Of a stretch of 64,000 bases of DNA, positions 1 through 64,000 are shown piece after piece (position 1 is the first letter of the stretch; every line of letters begins with the position of its first letter). The DNA is from Amphiscolops sp. MND2022. Its lineage: Eukaryota. Location of the stretch: the NCBI GenBank assembly GCA_964187785.1, contig OZ076409.1:49292001-49356000 (forward strand). The letters run 5' to 3'. Under the pieces are notes generated by a model that worked only from the letters and a program-made list of their open reading frames with translations, ran no database searches and was not told where the DNA came from. The position numbers and the translations under genes are program-made.

Positions 1-1050
1 CTACCTCGCCTAATTCTAAACGGGGGTCGCCAGGAGGTTTCGGATAGAATAAGTCGATCGGATATTGTGCTTCTCTCCCGTACAACATCGAAAACGGGGT
101 CGTACCGAGGGTCTTATGTACGGTGGTATTGTACACAAAATTGACGTGGGGCAAGTAGAGATCCCACTCCTGCGGTTTTTCGGCGCAATACTTAGAAATA
201 GTATCGGCAATAACTCTATTGAACCTTTCTACTTGACCATTTCCTTGGGGATGATACGGAGAAGTCCTAGTTTTATCGATCATGAAAACTTGGCAAATAT
301 CTTTCATTACTTCACTGTTGAAGTTAGTTCCTTGATCCGTATGTAAAGTATCGGGAGCCCCAAATTTCAAAATCCACTCTTCGACTAAAGTCGTGGCCAC
401 CGTCTTAGCCGTCATGTCTTTCAAAGGAACGGCAACCGCATACTTTGTATACAAATCGGATATAACTAAAATGTATCGCGCCTGTGACTTTTTCGCTAGC
501 GTTACGGGTCCCAAGATATCTGCTGCAACAATACGAAACGGCGCCTTTGCTTCGATTGTTTGCAAATGAGCTTTTCGACCTTTTCCCGCCGTTGATCTAG
601 CCGCGCAACGCGTGCATTTTGCAATATACTTTTCTACACTTGACCTGAGACCAGGCCACCAAAATCTCTGTTTAATCCTTGATAACGTTTTCTCGGCTGC
701 AAAATGACCTCCGCTAAGAGGGGAGTCATGTAACTGATATAACACTTCGGCTCTCATAGTCGAAGGAACTACTGCCTGCCATATTTCACGTTCACGATTG
801 CTAGGTTTCCATTTTCGATAAAGGACTCGATTGGCCAGCGCTAGCTGATCCCAATCACTCCAAAGTTCTAACGCTTCTGGACAACTCCATCCTAATGCTA
901 CTTCTCTGGGGATGGGGTTGGGCCCTAAATCTTCCAATGTACCATCTATCCGAATTCCACGTCTAACCATTTCACGGAATAGTAATCCCGTACTACGATC
1001 CATTCTCTGACCATACGCTAGGTCGCTATCTGATCTAGTCCATGAGATAT
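1..1050 (-). CDS. pol: pol integrase region (HHCC zinc finger + rve core), open to window edge
   Basis: Manual translation gives LHDSPLSGGHF...RFWWPG...CTRCAAR, ADILGP, LHTDQGTNF and TSPYHPQGNGQVERFNR (D-D-E core). Confidence 0.93.
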
Positions 1051-1179
1051 GCCCCCCCCACTTGCTCTGATATTAACATTTCTTCAGGGGTAACGACGGA
1101 ACAGGCGGAATCTGCACTTGATGAACGCGGGGTACCTCGTCTTGCCGAAGTCGAAGGGTACAATTGCTCTTGGTCTCTC

Positions 1180-1600
1180 GGTGTATACACGGAGATCGTA
1201 AAATACGAATCTTGAAACACAACCTCTAGACAAATAGCTACATTCACCCACTCCAATTCGTCATCGACGCAACCTATTCTAGGCATTGCAAGTTTGGAAA
1301 TTCCATGGGAGCTAGCATGTTCTTTCACTCTCAATAGACTTTCTTTTAATACATCGTATTTGGCAACTTCTCCTTTACAATGCTTGGTGATCAATATGTA
1401 CACATAACGTCCTTTTCAACATCTTGGTACACTAGAAAACCTCCAACACGATTTACCGACTCTGCGAGAGGTGGTAAATGGGAATACTTTTTTACGAACG
1501 ATTTCATGGGAGCAGTGGCTACTCTCATGTCGGCAGATACACACAAAACTAAGGAATCGGGGGATTCGAAAAAATCCCCTTCTCGATAACGGACTACCTC
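1180..1600 (-). CDS. TARG1/OARD1-like (Macro_Poa1p-like) macrodomain inside pol, split by a 1-bp frameshift near 1415
   Basis: VRYREGDFFESPDSLVLCVSADMR...(GRYV)YILITK...YDVLKESL...HGISKLAMPRIGCVDDELEWVNV...VFQDSYFTISVY parallels TARG1 motifs GDLF, SLAHCISED, YYLITK, SMPRIGCGLDRLQW and ITVY. Confidence 0.88.
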
Positions 1601-2683
1601 TCTAGGTGGGTGAGAAATTTGCATTTTCAAATGCCGAGCTACATCCTCTGAGTTTTCCAATTTCTCACGAGCTTTGGTTCGGGCGGCTCTAAGATCGCGT
1701 TCGGCTTCAAACAAAGCACTATCAAATTCGGTGAATTCGGGGATCGGTCCCCTTAACGCATCTTCTTCGCCGGGGAGCCATTGGGGTACGTCATTCGGTC
1801 GTCGACTAAGACCGTCCGCATTGCAATGTTTATCACCTGGACGATGTACTATTTGATAGTCATATTCCTGAAGTTTCTGAACCATTCGAAAAGTCATTCC
1901 ATCCGCATTTTGTCTAAACAACCATTGAAGACTTGCATGATCTGTGCGAATAATACATTTGGATCCGTAAATGTACGGTCTGAACCACTGGACGGCTTGA
2001 ACTACACCTAGCGCTTCTCTTTTGGTTGTTGCATAATTTACCTCCGTTTTAGTTAGAACTCGCGACTCAAAGGCAATTGGATACTCTATCCCATCGATCA
2101 CTTGCGACAAAACTGCGCCGAGCGCCGTATCACTAGCATCGGTATCAATAATGAACGGAAGTTCAAAATTTGGAAATGCCAAAATTGGAGCTTCTAACAA
2201 TCTTTTCTTCAGCGTTCGGAACGCCTTGTCATGTTCTTCGGTCCATGTGAATTTTAATCCTTTGCTCGTCAACAGATAAAGTGGCCTAGCCACTTCCGCG
2301 AAGTTTTGGACAAACTTCCGATAATAGTTGCAGAAGGCAACAAATGAGCGAACTCCGGTGACGTCGGTCGGAGGCTCCCATTCGCGTACTGCCGCTAACT
2401 TTTTCGGATCTGGTTGGATCCCTTCCTTGTTAATCACATGGCCTAGATAGTGGACCTCGGTGCGGAATAAGTTGCATTTCTTCGGTTTAAGACGTAAACC
2501 GGCTTTGCGCAAAACTATAAACACCTTTTCTAAATGCTCCAAATGTTCTTCTGGAGTTTTGCTAAACGTTAGCACATCATCTAGGAATATGAGCACATGT
2601 TTATATAGATCTTCTTTAAAAATGTCGTTCATGTTCCTTTGGAAAGTTGGCGGGGCGTTCGTTAAGCCAAACGGCATTTTCAA
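1391..2683 (-). CDS. pol: pol reverse transcriptase (C-terminal part) + RNase H
   Basis: MPFGLTNAPPTFQR, FLDD catalytic motif, YLGHVI, TDASD, ATTKREAL, TDHASL, NADGLSR. Confidence 0.96.
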   Translation of the reverse strand: MKMPFGLTNAPPTFQRNMNDIFKEDLYKHVLIFLDDVLTFSKTPEEHLEHLEKVFIVLRKAGLRLKPKKCNLFRTEVHYLGHVINKEGIQPDPKKLAAVREWEPPTDVTGVRSFVAFCNYYRKFVQNFAEVARPLYLLTSKGLKFTWTEEHDKAFRTLKKRLLEAPILAFPNFELPFIIDTDASDTALGAVLSQVIDGIEYPIAFESRVLTKTEVNYATTKREALGVVQAVQWFRPYIYGSKCIIRTDHASLQWLFRQNADGMTFRMVQKLQEYDYQIVHRPGDKHCNADGLSRRPNDVPQWLPGEEDALRGPIPEFTEFDSALFEAERDLRAARTKAREKLENSEDVARHLKMQISHPPREVVRYREGDFFESPDSLVLCVSADMRVATAPMKSFVKKYSHLPPLAESVNRVGGFLVYQDVEKDVMCTY

Positions 2684-2687
2684 GCAC

Positions 2688-4085
2688 TCATATAATCCTC
2701 CATCCGGAGTACAAAACGCCGTTTTGTGCCGGTCTTCGGCCGCGACTGGAATCTGCCAATAGCCACTTGCTAAATCGAGAGACGAGAAGACTCCCGCTCT
2801 TGCAGTGCATCAATCGTTTGACCGTCCGGGGCAACGGATACGCGTCCTTTACGGTAAGGTCGTTCAACTTTCGATAATCTATACACATTCGGTTTGAGCC
2901 ATCTTTCTTAGGTACCATTACTATGGGACTGCTGAAAGGACTTTTACTCGGTACGATCACTCCTTTCTCAAGCATCTCGCGAATTTCTTCACGAACGGCT
3001 TCTAATTTATGCGGAGCAATTTTGTAGGGCGAAATTTTGAACGGTTTCGCATCGCCTATGTCTATGCGGTGTTCTACTCCTACAGCGGTTCCTAACGGGT
3101 CTGAAGGCAGTGAAAACACATCTCTGTAATCACGAATCAAATCTCGCAATTTTTCCTTTATTTCGGCGTTCTCGAGTCCAGGGGTGGCTAAATTTAAAAT
3201 TTCGTCAACTTCCTGTTCGAGTTTTTCTTTTATTTCGGAGGTCGCTGATACTGTGTCAGGACCGGGTACCGTTTCGCAAACAAATGCGTCATCTTCCGGC
3301 GGGGGAACATGACCGCTTAGGACTTGCATGGGTACTTTGATGATGAAACCATCATCTTTGGGGATCGTTAATTTTTGTTCGACTAAGTCAGTCGAACATC
3401 GATTTTCCATCATGAACTTTAAGCCAATCATGATCTCAGGGTAGAGATCTTCCACAACCACAAATTCATCGGAAGCGACGCACGTTCCGATTTTAACTTG
3501 TGCTTTTACGATACCTTTGGTAGGCATCTCGTTGGCTATTGGGCCTGTTAAACGACTGGGATTGGGGGCTATTGGGTTACCAATAGTCTTAGCCAATTCC
3601 AAACTCATCAAACTTCTACTCGCACCAGTGTCTATCATGGCCCAACACCGTAGGCTTTCTACTTCATAGGGGATTAAAAGCGTGGCCCCTGGAATGTATT
3701 GACTATGGGTAAGTTTTCTCGATTTTACCTCATCAGACCGGGCCTGATTTGGAAATTCCGGGTCTTTCTTGGACAAAATTTTCACAGAGCCAGGCTCAGC
3801 TTGTTCATCCTCAAAAAGATTTTGTATGGGGGGACTATTTACAACAGGGGTATGGGATTCTTTTGGGAAAAAACCTCCCGGGCCAAACTCATCACACATT
3901 TGTTTCCAAGTTTCGGGGTCGATCCGCCTACTGCGATTGCGCTGTCGCAAACGGCTATCGTTACTCCTAGACCTAGAACGAACACGCTGACTTGTTTGCG
4001 GAAAATTTGTAGCAGCTAGGGAAGGGATGGAATCCCAAGCGCGAGTAGAACCTGCTACTGCATACTCGGCTGTCGGTAGTTTAAA
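2688..4085 (-). CDS. pol: pol aspartic protease + RT N-terminus (entered by -1 frameshift from gag; two 1-bp deletions near 2800-2825)
   Basis: IDTGA protease motif, SPFSSPIVMVPKKDG, CIDYRKLN, DAYPLP. After a frame change the sequence reads SSLDLASGYWQIP and KTAFCTP. Confidence 0.93.
   Translation of the reverse strand, partial: FKLPTAEYAVAGSTRAWDSIPSLAATNFPQTSQRVRSRSRSNDSRLRQRNRSRRIDPETWKQMCDEFGPGGFFPKESHTPVVNSPPIQNLFEDEQAEPGSVKILSKKDPEFPNQARSDEVKSRKLTHSQYIPGATLLIPYEVESLRCWAMIDTGASRSLMSLELAKTIGNPIAPNPSRLTGPIANEMPTKGIVKAQVKIGTCVASDEFVVVEDLYPEIMIGLKFMMENRCSTDLVEQKLTIPKDDGFIIKVPMQVLSGHVPPPEDDAFVCETVPGPDTVSATSEIKEKLEQEVDEILNLATPGLENAEIKEKLRDLIRDYRDVFSLPSDPLGTAVGVEHRIDIGDAKPFKISPYKIAPHKLEAVREEIREMLEKGVIVPSKSPFSSPIVMVPKKDGSNRMCIDYRKLNDLTVKDAYPLPRTVKRLMHCKSGSLLVSRFSKWLLADSSRGRRPAQNGVLYSGWRII
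4030..4085 (-). promoter_or_regulatory. -1 programmed ribosomal frameshift signal (U UUA AAC + downstream stem)
   Basis: TTTAAAC at 4085-4079 near the gag end, followed by a CGAGTA...TACTCG stem. The -1 frame is open into the pol ORF. Confidence 0.8.
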
Positions 4086-5449
4086 GAATTAGACTGCGGA
4101 AGACTTGGACATTGCTTAGCGTAGTGACCTATCGCCTTACAATTAAAACATTCCGCTTCTTCGGGGGGAGGGTGCGAAACATTTAGCTGACCCGACGATC
4201 CTGCCCTATTTAGAGGCGCGCGATAGTTAGGATTGAGAGGGGCTTGAAAATGGGGAGCTTGCCAACTCTGAAGCTGCCCACCAACCGGCCTTTGCGAACT
4301 TCCTAACGCTCCTACGATCGCAGATGACATGTCTTTCATACCCTGCATTAGGATTTCGTTTTGTCTGGTCATCATTTCGACTTGTTTCGAGGAACTTTGT
4401 TCTAAGTTTTTCGTTATTTGATCGGTTTGCTTGGATATCTGCTGGCAGATGGAATTTTCGAATCGATCAAAGCGACTTGCCACATTGGTTAAAGATGTTT
4501 GAAGGACGGCAAATTTTTCTTCGATTTGGTTGTTACTCGAATAGCCAGCTCTCACTAGATCGGGATCCTCATATTCGTCATACGAATAGCGCAATTTATC
4601 AAGTTTCCGCTCTCTTTTTGATTCATGAGTCTTGTGGATTATTTCGAGTTCCTGTGCTCTTTGCAAAGTTTCCCCGAAATCACGTTCACGCTCGTCTTCA
4701 TACAAACTAAGTTGTATTCGTGAATCAAAAAGCCCTTCAATAAATTGATCTCTCATATCGCGTTCTCTTTCCCGGAGCGATTTTTCAGGAAAGGCTATAT
4801 CAGCGAGTTGACGTACTCTTCTCGAGTAGTCTCTTAGGTCTTCGTTTTCCCACTGTTTAACTGCTTTAAATTCCGACCGTGTAGCTCGCTGGCTGCGATA
4901 TTGTTGCATTTTGGGTTTCAAAATTTCAAGTAGTTCATCAAAACGTGGGGGGTAAGAACCGGGTTCTTTTTCAATATATCTTTTGGGGACAGTTTCAAAT
5001 TCTTCAATAGCCCAAGATATTAAACAAGTAGGTATTGCAGCAATTTTTTGACTATCATTCCACCCATTGGCTTTGGCAACTGCTTTGAAGTGTTTTACCC
5101 AATTTTCCCAGCGGTTGTAATCTTTGCTGGGGAACTTTTCTGGTTTTATTGGCGATTTTTCGTACAGGGGTTTTTGTCTTTTTCTAGATTCATTTTCAAG
5201 GACCATGGAGTCGTCAGAATCTAGGTCTGCTTCGATTTTGAATCTTTTAATTTCTTTTTCCATTTCTTTCAATCGCCGATAAGCATCTCTTTTACACTCC
5301 TTTTCCGCGTCGGCCAATCCTACGAAGGAAATTTTAGTGGACTTACTGAGGAGTGGCTTACTACCACCTGTGACGGGAGTATGGGTGCCGTTGGGGTCTT
5401 CTCCGGTGACGGGGGAAATCTGCTGATCGTTGTCGTCGTCTCCAGACAT
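4055..5449 (-). CDS. gag: Gag polyprotein with CCHC zinc knuckle
   Basis: WVKHFKAVAKANGW, RDQFIEGL and CFNCKAIGHYAKQC; uninterrupted ORF with ATG about 95 nt after the PBS. Confidence 0.93.
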   Translation of the reverse strand: MSGDDDNDQQISPVTGEDPNGTHTPVTGGSKPLLSKSTKISFVGLADAEKECKRDAYRRLKEMEKEIKRFKIEADLDSDDSMVLENESRKRQKPLYEKSPIKPEKFPSKDYNRWENWVKHFKAVAKANGWNDSQKIAAIPTCLISWAIEEFETVPKRYIEKEPGSYPPRFDELLEILKPKMQQYRSQRATRSEFKAVKQWENEDLRDYSRRVRQLADIAFPEKSLRERERDMRDQFIEGLFDSRIQLSLYEDERERDFGETLQRAQELEIIHKTHESKRERKLDKLRYSYDEYEDPDLVRAGYSSNNQIEEKFAVLQTSLTNVASRFDRFENSICQQISKQTDQITKNLEQSSSKQVEMMTRQNEILMQGMKDMSSAIVGALGSSQRPVGGQLQSWQAPHFQAPLNPNYRAPLNRAGSSGQLNVSHPPPEEAECFNCKAIGHYAKQCPSLPQSNSLNYRQPSMQ

Positions 5450-5542
5450 CGTCAAGAAGGGTTCAGCGACTCACAAGGGGTGAAGGGAAGGTATGGGAAA
5501 GAAGTAAGCAAAGAAAGAGGAAATAACAAAGACGCAAAGAAA

Positions 5543-5560
5543 GCCCACCCAGGAGCGCCA
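5543..5560 (-). promoter_or_regulatory. Primer binding site, likely tRNA-Asn
   Basis: TGGCGCTCCTGGGTGGGC lies 1 nt after the LTR end TACA. Its complement GCCCACCCAGGAGCGCCA resembles the metazoan tRNA-Asn 3' end. Confidence 0.75.
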
Positions 5561-5561
5561 A

Positions 5562-6260
5562 TGTAAGATTTTTAGTTTTCCAGTAGCTTTAACTATTTGT
5601 TGAGAATAGCTCCACTACAACTCAATTAAACCCGTAGGTACCATGCACGAGACAAGGACTGGCTGAGTATCTACATAAATTTTTATTAACTCCGAAGAAG
5701 AGACGAATCAACTTAATCGAAGGCGGTGGGGGTAAGTGTGACAAGGAAATCACGATCTTTACAACTTTGCTATTTTTCCCTCTTTCAGGGGTTTGTCTCG
5801 CTACTCTTGGACTGTTTGAAATTATCTTTTCGCTGATGAAAAGAAGCAGGTTGAACTTTAATTACTATACATCAAATAAATAAGTCGAGTAATAGACACA
5901 AATACAATTTCACATCCACGAATAATAGAATGAATAATATGATAACATCGATAATAGCGGAGAATATTACTGAGTATATTAGCAGGCATATTAGGAGGCA
6001 TATAACACAAGAGAACAGTAAACAAGAATTTCAGCAAGGTTAAGCTTTTGTATCCGTAAGGATGGGGGTGATATCGAAGATATCGGAAGAGTCAACTCGC
6101 CGCAAAATCTCTATCGGTCTTGGAGTGAAAACAACAATCCGTGTATTATCAGCCCACTTAGGCTTAAACCGTGTATTATCAGCCCACTTAGGCTCAACCG
6201 TGTATTATCAGCCCACTTAGGCTCAACCGTGTATTATCAGCCCACTTAGGCTCTTTTACA
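5562..6260 (-). repeat. 5' LTR (about 700 bp) of the macrodomain Gypsy
   Basis: TGTAA...TTACA termini adjacent to the PBS. The outer boundary is inferred because the partner LTR is outside the window. Confidence 0.7.
6139..6253. repeat. 29-bp tandem repeat x4 within LTR (U3 side)
   Basis: CCGTGTATTATCAGCCCACTTAGGCTCAA repeated head-to-tail without spacers. Confidence 0.95.
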
Positions 6261-6943
6261 TGTAACACGATAGACCAGCAGTCCACCCTACTCCCGGGTC
6301 GAAATCCGTACTAGCGAAAAGCGGGGTAGCAACAAATCAGGCAACTTCAGGTTGTTAGGCTGAAGACACGGGCTAACCGGCCATACGAAGTAAATCTGCA
6401 ATTTCGATAGTCCGGCGTCTGATGCGGGATGCTATCGGACGCAAAGCAGCAAACCGTTCTCTAGATTTCAACTCACTTTGTGTGTCGCTAAAAAGGCGCA
6501 CACTTCGGCCTAAGTTACTTTTTCGGCAGTTTAGTCATATCATTATTCATAGTTTATCATCTTTCCTTTTTCGGGTTCTGACTAAGTGTTGAGCAATACA
6601 GTTTTTTCCTACTTCGGTACTGAAAGTTCATTAGGAGTACATTTTCTCAGCACGAGTTTGTCCTAGTTCCACCTCCTTGTCAATCATGACTGATGGTTTT
6701 ACTTCGTTTTCAATAGAATTTAAGGGGTGGTGCTACTGACTCAGTGTTTCCCACTTTTGTAAGCACGACTTGAACTTCGGCTTACTGATCGACATTTGCA
6801 CCTTTTGCCAGGTCTCTTTTTCTCACGCGGTTCCTGACAACTCTCTCCAGCTAAATCTGGGTGAAGGAAATAATTTTCTACAATTTACAATGACCTAAAA
6901 GGCTATTTCAATTCATATCAAAAAAGTCGAACTTCGTGTTACA
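6261..6943. mobile_element. LTR-like unit (probable solo LTR of another family) directly abutting the Gypsy LTR
   Basis: Perfect 10-bp inverted termini TGTAACACGA...TCGTGTTACA; no TSD visible. Confidence 0.6.
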
Positions 6944-8233
6944 ACTTCTAAGGGCAAAAACAAGGTGTTCCGATCACGGGGGGCAAAAACCAAGTACACC
7001 ATTTAAAAGTACAGATCGTGGGCTACAAAAGTTTACTCCATGGTTTTCTTTCTATTTCAACTCCTTCACAATGAAAAACGCCTTTAAAGTTTGGTAGTCA
7101 AAAATCACCCATCGGTTTTCACGCAAATCTCAACTTTGGAGTGCTAGTACTCAGTCAATTTGAAAGATACAGGCTGGGGGCTTATATACATCGTTAGCCC
7201 AAGCCATTAGGAGTATTTTGCACTTTAGATGAGGTCTCTATCTTTTCTCAACAAAATTTGATAGTACTTTTTCTGAAAGTAGTCATTTTCCCGATTTTTA
7301 TGTCTGGACTTTCAACTTTGGAGGCCAATATCTCGAAACCAGGGCATTTTTCGGAAAAACGCTTCTGCTAAACGCTGTGCGCCTGGGTCTTGTGCGTCTA
7401 CCCTGAAAATTTCAGCTCGATATCGCCCAAAACGTGCGGGGGGGTTCGCATTTTGGTAGGTCGACATCCCTATCGGCTGAAAGAAATCACAACTTTAAAT
7501 TCTTGGGGGTTCTTCGCTAGCGCACCGCAGCACTCTATTTATTATTCTATTCACTCCTCCACTTCAATTCTCAAGTACGCTGTGAAGGGGGCGGCTATTG
7601 TGCGCTTACACGTTGAGTACTACGCGATAACATGCTAAAAACGGCTTTTTAGGCCATTTTAGGGCTGTTTTTAACGTTTGCTGGCTCAGTTCTCAAAAAC
7701 TACTGAATATTATTTATTTTCCAATTAACACAAGTTAGGGCATCCATTTATCTTTAATTTAAGCCATATCCGAACAATTTCTGACAACTGTAGCGATCAC
7801 ACGAAATTTTTAAACGAAACTCAATTTTGGAAAATCGTCAAAATTTTATATGCACTTATTTTTAAAGCGTCTCCCCGATATGTTCCCGGGGTTGCACAAC
7901 GCTCATATTCTCAACTTAAGCTCTCCTTTGGATGGGCTTTTGAATGCTGAAAACCGTTTGTTGCTATCTTTTTTCATCTCCGAGAAATCGGGTTTTGATT
8001 TTTAATTTCTATTAAGAGGGGGGATTAATTCAAAGTGTGCGGCGGCCGTTTTCTTATTAGCTACGCGTACAGCCACTCACAGCGCGTTCTAATTTTCATT
8101 CCTTTCGCTTTCTGACACGCTTAGGTGAGTTGCATTCAATGCTTATACCGCGTACTGTGAAGTTTCACTCTCGCATACCCTCAAATACACGTATTAACAT
8201 AGCGATTTTGACTAAATTCTACATACCGTGAAA

Positions 8234-9184
8234 ATGGCTTCATCTTCTAATTCTCGATCTTTAAAGTACAAAACTGATTACTCAACACGTAGTCAGAGTG
8301 TGGTTGACCGTATGAATGACATTTACAACACTTTTAATGCTAATAACACTGTTTCTGACTTTACTATAATTCATGAACTTTGGCCCCGTTTCCCCACTAT
8401 TTCCCCTGTTAATTTTAATTCTATTTCTCCCCCGCAGCCTTGCATTCTTGCCGGCGTTAATGTTCAGCCTAGGGGCATTTTAAAACAGCTTTCTGATAAA
8501 CCTGATTTAGTTTGGGCTGATTTTGAGAACATTCCTGATTATCCTTTAATTAATATTACAAAAGGCCCGGAGTATTCTGTAACTCGCGAATTTATTAATT
8601 TTATGCAAGGGGATATGGACTTTGCTAATTGTCTTACGTCTTTTTCATTTCTTGATCAAATTGTAACTAGCTGTATAGGTTTATTAGTACAGGGCCCTTG
8701 GTTTTCGTCTGCGCATATTGAAGTTGGAGGAGGCGCTTCTTATGCACTTCTGCATACGGGAATCAAAATATGGTGTGCGACCACCACTAATAGTTCTTCT
8801 CGTTTGTTAGAACGTTGCTGCAATAATGCAAATAACTTCATTGATTTCGTTCAAAGGGGGCCACGGGACAAGGAGGCTAATTATTTAAGATTTACTATTC
8901 AGCGGCCGGGGGATTTAATTTACGTTCCTAGTTTGCGGCCTCACGCCGTCCTCACCCTAGACACAGGTAAGCCTACTATTTTATCGGGGTGGGACGCGTC
9001 TACCATTGCTGATTCAACCATCATTACTCGGACACTGGATGAGTACATCATAGGAGTTCGACGTGGCACCTGGAGGAAGATTTTACGGACACAGGGCAGA
9101 GAGGCACTACGAAATTGGGTATTTACTCCCGCAAAGGGCCCTCAAGCATCTAAAGAGAATTTACGCAAACACTGGACTTATTGA
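8234..9184 (+). CDS. Intronless JmjC-domain (2OG/Fe(II) oxygenase) protein
   Basis: FSSAHIEVGGGASYALLHTGIKIW and FTIQRPGDLIYVPSLRPHAVLT give an HxE...K...H set like KDM2/7 and JMJD6 motifs; AATAAA near 9294. Confidence 0.85.
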   Translation: MASSSNSRSLKYKTDYSTRSQSVVDRMNDIYNTFNANNTVSDFTIIHELWPRFPTISPVNFNSISPPQPCILAGVNVQPRGILKQLSDKPDLVWADFENIPDYPLINITKGPEYSVTREFINFMQGDMDFANCLTSFSFLDQIVTSCIGLLVQGPWFSSAHIEVGGGASYALLHTGIKIWCATTTNSSSRLLERCCNNANNFIDFVQRGPRDKEANYLRFTIQRPGDLIYVPSLRPHAVLTLDTGKPTILSGWDASTIADSTIITRTLDEYIIGVRRGTWRKILRTQGREALRNWVFTPAKGPQASKENLRKHWTY

Positions 9185-9854
9185 GAGACTTATTGTCCGC
9201 ACTTACTTTCTAAATTATCTGTTTGATTCTTTTGTTTAATTAGTCGATAACACCCCCGGTTCGTTTTCATAACCTTGCTGAGTAATTAATTTAAATAAAC
9301 TTCTTTACTATACATACGAAAAAGGTCAAAAATCCTACACAGGCAAACTAAAAGTTTGACAAAAGTTACTACTTTTACTGGAACAACACTTTTCTATGTA
9401 TTTGTGAAGATATTACGCTCACTTCATTTTCTGACTTTTCGATGCAAGTTTTGAATGATTTTTGATTGCATGTTGCTAAAATTATTCAAGGCAGAAAAAA
9501 ATTCCGGTGCATAGTAGTATCTTGTATATCAAGATGCCAGTTTTGAATTATTATTACCTCTCATGTGCAGTGTGAGGTTTCTCAATATATACGAGTTTCT
9601 CACCTGCTTGGCGTTTTTCCTCTCGTCTACTTTTGACAAAATTCCACCACTTGGCAGCTGCCCACGCACTTAGCTCCAGTTCCCTTAATTCTAATGTTGT
9701 TCTTGCGTTGTGCAACTAAAAAAAATCACTAAACTGTTTATACTCTGAAACCCAAATCTTCAGTTGCTTTTCATATTTCATGCCTTCCAGTCAGATCGTT
9801 TACAGCAGAACCAATCTTTACTCCCATTTAAATTCTTGTAATGAGAATTGACTG

Positions 9855-10385
9855 AAACAAGCCGGCAACGGCATAAGGCTCAAAAACAGCAAAAGAATTT
9901 CAAAGCGTAAAAGATTTTCTTTTGAATAAATTCTCGATTCCACAGTACCAAAAAACCCAAAGGGTGACCCTTTTGGGCCCCATAAGGGCTTTTTTTGCTC
10001 TCAGCCGCACGAAAAATATATCTATTTATCAAGGCAAATTATTTTATCAAGGCTTCTATCAGAAATTTATTATTTTTTATCAACTTTTTTTTCCAAAACT
10101 ACCAAAAACCAAAATGGGAACCTTGTGATAAATAAAAGAGTTTCCGAAAAACAGTCTCAAAGTAGCAAAAAAACGCCAAAAAAACAACCCTCAATGCTTC
10201 ATTGTATTCAAATAATTCTGTCAAAATTTGAAAGGGAGGCTCCCTACGAACAATGTTCTAGTTTTAGGAGTTTCGTGAAAATTTGGCATTCGGCATGAAA
10301 TGGTCAGTTCGACCGGAATGAAAAAAAATTGCTACGAAAATTCATAGTAGTCGCGTTTTATTTCATAAAGCGCCAACTAAAAATA
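9855..10385 (-). mobile_element. Helentron/DINE-1-like non-autonomous element, family A
   Basis: AAACAAGCCGGCAACGGC at one end and TAGTCGCG...GCGCCAACTAAAAA at the other, shared with other copies. Confidence 0.6.
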
Positions 10386-10481
10386 AAATGAACATGATCC
10401 TAAAATTTTCCGAAAATCCGGAACTTCTTGAGAACAATTTTTCAGGAATTTTCATAATGCTTGTTATTGACTGATTTGAAA

Positions 10482-11064
10482 TCAACTAACAATGTTATCG
10501 TTCGTTGTATCATCTCCTGGAAAGTCATCATCAAAGAAAAGTTCATTTGCAGCACTCTGAAGGTTGTCATTTTTGTTGATGATGCCAATTTCGTCTTCTA
10601 TAACACAAAAAGACAAGTCAGTAAAATCGACCTTGTAATAACAGTTTTCCCAATAAGGTTCCTGTCGAAAGTTGAACTTACCGGTAACATCGAGATTCTT
10701 ATGACTCAGATCTTCCACCGACTGAGTGCCAATAGATCTCTTTCTTTCCTTATTAGGAAGATTCTCACTCAAAGTCTTCAAGATCTGTGCCAACTCAGGA
10801 CTGGTCTGGTTATTGGCGGCTGGCATTCCTCCATAATAGGGCATAAAGATAATCTGCGGAGTGGAATTTTGTCCTGGAATCTGGTTGAATGCTCCTGGAT
10901 TCATTGTTTGGGGGTTGAAGGAATAGGGTGACATAGGATTGCCCATTTGAGAAACTTGATTTGAGAGGTTGTTCGGAGATCCAGATCCATAGGAGGTGGG
11001 GCTGAACTGGGGAAAATTGTTGTTTGGAGTGAAAATTGGCTGAAGGTCTCCACATCCTCTGCAC
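10482..11064 (-). CDS. Probable terminal coding exon of a host gene (P/N/Q-rich, acidic C-terminus), function unknown
   Basis: Acceptor TATTTTAG|G at 11064, then an open frame CRGCGDLQPIFTPNN...MGNPMSPY...FFDDDFPGDDTTNDNIVS*. Confidence 0.5.
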
Positions 11065-12136
11065 CTAAAATATTTCAGTTTTCAAAGAATTTCGAATATA
11101 ATGGTTTTTGTTTTTGCGTGATTTTCGTCTGATTTTACCTCTTCAATAAAGAGCTCAGATTATCCTATCCATCGGTCCGAATTTTCAGGTTGAATATCCT
11201 AAACGTTTTTTTCCACTCAACCCATTTTCGCATGTTTAGATCTTTTCTAACCGTGTTTTGAACATTGTTAAAAACATTATTTAAAAGAGCAAATTGTCAC
11301 TTTAATTTTTCAGATTTTTTAATGATGTCACCACCCGCAGCATGAAGAAAACGAAATGCAATCTGGTTGTAATATGAGTGGAAAAGCAAAATGCAAATAC
11401 TGCTCTTGGGAAACCGTCTATTAGAACTCGAATGAACGAACACTTTAATCAAGAGCAAGCAAATAACAACGAAACAGAGAATAAACACCCCACTATGAAA
11501 ATTTATAAAGCCAACAAACTCAAAAACAATTCTATAAATCGATTGGCCAATTGTTTTTTTTGCTTGTAACATGCTATTTCATGCAGGAATCTCCAACAAA
11601 TTTCAAAAAAATGATTACAGTGCTTGCCAAGAGTTTTATCAAAAACCTAGATACAAGTGATAACAAGCGATTATTTGTTCGAAATAACTAAGGAAGTCAT
11701 CACGGAAGTGTAACGTGGGCTACCAGTGTAACGTGGTTGTCATAGTTACCGATAGTGTAAACAAGCCGGGAACGACATAAATCGGCGCCATATCTAAGGC
11801 TTAAAAATAGCAAAAGGACATAAACGGGTCAAAAAAGTAGGCGCGCTAAAAGGGGGACCCTTTTGCATTTTTCAACATCCATTGTTGCAAAACATCAAAA
11901 AATTGGACGGGGACCCTTTGGTGAAATTTTTTTCGATAAAAAGTCTTAGTGCCGGAAAAACTGGAAGGGGGACCCTTTAGTCTTTCCCGGTATTGTACGT
12001 TACGCAGAAAAAGAGGAAAAACCAGTTTGGTTCAGTTCGCAAGGCCAAATGACGCAATTTGAGACGATAAAACTTCGTAGAACTTTTAAGAACTATTTTG
12101 GTCAGTTCGTGTCGGATGTAAAAAAAGTTGTAGTCG

Positions 12137-12727
12137 CTAAATGTCATGAACATTTAGGTCAGGGAAATCTTTATTTAACTGATTCTCTTCCTGTTCATTT
12201 CTCAAGTTGTTCTTTGCGTTTAGGCTTCGCTGAACTTCGGAATTTAGTTCCGGTCTCTCAGACGGAACGTCCCATCCTTTTCTGGTCCCGTGTCCCGAAC
12301 CGGCCATGATGACATTTTGGATCTGAGGAAGCACCTGAGTGCTTATTGCATCACTTACGGCTCTTTGTATCTGGACACTCACGGAATTCATCATCTCGTC
12401 CATTTCTCGTGAAATGCGGGAATTTAGCTCGCTTGACAACCTGTTTATCTCAGCACTAGAATTGCCGTTCACTGAGTTACGGTCACATTCGGTATTTGTC
12501 CTTGAATTAATATTTCTCTGATTTCTACTTATGTTCCCGTCCTCATTTTCAGATTCATTGATTGCAAAGCTTCTAGATCTCCTGGGCAAGTTGCTATTTA
12601 AACTGCCTTCTCTTTCCCTCATACTAAAATGGTTTTCACCTAACATGATATCTAAGTTCTCGATATCAGATAACGTTTCGAGTCCTCTCGACTTTCTTGC
12701 CTTCTTTTGTTTTCTGGTTGTAGGCAT
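12137..12727 (-). CDS. LTR-encoded ORF (MPTTRKQKK..., coiled-coil), probably the gag N-terminus; it stops only in flanking DNA
   Basis: About 196 codons run through the LTR end (...VHD = CATGACA); the stop is supplied by the TSD/flank. Confidence 0.65.
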   Translation of the reverse strand: MPTTRKQKKARKSRGLETLSDIENLDIMLGENHFSMREREGSLNSNLPRRSRSFAINESENEDGNISRNQRNINSRTNTECDRNSVNGNSSAEINRLSSELNSRISREMDEMMNSVSVQIQRAVSDAISTQVLPQIQNVIMAGSGHGTRKGWDVPSERPELNSEVQRSLNAKNNLRNEQEENQLNKDFPDLNVHDI

Positions 12728-14007
12728 CAATCAAAACCGGGTTGAATATTTTAAACATTTAAACCGGAAAGCTGACAGAATAACTGTATTGAGTATTTAA
12801 GTAACTTTACTAGTGTAAGGTCAACTGAACTAATGAATTCCCCTAACAGGGCGGTAGTATTTATACTGCTTGGGGAATGACTATCACATTTTTTACATAA
12901 CTAGTCAAGATGATAGGATCATGGGATTCATCACTTCATATGGAAATTCCTCGACGAACTGCATACCATTAGGGGACATTTAAGGAATGGCATCTAAAAT
13001 CATCATATCAATCAATAGCTTCAAACAATATACCGATCAAGGCTACTTATATCAAAGTGTCAACAAATGTCACCGCTTACATATTTTACACTGACGTAAG
13101 GTAGAGGCACGTGCCGGCACACGTTTACTGCTGATCGAGTTGAGAATGGAATGTGCCCTTATATGAAGAATTCTGATACTGCACTAATATGTGTAAAAAT
13201 ACAATTTCATATTAAGGCCGGAATAGGCTCAAGTCCACGACATAAACTGCACACTTGGAAAACACAGTAGAATGGACCTAATTGTCCATTTCGTCTTGGT
13301 CGGGATTATTCAAGCATCAAAGTATTACAAATGCATCTATTAAGTTTGAATCACAAATTTGTTTGCTCCGAATAAGTACTGATTTTAGTTAAGCAACAAT
13401 GTATTACTACACTTGAACTGGCCGGAACCGGCCATTTGACTAAAGTGCTAGCCTAAGTGAGCGGCACTCAGTCAATAGGCCTTACTCGGCCATTATAAAT
13501 GAAAGCACTCATATGAACAAAGGAACGATCTGATTGGTTAATAGTTGTACTGGAAGTTACGTCGCCGAGAAAGGACGTTTTCGCACTCGAACACGTTTCC
13601 TTCTCGCGATTAACTTGCACATTGTACGTTACCGCTTCAATCTAATTTTACATTCAACTTGTAATACAACTTTGCAACTTTTACTAATTTCAACACAACA
13701 ACTCGATTTGGATAATTCCAAATCGTAATTTTAACAGACTAATATGGCTCTATTACATATAATCTAAACAGGATGGAACCACTATAAAAGCACAACAATT
13801 TCAACATTGAAATAAGGGAACTTGTACCTATAAGGCTTTTGTTGGTTAATTTACAAAAGTACTATAACTATATAAATACATGCAACGAATGGGACAGTTT
13901 AACCAGTTCCGAGTTTTCTCAATAAATTGGCAGTGTCCCTGGTGCCACCTCTTGCCCGATGGTTGTCGTTGTTATCCTGGTGCCGTCACAGGCGGCAGCC
14001 TGCGACA
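12142..14007 (-). mobile_element. Solo LTR (1866 bp) with 5-bp TSD CTAAA
   Basis: CTAAA-TGTCA...CGACA-CTAAA, with TG..CA termini. Confidence 0.88.
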
Positions 14008-14264
14008 CTAAAAGAGTTATAGAGTTAAAAAAACTATTATAGTCGCGTTTCACTTCTTACAGCGCCGACTAAAAAATGGAAAACTGCGAAATCTAGCATC
14101 TTTGTATCTGCGGTAGATTGTCAAAATCTCAAAGAAATTTGACACCGTGCCCCATCATGAAATTTTCCAACTTTTTAGTCTCAACTGCTCTTTACGAAAA
14201 GTAACAAATAATCTCGGGAAATTTGCGTCTGCGTTATTGACTATATTTCCGAGTTCTGTGTGTT

Positions 14265-14360
14265 TGGAGAGTATTTTCAGCAACCTCGGGTCTGCACACT
14301 ATGAAATACGCACCGGCTAAGAAATCAGAAAGCAAATGAGCTTGCATCATGTTTTAGACT
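14265..14360 (+). pseudogene. hAT transposase C-terminal dimerization remnant
   Basis: PSSVCLESIFSNLGSAH..IR resembles the S.ERxFS...RNRL motif; contains a stop and frameshift. Confidence 0.4.
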
Positions 14361-14499
14361 TATAAATTCAATTTTTGACTTTTCGAAATCATTTTTAGTT
14401 TCGACATATTTCAAATACAAGATTTTTACGTTTTAAACGTTTTAAACAGACAAAGTTTTATTTGTTGTCGTATCCCCGAACTTGGAAACCGCGTGTTTT

Positions 14500-16370
14500 C
14501 CCGAATTTTGCCATATTCGAAGTTTAGATCCATGTTAAATAGTATCACCAATAAAATTCAACTGACATAAATTTATTTTCAAGCGATATGTTTTCGTAGA
14601 GATTTCTGGACTTTTTGCTTGACACCAAAGACCCCAGAATGACCCAAAAGTGACAAAAAGTGCAAAACTTCAGCATTTTAACTTTTATATGCAAATTTTT
14701 GGTCAAATTTTTGATAGACCTGGTTGCTTAGAATGTTAGAAACGTAACTGGTAAGGAATTCATTCCTCAAGAGGCCTCGTTGAAGATAAAAGGGCGGTTT
14801 TTTAGTCAGAAACAAGTCCGAGACCAAAAATGACAAAAACTCCAAAAAGTTCATATTTTTCAACATTTATTTGCATTTTTGTCAAATTATCAAGAAACTT
14901 CGTAGATTAAAAAGTACAAACGTTCAACAAGAAGAAAACACGTTGTCTTGGAGACGTCTGTGAAGAGATAAGAGAATTTGTCTAAGAAAAATGTCTACAT
15001 TCATCCAAAACTAACAAAACTAAAATATTTGAGTTTTTGTCGTCTTTCGAACATTTTGTGTACAATTGTGAGTGTTCTCATTGTTCAGAGGGTTCAAAAC
15101 GTTCAAATATGAAAGAACTAGTTTTTCAATACACCTTTTGGTAGAGAAAGTTGAAGTGTATTACTTCAAAAATATTTCAGAATGACCCCAAGTGAGTGGA
15201 AAAATCAGACAATTCCGTTTTTTCCATTGGTTGATAGTAATTTCCAAGAAATTTATGAATCTCTTCGTAATTAGAATGTTAAAAACGTTCAAAAACTTTT
15301 GAAATTGTTCTCAATTTGGCCTATTGAAAAGTATCCACATGCTTACATTGGAAAGTTCTACGGAAAGACCCCAAAAATCTCAATTATGATGTCTTTAATT
15401 CACAAATTTAAAACGCTGCATGGGAAAGAATATGAGATGAAGTTCGAAAACAAGGGAGTGAAAAAATCCAAAGTTTCTCTTTTATCGACTGCATACTGCC
15501 ACTTTTGGACAATTTCCAAAGATTTATATATCAAAGGAAACATTGGCTGCTCAGGGTCAAATCATGAAGCGATCAAAACGGGTTCCGAAAAGCAATAGCA
15601 CTACTGTGAAAAAATTCGAAAATCGAAAAAAAATTCCTCGAAACTGTAATTTATTTTCAACTTTTTTGTTCAATAGTTGTTATTCACTGAGCTCAAAACG
15701 AAATAATCACCTATGCAGTACGCCTTTGAATAAAAAGTTTTGCAGTTTTTTTGGGTAGAAAATACACAGAACAGAAATACTTCTAAAAATACAAAAGTGT
15801 TTCCATGCAAGTTTTGTTATTTTTCCGAGGTTTTTCGAGTGTTAGAATGGTGTAAGTACTCACCATCGACTAAATTCGGTGTTCAGTAGGCATTTTGGAA
15901 AGTCAAAATGACCCAAAGGCATCGAAGTTTTCCAATTTTTGAAATTCTTGTTGACTTTTTGTGTACATAGACTTATAAAAGTTTGATAGGTTAGGTACTG
16001 GTTTTCACTTAGTTATACAACAAAAAAAATCGGTACTTAGCGTATTCTCAAATCGGATGTTTCCCTTAAAATGGCAAGAGATGAATCAAATGGTTCCAAA
16101 CTTCCAATCTTTCCATCTTCTATGCATTTTCATAGTGCATTGGCTACTTTTGAGCCTCAAAAATATGTCGTAGTAAAAACGTTTGGAGCGGAAAGTGTTT
16201 CCCGCTGGTCAGCGGGCGTATTGTTGAAAAAATGGTTTCACTAAAATTTGATTCAAGGGTAAAATATTGTTTTTGAAACGTTTGAGGGTAATGAGAAAAG
16301 CCGTATATCTCTAACACTTGTATAAAAAAGACGAAGTGTAAGCTGGCTGTTGCGCGGTGACTAGGCACAT
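14500..16370 (+). repeat. Family B non-autonomous element with degenerate ~125-bp internal repeats
   Basis: ACCCCAGAATGACCCAAAA block and recurring AAACGTTCAA motifs, shared with 58860-59157 (inverted) and 62365-63665. Boundaries are approximate. Confidence 0.55.
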
Positions 16371-16399
16371 ACTATATTCAAGATATAGAATCGATTTTA

Positions 16400-19355
16400 C
16401 TATGAAATTGTAAACCTGAAAATGCATGGCAAGTTACATCCTTTGACGAGTTGTCCATTGTTGATTCCTATCACCGAGTGATGGGTTGAGTTCAGATCCA
16501 TAATGGAAGTTCTGTGACCGTCACAACCATGTCCATTCATTGGCATTGACACTGGGGTCATTCTGTTGTTGCTAGCTATAATTTTCAAGAGTTCAATTAT
16601 CCAAATTTCTCACGGAAGTGAGGAAGAAATCCAACAATGAAAAATTTTTCATTCTTTGAGTTTTCTGATGTAACAATGTTTCCAAAATGCTCAGAATTTT
16701 GGCTGCATCTCAAAGCTCCTTTTAAACAGAGCTGCAAGCTCTTTAATTATTTTCTTATTTTCAGCAGTCATTTCGTCCGCAAAATTGGAAGAACTCATAA
16801 TTACTCAAAGATTATTTTGTATCTTGAAAAGCTATCGCAATAGAGTAGCTTGTAAACAGGACTCGTAAGACTTTGATATTTTTGATTTACCTTTTTCTTG
16901 AAGTTATTGATGTTTTTTGTTTGGGCTGAAAAACAATATTGCTGAAATTTCTGGCACTATACTGCATATTATTATTATAAAGGCTTCGTGGCTATTGTCA
17001 CAGGGAGGGTCGCTCCCATATTTAAGACATTTGGTTGACACGACAATTTTTACATAGGTAAATACAGATCCAACTACAAGGATCGTTTGGCGTCCAGTTT
17101 TCTAATAGAGATCCAACAGTTTCTGCCCTGGATACCTCAAAGTCAAGATTTTTCGAAGAAATTTATACCCACCATTCAGAATAGGGGTCTTGCTCCTGTA
17201 ACTTGGGGGCTCATCGTAAATATAACTTGCAGGGGTTCTCAGCATCTCCAGTTCTCGGAACAGAGAAGCAATCTCTTCGTCATCGGGGTCATTTTTGCTC
17301 AGCGCCATTGGACTTTTCGAAGTTAACCTTTTCTTGCGAGTGTCAATGCTCCGAGTGGGGGTCACGCGCTGACTCGACGGATAAGAAGGAGGCTGGGTTC
17401 TCTGTTCACGTACAAAGGATTTGTTTTTTTTTCAACAATGTAGCAATATTCTTAATTAAACTGGTTTTTTCTGGTACCTCTAAATTGAAAATGAAAACTT
17501 TTTCCTTATTTGTGTAAATTTAAAAGCCAAAAATTCAAGAACATTTTGAGATTAATTGAAGAATTAACATTGAAAAAAGTGTAGTTAGTTCGCTTCAAAA
17601 TCAGAAATTGAAGAATTGAATTTCGATTTTATTTTATTGCAAAAACTAAACTTATGTGGTATTTTTGAACAAGCTATCTCTCTTCGACCCAATAAACTAT
17701 TAAAAGATAAAACTAACAGATGCTGACACGTCTACAAGCTTTTGCAATTTTTCTAAAATTCCGATCTGAAAAGTCGAGTTCAAACTTGGCGCAATTATCC
17801 AGAAATGCTTCAATAGTGACACGTGAGAACATCTCAAATTTTGAATACAAATTCAGCATACCTGGATGTGTTTGTCCGGTTTATACACTGGCATGGTTCG
17901 GGAGGAATTTCTGCCGCTGACTGGAGTTGCTCTATTCTCAGTTCCAACAGAACGCAAAGAGGTTCTGCTTCCAAATCGATCTGAAGCCAATCAAATATTA
18001 ATGTCAGAAAGTGCACAAAACATGCAATATTTTTAATCGCACCTTTTAACATTGCAAACAAGGTTACGTTTTGATGTTTCACCGCCGATATTGAACGTGC
18101 TTATTATCATTAAACGTTTGGATTAATTTGAATCGATTGGAGGTTCTCAAAAGCTTCAAATCAAATCAATCATTAGACAAGATGAATGCCCACATTACTC
18201 GAAGCTTAGTCGAGAACTATTACTGTCTGAAGAATATACTTAAAAGTTCAAGTTTGAAGTATGGAAAACTGTTCTTGAAAAGGAATATCGGATTGGAACA
18301 TGCACCTGAATTTGAAATAGTATAGTTCGGAAGTTTTTTCTTCATTGTAGTTTTCATGGAGTTTCTTCAGTTGAACGAACTCTAATTACGAGTATTGGAC
18401 GAAGACTAAAATAGAGCTTCAAAGTTTTCCTCAGAAGAGGTAAACAACTCAAACATTCAAAAGCAGTTGATCAAACTTCGAAATTAATATTTGAAAAAGT
18501 AATAACTTACGTTTTCAAAAGAAGCAGAAGCTTCTGAGAGGCTTTTGGTGACATGGAATTTTTGCCTGGCAAAAAGTACTTTGTTTTTTATTACAATGAT
18601 TTACCATGAAGTTGTATGTATGAACCATGGATCATAACTAGATTATCAAGGATGAATCTTGAAAGATCATTAATGATTCGAGATCTGGTGCAAAAGAAGG
18701 TCAATTCAATCACGATTCTCCAACAAGAAATGTGTAGAAAAATTCATGACAATAGATGATTGCAACCCAATATTCTCAAGTCTGGAGAATTTATTTGTAA
18801 ACTTGCTGATAGAATATTCTGTTGCTAGCATCCACAAAATTGCTTGAAATAACTTGTGTTTTGAGCCTTTTATGTTGCAATCAAGTTCAAATGCATTTAG
18901 CATAAATTATCAAAACATCGGTTCAAGAGTCATTTCGAACTGAATCTTCAAACTCAAATTTTTGTTGGCCCAAAACAGTTTCAAAGTAACTCACCCAAAG
19001 TTTTTTCGATGCTTTTCACTCTATCTCTCAGTTCCTTCTGCGAAGACACGAGGAAATGATCGTCGGCGGATCTCGGATTCAGAACCGATAATTGGGTGTC
19101 GTCATCCATGAGAGATTTCCGAGGAGCTGCCACCATCACTGCTGGAATGTTACTTGGTGCTTCGTTCAGCAGGCTGTTAGTTGAAAGTGGACGGGTTCCG
19201 TTCAATGGTTTTAGGCTTGAACTATTCGATGGTATGAATAAGTTTTTCTCGTACCTCAAGCCGTCCAGATGTAGAGGTCGTGAATCATTCTTGAGTTCGC
19301 GTCGCATACCGTGTTTCGGACAGAAATTCGTCTTTACTGAAGTTGTAGCCAGCAT
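16400..19355 (-). CDS. Multi-exon host gene of unknown function (may continue to the 10482-11064 exon)
   Basis: Exon from ATG 19355 to donor TTGG|GTGAGT near 18994. In-phase exon GKNSMSPKASQKLLLLLK near 18512-18565 with GTAAGT donor. Exon IDLEAEPLC...NTS near 17862-17980 with CAG/GTATG. Further coding-like segments at 17170-17480 and 16440-16570; not all phases resolved. Confidence 0.55.
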
Positions 19356-20681
19356 TTTGTATCTTTTTTATTGAAGTCGAATCGGGCGTCTCCAATTTTT
19401 CTTCAAATGTTGAAAAATTATGACTCAAAGCATGATGAAAATCACATATCTTTTTGATGTTACTGAAGCTAGTCAGTAATCAAAATTAATGACGCACGTT
19501 TTGGTTGAAAGAAGCATTAATTTTTGGCTCACTGCTAGACAGATCAGTCTGTATAATGATTAAGATTTGGAATGCAGTCTTTTTTATTCATGAAAAACAG
19601 CAGAGTAGAAAAAGTTGTCCAGTTTCAAAAATTGTTATACTGAATAATAAGTTCTTTTTCTTTGCGACGCTTCGTTAAAGTGAACAAAAATAGAACCGAT
19701 TTATGGATTGAAAAGCGCTTCAAAGTGCAATTAAGTGATTTTCACAACAGGTTTTCTAACCGAACAGTGTTCAATTGCTCAATCATGCTCCGATAACTCA
19801 AAGAAAACGCAGTTCCGAAGCAAGGCATCAGATGATTCTGGTGCTCACTTTAACGAAAATGCTGATATGAGCTCTTGAGAAAATAATTTTCACGCAGAAT
19901 TGATGCGATTAAGCACCAACAAGGTTTGAACAGGTTTCCTAGAGCTTTTGACAACCATGATGATGTACCAGTAGCTAACCTTTACAAATGATATATGAAA
20001 ATGTGAAAACTTGATTTTGAAGAGACAAGAAAGTCGGTTGAAATACTGGATCAAATATTGCAGAACTGAGAATAATCATGTAGGTGAGTTGGAAGAAAAA
20101 GGCTTTAAGTTGAAAGTGGCAACAAAGGTAGCAATTAACGAAAAGGCTGCTAACAATTGTTAAGGAAAAAATCCTTAAGGAAAAATGAAAACTCCCCTAA
20201 TGAAACATGTATGAAGCTACTGGGGCTAAACGGTCCGTATTGTATATGTGAATTTTGAAAAACAAAATATGAAATAACTCTGTAAATTTTCACTTATTCT
20301 TCATTTTTCTTAAACGTTTGAAATTTTCCTTCTTCTAACGGTTCTCAAAATCGCGAACAACATGATAAATGGGCTTCTGTGGTTCAGACTACGTTCGAAG
20401 AGTCGCAATCAGTTTTTATGACGTTTTGCGGGAGTTTTATTATTTCCGTTCGATGACGTCGGTCCAGAAGCTAATTTTACTTCTGAATTCCACTTTCAGT
20501 ACAATGTAGTGGGCTCATTTTCCCACAAAAGTAAACTGAATGTTGAGGTCCTCTACTTCCGATGGGTCCGGTGAGCAGCTAGTGAAAAACAGTCAACATG
20601 TTTGTACAAACGGGATTTCATTATCAGGGTGCTTAAATCCATCTGGGAATGAAGAAACAAAATCCTTGGTTGTGGAAAGAT

Positions 20682-21136
20682 AACAAGCCGGGAACGGCCA
20701 AAGTCGGCGCTATACCTAAGGCTCAAAATTGTAAAAGGGGGACCCTATGGGCTTTGTGAAACTCCAGCTGGTTGCAAAATATGAAAAAATTAAAGGGGGA
20801 CCCTTGGGAGATTTTGAGAAATACCCGAAAAAAATGAGCTTTTAAACAGTGTCACAGTGCCGAAAAATGTAAAAGGGGGGACCCTTTGGGATTTTTGACA
20901 TCCATTGTGTTGCAAAATATCGAAACGAACAAAGGGGAGACCCTTTGGTGGAATCCAAAAAACTTGGGGTCCTATGTTGTCGAGGTTCTGTACGCCGATG
21001 TTTTTGTTTTGGACGAATTTATGGCGTTTCGAGTATGTTTTGGACGTCCGTAGTTCAAGTTGATGATGTTGAACAAATGAACAAAAAAGTGGACCGATCG
21101 CCATGAACTATTTTCTTTGAAAACGCCGAATAAAAA
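20682..21136 (-). mobile_element. Family A DINE-like element
   Basis: AACAAGCCGGGAACGGCCAAAGTCGGCGCT ... ACGCCGAATAAAAA with internal AAAGGGGGACCC repeats. Confidence 0.65.
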
Positions 21137-21651
21137 CTGAAACATGTGACGAATATCCGCTCAAGGTAACATGTGTTAATCACCGTAGATTTGGAAAGAT
21201 ATGCCCTTGCTTCTTTACTTGTCCTGGCCCTCTAATTCAAACACTGCGCAAAAAATAATTCCTATGTAATCATACTGATTCGCCTAGTCGCAAAATAGAT
21301 GCAATCTCAACTTTGGTAATGCTTTGTTTTGAGGATAACATGGTGTTGACCTCGGAGTGCAGGAACGTTCACAACATTTACACACAACATTTACGTTCAC
21401 TTCTTGTGCAAGTGAAAAGCGGATTTGTGAAGTGAATAACAGTATGGTGATATAACAAAACGCCAGTGAAGCATCGGAATAGTTTCCGCGCTAGAAAGTT
21501 CAGAATGCAGATCAAATCTGAAAAACATGATAAGTTGGAAATGCTGATTACGTAGCTATTATATTATTACCTTCAAATGACTTCCGAAATTACTGAAACC
21601 TCATAGCGATGTCTTTTGAGAAAAATGACGTCACATAGAGTTTGTGTATAT

Positions 21652-21851
21652 NNNNNNNNNNNNNNNNNNNNNNNNNNNNNNNNNNNNNNNNNNNNNNNNN
21701 NNNNNNNNNNNNNNNNNNNNNNNNNNNNNNNNNNNNNNNNNNNNNNNNNNNNNNNNNNNNNNNNNNNNNNNNNNNNNNNNNNNNNNNNNNNNNNNNNNNN
21801 NNNNNNNNNNNNNNNNNNNNNNNNNNNNNNNNNNNNNNNNNNNNNNNNNNN
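21652..21851. other. Assembly gap (200 N)
   Basis: Run of N. Confidence 1.
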
Positions 21852-22713
21852 GATGTGTTGTACTACAATTTCATTGGATTGGCTAAAAGCGCAATTTTAG
21901 TTAACTAAGTAATGCCTGTTTGTGAATCTCTTAGAACACATTTCTTGTACGCCGACCTGCCATAATTCGATCTATCGCTATTTACGATTCTTTTTATCAA
22001 AGTTACCACAGATTGGAAATTTCAAACTTTTGGGAAATACTTTAAAAGATATCAAACGTTTCGAGTACATTTAAATTTCGATCGTATCGTCAAGTGAGAT
22101 CTAAACTTACTTAAATGGAAACAGGGTTTTTAAAATACGTTTGAGTCATGTCCACAAGCAGCTGATGTATTTTAATTGACATTTCAGTCGCCTGTCACAG
22201 CAACTTTTTCGAAGTGCTACTAGATCTTACTCATTGTCCTTATTGTATTTTTTTTCAGTTGTTTTAGACTCTAATCATGAAATTTTAGATGATATCAGAT
22301 CTTTCAGCGGATAGTTTTAGCTTCTATCAGATCATCTTCCGGTAATTGTGAATCACATTCTTCCCGGGTTGGATCTCCGTGCATGAAACTACACTTAAAA
22401 CACCATCCAGCTTTGATTGTGCCACGATTTGTACTATGATTGGCGTGATGTCCTCATCATAAGATCGTACTACGAAAATGCATGTTGTCACAGTCCGCTC
22501 CAAGACTGGCGTGCAGCTGCAGACGTATACATCTCGGACACGGATGCTTAATGAAGGTAAAATACTGTTAAAACTAAATAACCTAAACCGAGACAAACAA
22601 ATCTCTGACCTAAACTCACTCTTAGGAAATGAGAAATTGAAGCTTGAACCAAATAGGAAACAAAGTTGTATTCTCCACGTCTCTTGTGACGCAATTAAAT
22701 GGCAGGCGGCTAT

Positions 22714-22836
22714 TCACAAGTCCGAAAATAAATTTGGGTTGCACAAGTCCGAAAATAAATTTGGGTTGCACAAGTCCGAAAATAAATTTGGGTTGCACAA
22801 GTCTGAAAATGAATTTGGGTTGCACAAGTCCGAAAA
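22714..22836. repeat. 27-bp minisatellite, about 4.5 copies
   Basis: CACAAGTCCGAAAATAAATTTGGGTTG in tandem. Confidence 0.95.
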
Positions 22837-22840
22837 ATGC

Positions 22841-24230
22841 TTCATATTTGTTGTATGGCTCGGTCGCTTCGTTCTCTTCGCCAAGTAGCAACATTGAGGC
22901 ATGGCCATATGGCACGTCGCTCCGCTTCGCTTCCCTCCTGCATTTAGGGCACTAGGAGTATGTGAACATAGCTGACTAGGGGAAATTGAAAATTTCATTT
23001 TTAAAATCTTTGAACGGACTTCGTTCCGGTCCGCCCGCGTCAGCCAATCAGATTGCAGAGAATTATACAGTGCTAAGTATTTCTTATGCTGGATTTCTGA
23101 AATCTTATTGGACGATAAAAATTTAATTTTATTCTTTCGGAATTGTGACCCGACACCAAATGGCAACCATGGCAACAACAATGGCAACCGCGAACATAAT
23201 ACCAAGGTTTTGTTAACCGAGCGTTTAATCATCAACTCCTTAGTTGGAAACTAAAAATCAATTGAAACTTAACAAATTTCAACAGGCTCTCTGAGACAAT
23301 TAAGTGCAGGAGTTACTAACCCCTTTTATGCCGTCATTATAAATAAACAGTCAACATAAAACTACTCAACACAACAATGACTGTAATAAAATATAAAAGG
23401 ATTAGAGTACTTTGTCATCTATGAGTACTAGCACCATGTCCAATCACGCTGAAGATAGATGTCTGACGCTTGGAGTGCGCAAGGACTCCGAAAAAATAAT
23501 TTTTATGGAAATAATGGCCATAAATTATTTATTTTTCATCACGAAAATAAAAATTATTTATTTTCAGATAGAGTTTAAGGAAATAATTTATTTCACATAC
23601 TTGAAAAAGTTTCAGAAAATTTTGGCGCCAACAGAAGTGGAAAGCAAACAAAACGCGTGATCAAAATTTCTCAATTGTCGAGCAAAAAAACACACTAAAG
23701 ACACATTATCACTCCAATGCACCAGGAAGATGAACTGTTTTTATCAATAATAAAAAATTCTGGGATGCCGAATGGATTTCCTGCATAATGCAATTTGAAT
23801 TTTGCTATTCAAATTGTTTTAGGAAATTTACCATTATTTCCATTATTTATTTTTTTCAAAAAGTTAGGGAAATAATTTATTTTTTGCGAAGGATTAGGGA
23901 AATTATTGATGGCTTTACGTCCATAAAATGCCATTTTTTTACGGAGTCCCTGGGAGTGCGTCTAACAAGCAGACCAGTCAAAAAGCATAAAAGTATTATT
24001 CGTGCTAATGAGCAGACTCGATTCCTATTTGTTGAACCTCCAGAATACAACTAAATATTTGCGTCAGAAAATCAGTCAATAAAATTATTATTATAACGTA
24101 GTCAGCTACATACCCCTAGTACCCTAAATGCAGGAGCGAAGAGAAGCGGAGCGACGTGCCATATGGCCATGCCTCAATGTTGCTACTTGGCGAAGGGAGC
24201 GAAGCGACCGAGCCATACAACAAATATGAA
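22841..24230. mobile_element. Non-autonomous DNA transposon with ~115-bp TIRs
   Basis: TTCATATTTGTTGTATGGCTCGGTCGCTTCG...CCTGCATTTAGGG at 22841-22956 is inverted at 24114-24230. Confidence 0.85.
23480..23952. mobile_element. hAT-type MITE with 8-bp TSD GGAGTGCG, nested in the above element
   Basis: GGAGTGCG-CAAGGACTCCG...CGGAGTCCCTG-GGAGTGCG. Confidence 0.88.
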
Positions 24231-24959
24231 CTTCTTCAAATAAATCACGTTTCATACATATTGACTTTAAAAGCACTCATTTCCATGATTTGTGATTCTA
24301 AGTTCTGATTGGTCAACAATTAACGTTTTGATTAAATTTTCTGCTTTTTGAGTAGTCTGCTTATTAGACGGTCTGCTTGTTAGACTCTGTTGTACTTCCC
24401 TGACGCTTCGCCTACGACACACTAACCAACTAAACACAAAACAACTTAGAATGAAAGCAATCTGTACTACCGACATGAGATGATTTCAAATCAGGAATAA
24501 GAACTATTTACGACACGAGTACCTCACAAACACAAATAGTAGAAAAGATGATGGCTTAGCGGAAATTTAGTTCACGCCATGTGCTTGTCGCTAAAAATAG
24601 TACTACCAGTGCAATTAACAAAGTAACATACTGATATTACGATTGATGAAATCGTTTCAACTGTCCGACTAAGGTATATCAACAACAAGCATGGAAGTAA
24701 AATGCTCAGCTAAAAATAACTTAAAAGAAAACAACTTTTGCGTTGATCTAAGACGTTAAAGAATCGAGAAGATAATAAGGTGGAAATGAAGCGCTCTGAG
24801 ACTATCGGAGTGACTACATTTTAATCAATCAAAACAGATCATCACTTACAGGCAAAATTATGCGTCCCAACAATGTCTCAATGAATTACTAGGTTAAAAA
24901 ACACGTCGCTATTACGTAAACATCAGAATATAAACTAGCAATTAGAAGTAATGTATGTA

Positions 24960-26478
24960 CCCCGTACTGGAAACCCACCGCAACCCACCGGTGACCACCG
25001 GTGTATCACCGGTGGCCACCGGTGGAAGACGTTCATAAGTTTTGATCCGTAATTCCACCGGTGGCCACCGGTGATCCACCGGTGGCCACCGGTGAAACTT
25101 TTTTTTTGAAAAATTCGAATTCAAAATTATTAATTCAAATTTTGACGGTCATTCTTTTTTGGGTTTCATTCATGTTTTTACTGTTATATTGTTACTTATT
25201 GATTTCTGAGGGTTACCTTAATGTCCCGGGTAGCATTAAGGGCGCTTTTCGGCACCGCGTATCCTGTAGCCGCAAGATAGGTAGGATTTTCACCATTTTT
25301 GGGGGTATTTTTGTTAATTTTTCCACCCGAAAACTAGATTTTGTAGTCAAATTATTTTAATAATTTATTGATTTTGGTGTACCAGAATTATGAAAGTAAT
25401 ACTCCTATAAAATCTAGTTTTCGGGTGGAAAAAGTAACGAAATATCACCCCTAAAAAGGCAACAAAAAAGCCTAAAAAGAGCGCAAATTTTGCGAAAACC
25501 ATGGGATTCAAATCTACTCTTGAGTACAATTGAGATCTATATTTGGATACGTATCCAAATATAGATCTAAATTGTACTCAAGAGTAGATTTGAATCCCAT
25601 GGTTTTCGCAAAATTTGCTCTCTTTTTAGGCTTTTTTGTTGCCTTTTTAGGGGTGATATTTCGTTACTTTTTCCACCCGAAAACTAGATTTTATAGGAGT
25701 ATTACTTTCATAATTCTTTGATTTTAGTGTATCGAAATATAGATCTCAATTGTATTCATGAGTAGTTTTGAATCCCATGGTTTTCGCAAAATTTGCGCTT
25801 TTTCAGGCTTTTTTGCCATTTTTGGGTGATATTTCGTTAATTTTTCCACCCAAAAACTAGATTTTATAGTCAAATTATTTTCATAATTTATTGATTTTGA
25901 TGTATCCAAATATAGATCTCAATTGTATTCAAGAGAAGATTTGAATCCCATGGTTTCCGCAAAATTTGCGCTTTTTTTGAGCATTTTTGTTACCATTTTT
26001 GGGTGAAAGTTCGTTAATTGTTCCACCCAAAAACAAGATTTTATAGGAGTATTATTTTCATAATTCATTGATTTTAGTGTATCCAAATATAGTGATATGA
26101 ATTGTATTCACTAATAGATTTGAATCCTATGATTTCCACAAAATTTGCGCTCTTTTAAGGTGTTTTTGGCTGATAATTCGTTAATTTTTGCTCTATAGTT
26201 CTGTTAAACTTCTGCCGATTTTTGCTGGACCTGCATCATCCTTGTACCATCGGTAGAAGAATCGGTGACCACCGGTGGAACTACGGTGACCACTGGTGGA
26301 ACTACGGTGACCACCGGTGGAATCTTCGGTGGGCCACCGGTGGGACTGTGAGTACCTCCACCGGTGGTCCACCTGTGGCCACCGCAAAATCTGCGGATGC
26401 CACCGCAGTGGTCCACCGGTGGGGCTTCGGTGGAACATCGGTGACCACCGGTGGACTGCGGTTGATTTCCAACCCGGG
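24960..26478. mobile_element. TA-flanked TIR element with CCACCGGTGG subterminal arrays and an internal ~175-bp repeat array
   Basis: TA-CCCCGTACTGGAAACCCACCGC ... GCGGTTGATTTCCAACCCGGG-TA; many CCACCGGTGG palindromes at both ends. Confidence 0.75.
25384..25717. repeat. Spacerless palindrome with 167-bp arms
   Basis: Centre TTGGATAC|GTATCCAA at 25550/25551; arms match apart from about 2 positions. Confidence 0.92.
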
Positions 26479-26542
26479 TACCGCATTGGTGAAACTACGT
26501 TAAACCAAAGTGATAATTATATTTCATAGGTGAATTTTCCTT

Positions 26543-27707
26543 TCAGTGAGCAAATCGTTACATTTGGAATTAGGAAAAGGTCATAAATTACATTGATTTA
26601 ATACTCATACTCTTTACTCCCATTGGTCCAAGATTAACTGATTTCAAGAATGCATTCAATTAATTATGAGTTGCGCGAATTTTACCTCAACTTGTGTTTA
26701 AATATATTATCGTATATTGTCATGATAACGTTGTAAAGTTAACGTATCATTTTGGTTATTCAATACTGGGAGTTGCTGGAATAACTCCTGTAAACGTTTG
26801 TTGCTATTTAACCTATTGACATTAGTGATTAAAATGCATCACTCCTAATTTGCTTGGATTACAAACCCCCACTAACTCCACCACTCAGTCTGACCTTCTC
26901 CTGAAGTTCCAGACTGTTTCCGCCAAGAAGTCGATCCCTGTGTTTTTCAAGTTATGGCTTAGCCAGAGCTTTGGTCATCAGGTCTGCACACATGTCTTCC
27001 GTTGCACAGTATTGGAGTTCGACAGTTCCGTCCTCTACCCTCTCTCTGACGAAATGGTGTTTGATGTCTATGTGCTTAGTTCGCTTCTGCATCACAGGAT
27101 TCTTGTACATCTTGACGCAGCTTTGGTTGTCCTCTTGTATGACTGTGGCTCCCTCTGACTTGACACCCATCTCTTCCAATAAAGATCTCAGGTAGAGAAC
27201 CTCTAGGACCGATGCTGCCATTGCTTGATATTCTGCCTCGCTGCTCGAAATAGCAGCTTTTGGTTGCTTCTTTGAGTTCCAGCTGATCGCCGCTCCTTCC
27301 TTCTGGACCATGAATGCAAAACCAGTTGTTGACCGTCTGTCATCGGCGTCACTGGCCCAGTCCGCGTCGCATGCTCCAAAAAATGCTCAGTGAGCAAATC
27401 GTTACATTTGGAATTAGGAAAAGGTCACAAATTACATTGATTTAATACTCATACTCTTTACTCCCATTGGTCCAAGATTAACTAACTGATTTCAAGAATG
27501 CATTCAATTAATTATGAGTTGCGCGAATTTTATCTCAACTTGTGTTTAAATATATTATCGTATATTGTCATGATAACGTTGTAAAGTTAATGGATCATTT
27601 TGGTTATTCAATACTGGGAGTTGCTGGAATAACTCCTGTAAACGTTTGTTGCTATTTAACCTATTGACATTAGTGATTAAAATGCATCACTCCTAATTTG
27701 CTTGGAT
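26543..27707. repeat. ~320-bp direct repeats (26543-26859, 27387-27707) flanking a Copia fragment
   Basis: TCAGTGAGCAAATCG...TGCTTGGAT occurs twice, nearly identical. Confidence 0.92.
26860..27386 (-). pseudogene. Ty1/Copia RNase H domain fragment ending at a polypurine-tract-like sequence
   Basis: CDADWASD..DRRSTTG, ISWNSKKQ, SSSEAEY, EDNQSC, KRTKHIDIKHHFVRE, ADLMTKAL; then AGTGGGGGT. Confidence 0.93.
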
Positions 27708-27810
27708 GATATGAATTCGATCCCAAAATGCACTATAATCGAATCCTAGAATTCTTTTTTCCACAGATTGATAATCTCTGATTTTTAATTGAGAATTGTA
27801 AACTGACAGA

Positions 27811-29050
27811 TGTTCCCCCATCCTTGAATGATCGAACATATTGGTCAGGTCCGCCCGGGTCATGCCGTCATACCGCCATTTCAGGAAAAACTGGGTTGTT
27901 CGATTAAAACAAAACTGTCAGTTCCGGTCCTTCATCGGCATTTTAAGATCTTTTCCTTGTTTGCCTTAAAAGTGACTCACGATATTACTAATGACATTCA
28001 AGACTAGTATCAACGACTAGTATATTTCAAGGTTTTAAGTGTTCATGTTGAGTCGTGTCGTGTGAACCATCTCAGTTGCGGACTTGCCTTAAGATCAAGG
28101 AATATTCTTTAGGAACAATTTGGGTAGGCAGGTGTGAATGAAAGATGCTAAGAGGGTATAAATATGTGGAGGTCTGAAAACTGAGGATTAGTCTTGTTAA
28201 TTGTTGAACTGTTAACTTTGCTTTCGTTTGAAATTGAAACTTAACTGTCAAAATTGAATCTTATAGTTTTACGAAATGACTACGAGGAACCAGAAAAGAA
28301 AAACAACTGCATTGGTGAGTGACGAGGTCATAGGGTCTTCCTCAAACGGTATCCCTAGGGTGGAAAGTGTCGAAATAAACGATCAGGTGATCCGCGTAGC
28401 AAGCACGTCAGAAAGTCTCACAGAAAAATCAAGTGCCTTACAACTAGAGAAATTCAAAGTATACATGAATAGGGAAATTTCAAACAGAAATCAAAACCTT
28501 GTTCGCTCAGTCTCAGAAGAACTTCGTTCAGACTTTGAAAGCCGATGGCAAGGGAAATCCAACGAGCATTCAGGAATCGCCTAATTGCTCTTCAACCAGG
28601 GTTTTGACATCGCTAACTTTTTCCGCTAATCGCTAAACTGCTAATTTGAAAATCGCCTTTTCGCTGAAAAGCTGTTTCTGCAAACTATTAAATATTTAGG
28701 TTCAAGTATGTTTCAAAAAACTTATTCGGTTTTTGGAAGAAAAAAGGCAAGAATTTTTTGTACTGTGCGAGTTTGACAAGGGTAAGAGTTGGAATTTTTC
28801 CAAAATTCATTTTAAAACACCGTTTATGCCCAGAAGAAATTTTGAATTTGGACGGTCTGTTAGTTACCGCTAATTTGAATCGCTAATGAAATCGCTGAAA
28901 AATACCTGCGCGGCCGCTAATTCGCTAAATCGCTGATTAGCGGTGTCAAAACTCTGTCTTCAACTAATACGTACTCTTAATCTAACAGAATAATACGCTT
29001 TCACTAGGAAGAAGATTGCGAGCTTAGTGAGTATTGTAACCCATGTAACA
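27811..29050 (+). mobile_element. Probable degenerate solo LTR carrying an MTTRNQKRK... ORF (28276-28584)
   Basis: TGTT...CATGTAACA termini, TATAAA near 28157, and an ORF start similar to the 12.7-kb LTR ORF. TSD does not match cleanly. Confidence 0.5.
28597..28956. mobile_element. hAT-type MITE with 8-bp TSD TCTTCAAC
   Basis: TCTTCAAC-CAGGGTTTTGACA...TGTCAAAACTCTG-TCTTCAAC, with CGCTAA subterminal repeats. Confidence 0.92.
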
Positions 29051-30279
29051 GTCGAAGTCACAAGTCAGAACTGATACGCTTTGAGGAGTTTGTAACTTTT
29101 GAGGCATTATTGTAAGAACAGTGGAACTCAGAAGTACTAAACTTTGAATAGAAACAACTTATAAGTTCGCCATTTTCAGGCATTTCGTGGTTACCAGGGT
29201 AATTTTTGACCAATTAATTTTATGCCACAAGTTACTATAATCGCAGTAGCAAACAATTGAGGGCGTCTGATTGTTTTCATCAAAATTAATAAAATATGCA
29301 TATTTGCCTCGCTTCATTTTCTACACGAAGTTCGAAGTACAAATGGTTTTATTAATCGTAACATGAGGTCTACGAGTGTTTTTTTTTATGATTCCACTAC
29401 GATAGCCTCGATGGCGCTGTGAGAGTCCGTCCCGACAGTGCCTCTAAATCCTATTTCCAGTAATTTTTGGTTTTGTTTTTAAAAACAACGTTTTAGATAA
29501 CTTCCGGTGGAGTTGGTTGTGAGCTGAAATCTTCATGCTCTTCGTGTTTCCCCGTTATACATTATTTTCTCGGAATTTGCGAAGATTTCTGGTACTTCTT
29601 GGACTTCCTAGAATTTTTAAAAATAAAAACTCCAGTTTTGTGCTTTTTTCCTGAAGAATGCCTTTTCTAAAAATGTTGCAAAATTATTCACTTTCTTACC
29701 ATGCTGGTAATAATCTTGTCAAAGTATTTATCAATAGATTCAAGCAAGTGCATGTTCCGAGAGTTTTCACACCGGTGGATGCATCGAACGAATTTCATTA
29801 AGGCCCCTTTTGTATCAAGTGAGTGGACAAAAAATCCTGCGTTTTCAATTTTCAGAGGTACTTCTTACAAAAGAGGCGTTACAAGATAAGTCTTACAAAG
29901 AAGGCGTTAGATTTCTCACCGGACGATAAGCTTGACCTGAAATCTCATTTTTTTTGTTCATGCTAAATTAAATATCAATGGATAAATATCAAAAGCATTG
30001 CTCTGAACTGTGTCAACTCAATCTCAGGTTCACGTTTTTAAATTAGTTCAATTACATTGTTTTAGTAATTCAGTTTTTGAAATGAACATAATTTATGCTC
30101 AGTTTTACCAAGTCGCTCTTATACATTGTAACCACTGCAACGCGTGACACTTCGTTCATTCAAAACACAAAACTTGCATCAAATTGACTCGTAACATAGG
30201 CCTCTCTAACAATTAAATTTCTTTCAAATTGTTTCTACTGAATTTTTACATTCGAGAACTTATTACGTGAAGAAGCGAG

Positions 30280-33200
30280 ATGGCCGAGGAGGAATCAAGG
30301 GATAGAGATCAAGGCAGAGATGATCAGCCACAACGAGAACAGCAGCAACAGGGATGTTATGATTTATTCTGTTGACAAAACCCTCAAGTCCAAACGAATA
30401 ACCCGATCATTTTGAATTTTTTTGGTTTATCAAAGAACCTGAGAAAAAGAGGACACGAACACGAAAAAGGCTCTAATTTTGGATATATATAAAAGATTTT
30501 AAGAAGAAGAAAACAGCTATTTTAATGTCTGCAGAAACATCTATTTTCAGTATCCCTGCATCATATAAATGAATGGCATATGCAATTTATTTATATGCTG
30601 CAGGGGTGCTGAAGATAGATAGAGCCTTATGGAGCCTTAAAAATAAGATTACTTTTGTTTTTGTTGGTCTTAATGCAAAATGAAACCAAAACGTTTTCTC
30701 CAAATGTATTCTGAGAACATTGACACATCATTTTTTGTCTATGAGGTTAATTTCTCTCAGTTTTTTTGATGACGTCAAATGATATCTCTGTAACGATGCC
30801 AGAGGGGAGGACCTAGAGATTCTGAGCACAAAGAGGAAGAGGAAGGGGGAGAGAAGCAACAGCAGCAGTCGACCCAGGACTCAGTCAAGAAGCAGTGTGA
30901 CGTCTGTGGAAAAAAATTCAAGGAACTCAACTACTGTGTCCACTGTGCCATCTCTGTCTGCCTGGGATGCAGGTCGGTTAATTAACAGTAATGCTGTAAT
31001 TAATGCATTAACAATTAATACTGTAGTTAACTGCAACACTATTTTTTTAGCTATTAGTAGTTAACTTCTTTCGTTTGCTAGACAAATTCTTGAGAAGTAA
31101 TTCAACTTGAATTTGATATTTTGATAGCATCAACACTGATTTCGTGTTTTACAGATGAAAAAAGAAAAAATTGAAGCAGTCAAAATTTCTCCATGTTAAC
31201 GGATTTTCATGAAACGACATGTGATTCCAGAACTCATTTTAATAATGGTCGCCATTTTCATACATGTATTTGCAAATAACCTAGGTTCCTTGTACATTTA
31301 TACGGTTAATTAAATGATTTCAATTTCCCTTGTTCCCTTTCCAAAATTGCTTCCATGTTTAGTGTGTTAATCGATGCTTTTTCATAGCTTCTCGTTGGAA
31401 ACCTTTTTCGGCATTGAAAAATCCATTATCAATGTAAGTCAAAGATTCTTCAAAAACAATAATAAAGATTACTTAGCTCAATTTAAATATAAAATTAGCG
31501 ACTTCCACCGTACGGCGACAACTCATATCAAGCGACAACTCATATCAAGCGACAACTCATATCAGGCGACAACTCATATCAATTTGGAAAAGCGACAACT
31601 CATATCAAGCGATAACTCATATCAATCAAAACTCATGTCAGAAAATTTATTCCAAATAATTCAGGATATAATTAGAGAAAATTAAAATAATTGATAAATA
31701 ATTGTTAAAAATAATAATAAAAATAACAATAATAATAATAATTGAATTTATCTGGTGACACATAATTGAGATACAAATATCAAATCAAGTTACAATAAAA
31801 ATACACCAGAAAAGACTCCCAAAGGGTTTACGCCCGCTGGAAGGGAGCCTTAGCGAATTAAAAACAACAGAGTGTATGATTAACAAGATTAATCATACTG
31901 ACTAAACCTATAGTCAAATGAGAAAATTCTAAGACAACAATGAAAAAAAAACGAGACGGAAGAAAAGTATCGGAAAGAGAACAGAAAAATACCTTCAGTA
32001 CTTGACATTTGCTTCATCGGCAGTGGACGAGCTAAGCCCTAGTATCTAAAGCGATTCAACTCCCAACCAACTAAAACGTACAGAGATATTTCGGGAAAAA
32101 CGTCAAAAAAAGGTGAAAAAATCCGAACTCAGAGCGACTTAATACATCATTTTGGTGAAATTTGCCGATGCAACCCCCCTCTACTTACAGCGGAATGTGC
32201 CATGTAAACCTCAGAGAGGCTTACATAGAGGACATGGACCGTCTAACTGAGACCATGCAGGGGGAAGCATCGGCATTTAGTGGGATACTCATTGGTTAAC
32301 CCATGAATATTCCACTAATGCATTCTTTTCCAAAAATGGGAAAACTACAATAAATATAAGGTGGAGAATGATAATAGCACGGTCAATTAAAGCATTAAAA
32401 GAGGGTAGCTAAGAAGTAAACTGAAAAAATGTGAAGGATATTAAAGAAAAATCCTTTAGCTTGTAGGTAGGCAATCATATGATCAAAAAGGTTCCAAGCT
32501 CCTGAGCACAGCAGAGAAGAGGCTTTATTTGAGTCCACTTTGGGGACTTCATTGCTTGGCTTTCCAGCTTCACGTTCACTGTTAGCAGGGGAAGCTTCAC
32601 TGAAGTTCATAAACAAACCTGACAATCTCCATATTCCCGATTAAATAGCTTCTGAGGAACCTATGACACAACACTTTGAGCGCGTCTTCAGACAAGTTTT
32701 CGAGGTCATCATTTTCCGGTAAAACACACCAATGCTTAAGTTTGTTATAAAACCTAGGGACACGTATTGAGAGCGACTGTCGATACATTTTATTGTAGGA
32801 GACAGGTTCGATCGCGAGCTCGAGTTTCTTATTCCTCAAGTGGTAATCGCTTTGGGATACAGGTTTGAGGATGTCGTTGAGGACTTGGACAGGATGACCA
32901 GTTGATAGCGAGGCCACTATGAACTTGAACAGTTCATAGACATGGAATTCATGAACGGTAGGAAGTTCATTTTTTATCATTAGAGAGTCAACGCTTGCAA
33001 ATTTCTCAAGGAAGAACATAGTTCACAAAATTTTCTTTTGTAATGTATACATAGGGCTGAGAATGGAATAAGACGTACAGCCGTATATCAGAGCACCATA
33101 TTGGATGAGTGGATTCACATGTAATTTATAGTAAACCAGTACTTGAGATTTGGTCAGAAGATCGCGAGAACGCCTAACAGTATGATGGCAAAAATTCAAC

Positions 33201-36200
33201 TTCTGTTTGATTTTAGCTACATGATCTTTGAAGCAGAGAGAATCGTCAATAATAACACCCAAATACTTCAGATTATGCTTCATTTCAATCACCAGTGAGC
33301 CCAAGTGCAAATCAGATTCTGATGACTTGTCAAAGATTATGGCTTTCGATTTGTCCAGGTTGCATTTCAGCTTATTAGAGTTCATCCAATTGTCGACTTT
33401 TGAGATGGTTTCAGTCAGTGTATCTTGGTTGCCGTTTACTACTTTTTCAAAAATATTTGTGTCGTCTGCAAATATTGTAATATTAGAGTTCGCGACATCA
33501 GGTAGATCATTGATGTAGAGGAGAAATAGCAGAGGTCCAAGAACTGACCCTTGTGGAAAACCACAAGCTACCGATCATAAAGAAAATTTATGGTTCTCAA
33601 CTTGTAGAAACTGATAGCGATTCTGTAAGAAGGAAGACAATAGGGAGAAGATAGGGCCCCGGAAACCAGATCGATGGAGTTTATCAAATAGGATTTTATG
33701 GTCAAGAGTGTCAAATGCTTTTCTCAAATCAAGGAAAACGCAGACCGAAGGAATTTTCAAAAACCTAGCGTGTCTCACTTCTTCGACCACACAAGCCAGA
33801 GCGTCGATGGTTTTGCGTTTTTTACGAAAACCGAATTAACTATCGTTGAGGATTTTGAATTGATCGATGAATTTTATCATTCTCGTGTAAATTATGCGTT
33901 TCATTACTTTACCGAAAACTGGTAACAAAGAAATTGGGCGGTAATTAGAGAAATCTTCTTTATTGCCCTCTTTATAGATGGGAACCACCTTAGCTACTTT
34001 TAGGAGATCGGGGAAGCAACCCTGCTGTAAACAGCGATTTATGAGAATGGTCAAAGGTCCAATCAACGAATTTGTGCTCATTTTCAAGAGCTAGGAACTT
34101 ACACCATCAGGACCGGATGATGTTTTACCTTTCATTTCATTCAATACCTTCTGGATTTCAAGCTCATCTGTTTGTCGCAGAAACATAGATTGTAAATGAC
34201 AAGGGATGTTTGAGATCCGAGTGTTTGATTGAATGGTATTATGGAGAGCTGGACCGATGTTAACAAAAAAGTCATTGAAACTGTCAACGTTGGCCTGACT
34301 CATGATTGTTGGAAAAATGGGTCTTTGCATTTTACCAATAACTTTATTGAGGTTTTTATGAAAACTTTTGCTATCATGCGCACATTCTGGGAAAGATGAC
34401 TGAACGAATTCCTTTTTTCGGTTTTTGAGGTGCGTTTTAACATAATTTCTGTAATGTACAAAGGTGTCGCGTTTAATTTCGTCATTTTTGCTGCGGCAAT
34501 ACTCAAGATAGAGCTGGTCACGTTTAATAATAAGTCTTTTGCACTTATTATCTAACCAGGGTTTAGTATTGATCACTATTGTTTTTTCAGGTGCGACTTT
34601 GTCAGCAGCCGTAATGACAATTTGTATCAATTTATTGAAACCATCTTCAAGATTGACCAATTCCCAATTGGTTTGACAACAAAGGTAATTTAGCAGGGAA
34701 AAGTATTCGCGTTGTTGGCATTCAATGTTCTTGTAATTTCTATACGAACACGTGTTTTTGGAAGCAATAAAACAGTCTCAAATCTGGTCCAAACAAAAAA
34801 GTGATCAGTTATAGTCGAATGATATACTTTTCTCGTTGACATTGGTAAATTACTGTAAATATGATCTATGCAAGACTTGGAATCTCTTTGCTGTCTTGTG
34901 ATATCAAGAGGACTGCATAATTTCAGAGTATGACTCGACATGATATCCAACAATTCGATGGAGTATTTCGTTTGTTTCAGAAGATGTATGTTAAAATCGC
35001 CCATGATTATTATATTCCTGCCATTTTCGCACACTCTTAGGCACTCTTCGGCCAACAATTCTAGATACTTAGGTTCTTTGATTTTCAAATGACATCTGTA
35101 TGTTACGCCAACAAATAGTTTATTAGGAGATAAAATTTCAACAAGAAGCCATTCACGAACTGTGTCATTCAGTGCAACACGATAGCTGATGTTTTTGTCT
35201 AACCATAAAGCTACACCGCCTCTTTCACCGAAAGAGCAATTACAATCTATCAATTCATGATAACCTTTGAGATCAAATTTCTTCAGATCACTGCTATCAT
35301 TAAGCCATGTTTCAGTTGCACCAATGATACTAGGTTTTATATTCTCATTCGCCAAGAAGGCTTCGAGTTCAACGAAATGGCTGTTTAAGCATCTTACGTT
35401 AGCATTCAGGACGTTCACTTTCCAAAATTGGCTGCCCTCATTAAGAAACTTAATGGTCTGATTCATTCGAGGGTAAGAGTTCGTTGTTATTCCGAAAACT
35501 ACCAGTTGCAATCGGCGTTTCTTGGGGATTCAGATTGTTTTTATTCACTGGTGATTTGCTGTAAAGATGGACCAATAAGCTATCTAGCTCATTATTGTCT
35601 TTACAAGCACGAATTTTTCGCATAAAGTTCTTCTCGAGACATTGGCGGGTCAATATTTTCCAGAGGTCTTTTTGGCATTCGTTGAACTCCTTTGAACAAA
35701 AGGGTTGGAGGAGGGTTTTGGATTTTGCGGTCGAAGGCCATGGAAGACTTAGGCTTTGAACGTTTTTTGATCGCCTTGTCAGCCAGATCGTCGATTTGTT
35801 TCGTGCTTCTCGCTTCAATATGTTGTTTTTGCCCATTCCCGGCATCTACCAGCACGTTCACTGCACAATTGTTGGTAACTGTCATGAGATTTTTTGAAAC
35901 TGCATATTTCTGGAGGGCTCTATCGTGCGGAGGCAGTCTTTCGTTGATGAAGACTGGTTCATTATTGTTGGGATTGCGATAACGTTTCAATAACTTCTTG
36001 TTCAGCCACGATGTTAAAAATTATTGTTGAAACTGTCAACGTTGGCCTGACTCATGATTGTTGGAAAAATGGGTCTTTGCATTTTACCAATAACTTTATT
36101 GAGGTTTTTATGAAAACTTTTGCTATCATGCGCACATTCTGGGAAAGATGACTGAACGAATTCCTTTTTTCGGTTTTTGAGGTGCGTTTTAACATAATTT

Positions 36201-39200
36201 CTGTAATGTACAAAGGTGTCGCGTTTAATTTCGTCATTTTTGCTGCGGCAATACTCAAGATAGAGCTGGTCACGTTTAATAATAAGTCTTTTGCACTTAT
36301 TATCTAACCAGGGTTTAGTATTGATCACTATTGTTTTTTCAGGTGCGACTTTGTCAGCAGCCGTAATGACAATTTGTATCAATTTATTGAAACCATCTTC
36401 AAGATTGACCAATTCCCAATTGGTTTGACAACAAAGGTAATTTAGCAGGGAAAAGTATTCGCGTTGTTGGCATTCAATGTTCTTGTAATTTCTATACGAA
36501 CACGTGTTTTTGGAAGCAATAAAACAGTCTCAAATCTGGTCCAAACAAAAAAGTGATCAGTTATAGTCGAATGATATACTTTTCTCGTTGACATTGGTAA
36601 ATTACTGTAAATATGATCTATGCAAGACTTGGAATCTCTTTGCTGTCTTGTGATATCAAGAGGACTGCATAATTTCAGAGTATGACTCGACATGATATCC
36701 AACAATTCGATGGAGTATTTCGTTTGTTTCAGAAGATGTATGTTAAAATCGCCCATGATTATTATATTCCTGCCATTTTCGCACACTCTTAGGCACTCTT
36801 CGGCCAACAATTCTAGATACTTAGGTTCTTTGATTTTCAAATGACATCTGTATGTTACGCCAACAAATAGTTTATTAGGAGATAAAATTTCAACAAGAAG
36901 CCATTCACGAACTGTGTCATTCAGTGCAACACGATAGCTGATGTTTTTGTCTAACCATAAAGCTACACCGCCTCTTTCGCCGAAAGAGCAATTACAATCT
37001 ATCAATTCATGATAACCTTTGAGATCAAATTTCTTCAGATCACTGCTATCATTGAGCCATGTTTCAGTTGCACCAATGATACTAGGTTTTATATTCTCAT
37101 TCGCCAAGAAGGCTTCGAGTTCAACGAAATGGCTGTTTAAGCATCTTACGTTAGCATTCAGGACGTTCACTTTCCAAAATTGGCTGCCCTCATTAAGAAA
37201 CTTAATGGTCTGATTCATTCGAGGGTAAGAGTTCGTTGTTATTCCGAAAACTACCAGTTGCAATCGGCGTTTCTTGGGGATTCAGATTGTTTTTATTCAC
37301 TGGTGATTTGCTGTAAAGATGGACCAATAAGCTATCTAGCTCATTATTGTCTTTACAAGCACGAATTTTTCGCATAAAGTTCTTCTCGAGACATTGGCGG
37401 GTCAATATTTTCCAGAGGTCTTTTTGGCATTCGTTGAACTCCTTTGAACAAAAGGGTTGGAGGAGGGTTTTGGATTTTGCGGTCGAAGGCCATGGAAGAC
37501 TTAGGCTTTGAACGTTTTTTGATCGCCTTGTCAGCCAGATCGTCGATTTGTTTCGTGCTTCTCGCTTCAATATGTTGTTTTTGCCCATTCCCGGCATCTA
37601 CCAGCACGTTCACTGCACAATTGTTGGTAACTGTCATGAGATTTTTTGAAACTGCATATTTCTGGAGGGCTCTATTGTGCGGAGGCAGTCTTTCGTTGAT
37701 GAAGACTGGTTTATATTGTTGGGATTGCGATAACGTTTCAATAACTTCTTGTTCAGCCACGATGTTAAAAATTATAAAATAGAAACAAGATTTCATTGTA
37801 AATTCAGTGTAACTTTAGTATTTCTGATTGCAGTTAATTATAAGTTGTTCTTGAGGTAAAATTTAGGTATTTGTAACCTATTGGCAATTTGATATGAGTT
37901 GTCGCTTTTTGAAATTGATATGAGTTGTCGCCTGATATGAGTTGTCGCTATGCCACTTCCACTAATCATCATACTAAATTAGTATTGAATCCTAGCAAAA
38001 AAGAATTAGCTGAAAACAATCTTACATTCAACATCTACATATATGGCAACATCTACATACATGGCAACATATATGGCTACATATATGGCATCTATACAAA
38101 ACAAAAATGGCAACATTTTCTCCAGAACGTGAGAAGTTCTTACCGTTGCGTCTTCTTAACATGGAAACCGATGTTGGAAATTGTAAATTTCAAATGTTGC
38201 AATAGTTTTTCGTGTTCTCAGATCATCACATTGTGAAGATTTAATAGAAGAGTACGAACAGGCAAAGGGTAAGGCTAACGATATCAAACGACAAGTTACC
38301 AAGAAGATCGCCGAGGTTCAACACAATTTGGACGAAATTACCAGATCTTACAACACGAGGTAGGAGGATTCATGTCTTTTGAACTGATCCGGAAAAGATC
38401 CGCTAATTTAAATGCTCGCCGCTTCAAGGAGATGTGAAAACTTGAAGTAAAAAAGTTACTGTTTTTTAGTCGGCGTCTTTTCCTTTAGGTAAAAAGCCCG
38501 ACTATTACAGTGACTAGTTTTTTTCGTCAGACAACAGAATGTATGCGTAGTGGATTTACGGAACTACTAAACTACTGGAACGGCAACCGGAAACGCATCT
38601 AAGTTAGTGCTAAGGGTCCCCCCTTTCATTTACTCCATTCTTAACGTAAGATACAAAACCGGACAAGTCGATAGGGTCCTTCTTCGATTTTTTTGGCACT
38701 CTTTTCTTTCGAATTTTTTGTCTCTAAAGAGTCCCTCTCAATTTTGTTGATATTCAAAGTTCCAAAAGCCCAAAAGGTCCCCTTTTTACAATTTTAAAAA
38801 GTTTGCGCTTTTTGAGTCTTAAATATAACGCCGATTTTAGACGTTCTCGTCTTGTTTTGATGAACGGACACTCATTTCACGGTTGTTTCACAAATGTTTA
38901 AAATAACTTGATTGAGGACATGTTGTCAGTTTAGCTTTTCAACGTGGACTGCAGCGGAATATCAATTAAAACCCGTTTCGAAATTCCCTTGTCTTCAATT
39001 TTTTCACGGCCCAGTCGAAACTGCCGGAATTTTTACATGCTGCATGGAAGCATGCAGTGAAACTTGAAAAAAAAACAGAAAATTCAGCATTTATGCATGG
39101 AAAAACCTCATCAAAGTTTCCTACACTTGGAAAAGTCTGACTGCAACTCACTGTCGAAGAAAAGTTCATGCAGCTTTCAAAACATTTGTGGTAAAGACTC

Positions 39201-42200
39201 TGCGATGAAAGGAGTTTCATAGAGAAATTACTTCCTGTATCTTTTTATTATAATTCTTTGGAAAAACTCCTAAAACAGTTGAAATTTTTATAGAGATCAA
39301 GCAAAAATGTGAATAAAAAATCTCAGTCTGAAACTCATCAAAAATACAATCTCATCACGAAAAGTTTATCTGAACAAAATTATTACAACAGGCATAATGG
39401 CACTGTTTCGTATAATCGAGTTTTTGACCAGCATGTCAGGGGGTTACAAGCTTCTTAACTCATGAAACTTTTAAGTTGATGATTTTTCGTTAAAATGAAA
39501 ATTTTTGAACTCGCGAAAAACAATTGGAATCTCGCCAATTATTCAAAAAACCTTTGTCAATCAAATTAACCTGATTTTTAGTTGGCGCCCTTTGTAGAAC
39601 GAGCAGACTATAGTAGAGACTCTTCTTTTTTTAAGACCAACGAACTGACAGATTTTATAATTTTATAAGGAGTTGTTTAATAACTCGTAAGTTCTACCAA
39701 TCGGTTCAAGGGGAACCCAGCGGTCGTGGGTTCGAGTCCCTGCTTCAGCCAGAAACTTTTTCGTGAATTTGCAAAACCGGACGAGACTAAAGACTAAACC
39801 CCCTTTTGATTTTTTTCGGCTTTGTGAGACTTTTTTTCGGAAACTTTTCAATGTCTCCAAAGGGTACCCCCTTCATTTTGTTTGATATTTTGCAACAAAA
39901 TAGACGATAAAAAATCGCGAAGGATTCCCCTTTTACATTTTTTGGCACTATGAGACTGTTCCAAATGATCATTTTTTGTCTTTTCGAAAAATTTTTAATG
40001 TCTCCAAAACTCAACTTTCTCGATATTTCGCAACAGATTGGATTTCCAAAAATCCCAAAGGCTCCTTCCTTTTACAATTTTCGGCATTGTGAAATTTTTC
40101 AAAATGATTATTTTCCATCTTAAACTTAGGTTTTCTCAGAACGCTATGTCCAAACTTCGTTTTTTTTAACGAACGGCGTTTTTCCACACAACTTTTTTCT
40201 TATTTGTTTTTATCGAAACTCCCTCTGTTTATTCTAGAAACGAAACGTTCTGCGAGACTCTTTAGAGACCTTCATCACAAAATTTTCCAAGAAAAATCGA
40301 AACTTTTTGTTCCTAAATTTTTAGTTTTTTTGAGGTTTTGCAGTTTCCAGTTGGGGAAAAAGTTGTTTCCGAGTTCCGAATGTTATGCGTATCCCATGAG
40401 GTATTTTTGGCACTGGAAAATTGATGAAATCGAAACAAAAGTGTCCTGTCCTTTCGCATATGTAAAAGACTTTACTTTTCGAAACTTGAGCGGAGCGCCG
40501 ACTTGATTTCCGGCTTGTTTATTCCGCTCTTGAAGTAGTCTCAAAGAAACATTCCCAATAATATGTTATGAAACGAGTTCTTGTTGTTCTTTGTTGTTGA
40601 AGAATAACTTGAAACTTCAATTTTTGAGTTTTTTTTCGCAAAAAAATGGCACATGCAAAATATCACTTGGTCTTTTCTCAGCATTTTTAGTCAGCGCTTT
40701 TTGAAGAAAACCGACAATAGGAGGGGCTTTCTTTAGACCGGCGAACTGACAGATTTCTGTCAGCAAAGCTGTAATTGTGAGCAACTAATTAGCTGTAACT
40801 TAGTAACACCTGACTGCCACTTGGCCTAGAGGTTAACGACGCGGGTATTTCTTGAGGTCTGTGAAGCAGGAGTACGTGGGTTCATGTCTCGCACTAAACC
40901 GAATTTTCGCGTTTTGCCAGCATAGATGGCTACTTTAATTTTTTTTGGCACTATGCGACTTACCGAGTTAATTTTTTGATCCTGTGGAACTGATGTGTTT
41001 TCATTACGATTGTGGAAAAGACCTACTTTTCTTCAATGGCTAAACACTTATTTGTCATAACTGATTCCGCAAAGAAAAAACGTAGTTTTGCCAACTCGAA
41101 AAAGAATTTATTTTCCAAAATTGGGATTTTTGATGCTTCGGATTGAGGAAAAGCTGTTTCCGAGTCTTATGTGTATCCCCATGGGTATTTTTTGGCACTG
41201 TAAATTTAATAAAATTTCCAGAATGTTGTTCCTTTGCATATTTAAAAAAGATGGGTTTTTGATTTGAACCTTCAGCCTGGCGTCGACTTGGCCTTTCCCG
41301 ACTTTCCCCTAACTGGCTTCCGTAAAAAACACAGTAAAAGTGTACATGTCAAGTAATAGGTGTGCGCATACAAAATTTTAATTCTTACCCGCAAAGACTA
41401 GTAAATATTGGCGGGACGTTTGTCCTTAACTTCCGTGATGCTGCACGGCAAGAATGCTAAGTTGTGAAGAAATCTCAATTAAAACCTGAAGTACTACAAT
41501 AACATCAAGGAAAATCCAGCCGAATTGATTTCTATTAAACCCTTGAAATCATACTTCAAATCATGCATGCTTGGCAGCCTATAAAACATGTTAAAGTTTC
41601 AAGCAGTTTCCACTAGGGGGTCCCTTAGGCACCTATTTACAAACTGCACTTGACCACGGACTTGTATGTACTAAGAGCGGTTTCTAATGGAGAATTACAT
41701 TGAAGCGAATGAAAATAAATAATATTTCACGATCTAAATGTGGCTTCTATTTCGGACTTGACGTGCTGTAAAAAGATGGCCTCTGTGAATGTAACTGTGA
41801 AAAAAACCTATCCAAAACATGATGTAGTTTTTTTCGTCGGCTTTCTTCAACATTTTCTTCTTCCACGGATCAATTTAGGGGAAATCATTTAATTGTGTCA
41901 ACTGTTGAATTATATCCAGTTTTTTCAGTGAGAATAAAATTCGGCAAACATTCGAACAGCTGGAGGATGAATTGCGACAGAGGAAGTGTGACCTCATGGG
42001 TCAACTCAGGAGTGCCAAGGCCAAACAAAGTCTCCCTCTGCAAAACGACAAAAAAGCATTAGGTAATGATATCACATGATGCGCACTTTTCATAAGAGTA
42101 CATTTTCTGAACAATGTTTTTGGATTGTTTCGGTCCAAAGAGAAATGCTGCCTACTTGAAACGACGAATTTATCAAGTTTTCTAGGGATACCCTACTTAA

Positions 42201-42795
42201 CTTGGAAATTAATGTTATGTTCATAATTTGACACAATATTTGAAAAGCCTGCATAACAGCAATGCTCAGATTTCTTTAGTGCCCTAAATGCACGAGCGCT
42301 GTCCCTGACATTTCAACTAGAACAGCAAAAAAATCACTTCGAAATGAAAGGATTAATGAAAAAAGAGACAAAATATCTTCAACGATTTTTGAGTTTTTGA
42401 CCCCTTTGTCATATAACATCGAATTTTCTATGATTAATTTCATTTATCTAGTGGCCGTGAGATCCAATATAATATGTAATTATACTTTCCCAGAAAAGGA
42501 GTTGGGCGTGGTAGTGCGTAAGTTTGAGAACAACTGCAATGCAAGTGTGAGTGCCCTGAGAAGTGGCCTGGGTAGTGGGGGTTCCAAAAACGTGGACAAC
42601 AGCAAGTTCGCCCACCTTTGTGCCTGCAACTACAAGTCTAAGGAGTGTCTCCAACAGTTTGAGAACCTAGCTGAGCAAAGCGATCAGGTGAACCAGCCAA
42701 ACCTTGTGAAATTCAAACACGAGGAGGCCCTAGATCAGATGAAGAGTAGCATCCAGGGCTTTGGAGAGATTGAAGTGCATCCCAAACAGGAATAA
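30280..42795 (+). CDS. Host gene: B-box-like zinc finger + coiled coil (TRIM-like). Exons about 30280-30354?, 30803-30972, 38222-38359, 41929-42062, 42494-42795
   Basis: CDVCGKKFKELNYCVHCAISVCLGC-R-SSHCEDL..., coiled coil IRQTFEQLEDELRQRK, C-terminal IQGFGEI. Exons 2-5 join in phase at GT-AG sites; AATAAA near 42854. The exon 1 junction is uncertain. Confidence 0.75.
32597..35511 (-). pseudogene. LINE ORF2 (AP endonuclease + reverse transcriptase) with several stops and frameshifts
   Basis: Collinear ORF fragments 34690-35511, 34091-34660, 33836-34087, 33575-33790, 33023-33385 and 32597-33019. Confidence 0.92.
34275..37775. repeat. Tandem duplication of ~1.75 kb of the LINE 5' region (34275-36024 / 36027-37775)
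   Basis: Identical 273-aa APE ORFs at offset 1752; few substitutions. Confidence 0.95.
38032..38095. repeat. Degenerate 12-18-bp minisatellite (ACATATATGGC)
   Basis: ATCTACATATATGGCAAC variants in tandem. Confidence 0.7.
38462..41303 (+). mobile_element. Three family A DINE-like copies (38462-38857, 39575-40520, 40684-41303)
   Basis: Each begins TTTTTAGT(C/T)(G/A)GCG and ends with CG(C/T)CGA plus a hairpin; the first two end in CTTGTTT. Confidence 0.65.
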
Positions 42796-43328
42796 ATGTG
42801 AAAATTGCAAAGCATTCTGTTTTTATTGAAACAATCAATTCCTTTATCTAACTAATAAAAAGTATTAGACTTTGATTTTTCTGTGCTGATTTCAGAAGAA
42901 AACTAAACATGAAGAAATGATTATCGATTTCCATTTTCGAGATAATTACGACGCAAACTCAAGTCTATGCTTACCATTTTCTAAAAGTTTACAAAGTATG
43001 TCGACAAAAACACTTGCTAAAGAGGCTCTTCGAAATAAGTTGCTGAAAGTAAAACACAAATGAAACACTTTTTTTGAGAGACCATGATTGGAAATTCCGT
43101 CGTGACAGGTAGTTAAATATAAACTTTCTTTCCAAATTGCATTTTGAGCTCTTCGAGACAAATGAATCTTTTTGCCCACTTATTTCCGCCGTTATCATTG
43201 GCAGGCCAAATAAACTGAAATGAGACAACCACGCGCCATTTGCTCAGTCCTAAAGGTTCCAGACAGAGAGTCAAGGTTCGATTCTCACCAAAGGCTCGTT
43301 TTAAAAACATTCTATTCGCAACTATATC

Positions 43329-43539
43329 TGTTATACGGTTCATCCGTCAATCAAAAGAACATGACCTTTACCGAATTTCGGTTGCAGACACACCAGTCTA
43401 CTGTTTACAAACATTAGATGTAAAACTGTTACATCCATTTATGTTGATATGATACTGTTGTATAGTTTATACTTTGCTACTGAAGAGATACTATTTTAGA
43501 AAACTCTATTCTTATCTAGACCTAGTTAGAAATACAACA
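43329..43539 (+). repeat. 5' LTR (211 bp)
   Basis: TGTTATAC...TACAACA. Confidence 0.95.
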
Positions 43540-46500
43540 TGGCGCAGTAAGCAAGATTTTTAAAACAAACCGAAAATTTTAACCAGAACTATGGCAGAAA
43601 AAACATTGTACCAAACCTAGAAGCAAAGGCATCAGACGGAAACCCAATATTTATCCCGAGACAATGGTTGGAGAGATTTAGACAGTTTACCAAACGAGAA
43701 CACAAAATTGACATTACACCATTAGTAAAAGGGGAACATATCACAGAACCCGGATGGACCACCGAAAAAGAAGCACAAATCCAAGAAGACTTTATCTGGG
43801 GAGTGGGACCGGAAGCTTTGTACCAGATAACCCGGGCCGAGTACAAAACGGAACCGGACAGTATAAAAATCAAAGACCTAATCCGGTTATATACCGAACA
43901 CTACCTCCCAAAACGAAACACATATCATAATAGAGGAGACTTCTTTTGGGCGAAACAATCGGAGAATGAAACACCTGAAGAGTTCTGGAGACGACTGATC
44001 GAAATAGAAAAAGAATGCAATTTCGGAACCATCTCAGCCGAAGAACTATTAATATCCAAATACATGACAGCGATTACAGACAAGAAGTTACGGGACAAGC
44101 TAATGAAAGAAAAGACCCTAGAGATGAAGAAAACAATCAAAATGATTAAACAAAACACATACGAAAAGAAAAACAAGAAAAATACAATACCCGAAGCATT
44201 AATCACAACAAAATAAAAGCAGATAATCAAAGAAGAACCAATACAGAGAATGGAGAAATTCGGAACCAAATCGAAAACGAGAACAAGGGGAACCCGAACA
44301 TGCAGATTTTGCAACGCACCAAACTGGAACCCAACACACAAGTGCCCAGCATTAGAATCAAAATGTAACAACTGCGGAAAGAAAGGACACTACGCACGGG
44401 CATGCAAACAAAGAACAAAGAACAACTGAACACTGAGAAAACTTACCGAAGAAGAAGAAACTGAACCGAACGAATCGATGAGTGAATCCGATGAAAGCAT
44501 ATATCACATAGAAGAAATAAAGAACATCGTAGAACAACAGAAACATTACACGGCAAAAATAAAGATAAACGGAACACCAAAAGAATTTATCATTGATACC
44601 CGATCACCGGTGACCATAATGCCATTAGACGAACAAATCATGAAGAAGACCGAAATACAGAAAATAACAAACCGATACCAAGATGTAAACAAGAACGAAG
44701 TAAAATTCCAGGGGAAAATACCGGTAAACATAGAATACGAAAATAACAATAAAAAATGGAAATACTAATTACAGAAAGAGCGGACATAACACCCTTACTG
44801 GGGATGGACTGGATGAAAAAATTCAAGCTGACAGTCCGTAAAATACAATTGGCCGAAACCGGCCAATCAGAAAAGGAGAGAATAATTAACAAGTTCCCGG
44901 ACCTATTTGAAAACAACCGGACAATAAAAGATACCGAAATAAACGTACAACTGAAGCCCGGACACCACCCGGTGAAACAAAAAGCAAAACCGATCCCACT
45001 ACACCTGCAAGAAGATGTAGGGCGGGAATTAGAAAAATTAATAAAAGCCCGACATTTAGACAAAGTAAATAATGTGGATGGAGACTGCTTCGTATCACCG
45101 GTAGTAATAACGGTAAAGAAGGACAAATCGGTGAAAATAGCATTGGACTCCCGAAAATTAAACGATAGCTGCAATAAACGGAGACCACATATGCCGAATA
45201 TGGAGGAATTGCTAAACCAAATATCGGTGGAAATTACACGAGACCGAACACTATAATTATTCATTTCAAAGATTAACTTAGATTGCGCATACAGACAAAT
45301 GAAATTATCCGAAGAGACAAGCTGACAATGCGTAATCGCAATCACCGGAGCGAAATTCAGCGGATACTACAGATTTAAAAAAGGGTTTTACGGACTCGAC
45401 GATATTCCCACAATTTTCCAGGAGAAAATAGACCGAACACTGGAATATAGCACACCGGCATGGTTAGATGACAATATAGTAGTAACACGCGGAAGTAGAC
45501 AAGAACACGAGAAAAAACTATTTGATGTTTTGTCTAAACTCGAAAAAGCCGGGTACCGGGCGAGCAAAAGGAAATCGGAAATTTTCCTAAAACAGACAAA
45601 ATGGTTGGGACACGAAATTGACGAATCCGGGATAAAGCCGAATGAGGAGAAGGTTGAAGCGATACAAAAATTGAAATCACCGAACAATACAAAAGAATTG
45701 AAATCTTTCCTCGGCGCAATACAATATTTAGCAAAACTCCTACCGAAACTATCGGAAAAGACAGTTAGATTGAGAAAATTACTGAAGAAGAATGAACCAT
45801 GGATATAATTTCAAACAAATAAAACAAATGCTGACCAAAAAACCATGCTTAGCACATTTTGCAAAAGATAAAGATAACATGGTAACGACAGACGCGAGCA
45901 AAACCGGTCTCGGCATTACGCTTTGGCAAAAACAAGACGACGGGGAATTGAAACCAATCGCATTCGATAGTAGATATTTAAACGACACCGAAAAGAACTA
46001 CTCAATCGGCGAATTCGAATTAATAGCAGTAGTTTGGGGATTGGAAAAATTCCGTTTCTATCTGTACGGAAAAAAGGTACACCTATACACGGATCATCAA
46101 GCATTAGAACTTCTAATAAAAAGGAACCGAAGCAACCATCAATACGCACAAGATCAATCAAAGCGCAAGATTAACTAGATGGTTAGATCGGCTGGCACAT
46201 TTTGATATCGCAGTTCAACATATTGCCGGCAGCAATTTGAAATTCACCGACTATCTCAGCAGAAATCCGGTAGGGGGAGCACCGACAGAAGACAAATACG
46301 ACGAAGAATATGTCATTAACATATTAACCGAGCACGCGGAATTGAACGCAAAATATGGTTCGCTAATCGACAGCCAATCAGATTACAGCAAACAAGATAC
46401 CGAGACAAAACGGAATACATCCGAGAGCGAAAATGAGAAAAAGAACGACCAATCACACGCAAACAGAATATTCCAGAACAAAGGCCACGTGAACAAAATT

Positions 46501-48940
46501 AACGAAAGTGAGAATACCACATCCGGGCAGTCCAAAATTAGCACCGAAAATACAAGTTCAAATTTAAAAGAAGAAGACATTGAGAAAATGAAGCGAGAAA
46601 ACTTATACCACTGGGGAGCAACCCGAGAAATCATGGAGATAATAAGAAGAAGAAACAAAAGCCCCGAAACACGGAGACTAGTAGAAAGGAGAGAAGCGCT
46701 AGCGAGGCCCGGAACAATGAGAAGACGGTACGATCCGCAATCACAGAGAATGATATTTACACCATCAAGACCAAACAAAAGAAGCCGGGAAGAGGTTGCG
46801 GAGATAGATGCGGAGCTTACACAAAGAGCCAACCTAATAGGCGGTGGATACCGGCCAATCCAAGAAGAAGAAGAAGACGAGCCGGAAGCACCCGAGCCGG
46901 AAGAGAGGGAACTGCAAATTGAACAAAATACGGTGGACACCGAAGGAGATAGCGTGATAATGCGGGGGGGGGGGGCAACCTGCCGATCGTTGACCTTAGC
47001 AAATACCACACAGAAGGCAAGGAAGCCCACTACATTCAAATAAACCACATAGTGGGCCCGCTCACCGAGAATAAAAAGATGACAGAAGAAAACATCAAGA
47101 AAGCAGAGTTTATTTTCATGCTCGACCTCAAAACACTCATATCCAAAACGGCGATTGATCCGGAAATGACACGGGTCCGGACCAGCATGAGAAGAGAGGA
47201 AAGAGACTCTGCGCCCGAAGGATATAGAGCGGTATTCGACAAGCTTTCGGTCCGATGGGGTTTAGTCTTCGTCGACGACCAAATCGCCGTTCCCATCGAC
47301 TTGAGAAGACGACCATTTGAATTTCTGCACTTCGGTCACTCCGGAATAACAAAAATGCTGTCAGACGCGAAGATATTCTGGTGGCCGGAAATGCGGAAAG
47401 ATATCGAGCAAAGAGTAAAAGATTGTGCAGCCTGCTTAGCTACAGGTAAGAATCTTAAATACCAAATTCCAAAAAACAAGTACGGGAAACTAGAAAAATT
47501 GTCCGAACCGGGACAAGAAATACAAATTGATTTTACCGGAAACTACATAATAAAAACTTAAACGGCGAACCCCAAATACTAATTGCAATAGACCGGTTCA
47601 GTAAATGGCCGACGGCGAAAATTTGTAAAACATCGGAAACAAAAGAAGTCACAAGTTTTCTATCAAATCAGTTTATTTATATGGTATTCCAGAAAAAAAT
47701 TAAATCTGATAAAGGGGGGGGGGCTTGTTCATTTCAACCGAATATAAAGAATTTTGTAAAGTCCGAAACATAGAAATACAGTACTGCCCTCCGCGAATGC
47801 ATACCGGTAACGGAACAGTAGAAAGAGCAAAACAAACAATGAAAAATCTAGTGTTAGCCAATATGGAAGACGGAAACAATTTAACCGAAAGTGTGAATAG
47901 AGCATTAAAAGTGATGCGGTTCAGAATACACACCGGACTAAAGAAAACATTTGAACTACATCATGGTCGAAAGCCGAGAACGGAACTAACGAATATAATA
48001 AAAGACGGAAAATCATTCTTATCCAATTGGTCAGAACTGTCCGTTTCAGCACCAAATCGGCCAAAAATACCAATATATGTCGGTAGAGACGCAGACGGGG
48101 AAATCACCAACCACATGGTGATGGCCCGGACGAAGACCGAAGAACGGCAACTGGCTTCGGAGTCAAAATCACCGAAGAAAAGGAACTCGGTTAGATATCC
48201 TTTTAAATTTCTAGAAAAAAGACATAACCGAGAATCCTTAGAAATTAGATTCCAGTCAAAAATACAAACCGCAGTAAGCGGAACCGAGAACACCGTAAAA
48301 AGTGACACGGAAATAATGATACATCGAAAATTTATTTCGGATCCATTATTTCAGAGCGAGAAAGGACACCGAAGAGAATCGGCACCGGCAGTTTCAGTCG
48401 AGATAACGCCCAAGAACTGACATTGCCTGCGCGGACTTGACGGCAAATACGGGAAATGGGATGAAATCCTCAGAGACATCCTAAACGGGAAGCCGAGAAT
48501 AGTGCAAAATAAAAAACACACCGAAACAGAGACGGAAGACGAAGACGAAGATGATGAAGAAATACCAGAAGAAGCCGGAAAGACGTATGACACATCGGAG
48601 AAAGATGGACGGTATGCTCCGATACAAACAGACCCCGAAAATGGTGTCATACAAATACACACCGATGGAGAAATGCATCAGGGTGAGGATTTTGAAAATA
48701 AAATAGACGGTCAAACCGAAACACTAATAAACCGAATAGATACGGTAGTATACCTTATAAAGGAAATTTCTGGGTATGAAAAAGTTGTTTATTTTACAGG
48801 CCAAAACTGAAGCCGAACAAATGGCACACCCAAGCCAATGCCGGTAACAGCACACAAGCCGCAAGACTTCTTGCCGGAGAACATGACGCTACCCGACACA
48901 TCATCAAGCCCCTGAAGAACCCCGGAGAGAGAAGGGGTAA

Positions 48941-49106
48941 TGTTATACGGTTCATCCGTCAATCAAAAGAACATGACCTTTACCGAATTTCGGTTGCAGA
49001 CACACCAGTCTACTGTTTACAAACATTAGATGTAAAACTGTTACATCCATTTATCTTGATATGATACTGTTGTATATCTTATCTAGACCTAGTTAGAAAT
49101 ACAACA
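48941..49106 (+). repeat. 3' LTR (166 bp, 45 bp shorter than the 5' LTR)
   Basis: Same sequence as the 5' LTR except for an internal deletion and one substitution seen. Confidence 0.95.
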
Positions 49107-49416
49107 ATATCAACAGTTATATCTGACAAAACGCAAGGACTGGAATAAAAACGTATATAATGAATTTCTTGATAAGATCTTGGAAAAATTTACTTCTTTC
49201 AAAAAATCTTGAAATTCTTGACAAGAATCTTGCCAAGATTTCAGAACACGAGGAGTCCTGCAACTCTAGAAATCCGGGTTGAAAACCGGGTGAAAATTGC
49301 ACTTAGCAAGTCAGTGATAATTTATATGATAATAAATTTTGATAATTATCCATCGTTTGATAATTTCATCAAACACCAACCAGGAGCATTCGTATGGAAC
49401 GAACTTTATTTATTAA

Positions 49417-49870
49417 CCTCGACAGTACACCGAGAAATCGAAAAATTGACAAAATTTTGGCAAAATTTTTTCAAAGATTCATTTCTCGAAGATGCGCCGA
49501 GCCTTTCAAATATCGGTTGAACTCATAACTGAAGCTTCATTGAAAAACCTTCTATATGCGTTTTCAATGGTGACAAACTGTGTTAATAGAGTGGGACAGT
49601 AACTTAGCAAACAGTTGCTCAGTTATTGAGAAAAAATGAATTTTCTGAAATGAACTTTTTTGCAATTTTTCACTTTTTTTCAGTTACTTTTTTGCCAGTG
49701 GCTCGGATAAAAATCTATATTGACACAAATAACAATTCACACCAGATAGTCCAATAGATTGTCGAAAAGAAAGACATTTCGTTTTCTTCTATGCTTTTTG
49801 CGTGTCGTAATTTATTATTGATTGCGAAAAAAATCGCTGTCCTCATTTGAGGACGAAATCACTGTCGAGG
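49417..49870. mobile_element. piggyBac-like MITE with TTAA TSD
   Basis: TTAA-CCTCGACAGT...ACTGTCGAGG-TTAA. Confidence 0.85.
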
Positions 49871-50977
49871 TTAAAAAATTTCCAGCTGAAATACAGAAAA
49901 TTATCAAATATGAAATGAGAGAAACTTTCCAAAAGTAATTTTTCGAATCAGATTCATAACTTTATAATTATATAAAACAAAGTTGGATACGAATTGACAT
50001 ATATCGTCTTTTTTAGACATGGAAATATAGTATACTAACACTCTATAGTATGCAGTATAGTAATTTCTGTTCAGTAATTCTGTATTTTAGTGGTGCTTAA
50101 GAGCATTACTTATACCAAAATGAATGAAAGTTAAGGTCTTTTTGCGTTTTCATCCATGATCATCCATCAAGTTTCATGAAACTCTTGTTAAGAATCATGG
50201 GATTTCTTAAATTTCTTGGCACGATCTTGCAAGATCTTGCAAACTCGCGGATTTCTTGATAAGAATCTTGCGTAAGATTCTTCCCAAGAAATCAAGGAAT
50301 ATCCAAGATTCTTATCAAGAGTTCCAAGAGTTTTTACACAGGGATTCGAAAATTATGATCAAATGACATTGAGTTTAGTTTTCATAGAGCGTATTCACAG
50401 TGGACAACCAGTGCGCGTTCACTTTCGGAGAAAAATAACAACTCTTTTTGTGATGGAATTCTGTCCTTGCGTGCAAGGAATTAACCGTTTTCAAATTCCG
50501 CGCGATAGAGTTGTCTTCAATTCCGCAGGATGTTTCAGAGGATAAATTTTGTAGTTAGTTTTTGGAAAATTGTTCGACCAAAATTGTTCGCTCGGTTTCT
50601 TTCACAAAAAAGCAACTTCAATGAGCAACCAGTTTCTTACCTGAATTACTATAAAACGTATCACTTTTACGTTATTTTATACTGCTCACATTTGATGCGT
50701 AATATTGCGATATCACTAATATATTCATTTTTCTTACTAATATATTGCCATATCACTAATACTTTCTTGACTATTTTTGCTCCAGTTACATTTGAATGCC
50801 ATGCTTTTATGAATGTTTGCGGGATTATGAAATTGTTTCAAAATTTTTATTTTAGAATGTTTCAAGTTTCGTCCAATTTCGTTTTCCAAAGTTCCATTTT
50901 TAGATCATTCGGCTTCAATATTGATTGGCTAAAATCTCTATCATCTTCGACAGTAGCTCAGTTAAACGACTGTACAA

Positions 50978-52139
50978 CAGGGATGCAGTCCCGGGATTCC
51001 GGGCTCCCGAAATCCCGGGATCGCGGACGAAATTGCCCTACCCTAACCCGGCCGGGATTGACTTCCTATTCCGGAAATCTCGCCACCCTTTGTATCAACC
51101 TTCAACTTCAATTATTCCAGATACACTGCGTAACTTTGGTCTGGCGCCACTTCTTTCGCAATACTAATGGCAGTAAGGCAAAATGCAAGCACTGTGGGAC
51201 CAAACTGAAGACCGGAGGGGGATCTACAAAGGGACTAAACACTCACATGAAAACGAAACACAACGAGATCCTTGCACGTGCACCGCTGGTTAATGAAAAA
51301 GTGATCTGCGACTATACTACAATCTCTGCTAGACAATCTGAAGCCAATCAAGTTTCTGGTCCACAAACTGAATGAAGCTCGCAGTTCATTGTTTGTAGCT
51401 CGGAATGCAACTGACTTTCTACTGGATGAATTGTTTGAGCTTCCGACATCACAATTCAATTGAGACTTAGTGAATAATCTAATCGGCCGTATTGAAGAAC
51501 GACGCACAGATGATAATCGATACAATTAAATCATTATACAATATGTTCCATGCAAACAATGTGCCAAATGCCAGCGAACAGCAGCAGGCCGAAGCAATTG
51601 TCGACGTGGCAGAGCCGATGTTCAAAGACAAACTACTTGCAGCTAGGATCGTCAACGCGAAGTCCGACTCATCCGTGCAATAAATACATCAGCTCCGCTA
51701 GTGGCCATTTGATTAAGAAGGAATCTTAATTCTTCTACACTAACAACACCATAAGGAAGTTTCTAACTCAAGTAGAAAAGTGACTGGACACAATTCAGCA
51801 TACATCGGTGGAACTAGAGCGTTGCTTCAGTGCTACGGGCTTGTTTGCTTCCAAAGTTAGAAACCGCTTGGGAGACGAAGTTCTGTCGGTTCTGTAGATC
51901 TTACGAATTTTCTTCGCGAAGCATGCTAGCAAACAGGATGCGCCATAAATTTGATATCCAACTGTTTGCTTATGCTAAATAAGCAAATAAAAAATGTTCG
52001 AAAGGTATTGTTTTTATATTAATGTTTCCTGATGGAAAAAAAATCTTTAATCCCGGGATTATCCCAGGATCTCGGGATCGAACATTGGCTAATCCCGAAT
52101 CCCAGGATTAGGAATAGTGGTCCGGGATTAGCATTCCGA
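50978..52139 (+). mobile_element. Internally deleted hAT transposon (zf-BED and dimerization remnants), copy 1
   Basis: CAGGGATGCAGTCCCGGGA...TCCGGGATTAGCATTCCGA termini; TSD CTGTACAA/CTGTGCAG; VWRHF..AKCKHC..GGSTKGLNTHMKTKH; TSVELERCFSATG..RNRLGDE. Confidence 0.88.
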
Positions 52140-54672
52140 CTGTGCAGTTAATGGAATTTGAACTACATTTTTGATTCCGCTCACTACCGATAAAAACTAC
52201 GTGATCGGAGTATGTCAGCCACGGTATTTCAAAAACATTAACAAGACACCCACTGAGCAGCGAGATATTTTCCGCCCCAAACTGTTAGACAACTAAACAA
52301 ATTTGGGGCTCAAGAATAGCCGATGCACTATAATAACGCATAGAAGTTCGAAGAAAGGAAAGCTTTGATTCATTTAAGCCCATTTCAAAGGAGACTCCCA
52401 ACTTATAATTTCTGCAATAGCTGGCCACTTTTCGTTTTTTCGGCACTATGCGACACACCGACAAATAAGAAATTTTTTGAAAAATATTTTTCGCAATTTT
52501 TAATTTTTAAAGTTTTCTGTAAAGGAAACAGGTTTCCCGAGTCTTGAAGATGACTTCTTTGTTACTTTTGATCATATGGAAGTGACGAGGTTTCTCCTTG
52601 ATTGAGGAAATTATTCCTTTTGTTTTTCGACTCTGTGCGTCTTTCAAAGACTTTCATTTGATCATTGATTACCCCTTGTGTTCATAGCTAATTTCGACTT
52701 GAGAAAAGTAGTTTTGCGAGCTGAAACTCGTTTCGCCATCAGAGAACTTCACCGGAAAAATTTAAAAACTGGATTTTTTTGTGATTCCGGTTGGGGTTTC
52801 CTGGTCTCAGGCGTATTTCTTGAGGTAATTTGTGGCACTGAGAGAATGGCAAAAGCGTGAAACTAGGCCCCTTGCAAGTTTAGAAAAGTTGACCGATCCC
52901 GGTTTGTTATAATATTGCATATAGTTTCAACAGAAGAGTCAAAAATTGGCAATAGTTATGACAACATTGGGGTCAGTTTGAGAAATTTTTCTTTACCTGA
53001 ATCTACAGACGTCTCTTCAAAAATAAGCCTACTAGACATCGAATTTAGTTGTTCGTGAACGTTTACACCATTCTGACCTACGAAGTAGCACGAAAAATTT
53101 TCCTTTAGAAGGTGTACTCCACCTCTGGTGATTTTGTTGCAGCTTATTAAATATTATATATTTGACTTACATTTTCAAGTTAAGGTGCAATTTAACTTGT
53201 CTGATTTTTTTTTCGAAACACTACCGGTAGCTACACGCTTCAGTCCTGAATCTATGGTGTTTCTGATTGAAGAAATTTTCGGAAAGGGTCCAAAATTGGG
53301 ACTATGTTGTCGAAAATAAAGAAAGTTCGGAAACTTCATTCAACTTTTCCCCACTCGCGTTTTGAACACCTTATTGTTTCAACGCTCAGGTCATTGGAAG
53401 TCCTATTCTTCGGAAACGTTCGTGGTTTGAACAAAGATAGGGATTAGTTTGTCAAACAACGTGCTTTTTTGTTGTTTCATGGATTTCGGGAGTTTTTGCG
53501 CCAATTTCAACAAAAACATGCTGCTCTCTCTTCAACATTTCCCACTGGAGTTACCCGGATTAGTAATTTCTGAGTATTCTAAACCATTTTATGCAAGGAA
53601 GTAGCTCAAAACTTGTACAGAAAACTGCCTGAAAATTTAAAAAAAACTTGAAAATTCTTCTAAGTTTTTCCAGTATTTGGGTAATTCTGAGAAAACTTTC
53701 GTCTTTTTTAGACATGGAAATATAGTATACTAACACTCTATAGTATGCAGTATAGTAATTTCTGTTCAGTAATTCTGTATTTTAGTGGTGCTTAAGAGCA
53801 TTACTTATACCAAAATGAAAGAAAGTTAAGGTCTTTTTGCGTTTTCATCCATGATCATCCATCAAGTTTCATGAAACTCTTGTTAAGAATCATGGGATTT
53901 CTTAAATTTCTTGGCACGATCTTGCAAGATCTTGCAAACTCGCGGATTTCTTGATAAGAATCTTGCGTAAGATTCTTCCCAAGAAATCAAGGAATATCCA
54001 AGATTCTTATCAAGAGTTCCAAGAGTTTTTACACAGGGATTCGAAAATTATGATCAAATGACATTGAGTTTAGTTTTCATAGAGCGTATTCACAGTGGAC
54101 AACCAGTGCGCGTTCACTTTCGGAGAAAAATAGCAACTCTTTTTGTGATGGAATTCTGTCCTTGCGTGCAAGGAATTAACCGTTTTCAAATTCCGCGCGA
54201 TAGAGTTGTCTTCAATTCCGCAGGATGTTTCAGAGGATAAATTTTGTAGTTAGTTTTTGGAAAATTGTTCGACCAAAATTGTTCGCTCGGTTTCTTTCAC
54301 AAAAAAGCAACTTCAATGAGCAACCAGTTTCTTACCTGAATTACTATAAAACGTATCACTTTTACGTTATTTTATACTGCTCACATTTGATGCGTAATAT
54401 TGCGATATCACTAATATATTCATTTTTCTTACTAATATATTGCCATATCACTAATACTTTCTTGACTATTTTTGCTCCAGTTACATTTGAATGCCATGCT
54501 TTTATGAATGTTTGCGGGATTATGAAATTGTTTCAAAATTTTTATTTTAGAATGTTTCAAGTTTCGTCCAATTTCGTTTTCCAAAGTTCCATTTTTAGAT
54601 CATTCGGCTTCAATATTGATTGGCTAAAATCTCTATCATCTTCGACAGTAGCTCAGTTAAACGACTGTACAA

Positions 54673-55833
54673 CAGGGATGCAGTCCCGGGATTCCGGGCT
54701 CCCGAAATCCCGGGATCGCGGACGAAATTGCCCTACCCTAACCCGGCCGGGATTGACTTCCTATTCCGGAAATCTCGCCACCCTTTGTATCAACCTTCAA
54801 CTTCAATTATTCCAGATACACTGCGTAACTTTGGTCTGGCGCCACTTCTTTCGCAATACTAATGGCAGTAAGGCAAAATGCAAGCACTGTGGGACCAAAC
54901 TGAAGACCGGAGGGGGATCTACAAAGGGACTAAACACTCACATGAAAACGAAACACAACGAGATCCTTGCACGTGCACCGCTGGTTAATGAAAAAGTGAT
55001 CTGCGACTATACTACAATCTCTGCTAGACAATCTGAAGCCAATCAAGTTTCTGGTCCACAAACTGAATGAAGCTCGCAGTTCATTGTTTGTAGCTCGGAA
55101 TGCAACTGACTTTCTACTGGATGAATTGTTTGAGCTTCCGACATCACAATTCAATTGAGACTTAGTGAATAATCTAATCGGCCGTATTGAAGAACGACGC
55201 ACAGATGATAATCGATACAATTAAATCATTATACAATATGTTCCATGCAAACAATGTGCCAAATGCCAGCGAACAGCAGCAGGCCGAAGCAATTGTCGAC
55301 GTGGCAGAGCCGATGTTCAAAGAGAAACTACTTGCAGCTAGGATCGTCAACGCGAAGTCCGACTCATCCGTGCAATAAATACATCAGCTCCGCTAGTGGC
55401 CATTTGATTAAGAAGGAATCTTAATTCTTCTACACTAACAACACCATAAGGAAGTTTCTAACTCAAGTAGAAAAGTGACTGGACACAATTCAGCATACAT
55501 CGGTGGAACTAGAGCGTTGCTTCAGTGCTACGGGCTTGTTTGCTTCCAAAGTTAGAAACCGCTTGGGAGACGAAGTTCTGTCGGTTCTGTAGATCTTACG
55601 AATTTTCTTCGCGAAGCATGCTAGCAAACAAGATGCGCCATGAATTTGATATCCAACTGTTTGCTTATGCTAAATAAGCAAATAAAAAATGTTCGAAAGG
55701 TATTGTTTTTATATTAATGTTTCCTGATGGAAAAAAATCTTTAATCCCGGGATTATCCCAGGATCTCGGGATCGAACATTGGCTAATCCCGAATCCCAGG
55801 ATTAGGAATAGTGGTCCGGGATTAGCATTCCGA
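54673..55833 (+). mobile_element. Internally deleted hAT transposon, copy 2 (part of the duplication)
   Basis: Same termini, TSD and motifs as copy 1. Confidence 0.88.
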
Positions 55834-56639
55834 CTGTGCAGTTAATGGAATTTGAACTACATTTTTGATTCCGCTCACTACCGATAAAAACTACGTGATC
55901 GGAGTATGTCAGCCACGGTATTTCAAAAACATTAACAAGACACCCACTGAGCAGCGAGATATTTTCCGCCCCAAACTGTTAGACAACTAAACAACTTTGG
56001 GGCTCAAGAATAGCCGATGCACTATAATAACGCATAGAAGTTCGAAGAAAGGAAAGCTTTGATTCATTTAAGCCCATTTCAAAGGAGACTCCCAACTTAT
56101 AATTTCTGCAATAGCTGGCCACTTTTCGTTTTTTCGGCACTATGCGACACACCGACAAATAAGAAATTTTTTGAAAAACATTTTTCGCAATTTTTAATTT
56201 TTAAAGTTTTCTGTAAAGGAAACAGGTTTCCCGAGTCTTGAAGATGACTTCTTTGATACTTTTGATCATATGGAAGTGACGAGGTTTCTCCTTGATTGAG
56301 GAAATTATTCCTTTTGTTTTTCGACTCTGTGCGTCTTTCAAAGACTTTCATTTGATCAATGATTACCCCTTGTGTTCAGAGCTGATTTCGACTTGAGAAA
56401 AGTAGTTTTGCGAGCTGAAACTCGTTTCGCCATCAGAGAACTTCACCGGAAAAATTTAAAAACTGGATTTTTTTGTGATTCCGGTTGGGGTTTCCTGGTC
56501 TCAGGCGTATTTCTTGAGGTAATTTGTGGCACTGAGAGAATGGCAAAAGCGTGAAACTAGGCCCCTTGCAAGTTTAGAAAAGTTGACCGATCCCGGTTTG
56601 TTATAATATTGCATATAGTTTCAACAGAAGAGTCAAAAA

Positions 56640-59157
56640 TTGGCAATAGTTATGACAACATTGGGGTCAGTTTGAGAAATTTTTCTTTACCTGAATCTAC
56701 AGACGTCTCTTCAAAAATAAGCCTACTAGACATCGAATTTAGTTGTTCGTGAACGTTTACACCATTCTGACCTACGAAGTAGCACGAAAAATTTTCCTTT
56801 AGAAGGTGTACTCCACCTCTGGTGATTTTGTTGCAGCCTATTAAATATTATATATTTGACTTACATTTTCAAGTTAAGGTGCAATTTAACTTGTCTGATT
56901 TTTTTTTCGAAACACTACCGGTAGCTACACGCTTCAGTCCTGAATCTATGGTGTTTCTGATTGAAGAAATTTTCGGAAAGGGTCCAAAATTGGGACTATG
57001 TTGTCGAAAATAAAGAAAGTTCGGAAACTTCATCCAACTTTTCCCCACTTGCGTTTTGAACACCTTATTGTTTCAACGCTCAGGTCATTGGAAGTCCTAT
57101 TCTACGGAAACGTTCGTGGTTTGAACAAAGATAGGGATTAGTTTGTCAAACAACGTGCTTTTTTGTTGTTTCATGGATTTCGGGAGTTTTTGCGCCAATT
57201 TCAACAAAAACATGCTGCTCTCTCTTCAACATTTCCCACTGGAGTTACCCGGATTAGTAATTTCTGAGTATTCTAAACCATTTTATGCAAGGAAGTAGCT
57301 CAAAACTTGTACAGAAAACTGCCTGAAAATTTAAAAAAACTTGAAAATTCTTCTAAGTTTTTCCAGTATTTGGGTAATTCTGAGAAAACTTTCGCCATAA
57401 AGTAGCCTTTTTTCGAGAAACGTGCTTCGGACCTACTTTTATCATCTTGAGATTTTCGAAGCTTTTTAAAACCGAAATTCTAAAATCTCAAATAAATAGT
57501 GAAAACTTCGACATTTTCGAACTTTTGCGGTCAATTTTGAGACATTTTCCAACAGCAGTCTGCAAATAGTCCTTTGAAGACTACTGGAATTTGACTTCAG
57601 TCTTTGTTGCACTTTTTCCAACATTCTGATTCTAAAACGATTCAAAAAGCACACAAGTTGCGCAAAAACGAAGATGTTGAAGTTTGGAGTCGTTCTGAAG
57701 TGTTTTTGAAGCAAAACGCTGCAACGTTCTCTTCAAAATATGTAATGCAAAGCTCGTTGGTTCGTTGTTGATTTAATTGCGGTGGAACTTAGAACAAAAT
57801 TTTTCGGAAAATGTACAGAAACATCATCAAAAACGACAAAAACTTCAAATTTTTTGAAGGGTAAGGGTCAGTTTGAGGCATTTTTTTTTACAAATTGAAC
57901 TTATCTCGTTACGACAGCTCACCGAAACAACAAGCTTGCCCATGCTTGAAGCGTTTTAGAATTCTAGTTCACGATATTTTGTCTAAAGATAAACAAAAAT
58001 AGTGAAAGTCGGAAAATTTTCGAATTTTTGTCTGTTGTGATGTCACTACTGGACAATATTCGTTTGAAAAACTTCTTTTATCGTTTTTCTAAGCACACTG
58101 GACAACACAATCTTTCCTTCTTGACCCTTTTCATTGTTCCAGATGCCTGTCGATAATTTGGGAAAAAAATTAATAAAAACTTTGAAAGTTGGAAAATTTT
58201 GAGATTTTGGTCATTTTCGAAGTCAATTTGAGACATTTTCATTCAAAACATTGCAATTATCTCTTCATAAAAGACTACTGGACAACCGACTGTTTCCTTG
58301 TTGCCACTTTGAATCTTTCCAATCCACGAAGTCTGTCGAAACTTTAACGAAAAATGCATAAAAACTTTGAAAATTGAAAAATTTTGGGTTTTTTGTCATT
58401 ACCGGTGTTAATTTGAGACATTTTCACTTAAAAGACTGCAATAAACTCTTCAAACAAGCCTACTGGACAACACATTCTTTCCCTTTTGACCCTTTCCAAT
58501 GTTCCAATCTACAATGTCCGTCGAAATATAAAAAAATATATTAAAAAAAGCTTACTGGACAACGTAGTAGTGCCATGTTGAGCATTTTCAACATTCTACT
58601 CCACGAAGACTATCAAAAATTTGTCAAAATTGCATAAAAACGTTAAAATTCAGGAATTTTTTGATTTTTTTGTCATTTTAGGGTGTTTTTCTTTCGAAAA
58701 AAGCCGCATTTATTTCTTCATAATCGACTACAGAACTACGAATTCCTGCCTTGTTGAACATTTTTAACATTACAATTTACGACATTTAATTTAGGAAGCT
58801 GCCTTCTTCTCCCCAAACAACCCTATTGGACAACGAATTTGTTTTCGAACGTTTTCTATAGATTTCACGAAATCTATAGATAATTTGACAAAAATTGATT
58901 TAAAACGGATAAAATAGGAAAATTTTGCAGGTTTCACTATTTTTAGGGTCATTTTTGGGTCATTCTGGGGCCTTTGGGGTCAACTAAAAATATCCAGAAA
59001 TCTCCACAAATGCAAATCGCACGAATCTTATGTGAGTTGAATTCTATGGGTAACACCCTTTTAGTTAAGTATAGATTTGGTGCTTGGCAAATTTTGTAAA
59101 AAAAACCGTTTTACTTAAATATTTTCCTTTCCCATATGAAATATGGGTGGAAAATAA
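56640..59157 (-). repeat. Family B element (inverted) with degenerate ~125-bp internal repeats
   Basis: 58866-59157 is the reverse complement of 62364-62661; recurring ACTACTGGACAAC motif. Left boundary is approximate. Confidence 0.6.
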
Positions 59158-59502
59158 AAACAGCTGATAGAATTCGAATTGATCAATCGACTAGTTGAGT
59201 TGTCATCCACTTGAGGTAGACTCGCTGAACTCATTTTTTAAAGTGGTCTTGAAGGCGCCCGCCCATGCGCATTCTAAGAAAGATACATGATCCCCTCGCC
59301 CGTGCCTAATTCCTGAATCTGTTCAGACAAAACTCTTGTATGCAAAATTTGATATCAGAATTTGCGAAACACGAAACTTGAGTGACATTTTATGGACATT
59401 AAAGAACTATAAATTAAATATGCAGCTTGACATTGACCCAGGTCAGTTCAAGATAAATTGGATAAAATCAGACTGATCGATTGGGAAAATTGGTTACTGA
59501 GC

Positions 59503-62253
59503 TCAACTTCCGACAAGATGACCCGAGAAGGAGCTGTCCTGGCCAATCACAATTTTGGCTTTCGACAAATTTTCCACTTCTACAGATAATGGCTGATCGG
59601 CCTGAAACATGCATGAGCATTAAAAAAATCAAAGTTACATGGATGTTGATAAAATGTTTTCAAAGTTGCGAAGAAATAATTAACTAACCTTGAGGTAGAG
59701 AAGAGATGAAAAGAATACACTGAAGTGCTTGGCCGAAGGAATGCTTTGGTAGAATTTTGAACTGGGTCTGAAACGAAAGCAGACAGCATTTCACAATGGA
59801 AAATTGAGAGACGTTGAATTTCTATCGATATATCAAAGTTCAAAAATGGTTGAACTACAGGAACTTTCAAATCGAATAAATTTTCAGCAAATATTAATTG
59901 AAGTGAACAAAGTTGATTCAATTTTCTATACATAAAAACATTGAATAAATGAAAATATAAATGTAAATAGTAAAGATATTAAATATGAAGTATATAGCCG
60001 AAACCCGAAAGATAGGGACCCGACGAGCTAAAAAACCATTCTCTACCCTTACTGAATGAAGATATATTTATAATTGCAGAATTTTTAAAATAATTTATAA
60101 TTGGAGAATAATCCGAGAATAGAATTGGAGAAGCATATATTTTTAGTTTTTTGTATTAAATCATTCAAGGCAATTTCAATTTCCAAACTCTAACTTCAAG
60201 TATATCTAGAAAGTTTATGTGGAAAAGGCTGACCTCCTTTCAGTGTATATCTGGTCTGAGGCGTAGATTGATATCTGTATGTAGTGTTTGAGTCTGATCT
60301 GCTCCAGCTGTGCCTCCGCCACCCGGAAGTGGATGTTGGTCGACAGAGAGTACACCCCGGACACTGCCACTCTCAGTCTCTGGACAGACGAGGAGCCACT
60401 GTCCTCCTCCAGCTGGAAGCCCCGGATGAAGCTGCCACTACCCACCGGCTGAAGTAATATCACTTCTGATTGGACAATGTTACGAGCCATACCATACATT
60501 TACTGAAGTATGCATAGGTGTTGTGACATTTGAAACTTCAGTTAAAAAATTCAGACCATTTTCGTTCTTATTTTAGAAATTTATAGTCGAAGAAACTTAT
60601 ACATCAGGTTATTTAAAACAAGCCGGGACCGGCCCAAGCCGTCGCCCCGCTCAAGTTTCAAAAAATCAAGTCTCTTAAATAGGCAAAGGACATTTTTTCG
60701 CAAAGTCGCATAGTGCCGAAACAGGAGCTTTCAGCTCGCAAAACTACTTTTTCGCAAGCCGGAATCAGTTGTCAAAGTGAGGGGGCCACCCTTTGACCAA
60801 ATGAAAGTTTCTTTGGAAAACTGTCACAGAGCCGAAACCAGCCGTAGGCCTTTTCCACAATCATTGAGAAGACTCATCAGTTCCAATTGATCAAAAATTA
60901 ACAGAAAGGTCACCTTTGAAGACTCGGAAAACGATTTTCCTTCACAGGAAACCTCAAAAGCCAAAAATTGTGAAGAAAACTTTGCATAAAGCTGAAAAAG
61001 AACTAAAATGGCCATCTATGCTCGCAAACCGCTTTCTTTGCGCTGAAAATCGACAGAGGGTTTTCGGTTTGCCCAAGGTCACGAAGGTCTGAATGCTCAC
61101 CGTTGCTCTTTTTATTTTGCTTTCCACCATCAAATGCGTTATTTTTTGTCGCTGACCATACCGCTAAGTTAGGCACAACAGACTTACTTAAGACCCAGCA
61201 GTGCTGAGTTGAGAGAGCTTCGAACCTGATACCGCCCCAGTCAGGTCGAATGCCCTAATCACTACACCATGCTCCCCCCAAACCAGATGCTTCAAGGGGA
61301 TCCAGCTTCGAGTGATTTTCAACATTGTGAGACTTTTTTACAAGATTCAATAAAGAATCCCCTTTATGGTTTTTTGAGATTTTGAGTCACGAAATGTTTT
61401 ATATGCCCAAAAGTATGAAGATTTTTCTGAAATTTATTTTTTTAAAGAAAAACAGACTTTTAGAACATTACGGACACTGCGCTTGACTTGTGACATTCCC
61501 GTGGAATTCATTTAAATAACTCTCTTTTAAATAATTCTTTTAAATCTCAATGATGTCAACTGACCAGGTAGAAGTTAGTGAGAGGCATGGAGGACCAAGG
61601 GTTGACGACGATGTTGTTTCTCAGCTGGACATTGAATCCGTAATACACGGGGAACGGATCAAACCTGGAGTCCAGCAGGAAGTCTGGCACCGGGCTACTG
61701 GGGTAGTACTCACACGCATTGCCGCACTGCAACAGTTTAAAGAACGTAAACGGTTCAAAGAACGGTAAATTGAATACAACACATTTGTGATATGCTTTCA
61801 ATAAAGATACTGATACTAACCTATTCCAGTTTTTCTAAAAAAAAGACAATTAACTTGCTGACGTGTTTTTTTTTCAAAATTAGATGTTCACCGAGCTTTC
61901 AAAAAAAAGGACGTCTAGAAATCTAGTCCCCGGTCAACATCGGGATAATTTCTTGTTCCACGTGGAAAATGTTTTGATCATCCCATAAATTTTTGGAGAA
62001 ACTTTTGCCGTAGTATTTAGATAGATACCTGCGATCTAATAATTTCGGCGGCCCGATGTTCAGAGAGAAGCTTGATTTCGTTTCTCAGTTCCGTAAGGAT
62101 CGATTGAGCTTGTGACGTGTATTGGGGATGTTGTGCTTCCTTTCGCTGTGAATCAGGAGAGCCTTTTTGAAGAGATGTCAATTTGGAGTTGAGGTTGGCA
62201 CCAAAATCACTAGTGTCTCCCCAGGGGTTGTAAAAACCACCAAAAACGTTGTC
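59503..62253 (-). CDS. Adipolin/erythroferrone (C1QTNF12/ERFE, FAM132)-like C1q/TNF-domain gene. Exons 62029-62253, 61565-61726, 60234-60448, 59689-59767, 59503-59601; 5' exons not located
   Basis: All five exons join in phase at GT-AG sites: SILTELRNEIK, GFNVQLRNNIVV..LTNFYL, PVGSGSFIRG..VAVSGVYSLSTNIHF, FSVFFSSLLYLK, ADQPLSVEVENLSKAKIVIGQDSSFSGHLVGS*. Confidence 0.82.
60615..61490 (-). mobile_element. Family A DINE-like element in intron, containing a tRNA-like segment
   Basis: AAAACAAGCCGGGACCGGCCCAAG terminus; right boundary is approximate. Confidence 0.55.
61208..61277 (-). pseudogene. tRNA-derived (A-box/B-box) segment inside a repeat
   Basis: Minus strand TGGTGTAGTGATTAG (A box) ... 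GGTTCGAAGC (B box); acceptor stem does not pair. Confidence 0.55.
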
Positions 62254-62363
62254 CTTAAAATGACAAAAGAAGTGAAACTAGCTATATTTATTGTCTTGAA
62301 CACTTTAATCCTAGCATTGTCTACAGAAAAACAGTTGTCATTTTGCAAGTGGAGGAATCCTTG

Positions 62364-63665
62364 TTATTTTCTGCCCATATTTCATATGGCAAAAAGAAAA
62401 ATATTTGAATCCAACGGGGTTTTTTTACAAAATTTGTCAAGCACAAAATTTATATCCAAGCTAAAGGGTTTCACCCATTGAATTCAAGTGACGTAAAATT
62501 AGTATCATGCGGTATGTTTTTTAGAGACTTTTGGACTTTTTTGGTCGACCCAAAGGCCCCAGAATGACCCAAAAATGACCTTAAAAATAGTGAAACCTGC
62601 AAAATATTCCTATTTTATCCGTTTTAAATCAATATTTGTCGAATTATCTATAGATTTCGTGGCTTAGAACGTTGAAAACGTTCAAAAGCGAAACAGTTCG
62701 TTATCCAAGAGGCATTTTTGAAGAAACGAAGGTAGCTTTTGAATGAAAAAATGCCTCAAATTGCGACCGAAGCTGAAAAAAATTCCAAAAATTCAAATTT
62801 TCACCGTTCTAATGCAATTTTTGTCAAATTTTCGATACACTTGCTAGCGTAGGAAGTTGAACGCGTTCAACAAGGAAGCAATTCGTTGTCCAAGAGGCTT
62901 CTTCGGAGAGATAAGTGCAATTTGATTTGAAAAAAAATACTAAAATGAGGTTCGAAACAACCCCAAGGAACCGGAATGAAAAGTTGAAACTTTTAAACGA
63001 TTTTGTGCACAGTCTGTGAAATTTTCGAAACGTTTCGAGGGTTAGAATAACAGAATGGTTCAACAGCAAGTTGATATCCAGTTGCCTTTCGTGGGAGGTA
63101 TTTGCTAATTTGTGTTTGGAAGTGTCTCAAGTGACTCAAAATGAACCAAAAATTGTATAAAATATCGAAAGTTTCTTTTTTTTCGATTTTAGCAATTGTT
63201 GGTGAAAGTTTCGTTGAACTGAAGGGTTTTAAAGCTCTAGACGATTTACCAAGCTATGCACTACGCATTTTGAAGGAGAATTTTGTAGTTCTTCAGATAA
63301 CATTATCTCAGAATCACCCAAAATTGTCAAAAATCCAAAACCTTCCAAAAAACGATATTTGTTGGAATTTTTGTACATTAGAAGAACGAAAATATTCAAC
63401 AGCAAACAAACGCAGAAAAGAGTATACTTTTTGAAAACCAATGGCAGTTTCATGCTAGAAAAGAGCCCCACAAAGACCCCAGCATTACCAAAAATCAACA
63501 GTTTTGACGTTTTTGATCCACTTTTTTCGAAACTTTGGAAAATTTCGTAAATTAGAACTTTGAAAATTTGAATTGACTTTTGAATAAACTGTTGTTCAGT
63601 AAATGTTTTGAAAAAATAAATGCGACTTATCATATGAAATATGCCTCGATATGCCCCAAATTGTT
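62364..63665 (+). mobile_element. Family B DINE-like element
   Basis: Subterminal inverted repeat CATATTTCATATG near 62376 and CATATGAAATATG near 63631, followed by TTGTT; internal ~125-bp repeats. Confidence 0.55.
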
Positions 63666-64000
63666 TGTCGTTTTTTCTGCAGTATGTGTACAGTTTCTGA
63701 AAGTTTTTGTGGCTGAGAAAGTTCTAAACACTCAAAAAGGAACAAACTAGCCATGCAGTATGCTATTTTGATTAGAGCGTTTCAGTATTTTGCTTCCAAA
63801 ACACTTCAAAAGTGACCCTTACGAGTTGGAAATTCAAAAATCCAAATTCAACGGTTCTTATTCAATTCTTATTCAAAATTGTGATTTTTTTATGTTTCTA
63901 GAAGCCGAGCAAGAAACTGACAAGGCTTGCAACCCCTACTTGCAGACAAGACAATCAGTGACCATCGATAGTAAATATAGTCTTTCAATTTTTCACGAAA

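Follow-up and report, generated by a model that had tools for sequence, protein, structure and literature searches.

Macro domains occur in some non-LTR elements, and viral macrodomains counter PARP defence. In LTR retroelements, macro domains are known from fish: epsilon-like endogenous retroviruses of ray-finned species carry them (Basta et al. 2009, cited in the available part of PMC4977317). A macrodomain in an LTR retroelement is thus already known, and what is new in the locus described here is the variant in Ty3/Gypsy Pol. A literature search of titles and abstract openings gave no Gypsy Pol described as carrying a TARG1-type domain; its reach did not extend to most subscription journals or to Repbase, and a prior mention is quite possible. 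Enzymes have become part of Pol in other cases: dUTPase was captured by retroviruses and some LTR retrotransposons (available part of PMC5408684), and the retroviral tether (connection) domain is a one-time enzyme that was retained in Pol after the loss of its activity (available part of PMC12440569).

The ADP-ribose pocket of TARG1 is formed by residues D20, I44, H32, C33, S35, T83, K84, D125, and the GxG loop, and TARG1 proteins are defined by the pattern TKx(30,35)Px[IL]GxGxD, in which GxG is the diphosphate loop (according to the available text of PMC6397177). The human TARG1 variants G43E, I44E, and G123E each lose ADP-ribose binding and catalysis, yet they fold, and G43E and G123E retain RNA binding (available text of PMC5928194). 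TARG1-like genes are found in many viruses, of which few keep all the essential residues, as far as the available part of PMC4245714 reports.

The window analysed here is a stretch of 64,000 nucleotides from Amphiscolops sp. MND2022 (contig OZ076409.1, positions 49,292,001 to 49,356,000). Its first 10.6 kb contain, on the minus strand, the 5' part of an LTR retroelement, with LTR, primer-binding site, gag, and pol. The order of the encoded domains is gag with a zinc knuckle, protease, reverse transcriptase (RT), RNase H, macrodomain, integrase zinc finger, and integrase core (Table 1). The element has the Ty3/Gypsy (Metaviridae) order of protease-RT-RNase H-integrase with gag upstream, and both of its LTRs and the tRNA primer-binding site are present. 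Its length is at least 20.2 kb. Over 5.0 kb its LTRs share 99.5% identity, and therefore the insertion is recent. The outer end of the 5' LTR is probably truncated, since neither a TG end nor a target-site duplication is seen. The heptamer in the gag/pol overlap is presumably of the slippery type. The 3' part of tRNA-Asn has 379 matches in the genome; it forms a long tandem array (G000:C7 near 47.64-47.69 Mb), which contains most of the matches among those listed.

Table 1 Features of the element and of related loci. Positions refer to the window unless a locus is named.
Feature	Position	Strand	Remark
Integrase core	1..544	-	PF00665 E 1.5e-12; extends beyond window start
Integrase H2C2 zinc finger	593..769	-	PF17921 E 3.7e-21
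Variable linker and N-terminal region before integrase zinc finger	770..1181	-	frame break near 1055
TARG1/OARD1-type macrodomain, pocket loops altered	1182..1600	-	frame break near 1415 in window copy
Loop 3 GCVDD, aligned to human TARG1 G121-D125	1260..1274	-	G123 replaced by Val, D125 kept
Lys (of ITK) aligned to catalytic K84 of human TARG1	1383..1385	-	
Loop 1 VATAPM, aligned to human TARG1 M40-A45	1505..1522	-	G41, G43, I44, A45 replaced
Linker, RNase H to macrodomain	1601..1800	-	from sequence
RNase H	1801..2245	-	PF17919 E 4.7e-35, PF17917 E 5.7e-32
Reverse transcriptase, limits approximate	2432..2915	-	PF00078; frame break near 2800-2820
Aspartic protease	3411..3671	-	PF13650 E 1.5e-7
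Putative slippery-type heptamer in gag/pol overlap	4079..4085	-	from sequence; -1 ribosomal frameshift inferred
gag frame with CCHC zinc knuckle	4055..5470	-	PF00098 E 1.6e-5
Primer-binding site, 3' end of host tRNA-Asn(GTT)	5543..5560	-	two of three loci called tRNA-Asn
5' LTR, at least 5.0 kb	5562..10561	-	99.5% identical to 3' LTR beyond window
JmjC-like reading frame within LTR, antisense to pol	8216..9184	+	same frame in other LTR, L021 1016-1984
RNase H-integrase slot, canonical pocket residues	L057, L058		
RNase H-integrase slot, altered pocket	L060		
Protease-RT slot, canonical pocket residues	L056, L066		
After integrase, canonical pocket residues	L054, L059; L062, L063, L065		L054, L059 single frame; L062, L063, L065 broken copies
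gag-protease-macro frames, canonical pocket residues	L055, L064; L067		no RT match in 10 kb fetched; L067 similar but broken
Stand-alone 315-aa frame ending in canonical TARG1-like domain	L061 4557-5501	-	

The domain between RNase H and integrase is a TARG1/OARD1-type macrodomain located inside Pol. It was noticed in a preliminary description of the window, which placed it at positions 1035-1700; that interval contains the domain, but the core of about 140 residues occupies only 1182-1600 and the remainder is linker. The domain from a natural sister copy (P0002) matches five human TARG1 chains over its full length with E-values from 7e-22 to 1e-21 (phmmer), and the next match has an E-value of only 1.2. 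The structure of the domain was predicted by AlphaFold2 with a pLDDT of 87.9 from a 42-row alignment that included three canonical TARG1-like rows. The fold comparison rests on this alignment-based model, as the single-sequence model has a pLDDT of 46. Human TARG1 occupies Foldseek ranks 1-8 (best TM 0.80/0.87), and Atlas places the domain among Macro/OARD1 clusters (0.93-0.94). The Pfam Macro score of 17.2 bits is below the cut-off of 22. The preliminary description had called the domain TARG1/DarG-like. TARG1 is the closer of the two, and a DarG origin is rejected: a five-sequence profile matches TARG1 at 3e-25 and a DarG chain at 0.11, and DarG appears in Foldseek at rank 10. A chance match as the source of the TARG1 likeness is likewise rejected.

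Pol was proposed to continue in frame from RNase H through the macrodomain into integrase. This is not the case in the window copy, in which pol is broken near 2800-2820 (RT), 1415 (macrodomain, the position at which a frameshift had been noted), and 1055 (before integrase). Because of these breaks, sister copies were used for the study of the domain. A DNA search of the host genome (1.07 Gb) yielded 235 candidates, of which 40 were scored, all with an identity of 97-100%. RNase H, macrodomain, and integrase zinc finger follow one another without interruption in 14 of the 20 sister loci fetched, as had been proposed. A protein search of the genome gave 1047 candidates; the best 150 have identities of 92-100%, and 144 have no stop in the domain, a set biased toward intact copies because the best candidates were scored first. 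The domain is therefore family-wide, and a one-off insertion is rejected. The genome contains three subfamilies: A, to which the focal element belongs, B, which is approximately 80% identical to A in the domain, and C, which is 59% identical. Relatives in databases hold the domain at the same position in Pol, down to identities of about 51-58%. The database protein P0007 matches the focal genome at 100%. P0009 and P0011 match it at 60-62% identity only and are thus probably from other genomes.

The residues of the ADP-ribose pocket were scored in 134 of 163 collected proteins, namely those with most of the domain present: 55 from the focal clade and 79 other TARG1-like proteins obtained in the same searches. 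The 55 clade proteins go back to about six families, in part from the focal genome itself, so they are not independent and the effective sample is small. The Gly-rich loops were correctly described as changed, and the changes fall on G43, I44, and G123. None of the 55 clade proteins keeps G123 (V in 49, I in 5, A in 1), G43, H32, or I44, the last of which is replaced by Pro in 47. In contrast, G123 and G43 are each kept in 76 of the 79 other proteins, and H32 in 77. The TARG1 pattern is matched by 0/55 clade proteins versus 42/79 of the others. The clade mostly keeps K84 (45/55), D125 (51/55), T83 (44/55), S35 (49/55), and C33 (49/55). The catalytic Lys and Asp equivalents are both present in the window copy, as are the quoted motifs VATAPM, ITK, and GCVDD, and each of the two residues is found in all 19 family A copies that are readable at its position. 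However, all four near-identical, open-frame copies of the young family C have Arg at K84. The adenine contact D20 varies over six subfamilies (D, D, H, I, N, and E); P0010 carries Val in place of T83, and P0007 and P0009 carry Ala or Pro in place of S35. The motif VATAPM is common to 18 of 20 family A copies, and decay of individual copies is therefore rejected as the cause of the loop changes. The residues V123, D124, P44, and M45, which replace those of TARG1, are themselves conserved in 47-52 of the 55 proteins. In the macrodomain tree the focal clade is on a long stem of 1.6-1.9 changes per site.

It is probable, if by little, that the TARG1-derived domain of Pol has lost the binding and removal of ADP-ribose, since its pocket residues are replaced throughout the lineage, and that it functions as a folded module, with a structural or an adaptor role, next to RT/RNase H or integrase. 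An ancestor of the element would have captured an intact TARG1-like eraser of the kind that other families in the genome still carry, and the focal clade would have retained the fold after the loss of the pocket. Provided that a -1 frameshift yields Pol and that Pol is packaged, the domain would accompany the reverse-transcription complex. The substitutions in the clade are mostly Val, Ala, Ser, and Pro and not the Glu tested in human TARG1, and binding may survive; Glu occurs at position 43 in eight of the 55 clade proteins. The domain has a pI of 5.0-7.8 in 11 clade members versus 8.0-10.2 in 16 of 18 others, and this neutral-to-acidic character speaks against RNA binding by a basic surface like that of TARG1.

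The same residue counts also fit an enzyme with a changed substrate. In this unlikely alternative, the Lys/Asp pair would react with a ribose carbon of a substrate that lacks the ADP portion, such as a cDNA or RNA end that is damaged or blocked, and the loops would have been rebuilt. We know of no substrate of this kind, and a literature search joining TARG1 with abasic sites and Schiff base gave no match. The retention of most of K84, D125, T83, S35, and C33 while the contacts to adenine and diphosphate changed, together with the conservation of the new loop residues, agrees with such an enzyme. In TARG1, K84 reacts with ribose C1'', and the mechanisms of ALC1-class macrodomains are diverse (available parts of PMC7050489 and PMC9967889). 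The Arg at K84 in family C and the substitutions of T83 and S35 in P0010, P0007, and P0009 argue against it.

TARG1-like domains with canonical pockets are present elsewhere in the same genome. A search with a canonical domain gave 940 candidates, of which 150 were scored. Fourteen loci (L054-L067) were chosen by frame length, 13 from this search and one from another genome search. Canonical pocket residues are seen in domains in the RNase H-integrase slot (two loci), in the protease-RT slot (two), after integrase (five), in gag-protease frames with no RT nearby (three), and in one stand-alone frame (Table 1). The RTs of the macrodomain-bearing LTR families are far apart in an RT tree built without named reference elements. 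The deep branches of the macrodomain tree are long and weakly supported, and they are compatible with several captures or with moves of one domain. A single origin of the altered and canonical domains of the RNase H-integrase slot is not rejected (p-AU 0.25), and independent capture of the two is not supported by this test. A further Gypsy Pol (P0082 from Logan, 1639 aa) has a TARG1-like domain between protease and RT and keeps G43, K84, G123, and D125. The N-terminal parts of pol in L054 and L059 have weak dUTPase matches below the cut-off (E 0.028 and 0.0026), and these families also carry a macrodomain after integrase. Among 163 viral-contig loci carrying a TARG1-like gene, the best 80 contain no Gypsy RT, RNase H, protease, or integrase in the fetched flanks. 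The stand-alone frame of L061 has one match at E 1e-60 among 132 scored, and no RT, RNase H, protease, or integrase match is found in 24 kb at this locus; it may be a single-copy host TARG1 gene.

The preliminary description had considered the focal domain to be an eraser or reader of ADP-ribose. This role is doubtful for the focal lineage, given the clade-wide replacement of G43, I44, and G123 and the Arg at K84 in family C. It is improbable that the domain has kept the ability to bind or remove ADP-ribose and thereby shields the RNA, cDNA, or proteins of the element from PARP marks of the host, or guides integration. The complete catalytic pair in readable family A copies is consistent with a working domain, as is the full pocket kept at the same Pol position in L057 and L058, for which a common origin with the focal domain is compatible with the tree test. 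However, each of the three residues that binding is known to require is replaced, and the sequence departs from the pattern that defines TARG1. The remaining LTR families of the genome agree better with an eraser role, because their pocket residues are kept; judged from these residues, removal of ADP-ribose is a plausible and natural prediction for the canonical families.

The macrodomain is under purifying selection, which is weaker than that on RT. The comparison of 14 A with 7 B copies gives a dN/dS of 0.035 for the domain (bootstrap 0.02-0.09; 286 of 500 replicates usable), with a dN of 0.118 and a pS of 0.74, which is near saturation. The dN/dS within A is 0.14 (0.06-0.31), a value lowered because only A copies with open frames were picked; these copies were also selected for their similarity to the query. 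Relative to family C the ratio is undefined due to saturated synonymous sites. The dN of RT (0.034) is about one third of that of the domain (0.118), and the constraint on the domain about equals that on the zinc finger and on the linker downstream of the domain. The dN/dS values of this linker, 0.046 and 0.22, are similar to those of the domain, so the selection is not domain-specific. The examination of family copies called for earlier thus showed a family-wide domain with a dN/dS of about 0.04-0.14, and a fold match, presence in other copies, and non-neutral evolution were all found. It is very unlikely that the domain is a passenger relic without a role, in which selection merely keeps a folded spacer harmless to Pol processing: its dN/dS resembles that of the adjacent linker and its dN exceeds that of RT, but it is full length and nearly gap-free across families to 52-59% identity with synonymous sites saturated, and the conserved residues include those of surface loops and not those of the core alone.

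Beyond pol, the focal element contains additional reading frames. Just beyond the window start, pol is followed by a 759-aa env-like frame (L021 4614-6893, minus strand) and a 321-aa frame without a Pfam match (L021 3451-4416, minus strand). The 759-aa frame has a basic RxxR site and a C-terminal hydrophobic helix but no Pfam match of its own. It matches a frame of L058 at E 9e-41, which in turn matches Baculo_F at E 3.6e-5, just under the cut-off. The 759-aa frame is thereby a candidate for an F-type fusion glycoprotein like that of env-bearing, errantivirus-like Gypsy elements. Two sister copies (on C4 and C10), with LTRs of approximately 2.6 kb, lack both the 759-aa and the 321-aa frames. 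The JmjC-like frame in the LTR scores below the cut-off for Pfam JmjC (E 0.002) and has an Atlas score of 0.97 to JmjC clusters. It has 127 genome matches from 124 scored candidates and is present at both ends of family C elements with 56-57% identity. Relative to two copies at 82-83% identity its dN/dS is approximately 0.11-0.12, which indicates purifying selection. The motif HxE...K...H, which we take to be that of JmjC proteins, is kept in three of four copies checked. A distant antisense JmjC-like frame is located at L054 5845-6744.

A wider reading of the genome, which we regard as possible rather than probable, is that Gypsy-type retroelements have repeatedly used TARG1-type erasers as an accessory module, inserted like dUTPase in several Pol slots because the host would attach ADP-ribose to their cDNA, RNA, or proteins. 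The focal clade would then represent a later turn with a rebuilt pocket, and together with the JmjC-like dioxygenase gene of the LTR, the domain would form a small de-modification kit. These elements bear on the question whether hosts turn ADP-ribose against retrotransposons. The genome provides matched test material, since young, high-copy families carry canonical and rebuilt pockets at the same position of Pol, and the likely single-copy host gene L061 may serve as a control alongside them. Removal of ADP-ribose from DNA or protein by the canonical domains would suggest that LTR elements face a host defence based on this modification. A focal domain that is inactive but conserved would be a retroelement-captured enzyme turning into a structural part.

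The remainder of the window contains other repeats. A second, fragmented LTR-type element at 43551-48420 on the plus strand has gag-, RT-, and integrase-like frames recognized by eye. Fragmented LINE-like frames with a 1.77-kb tandem duplication are located at 33023-37814 on the minus strand, and positions 50004-57394 contain a tandem duplication of 3.7 kb (99.5%) with a frame for a BED zinc finger.

Among described proteins, human TARG1 (also OARD1 or C6orf130), an ALC1-like macrodomain hydrolase (PDB 4J5Q, 4J5R, 4J5S, and 2L8R), has the same fold and length as the focal domain. The two are 33-37% identical in structural alignment, with TM 0.75-0.80, and share the equivalents of K84, D125, T83, S35, and C33. 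However, the focal domain is fused into a retroelement Pol, its residues corresponding to H32, G41, G43, I44, A45, G123, and L124 are replaced, and it is neutral to acidic whereas human TARG1 is basic. The macrodomain of the antitoxin DarG (PDB 5M31, 5M3E, and 5M3I) belongs to the same macrodomain class and has an equivalent catalytic Lys, but it is only 17-18% identical to the focal domain, its Foldseek E-value is about 1e-7 compared with 1e-14 for TARG1, and the focal element contains no toxin partner. The macro domains of fish endogenous retroviruses likewise reside in LTR retroelements, but, as far as the citing paper describes them, those elements belong to the Retroviridae, whereas the focal element is of the Ty3/Gypsy type. 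Retroviral dUTPase is positioned in the same three slots as the macrodomains found here (available part of PMC5408684); it is a different enzyme with a known role, whereas the macrodomain of the focal element has an altered pocket and a putative role. The retroviral tether offers a possible analogy for an enzyme that persists in Pol after its activity is gone, with the difference that the tether is derived from RNase H and the focal domain is a captured macrodomain.
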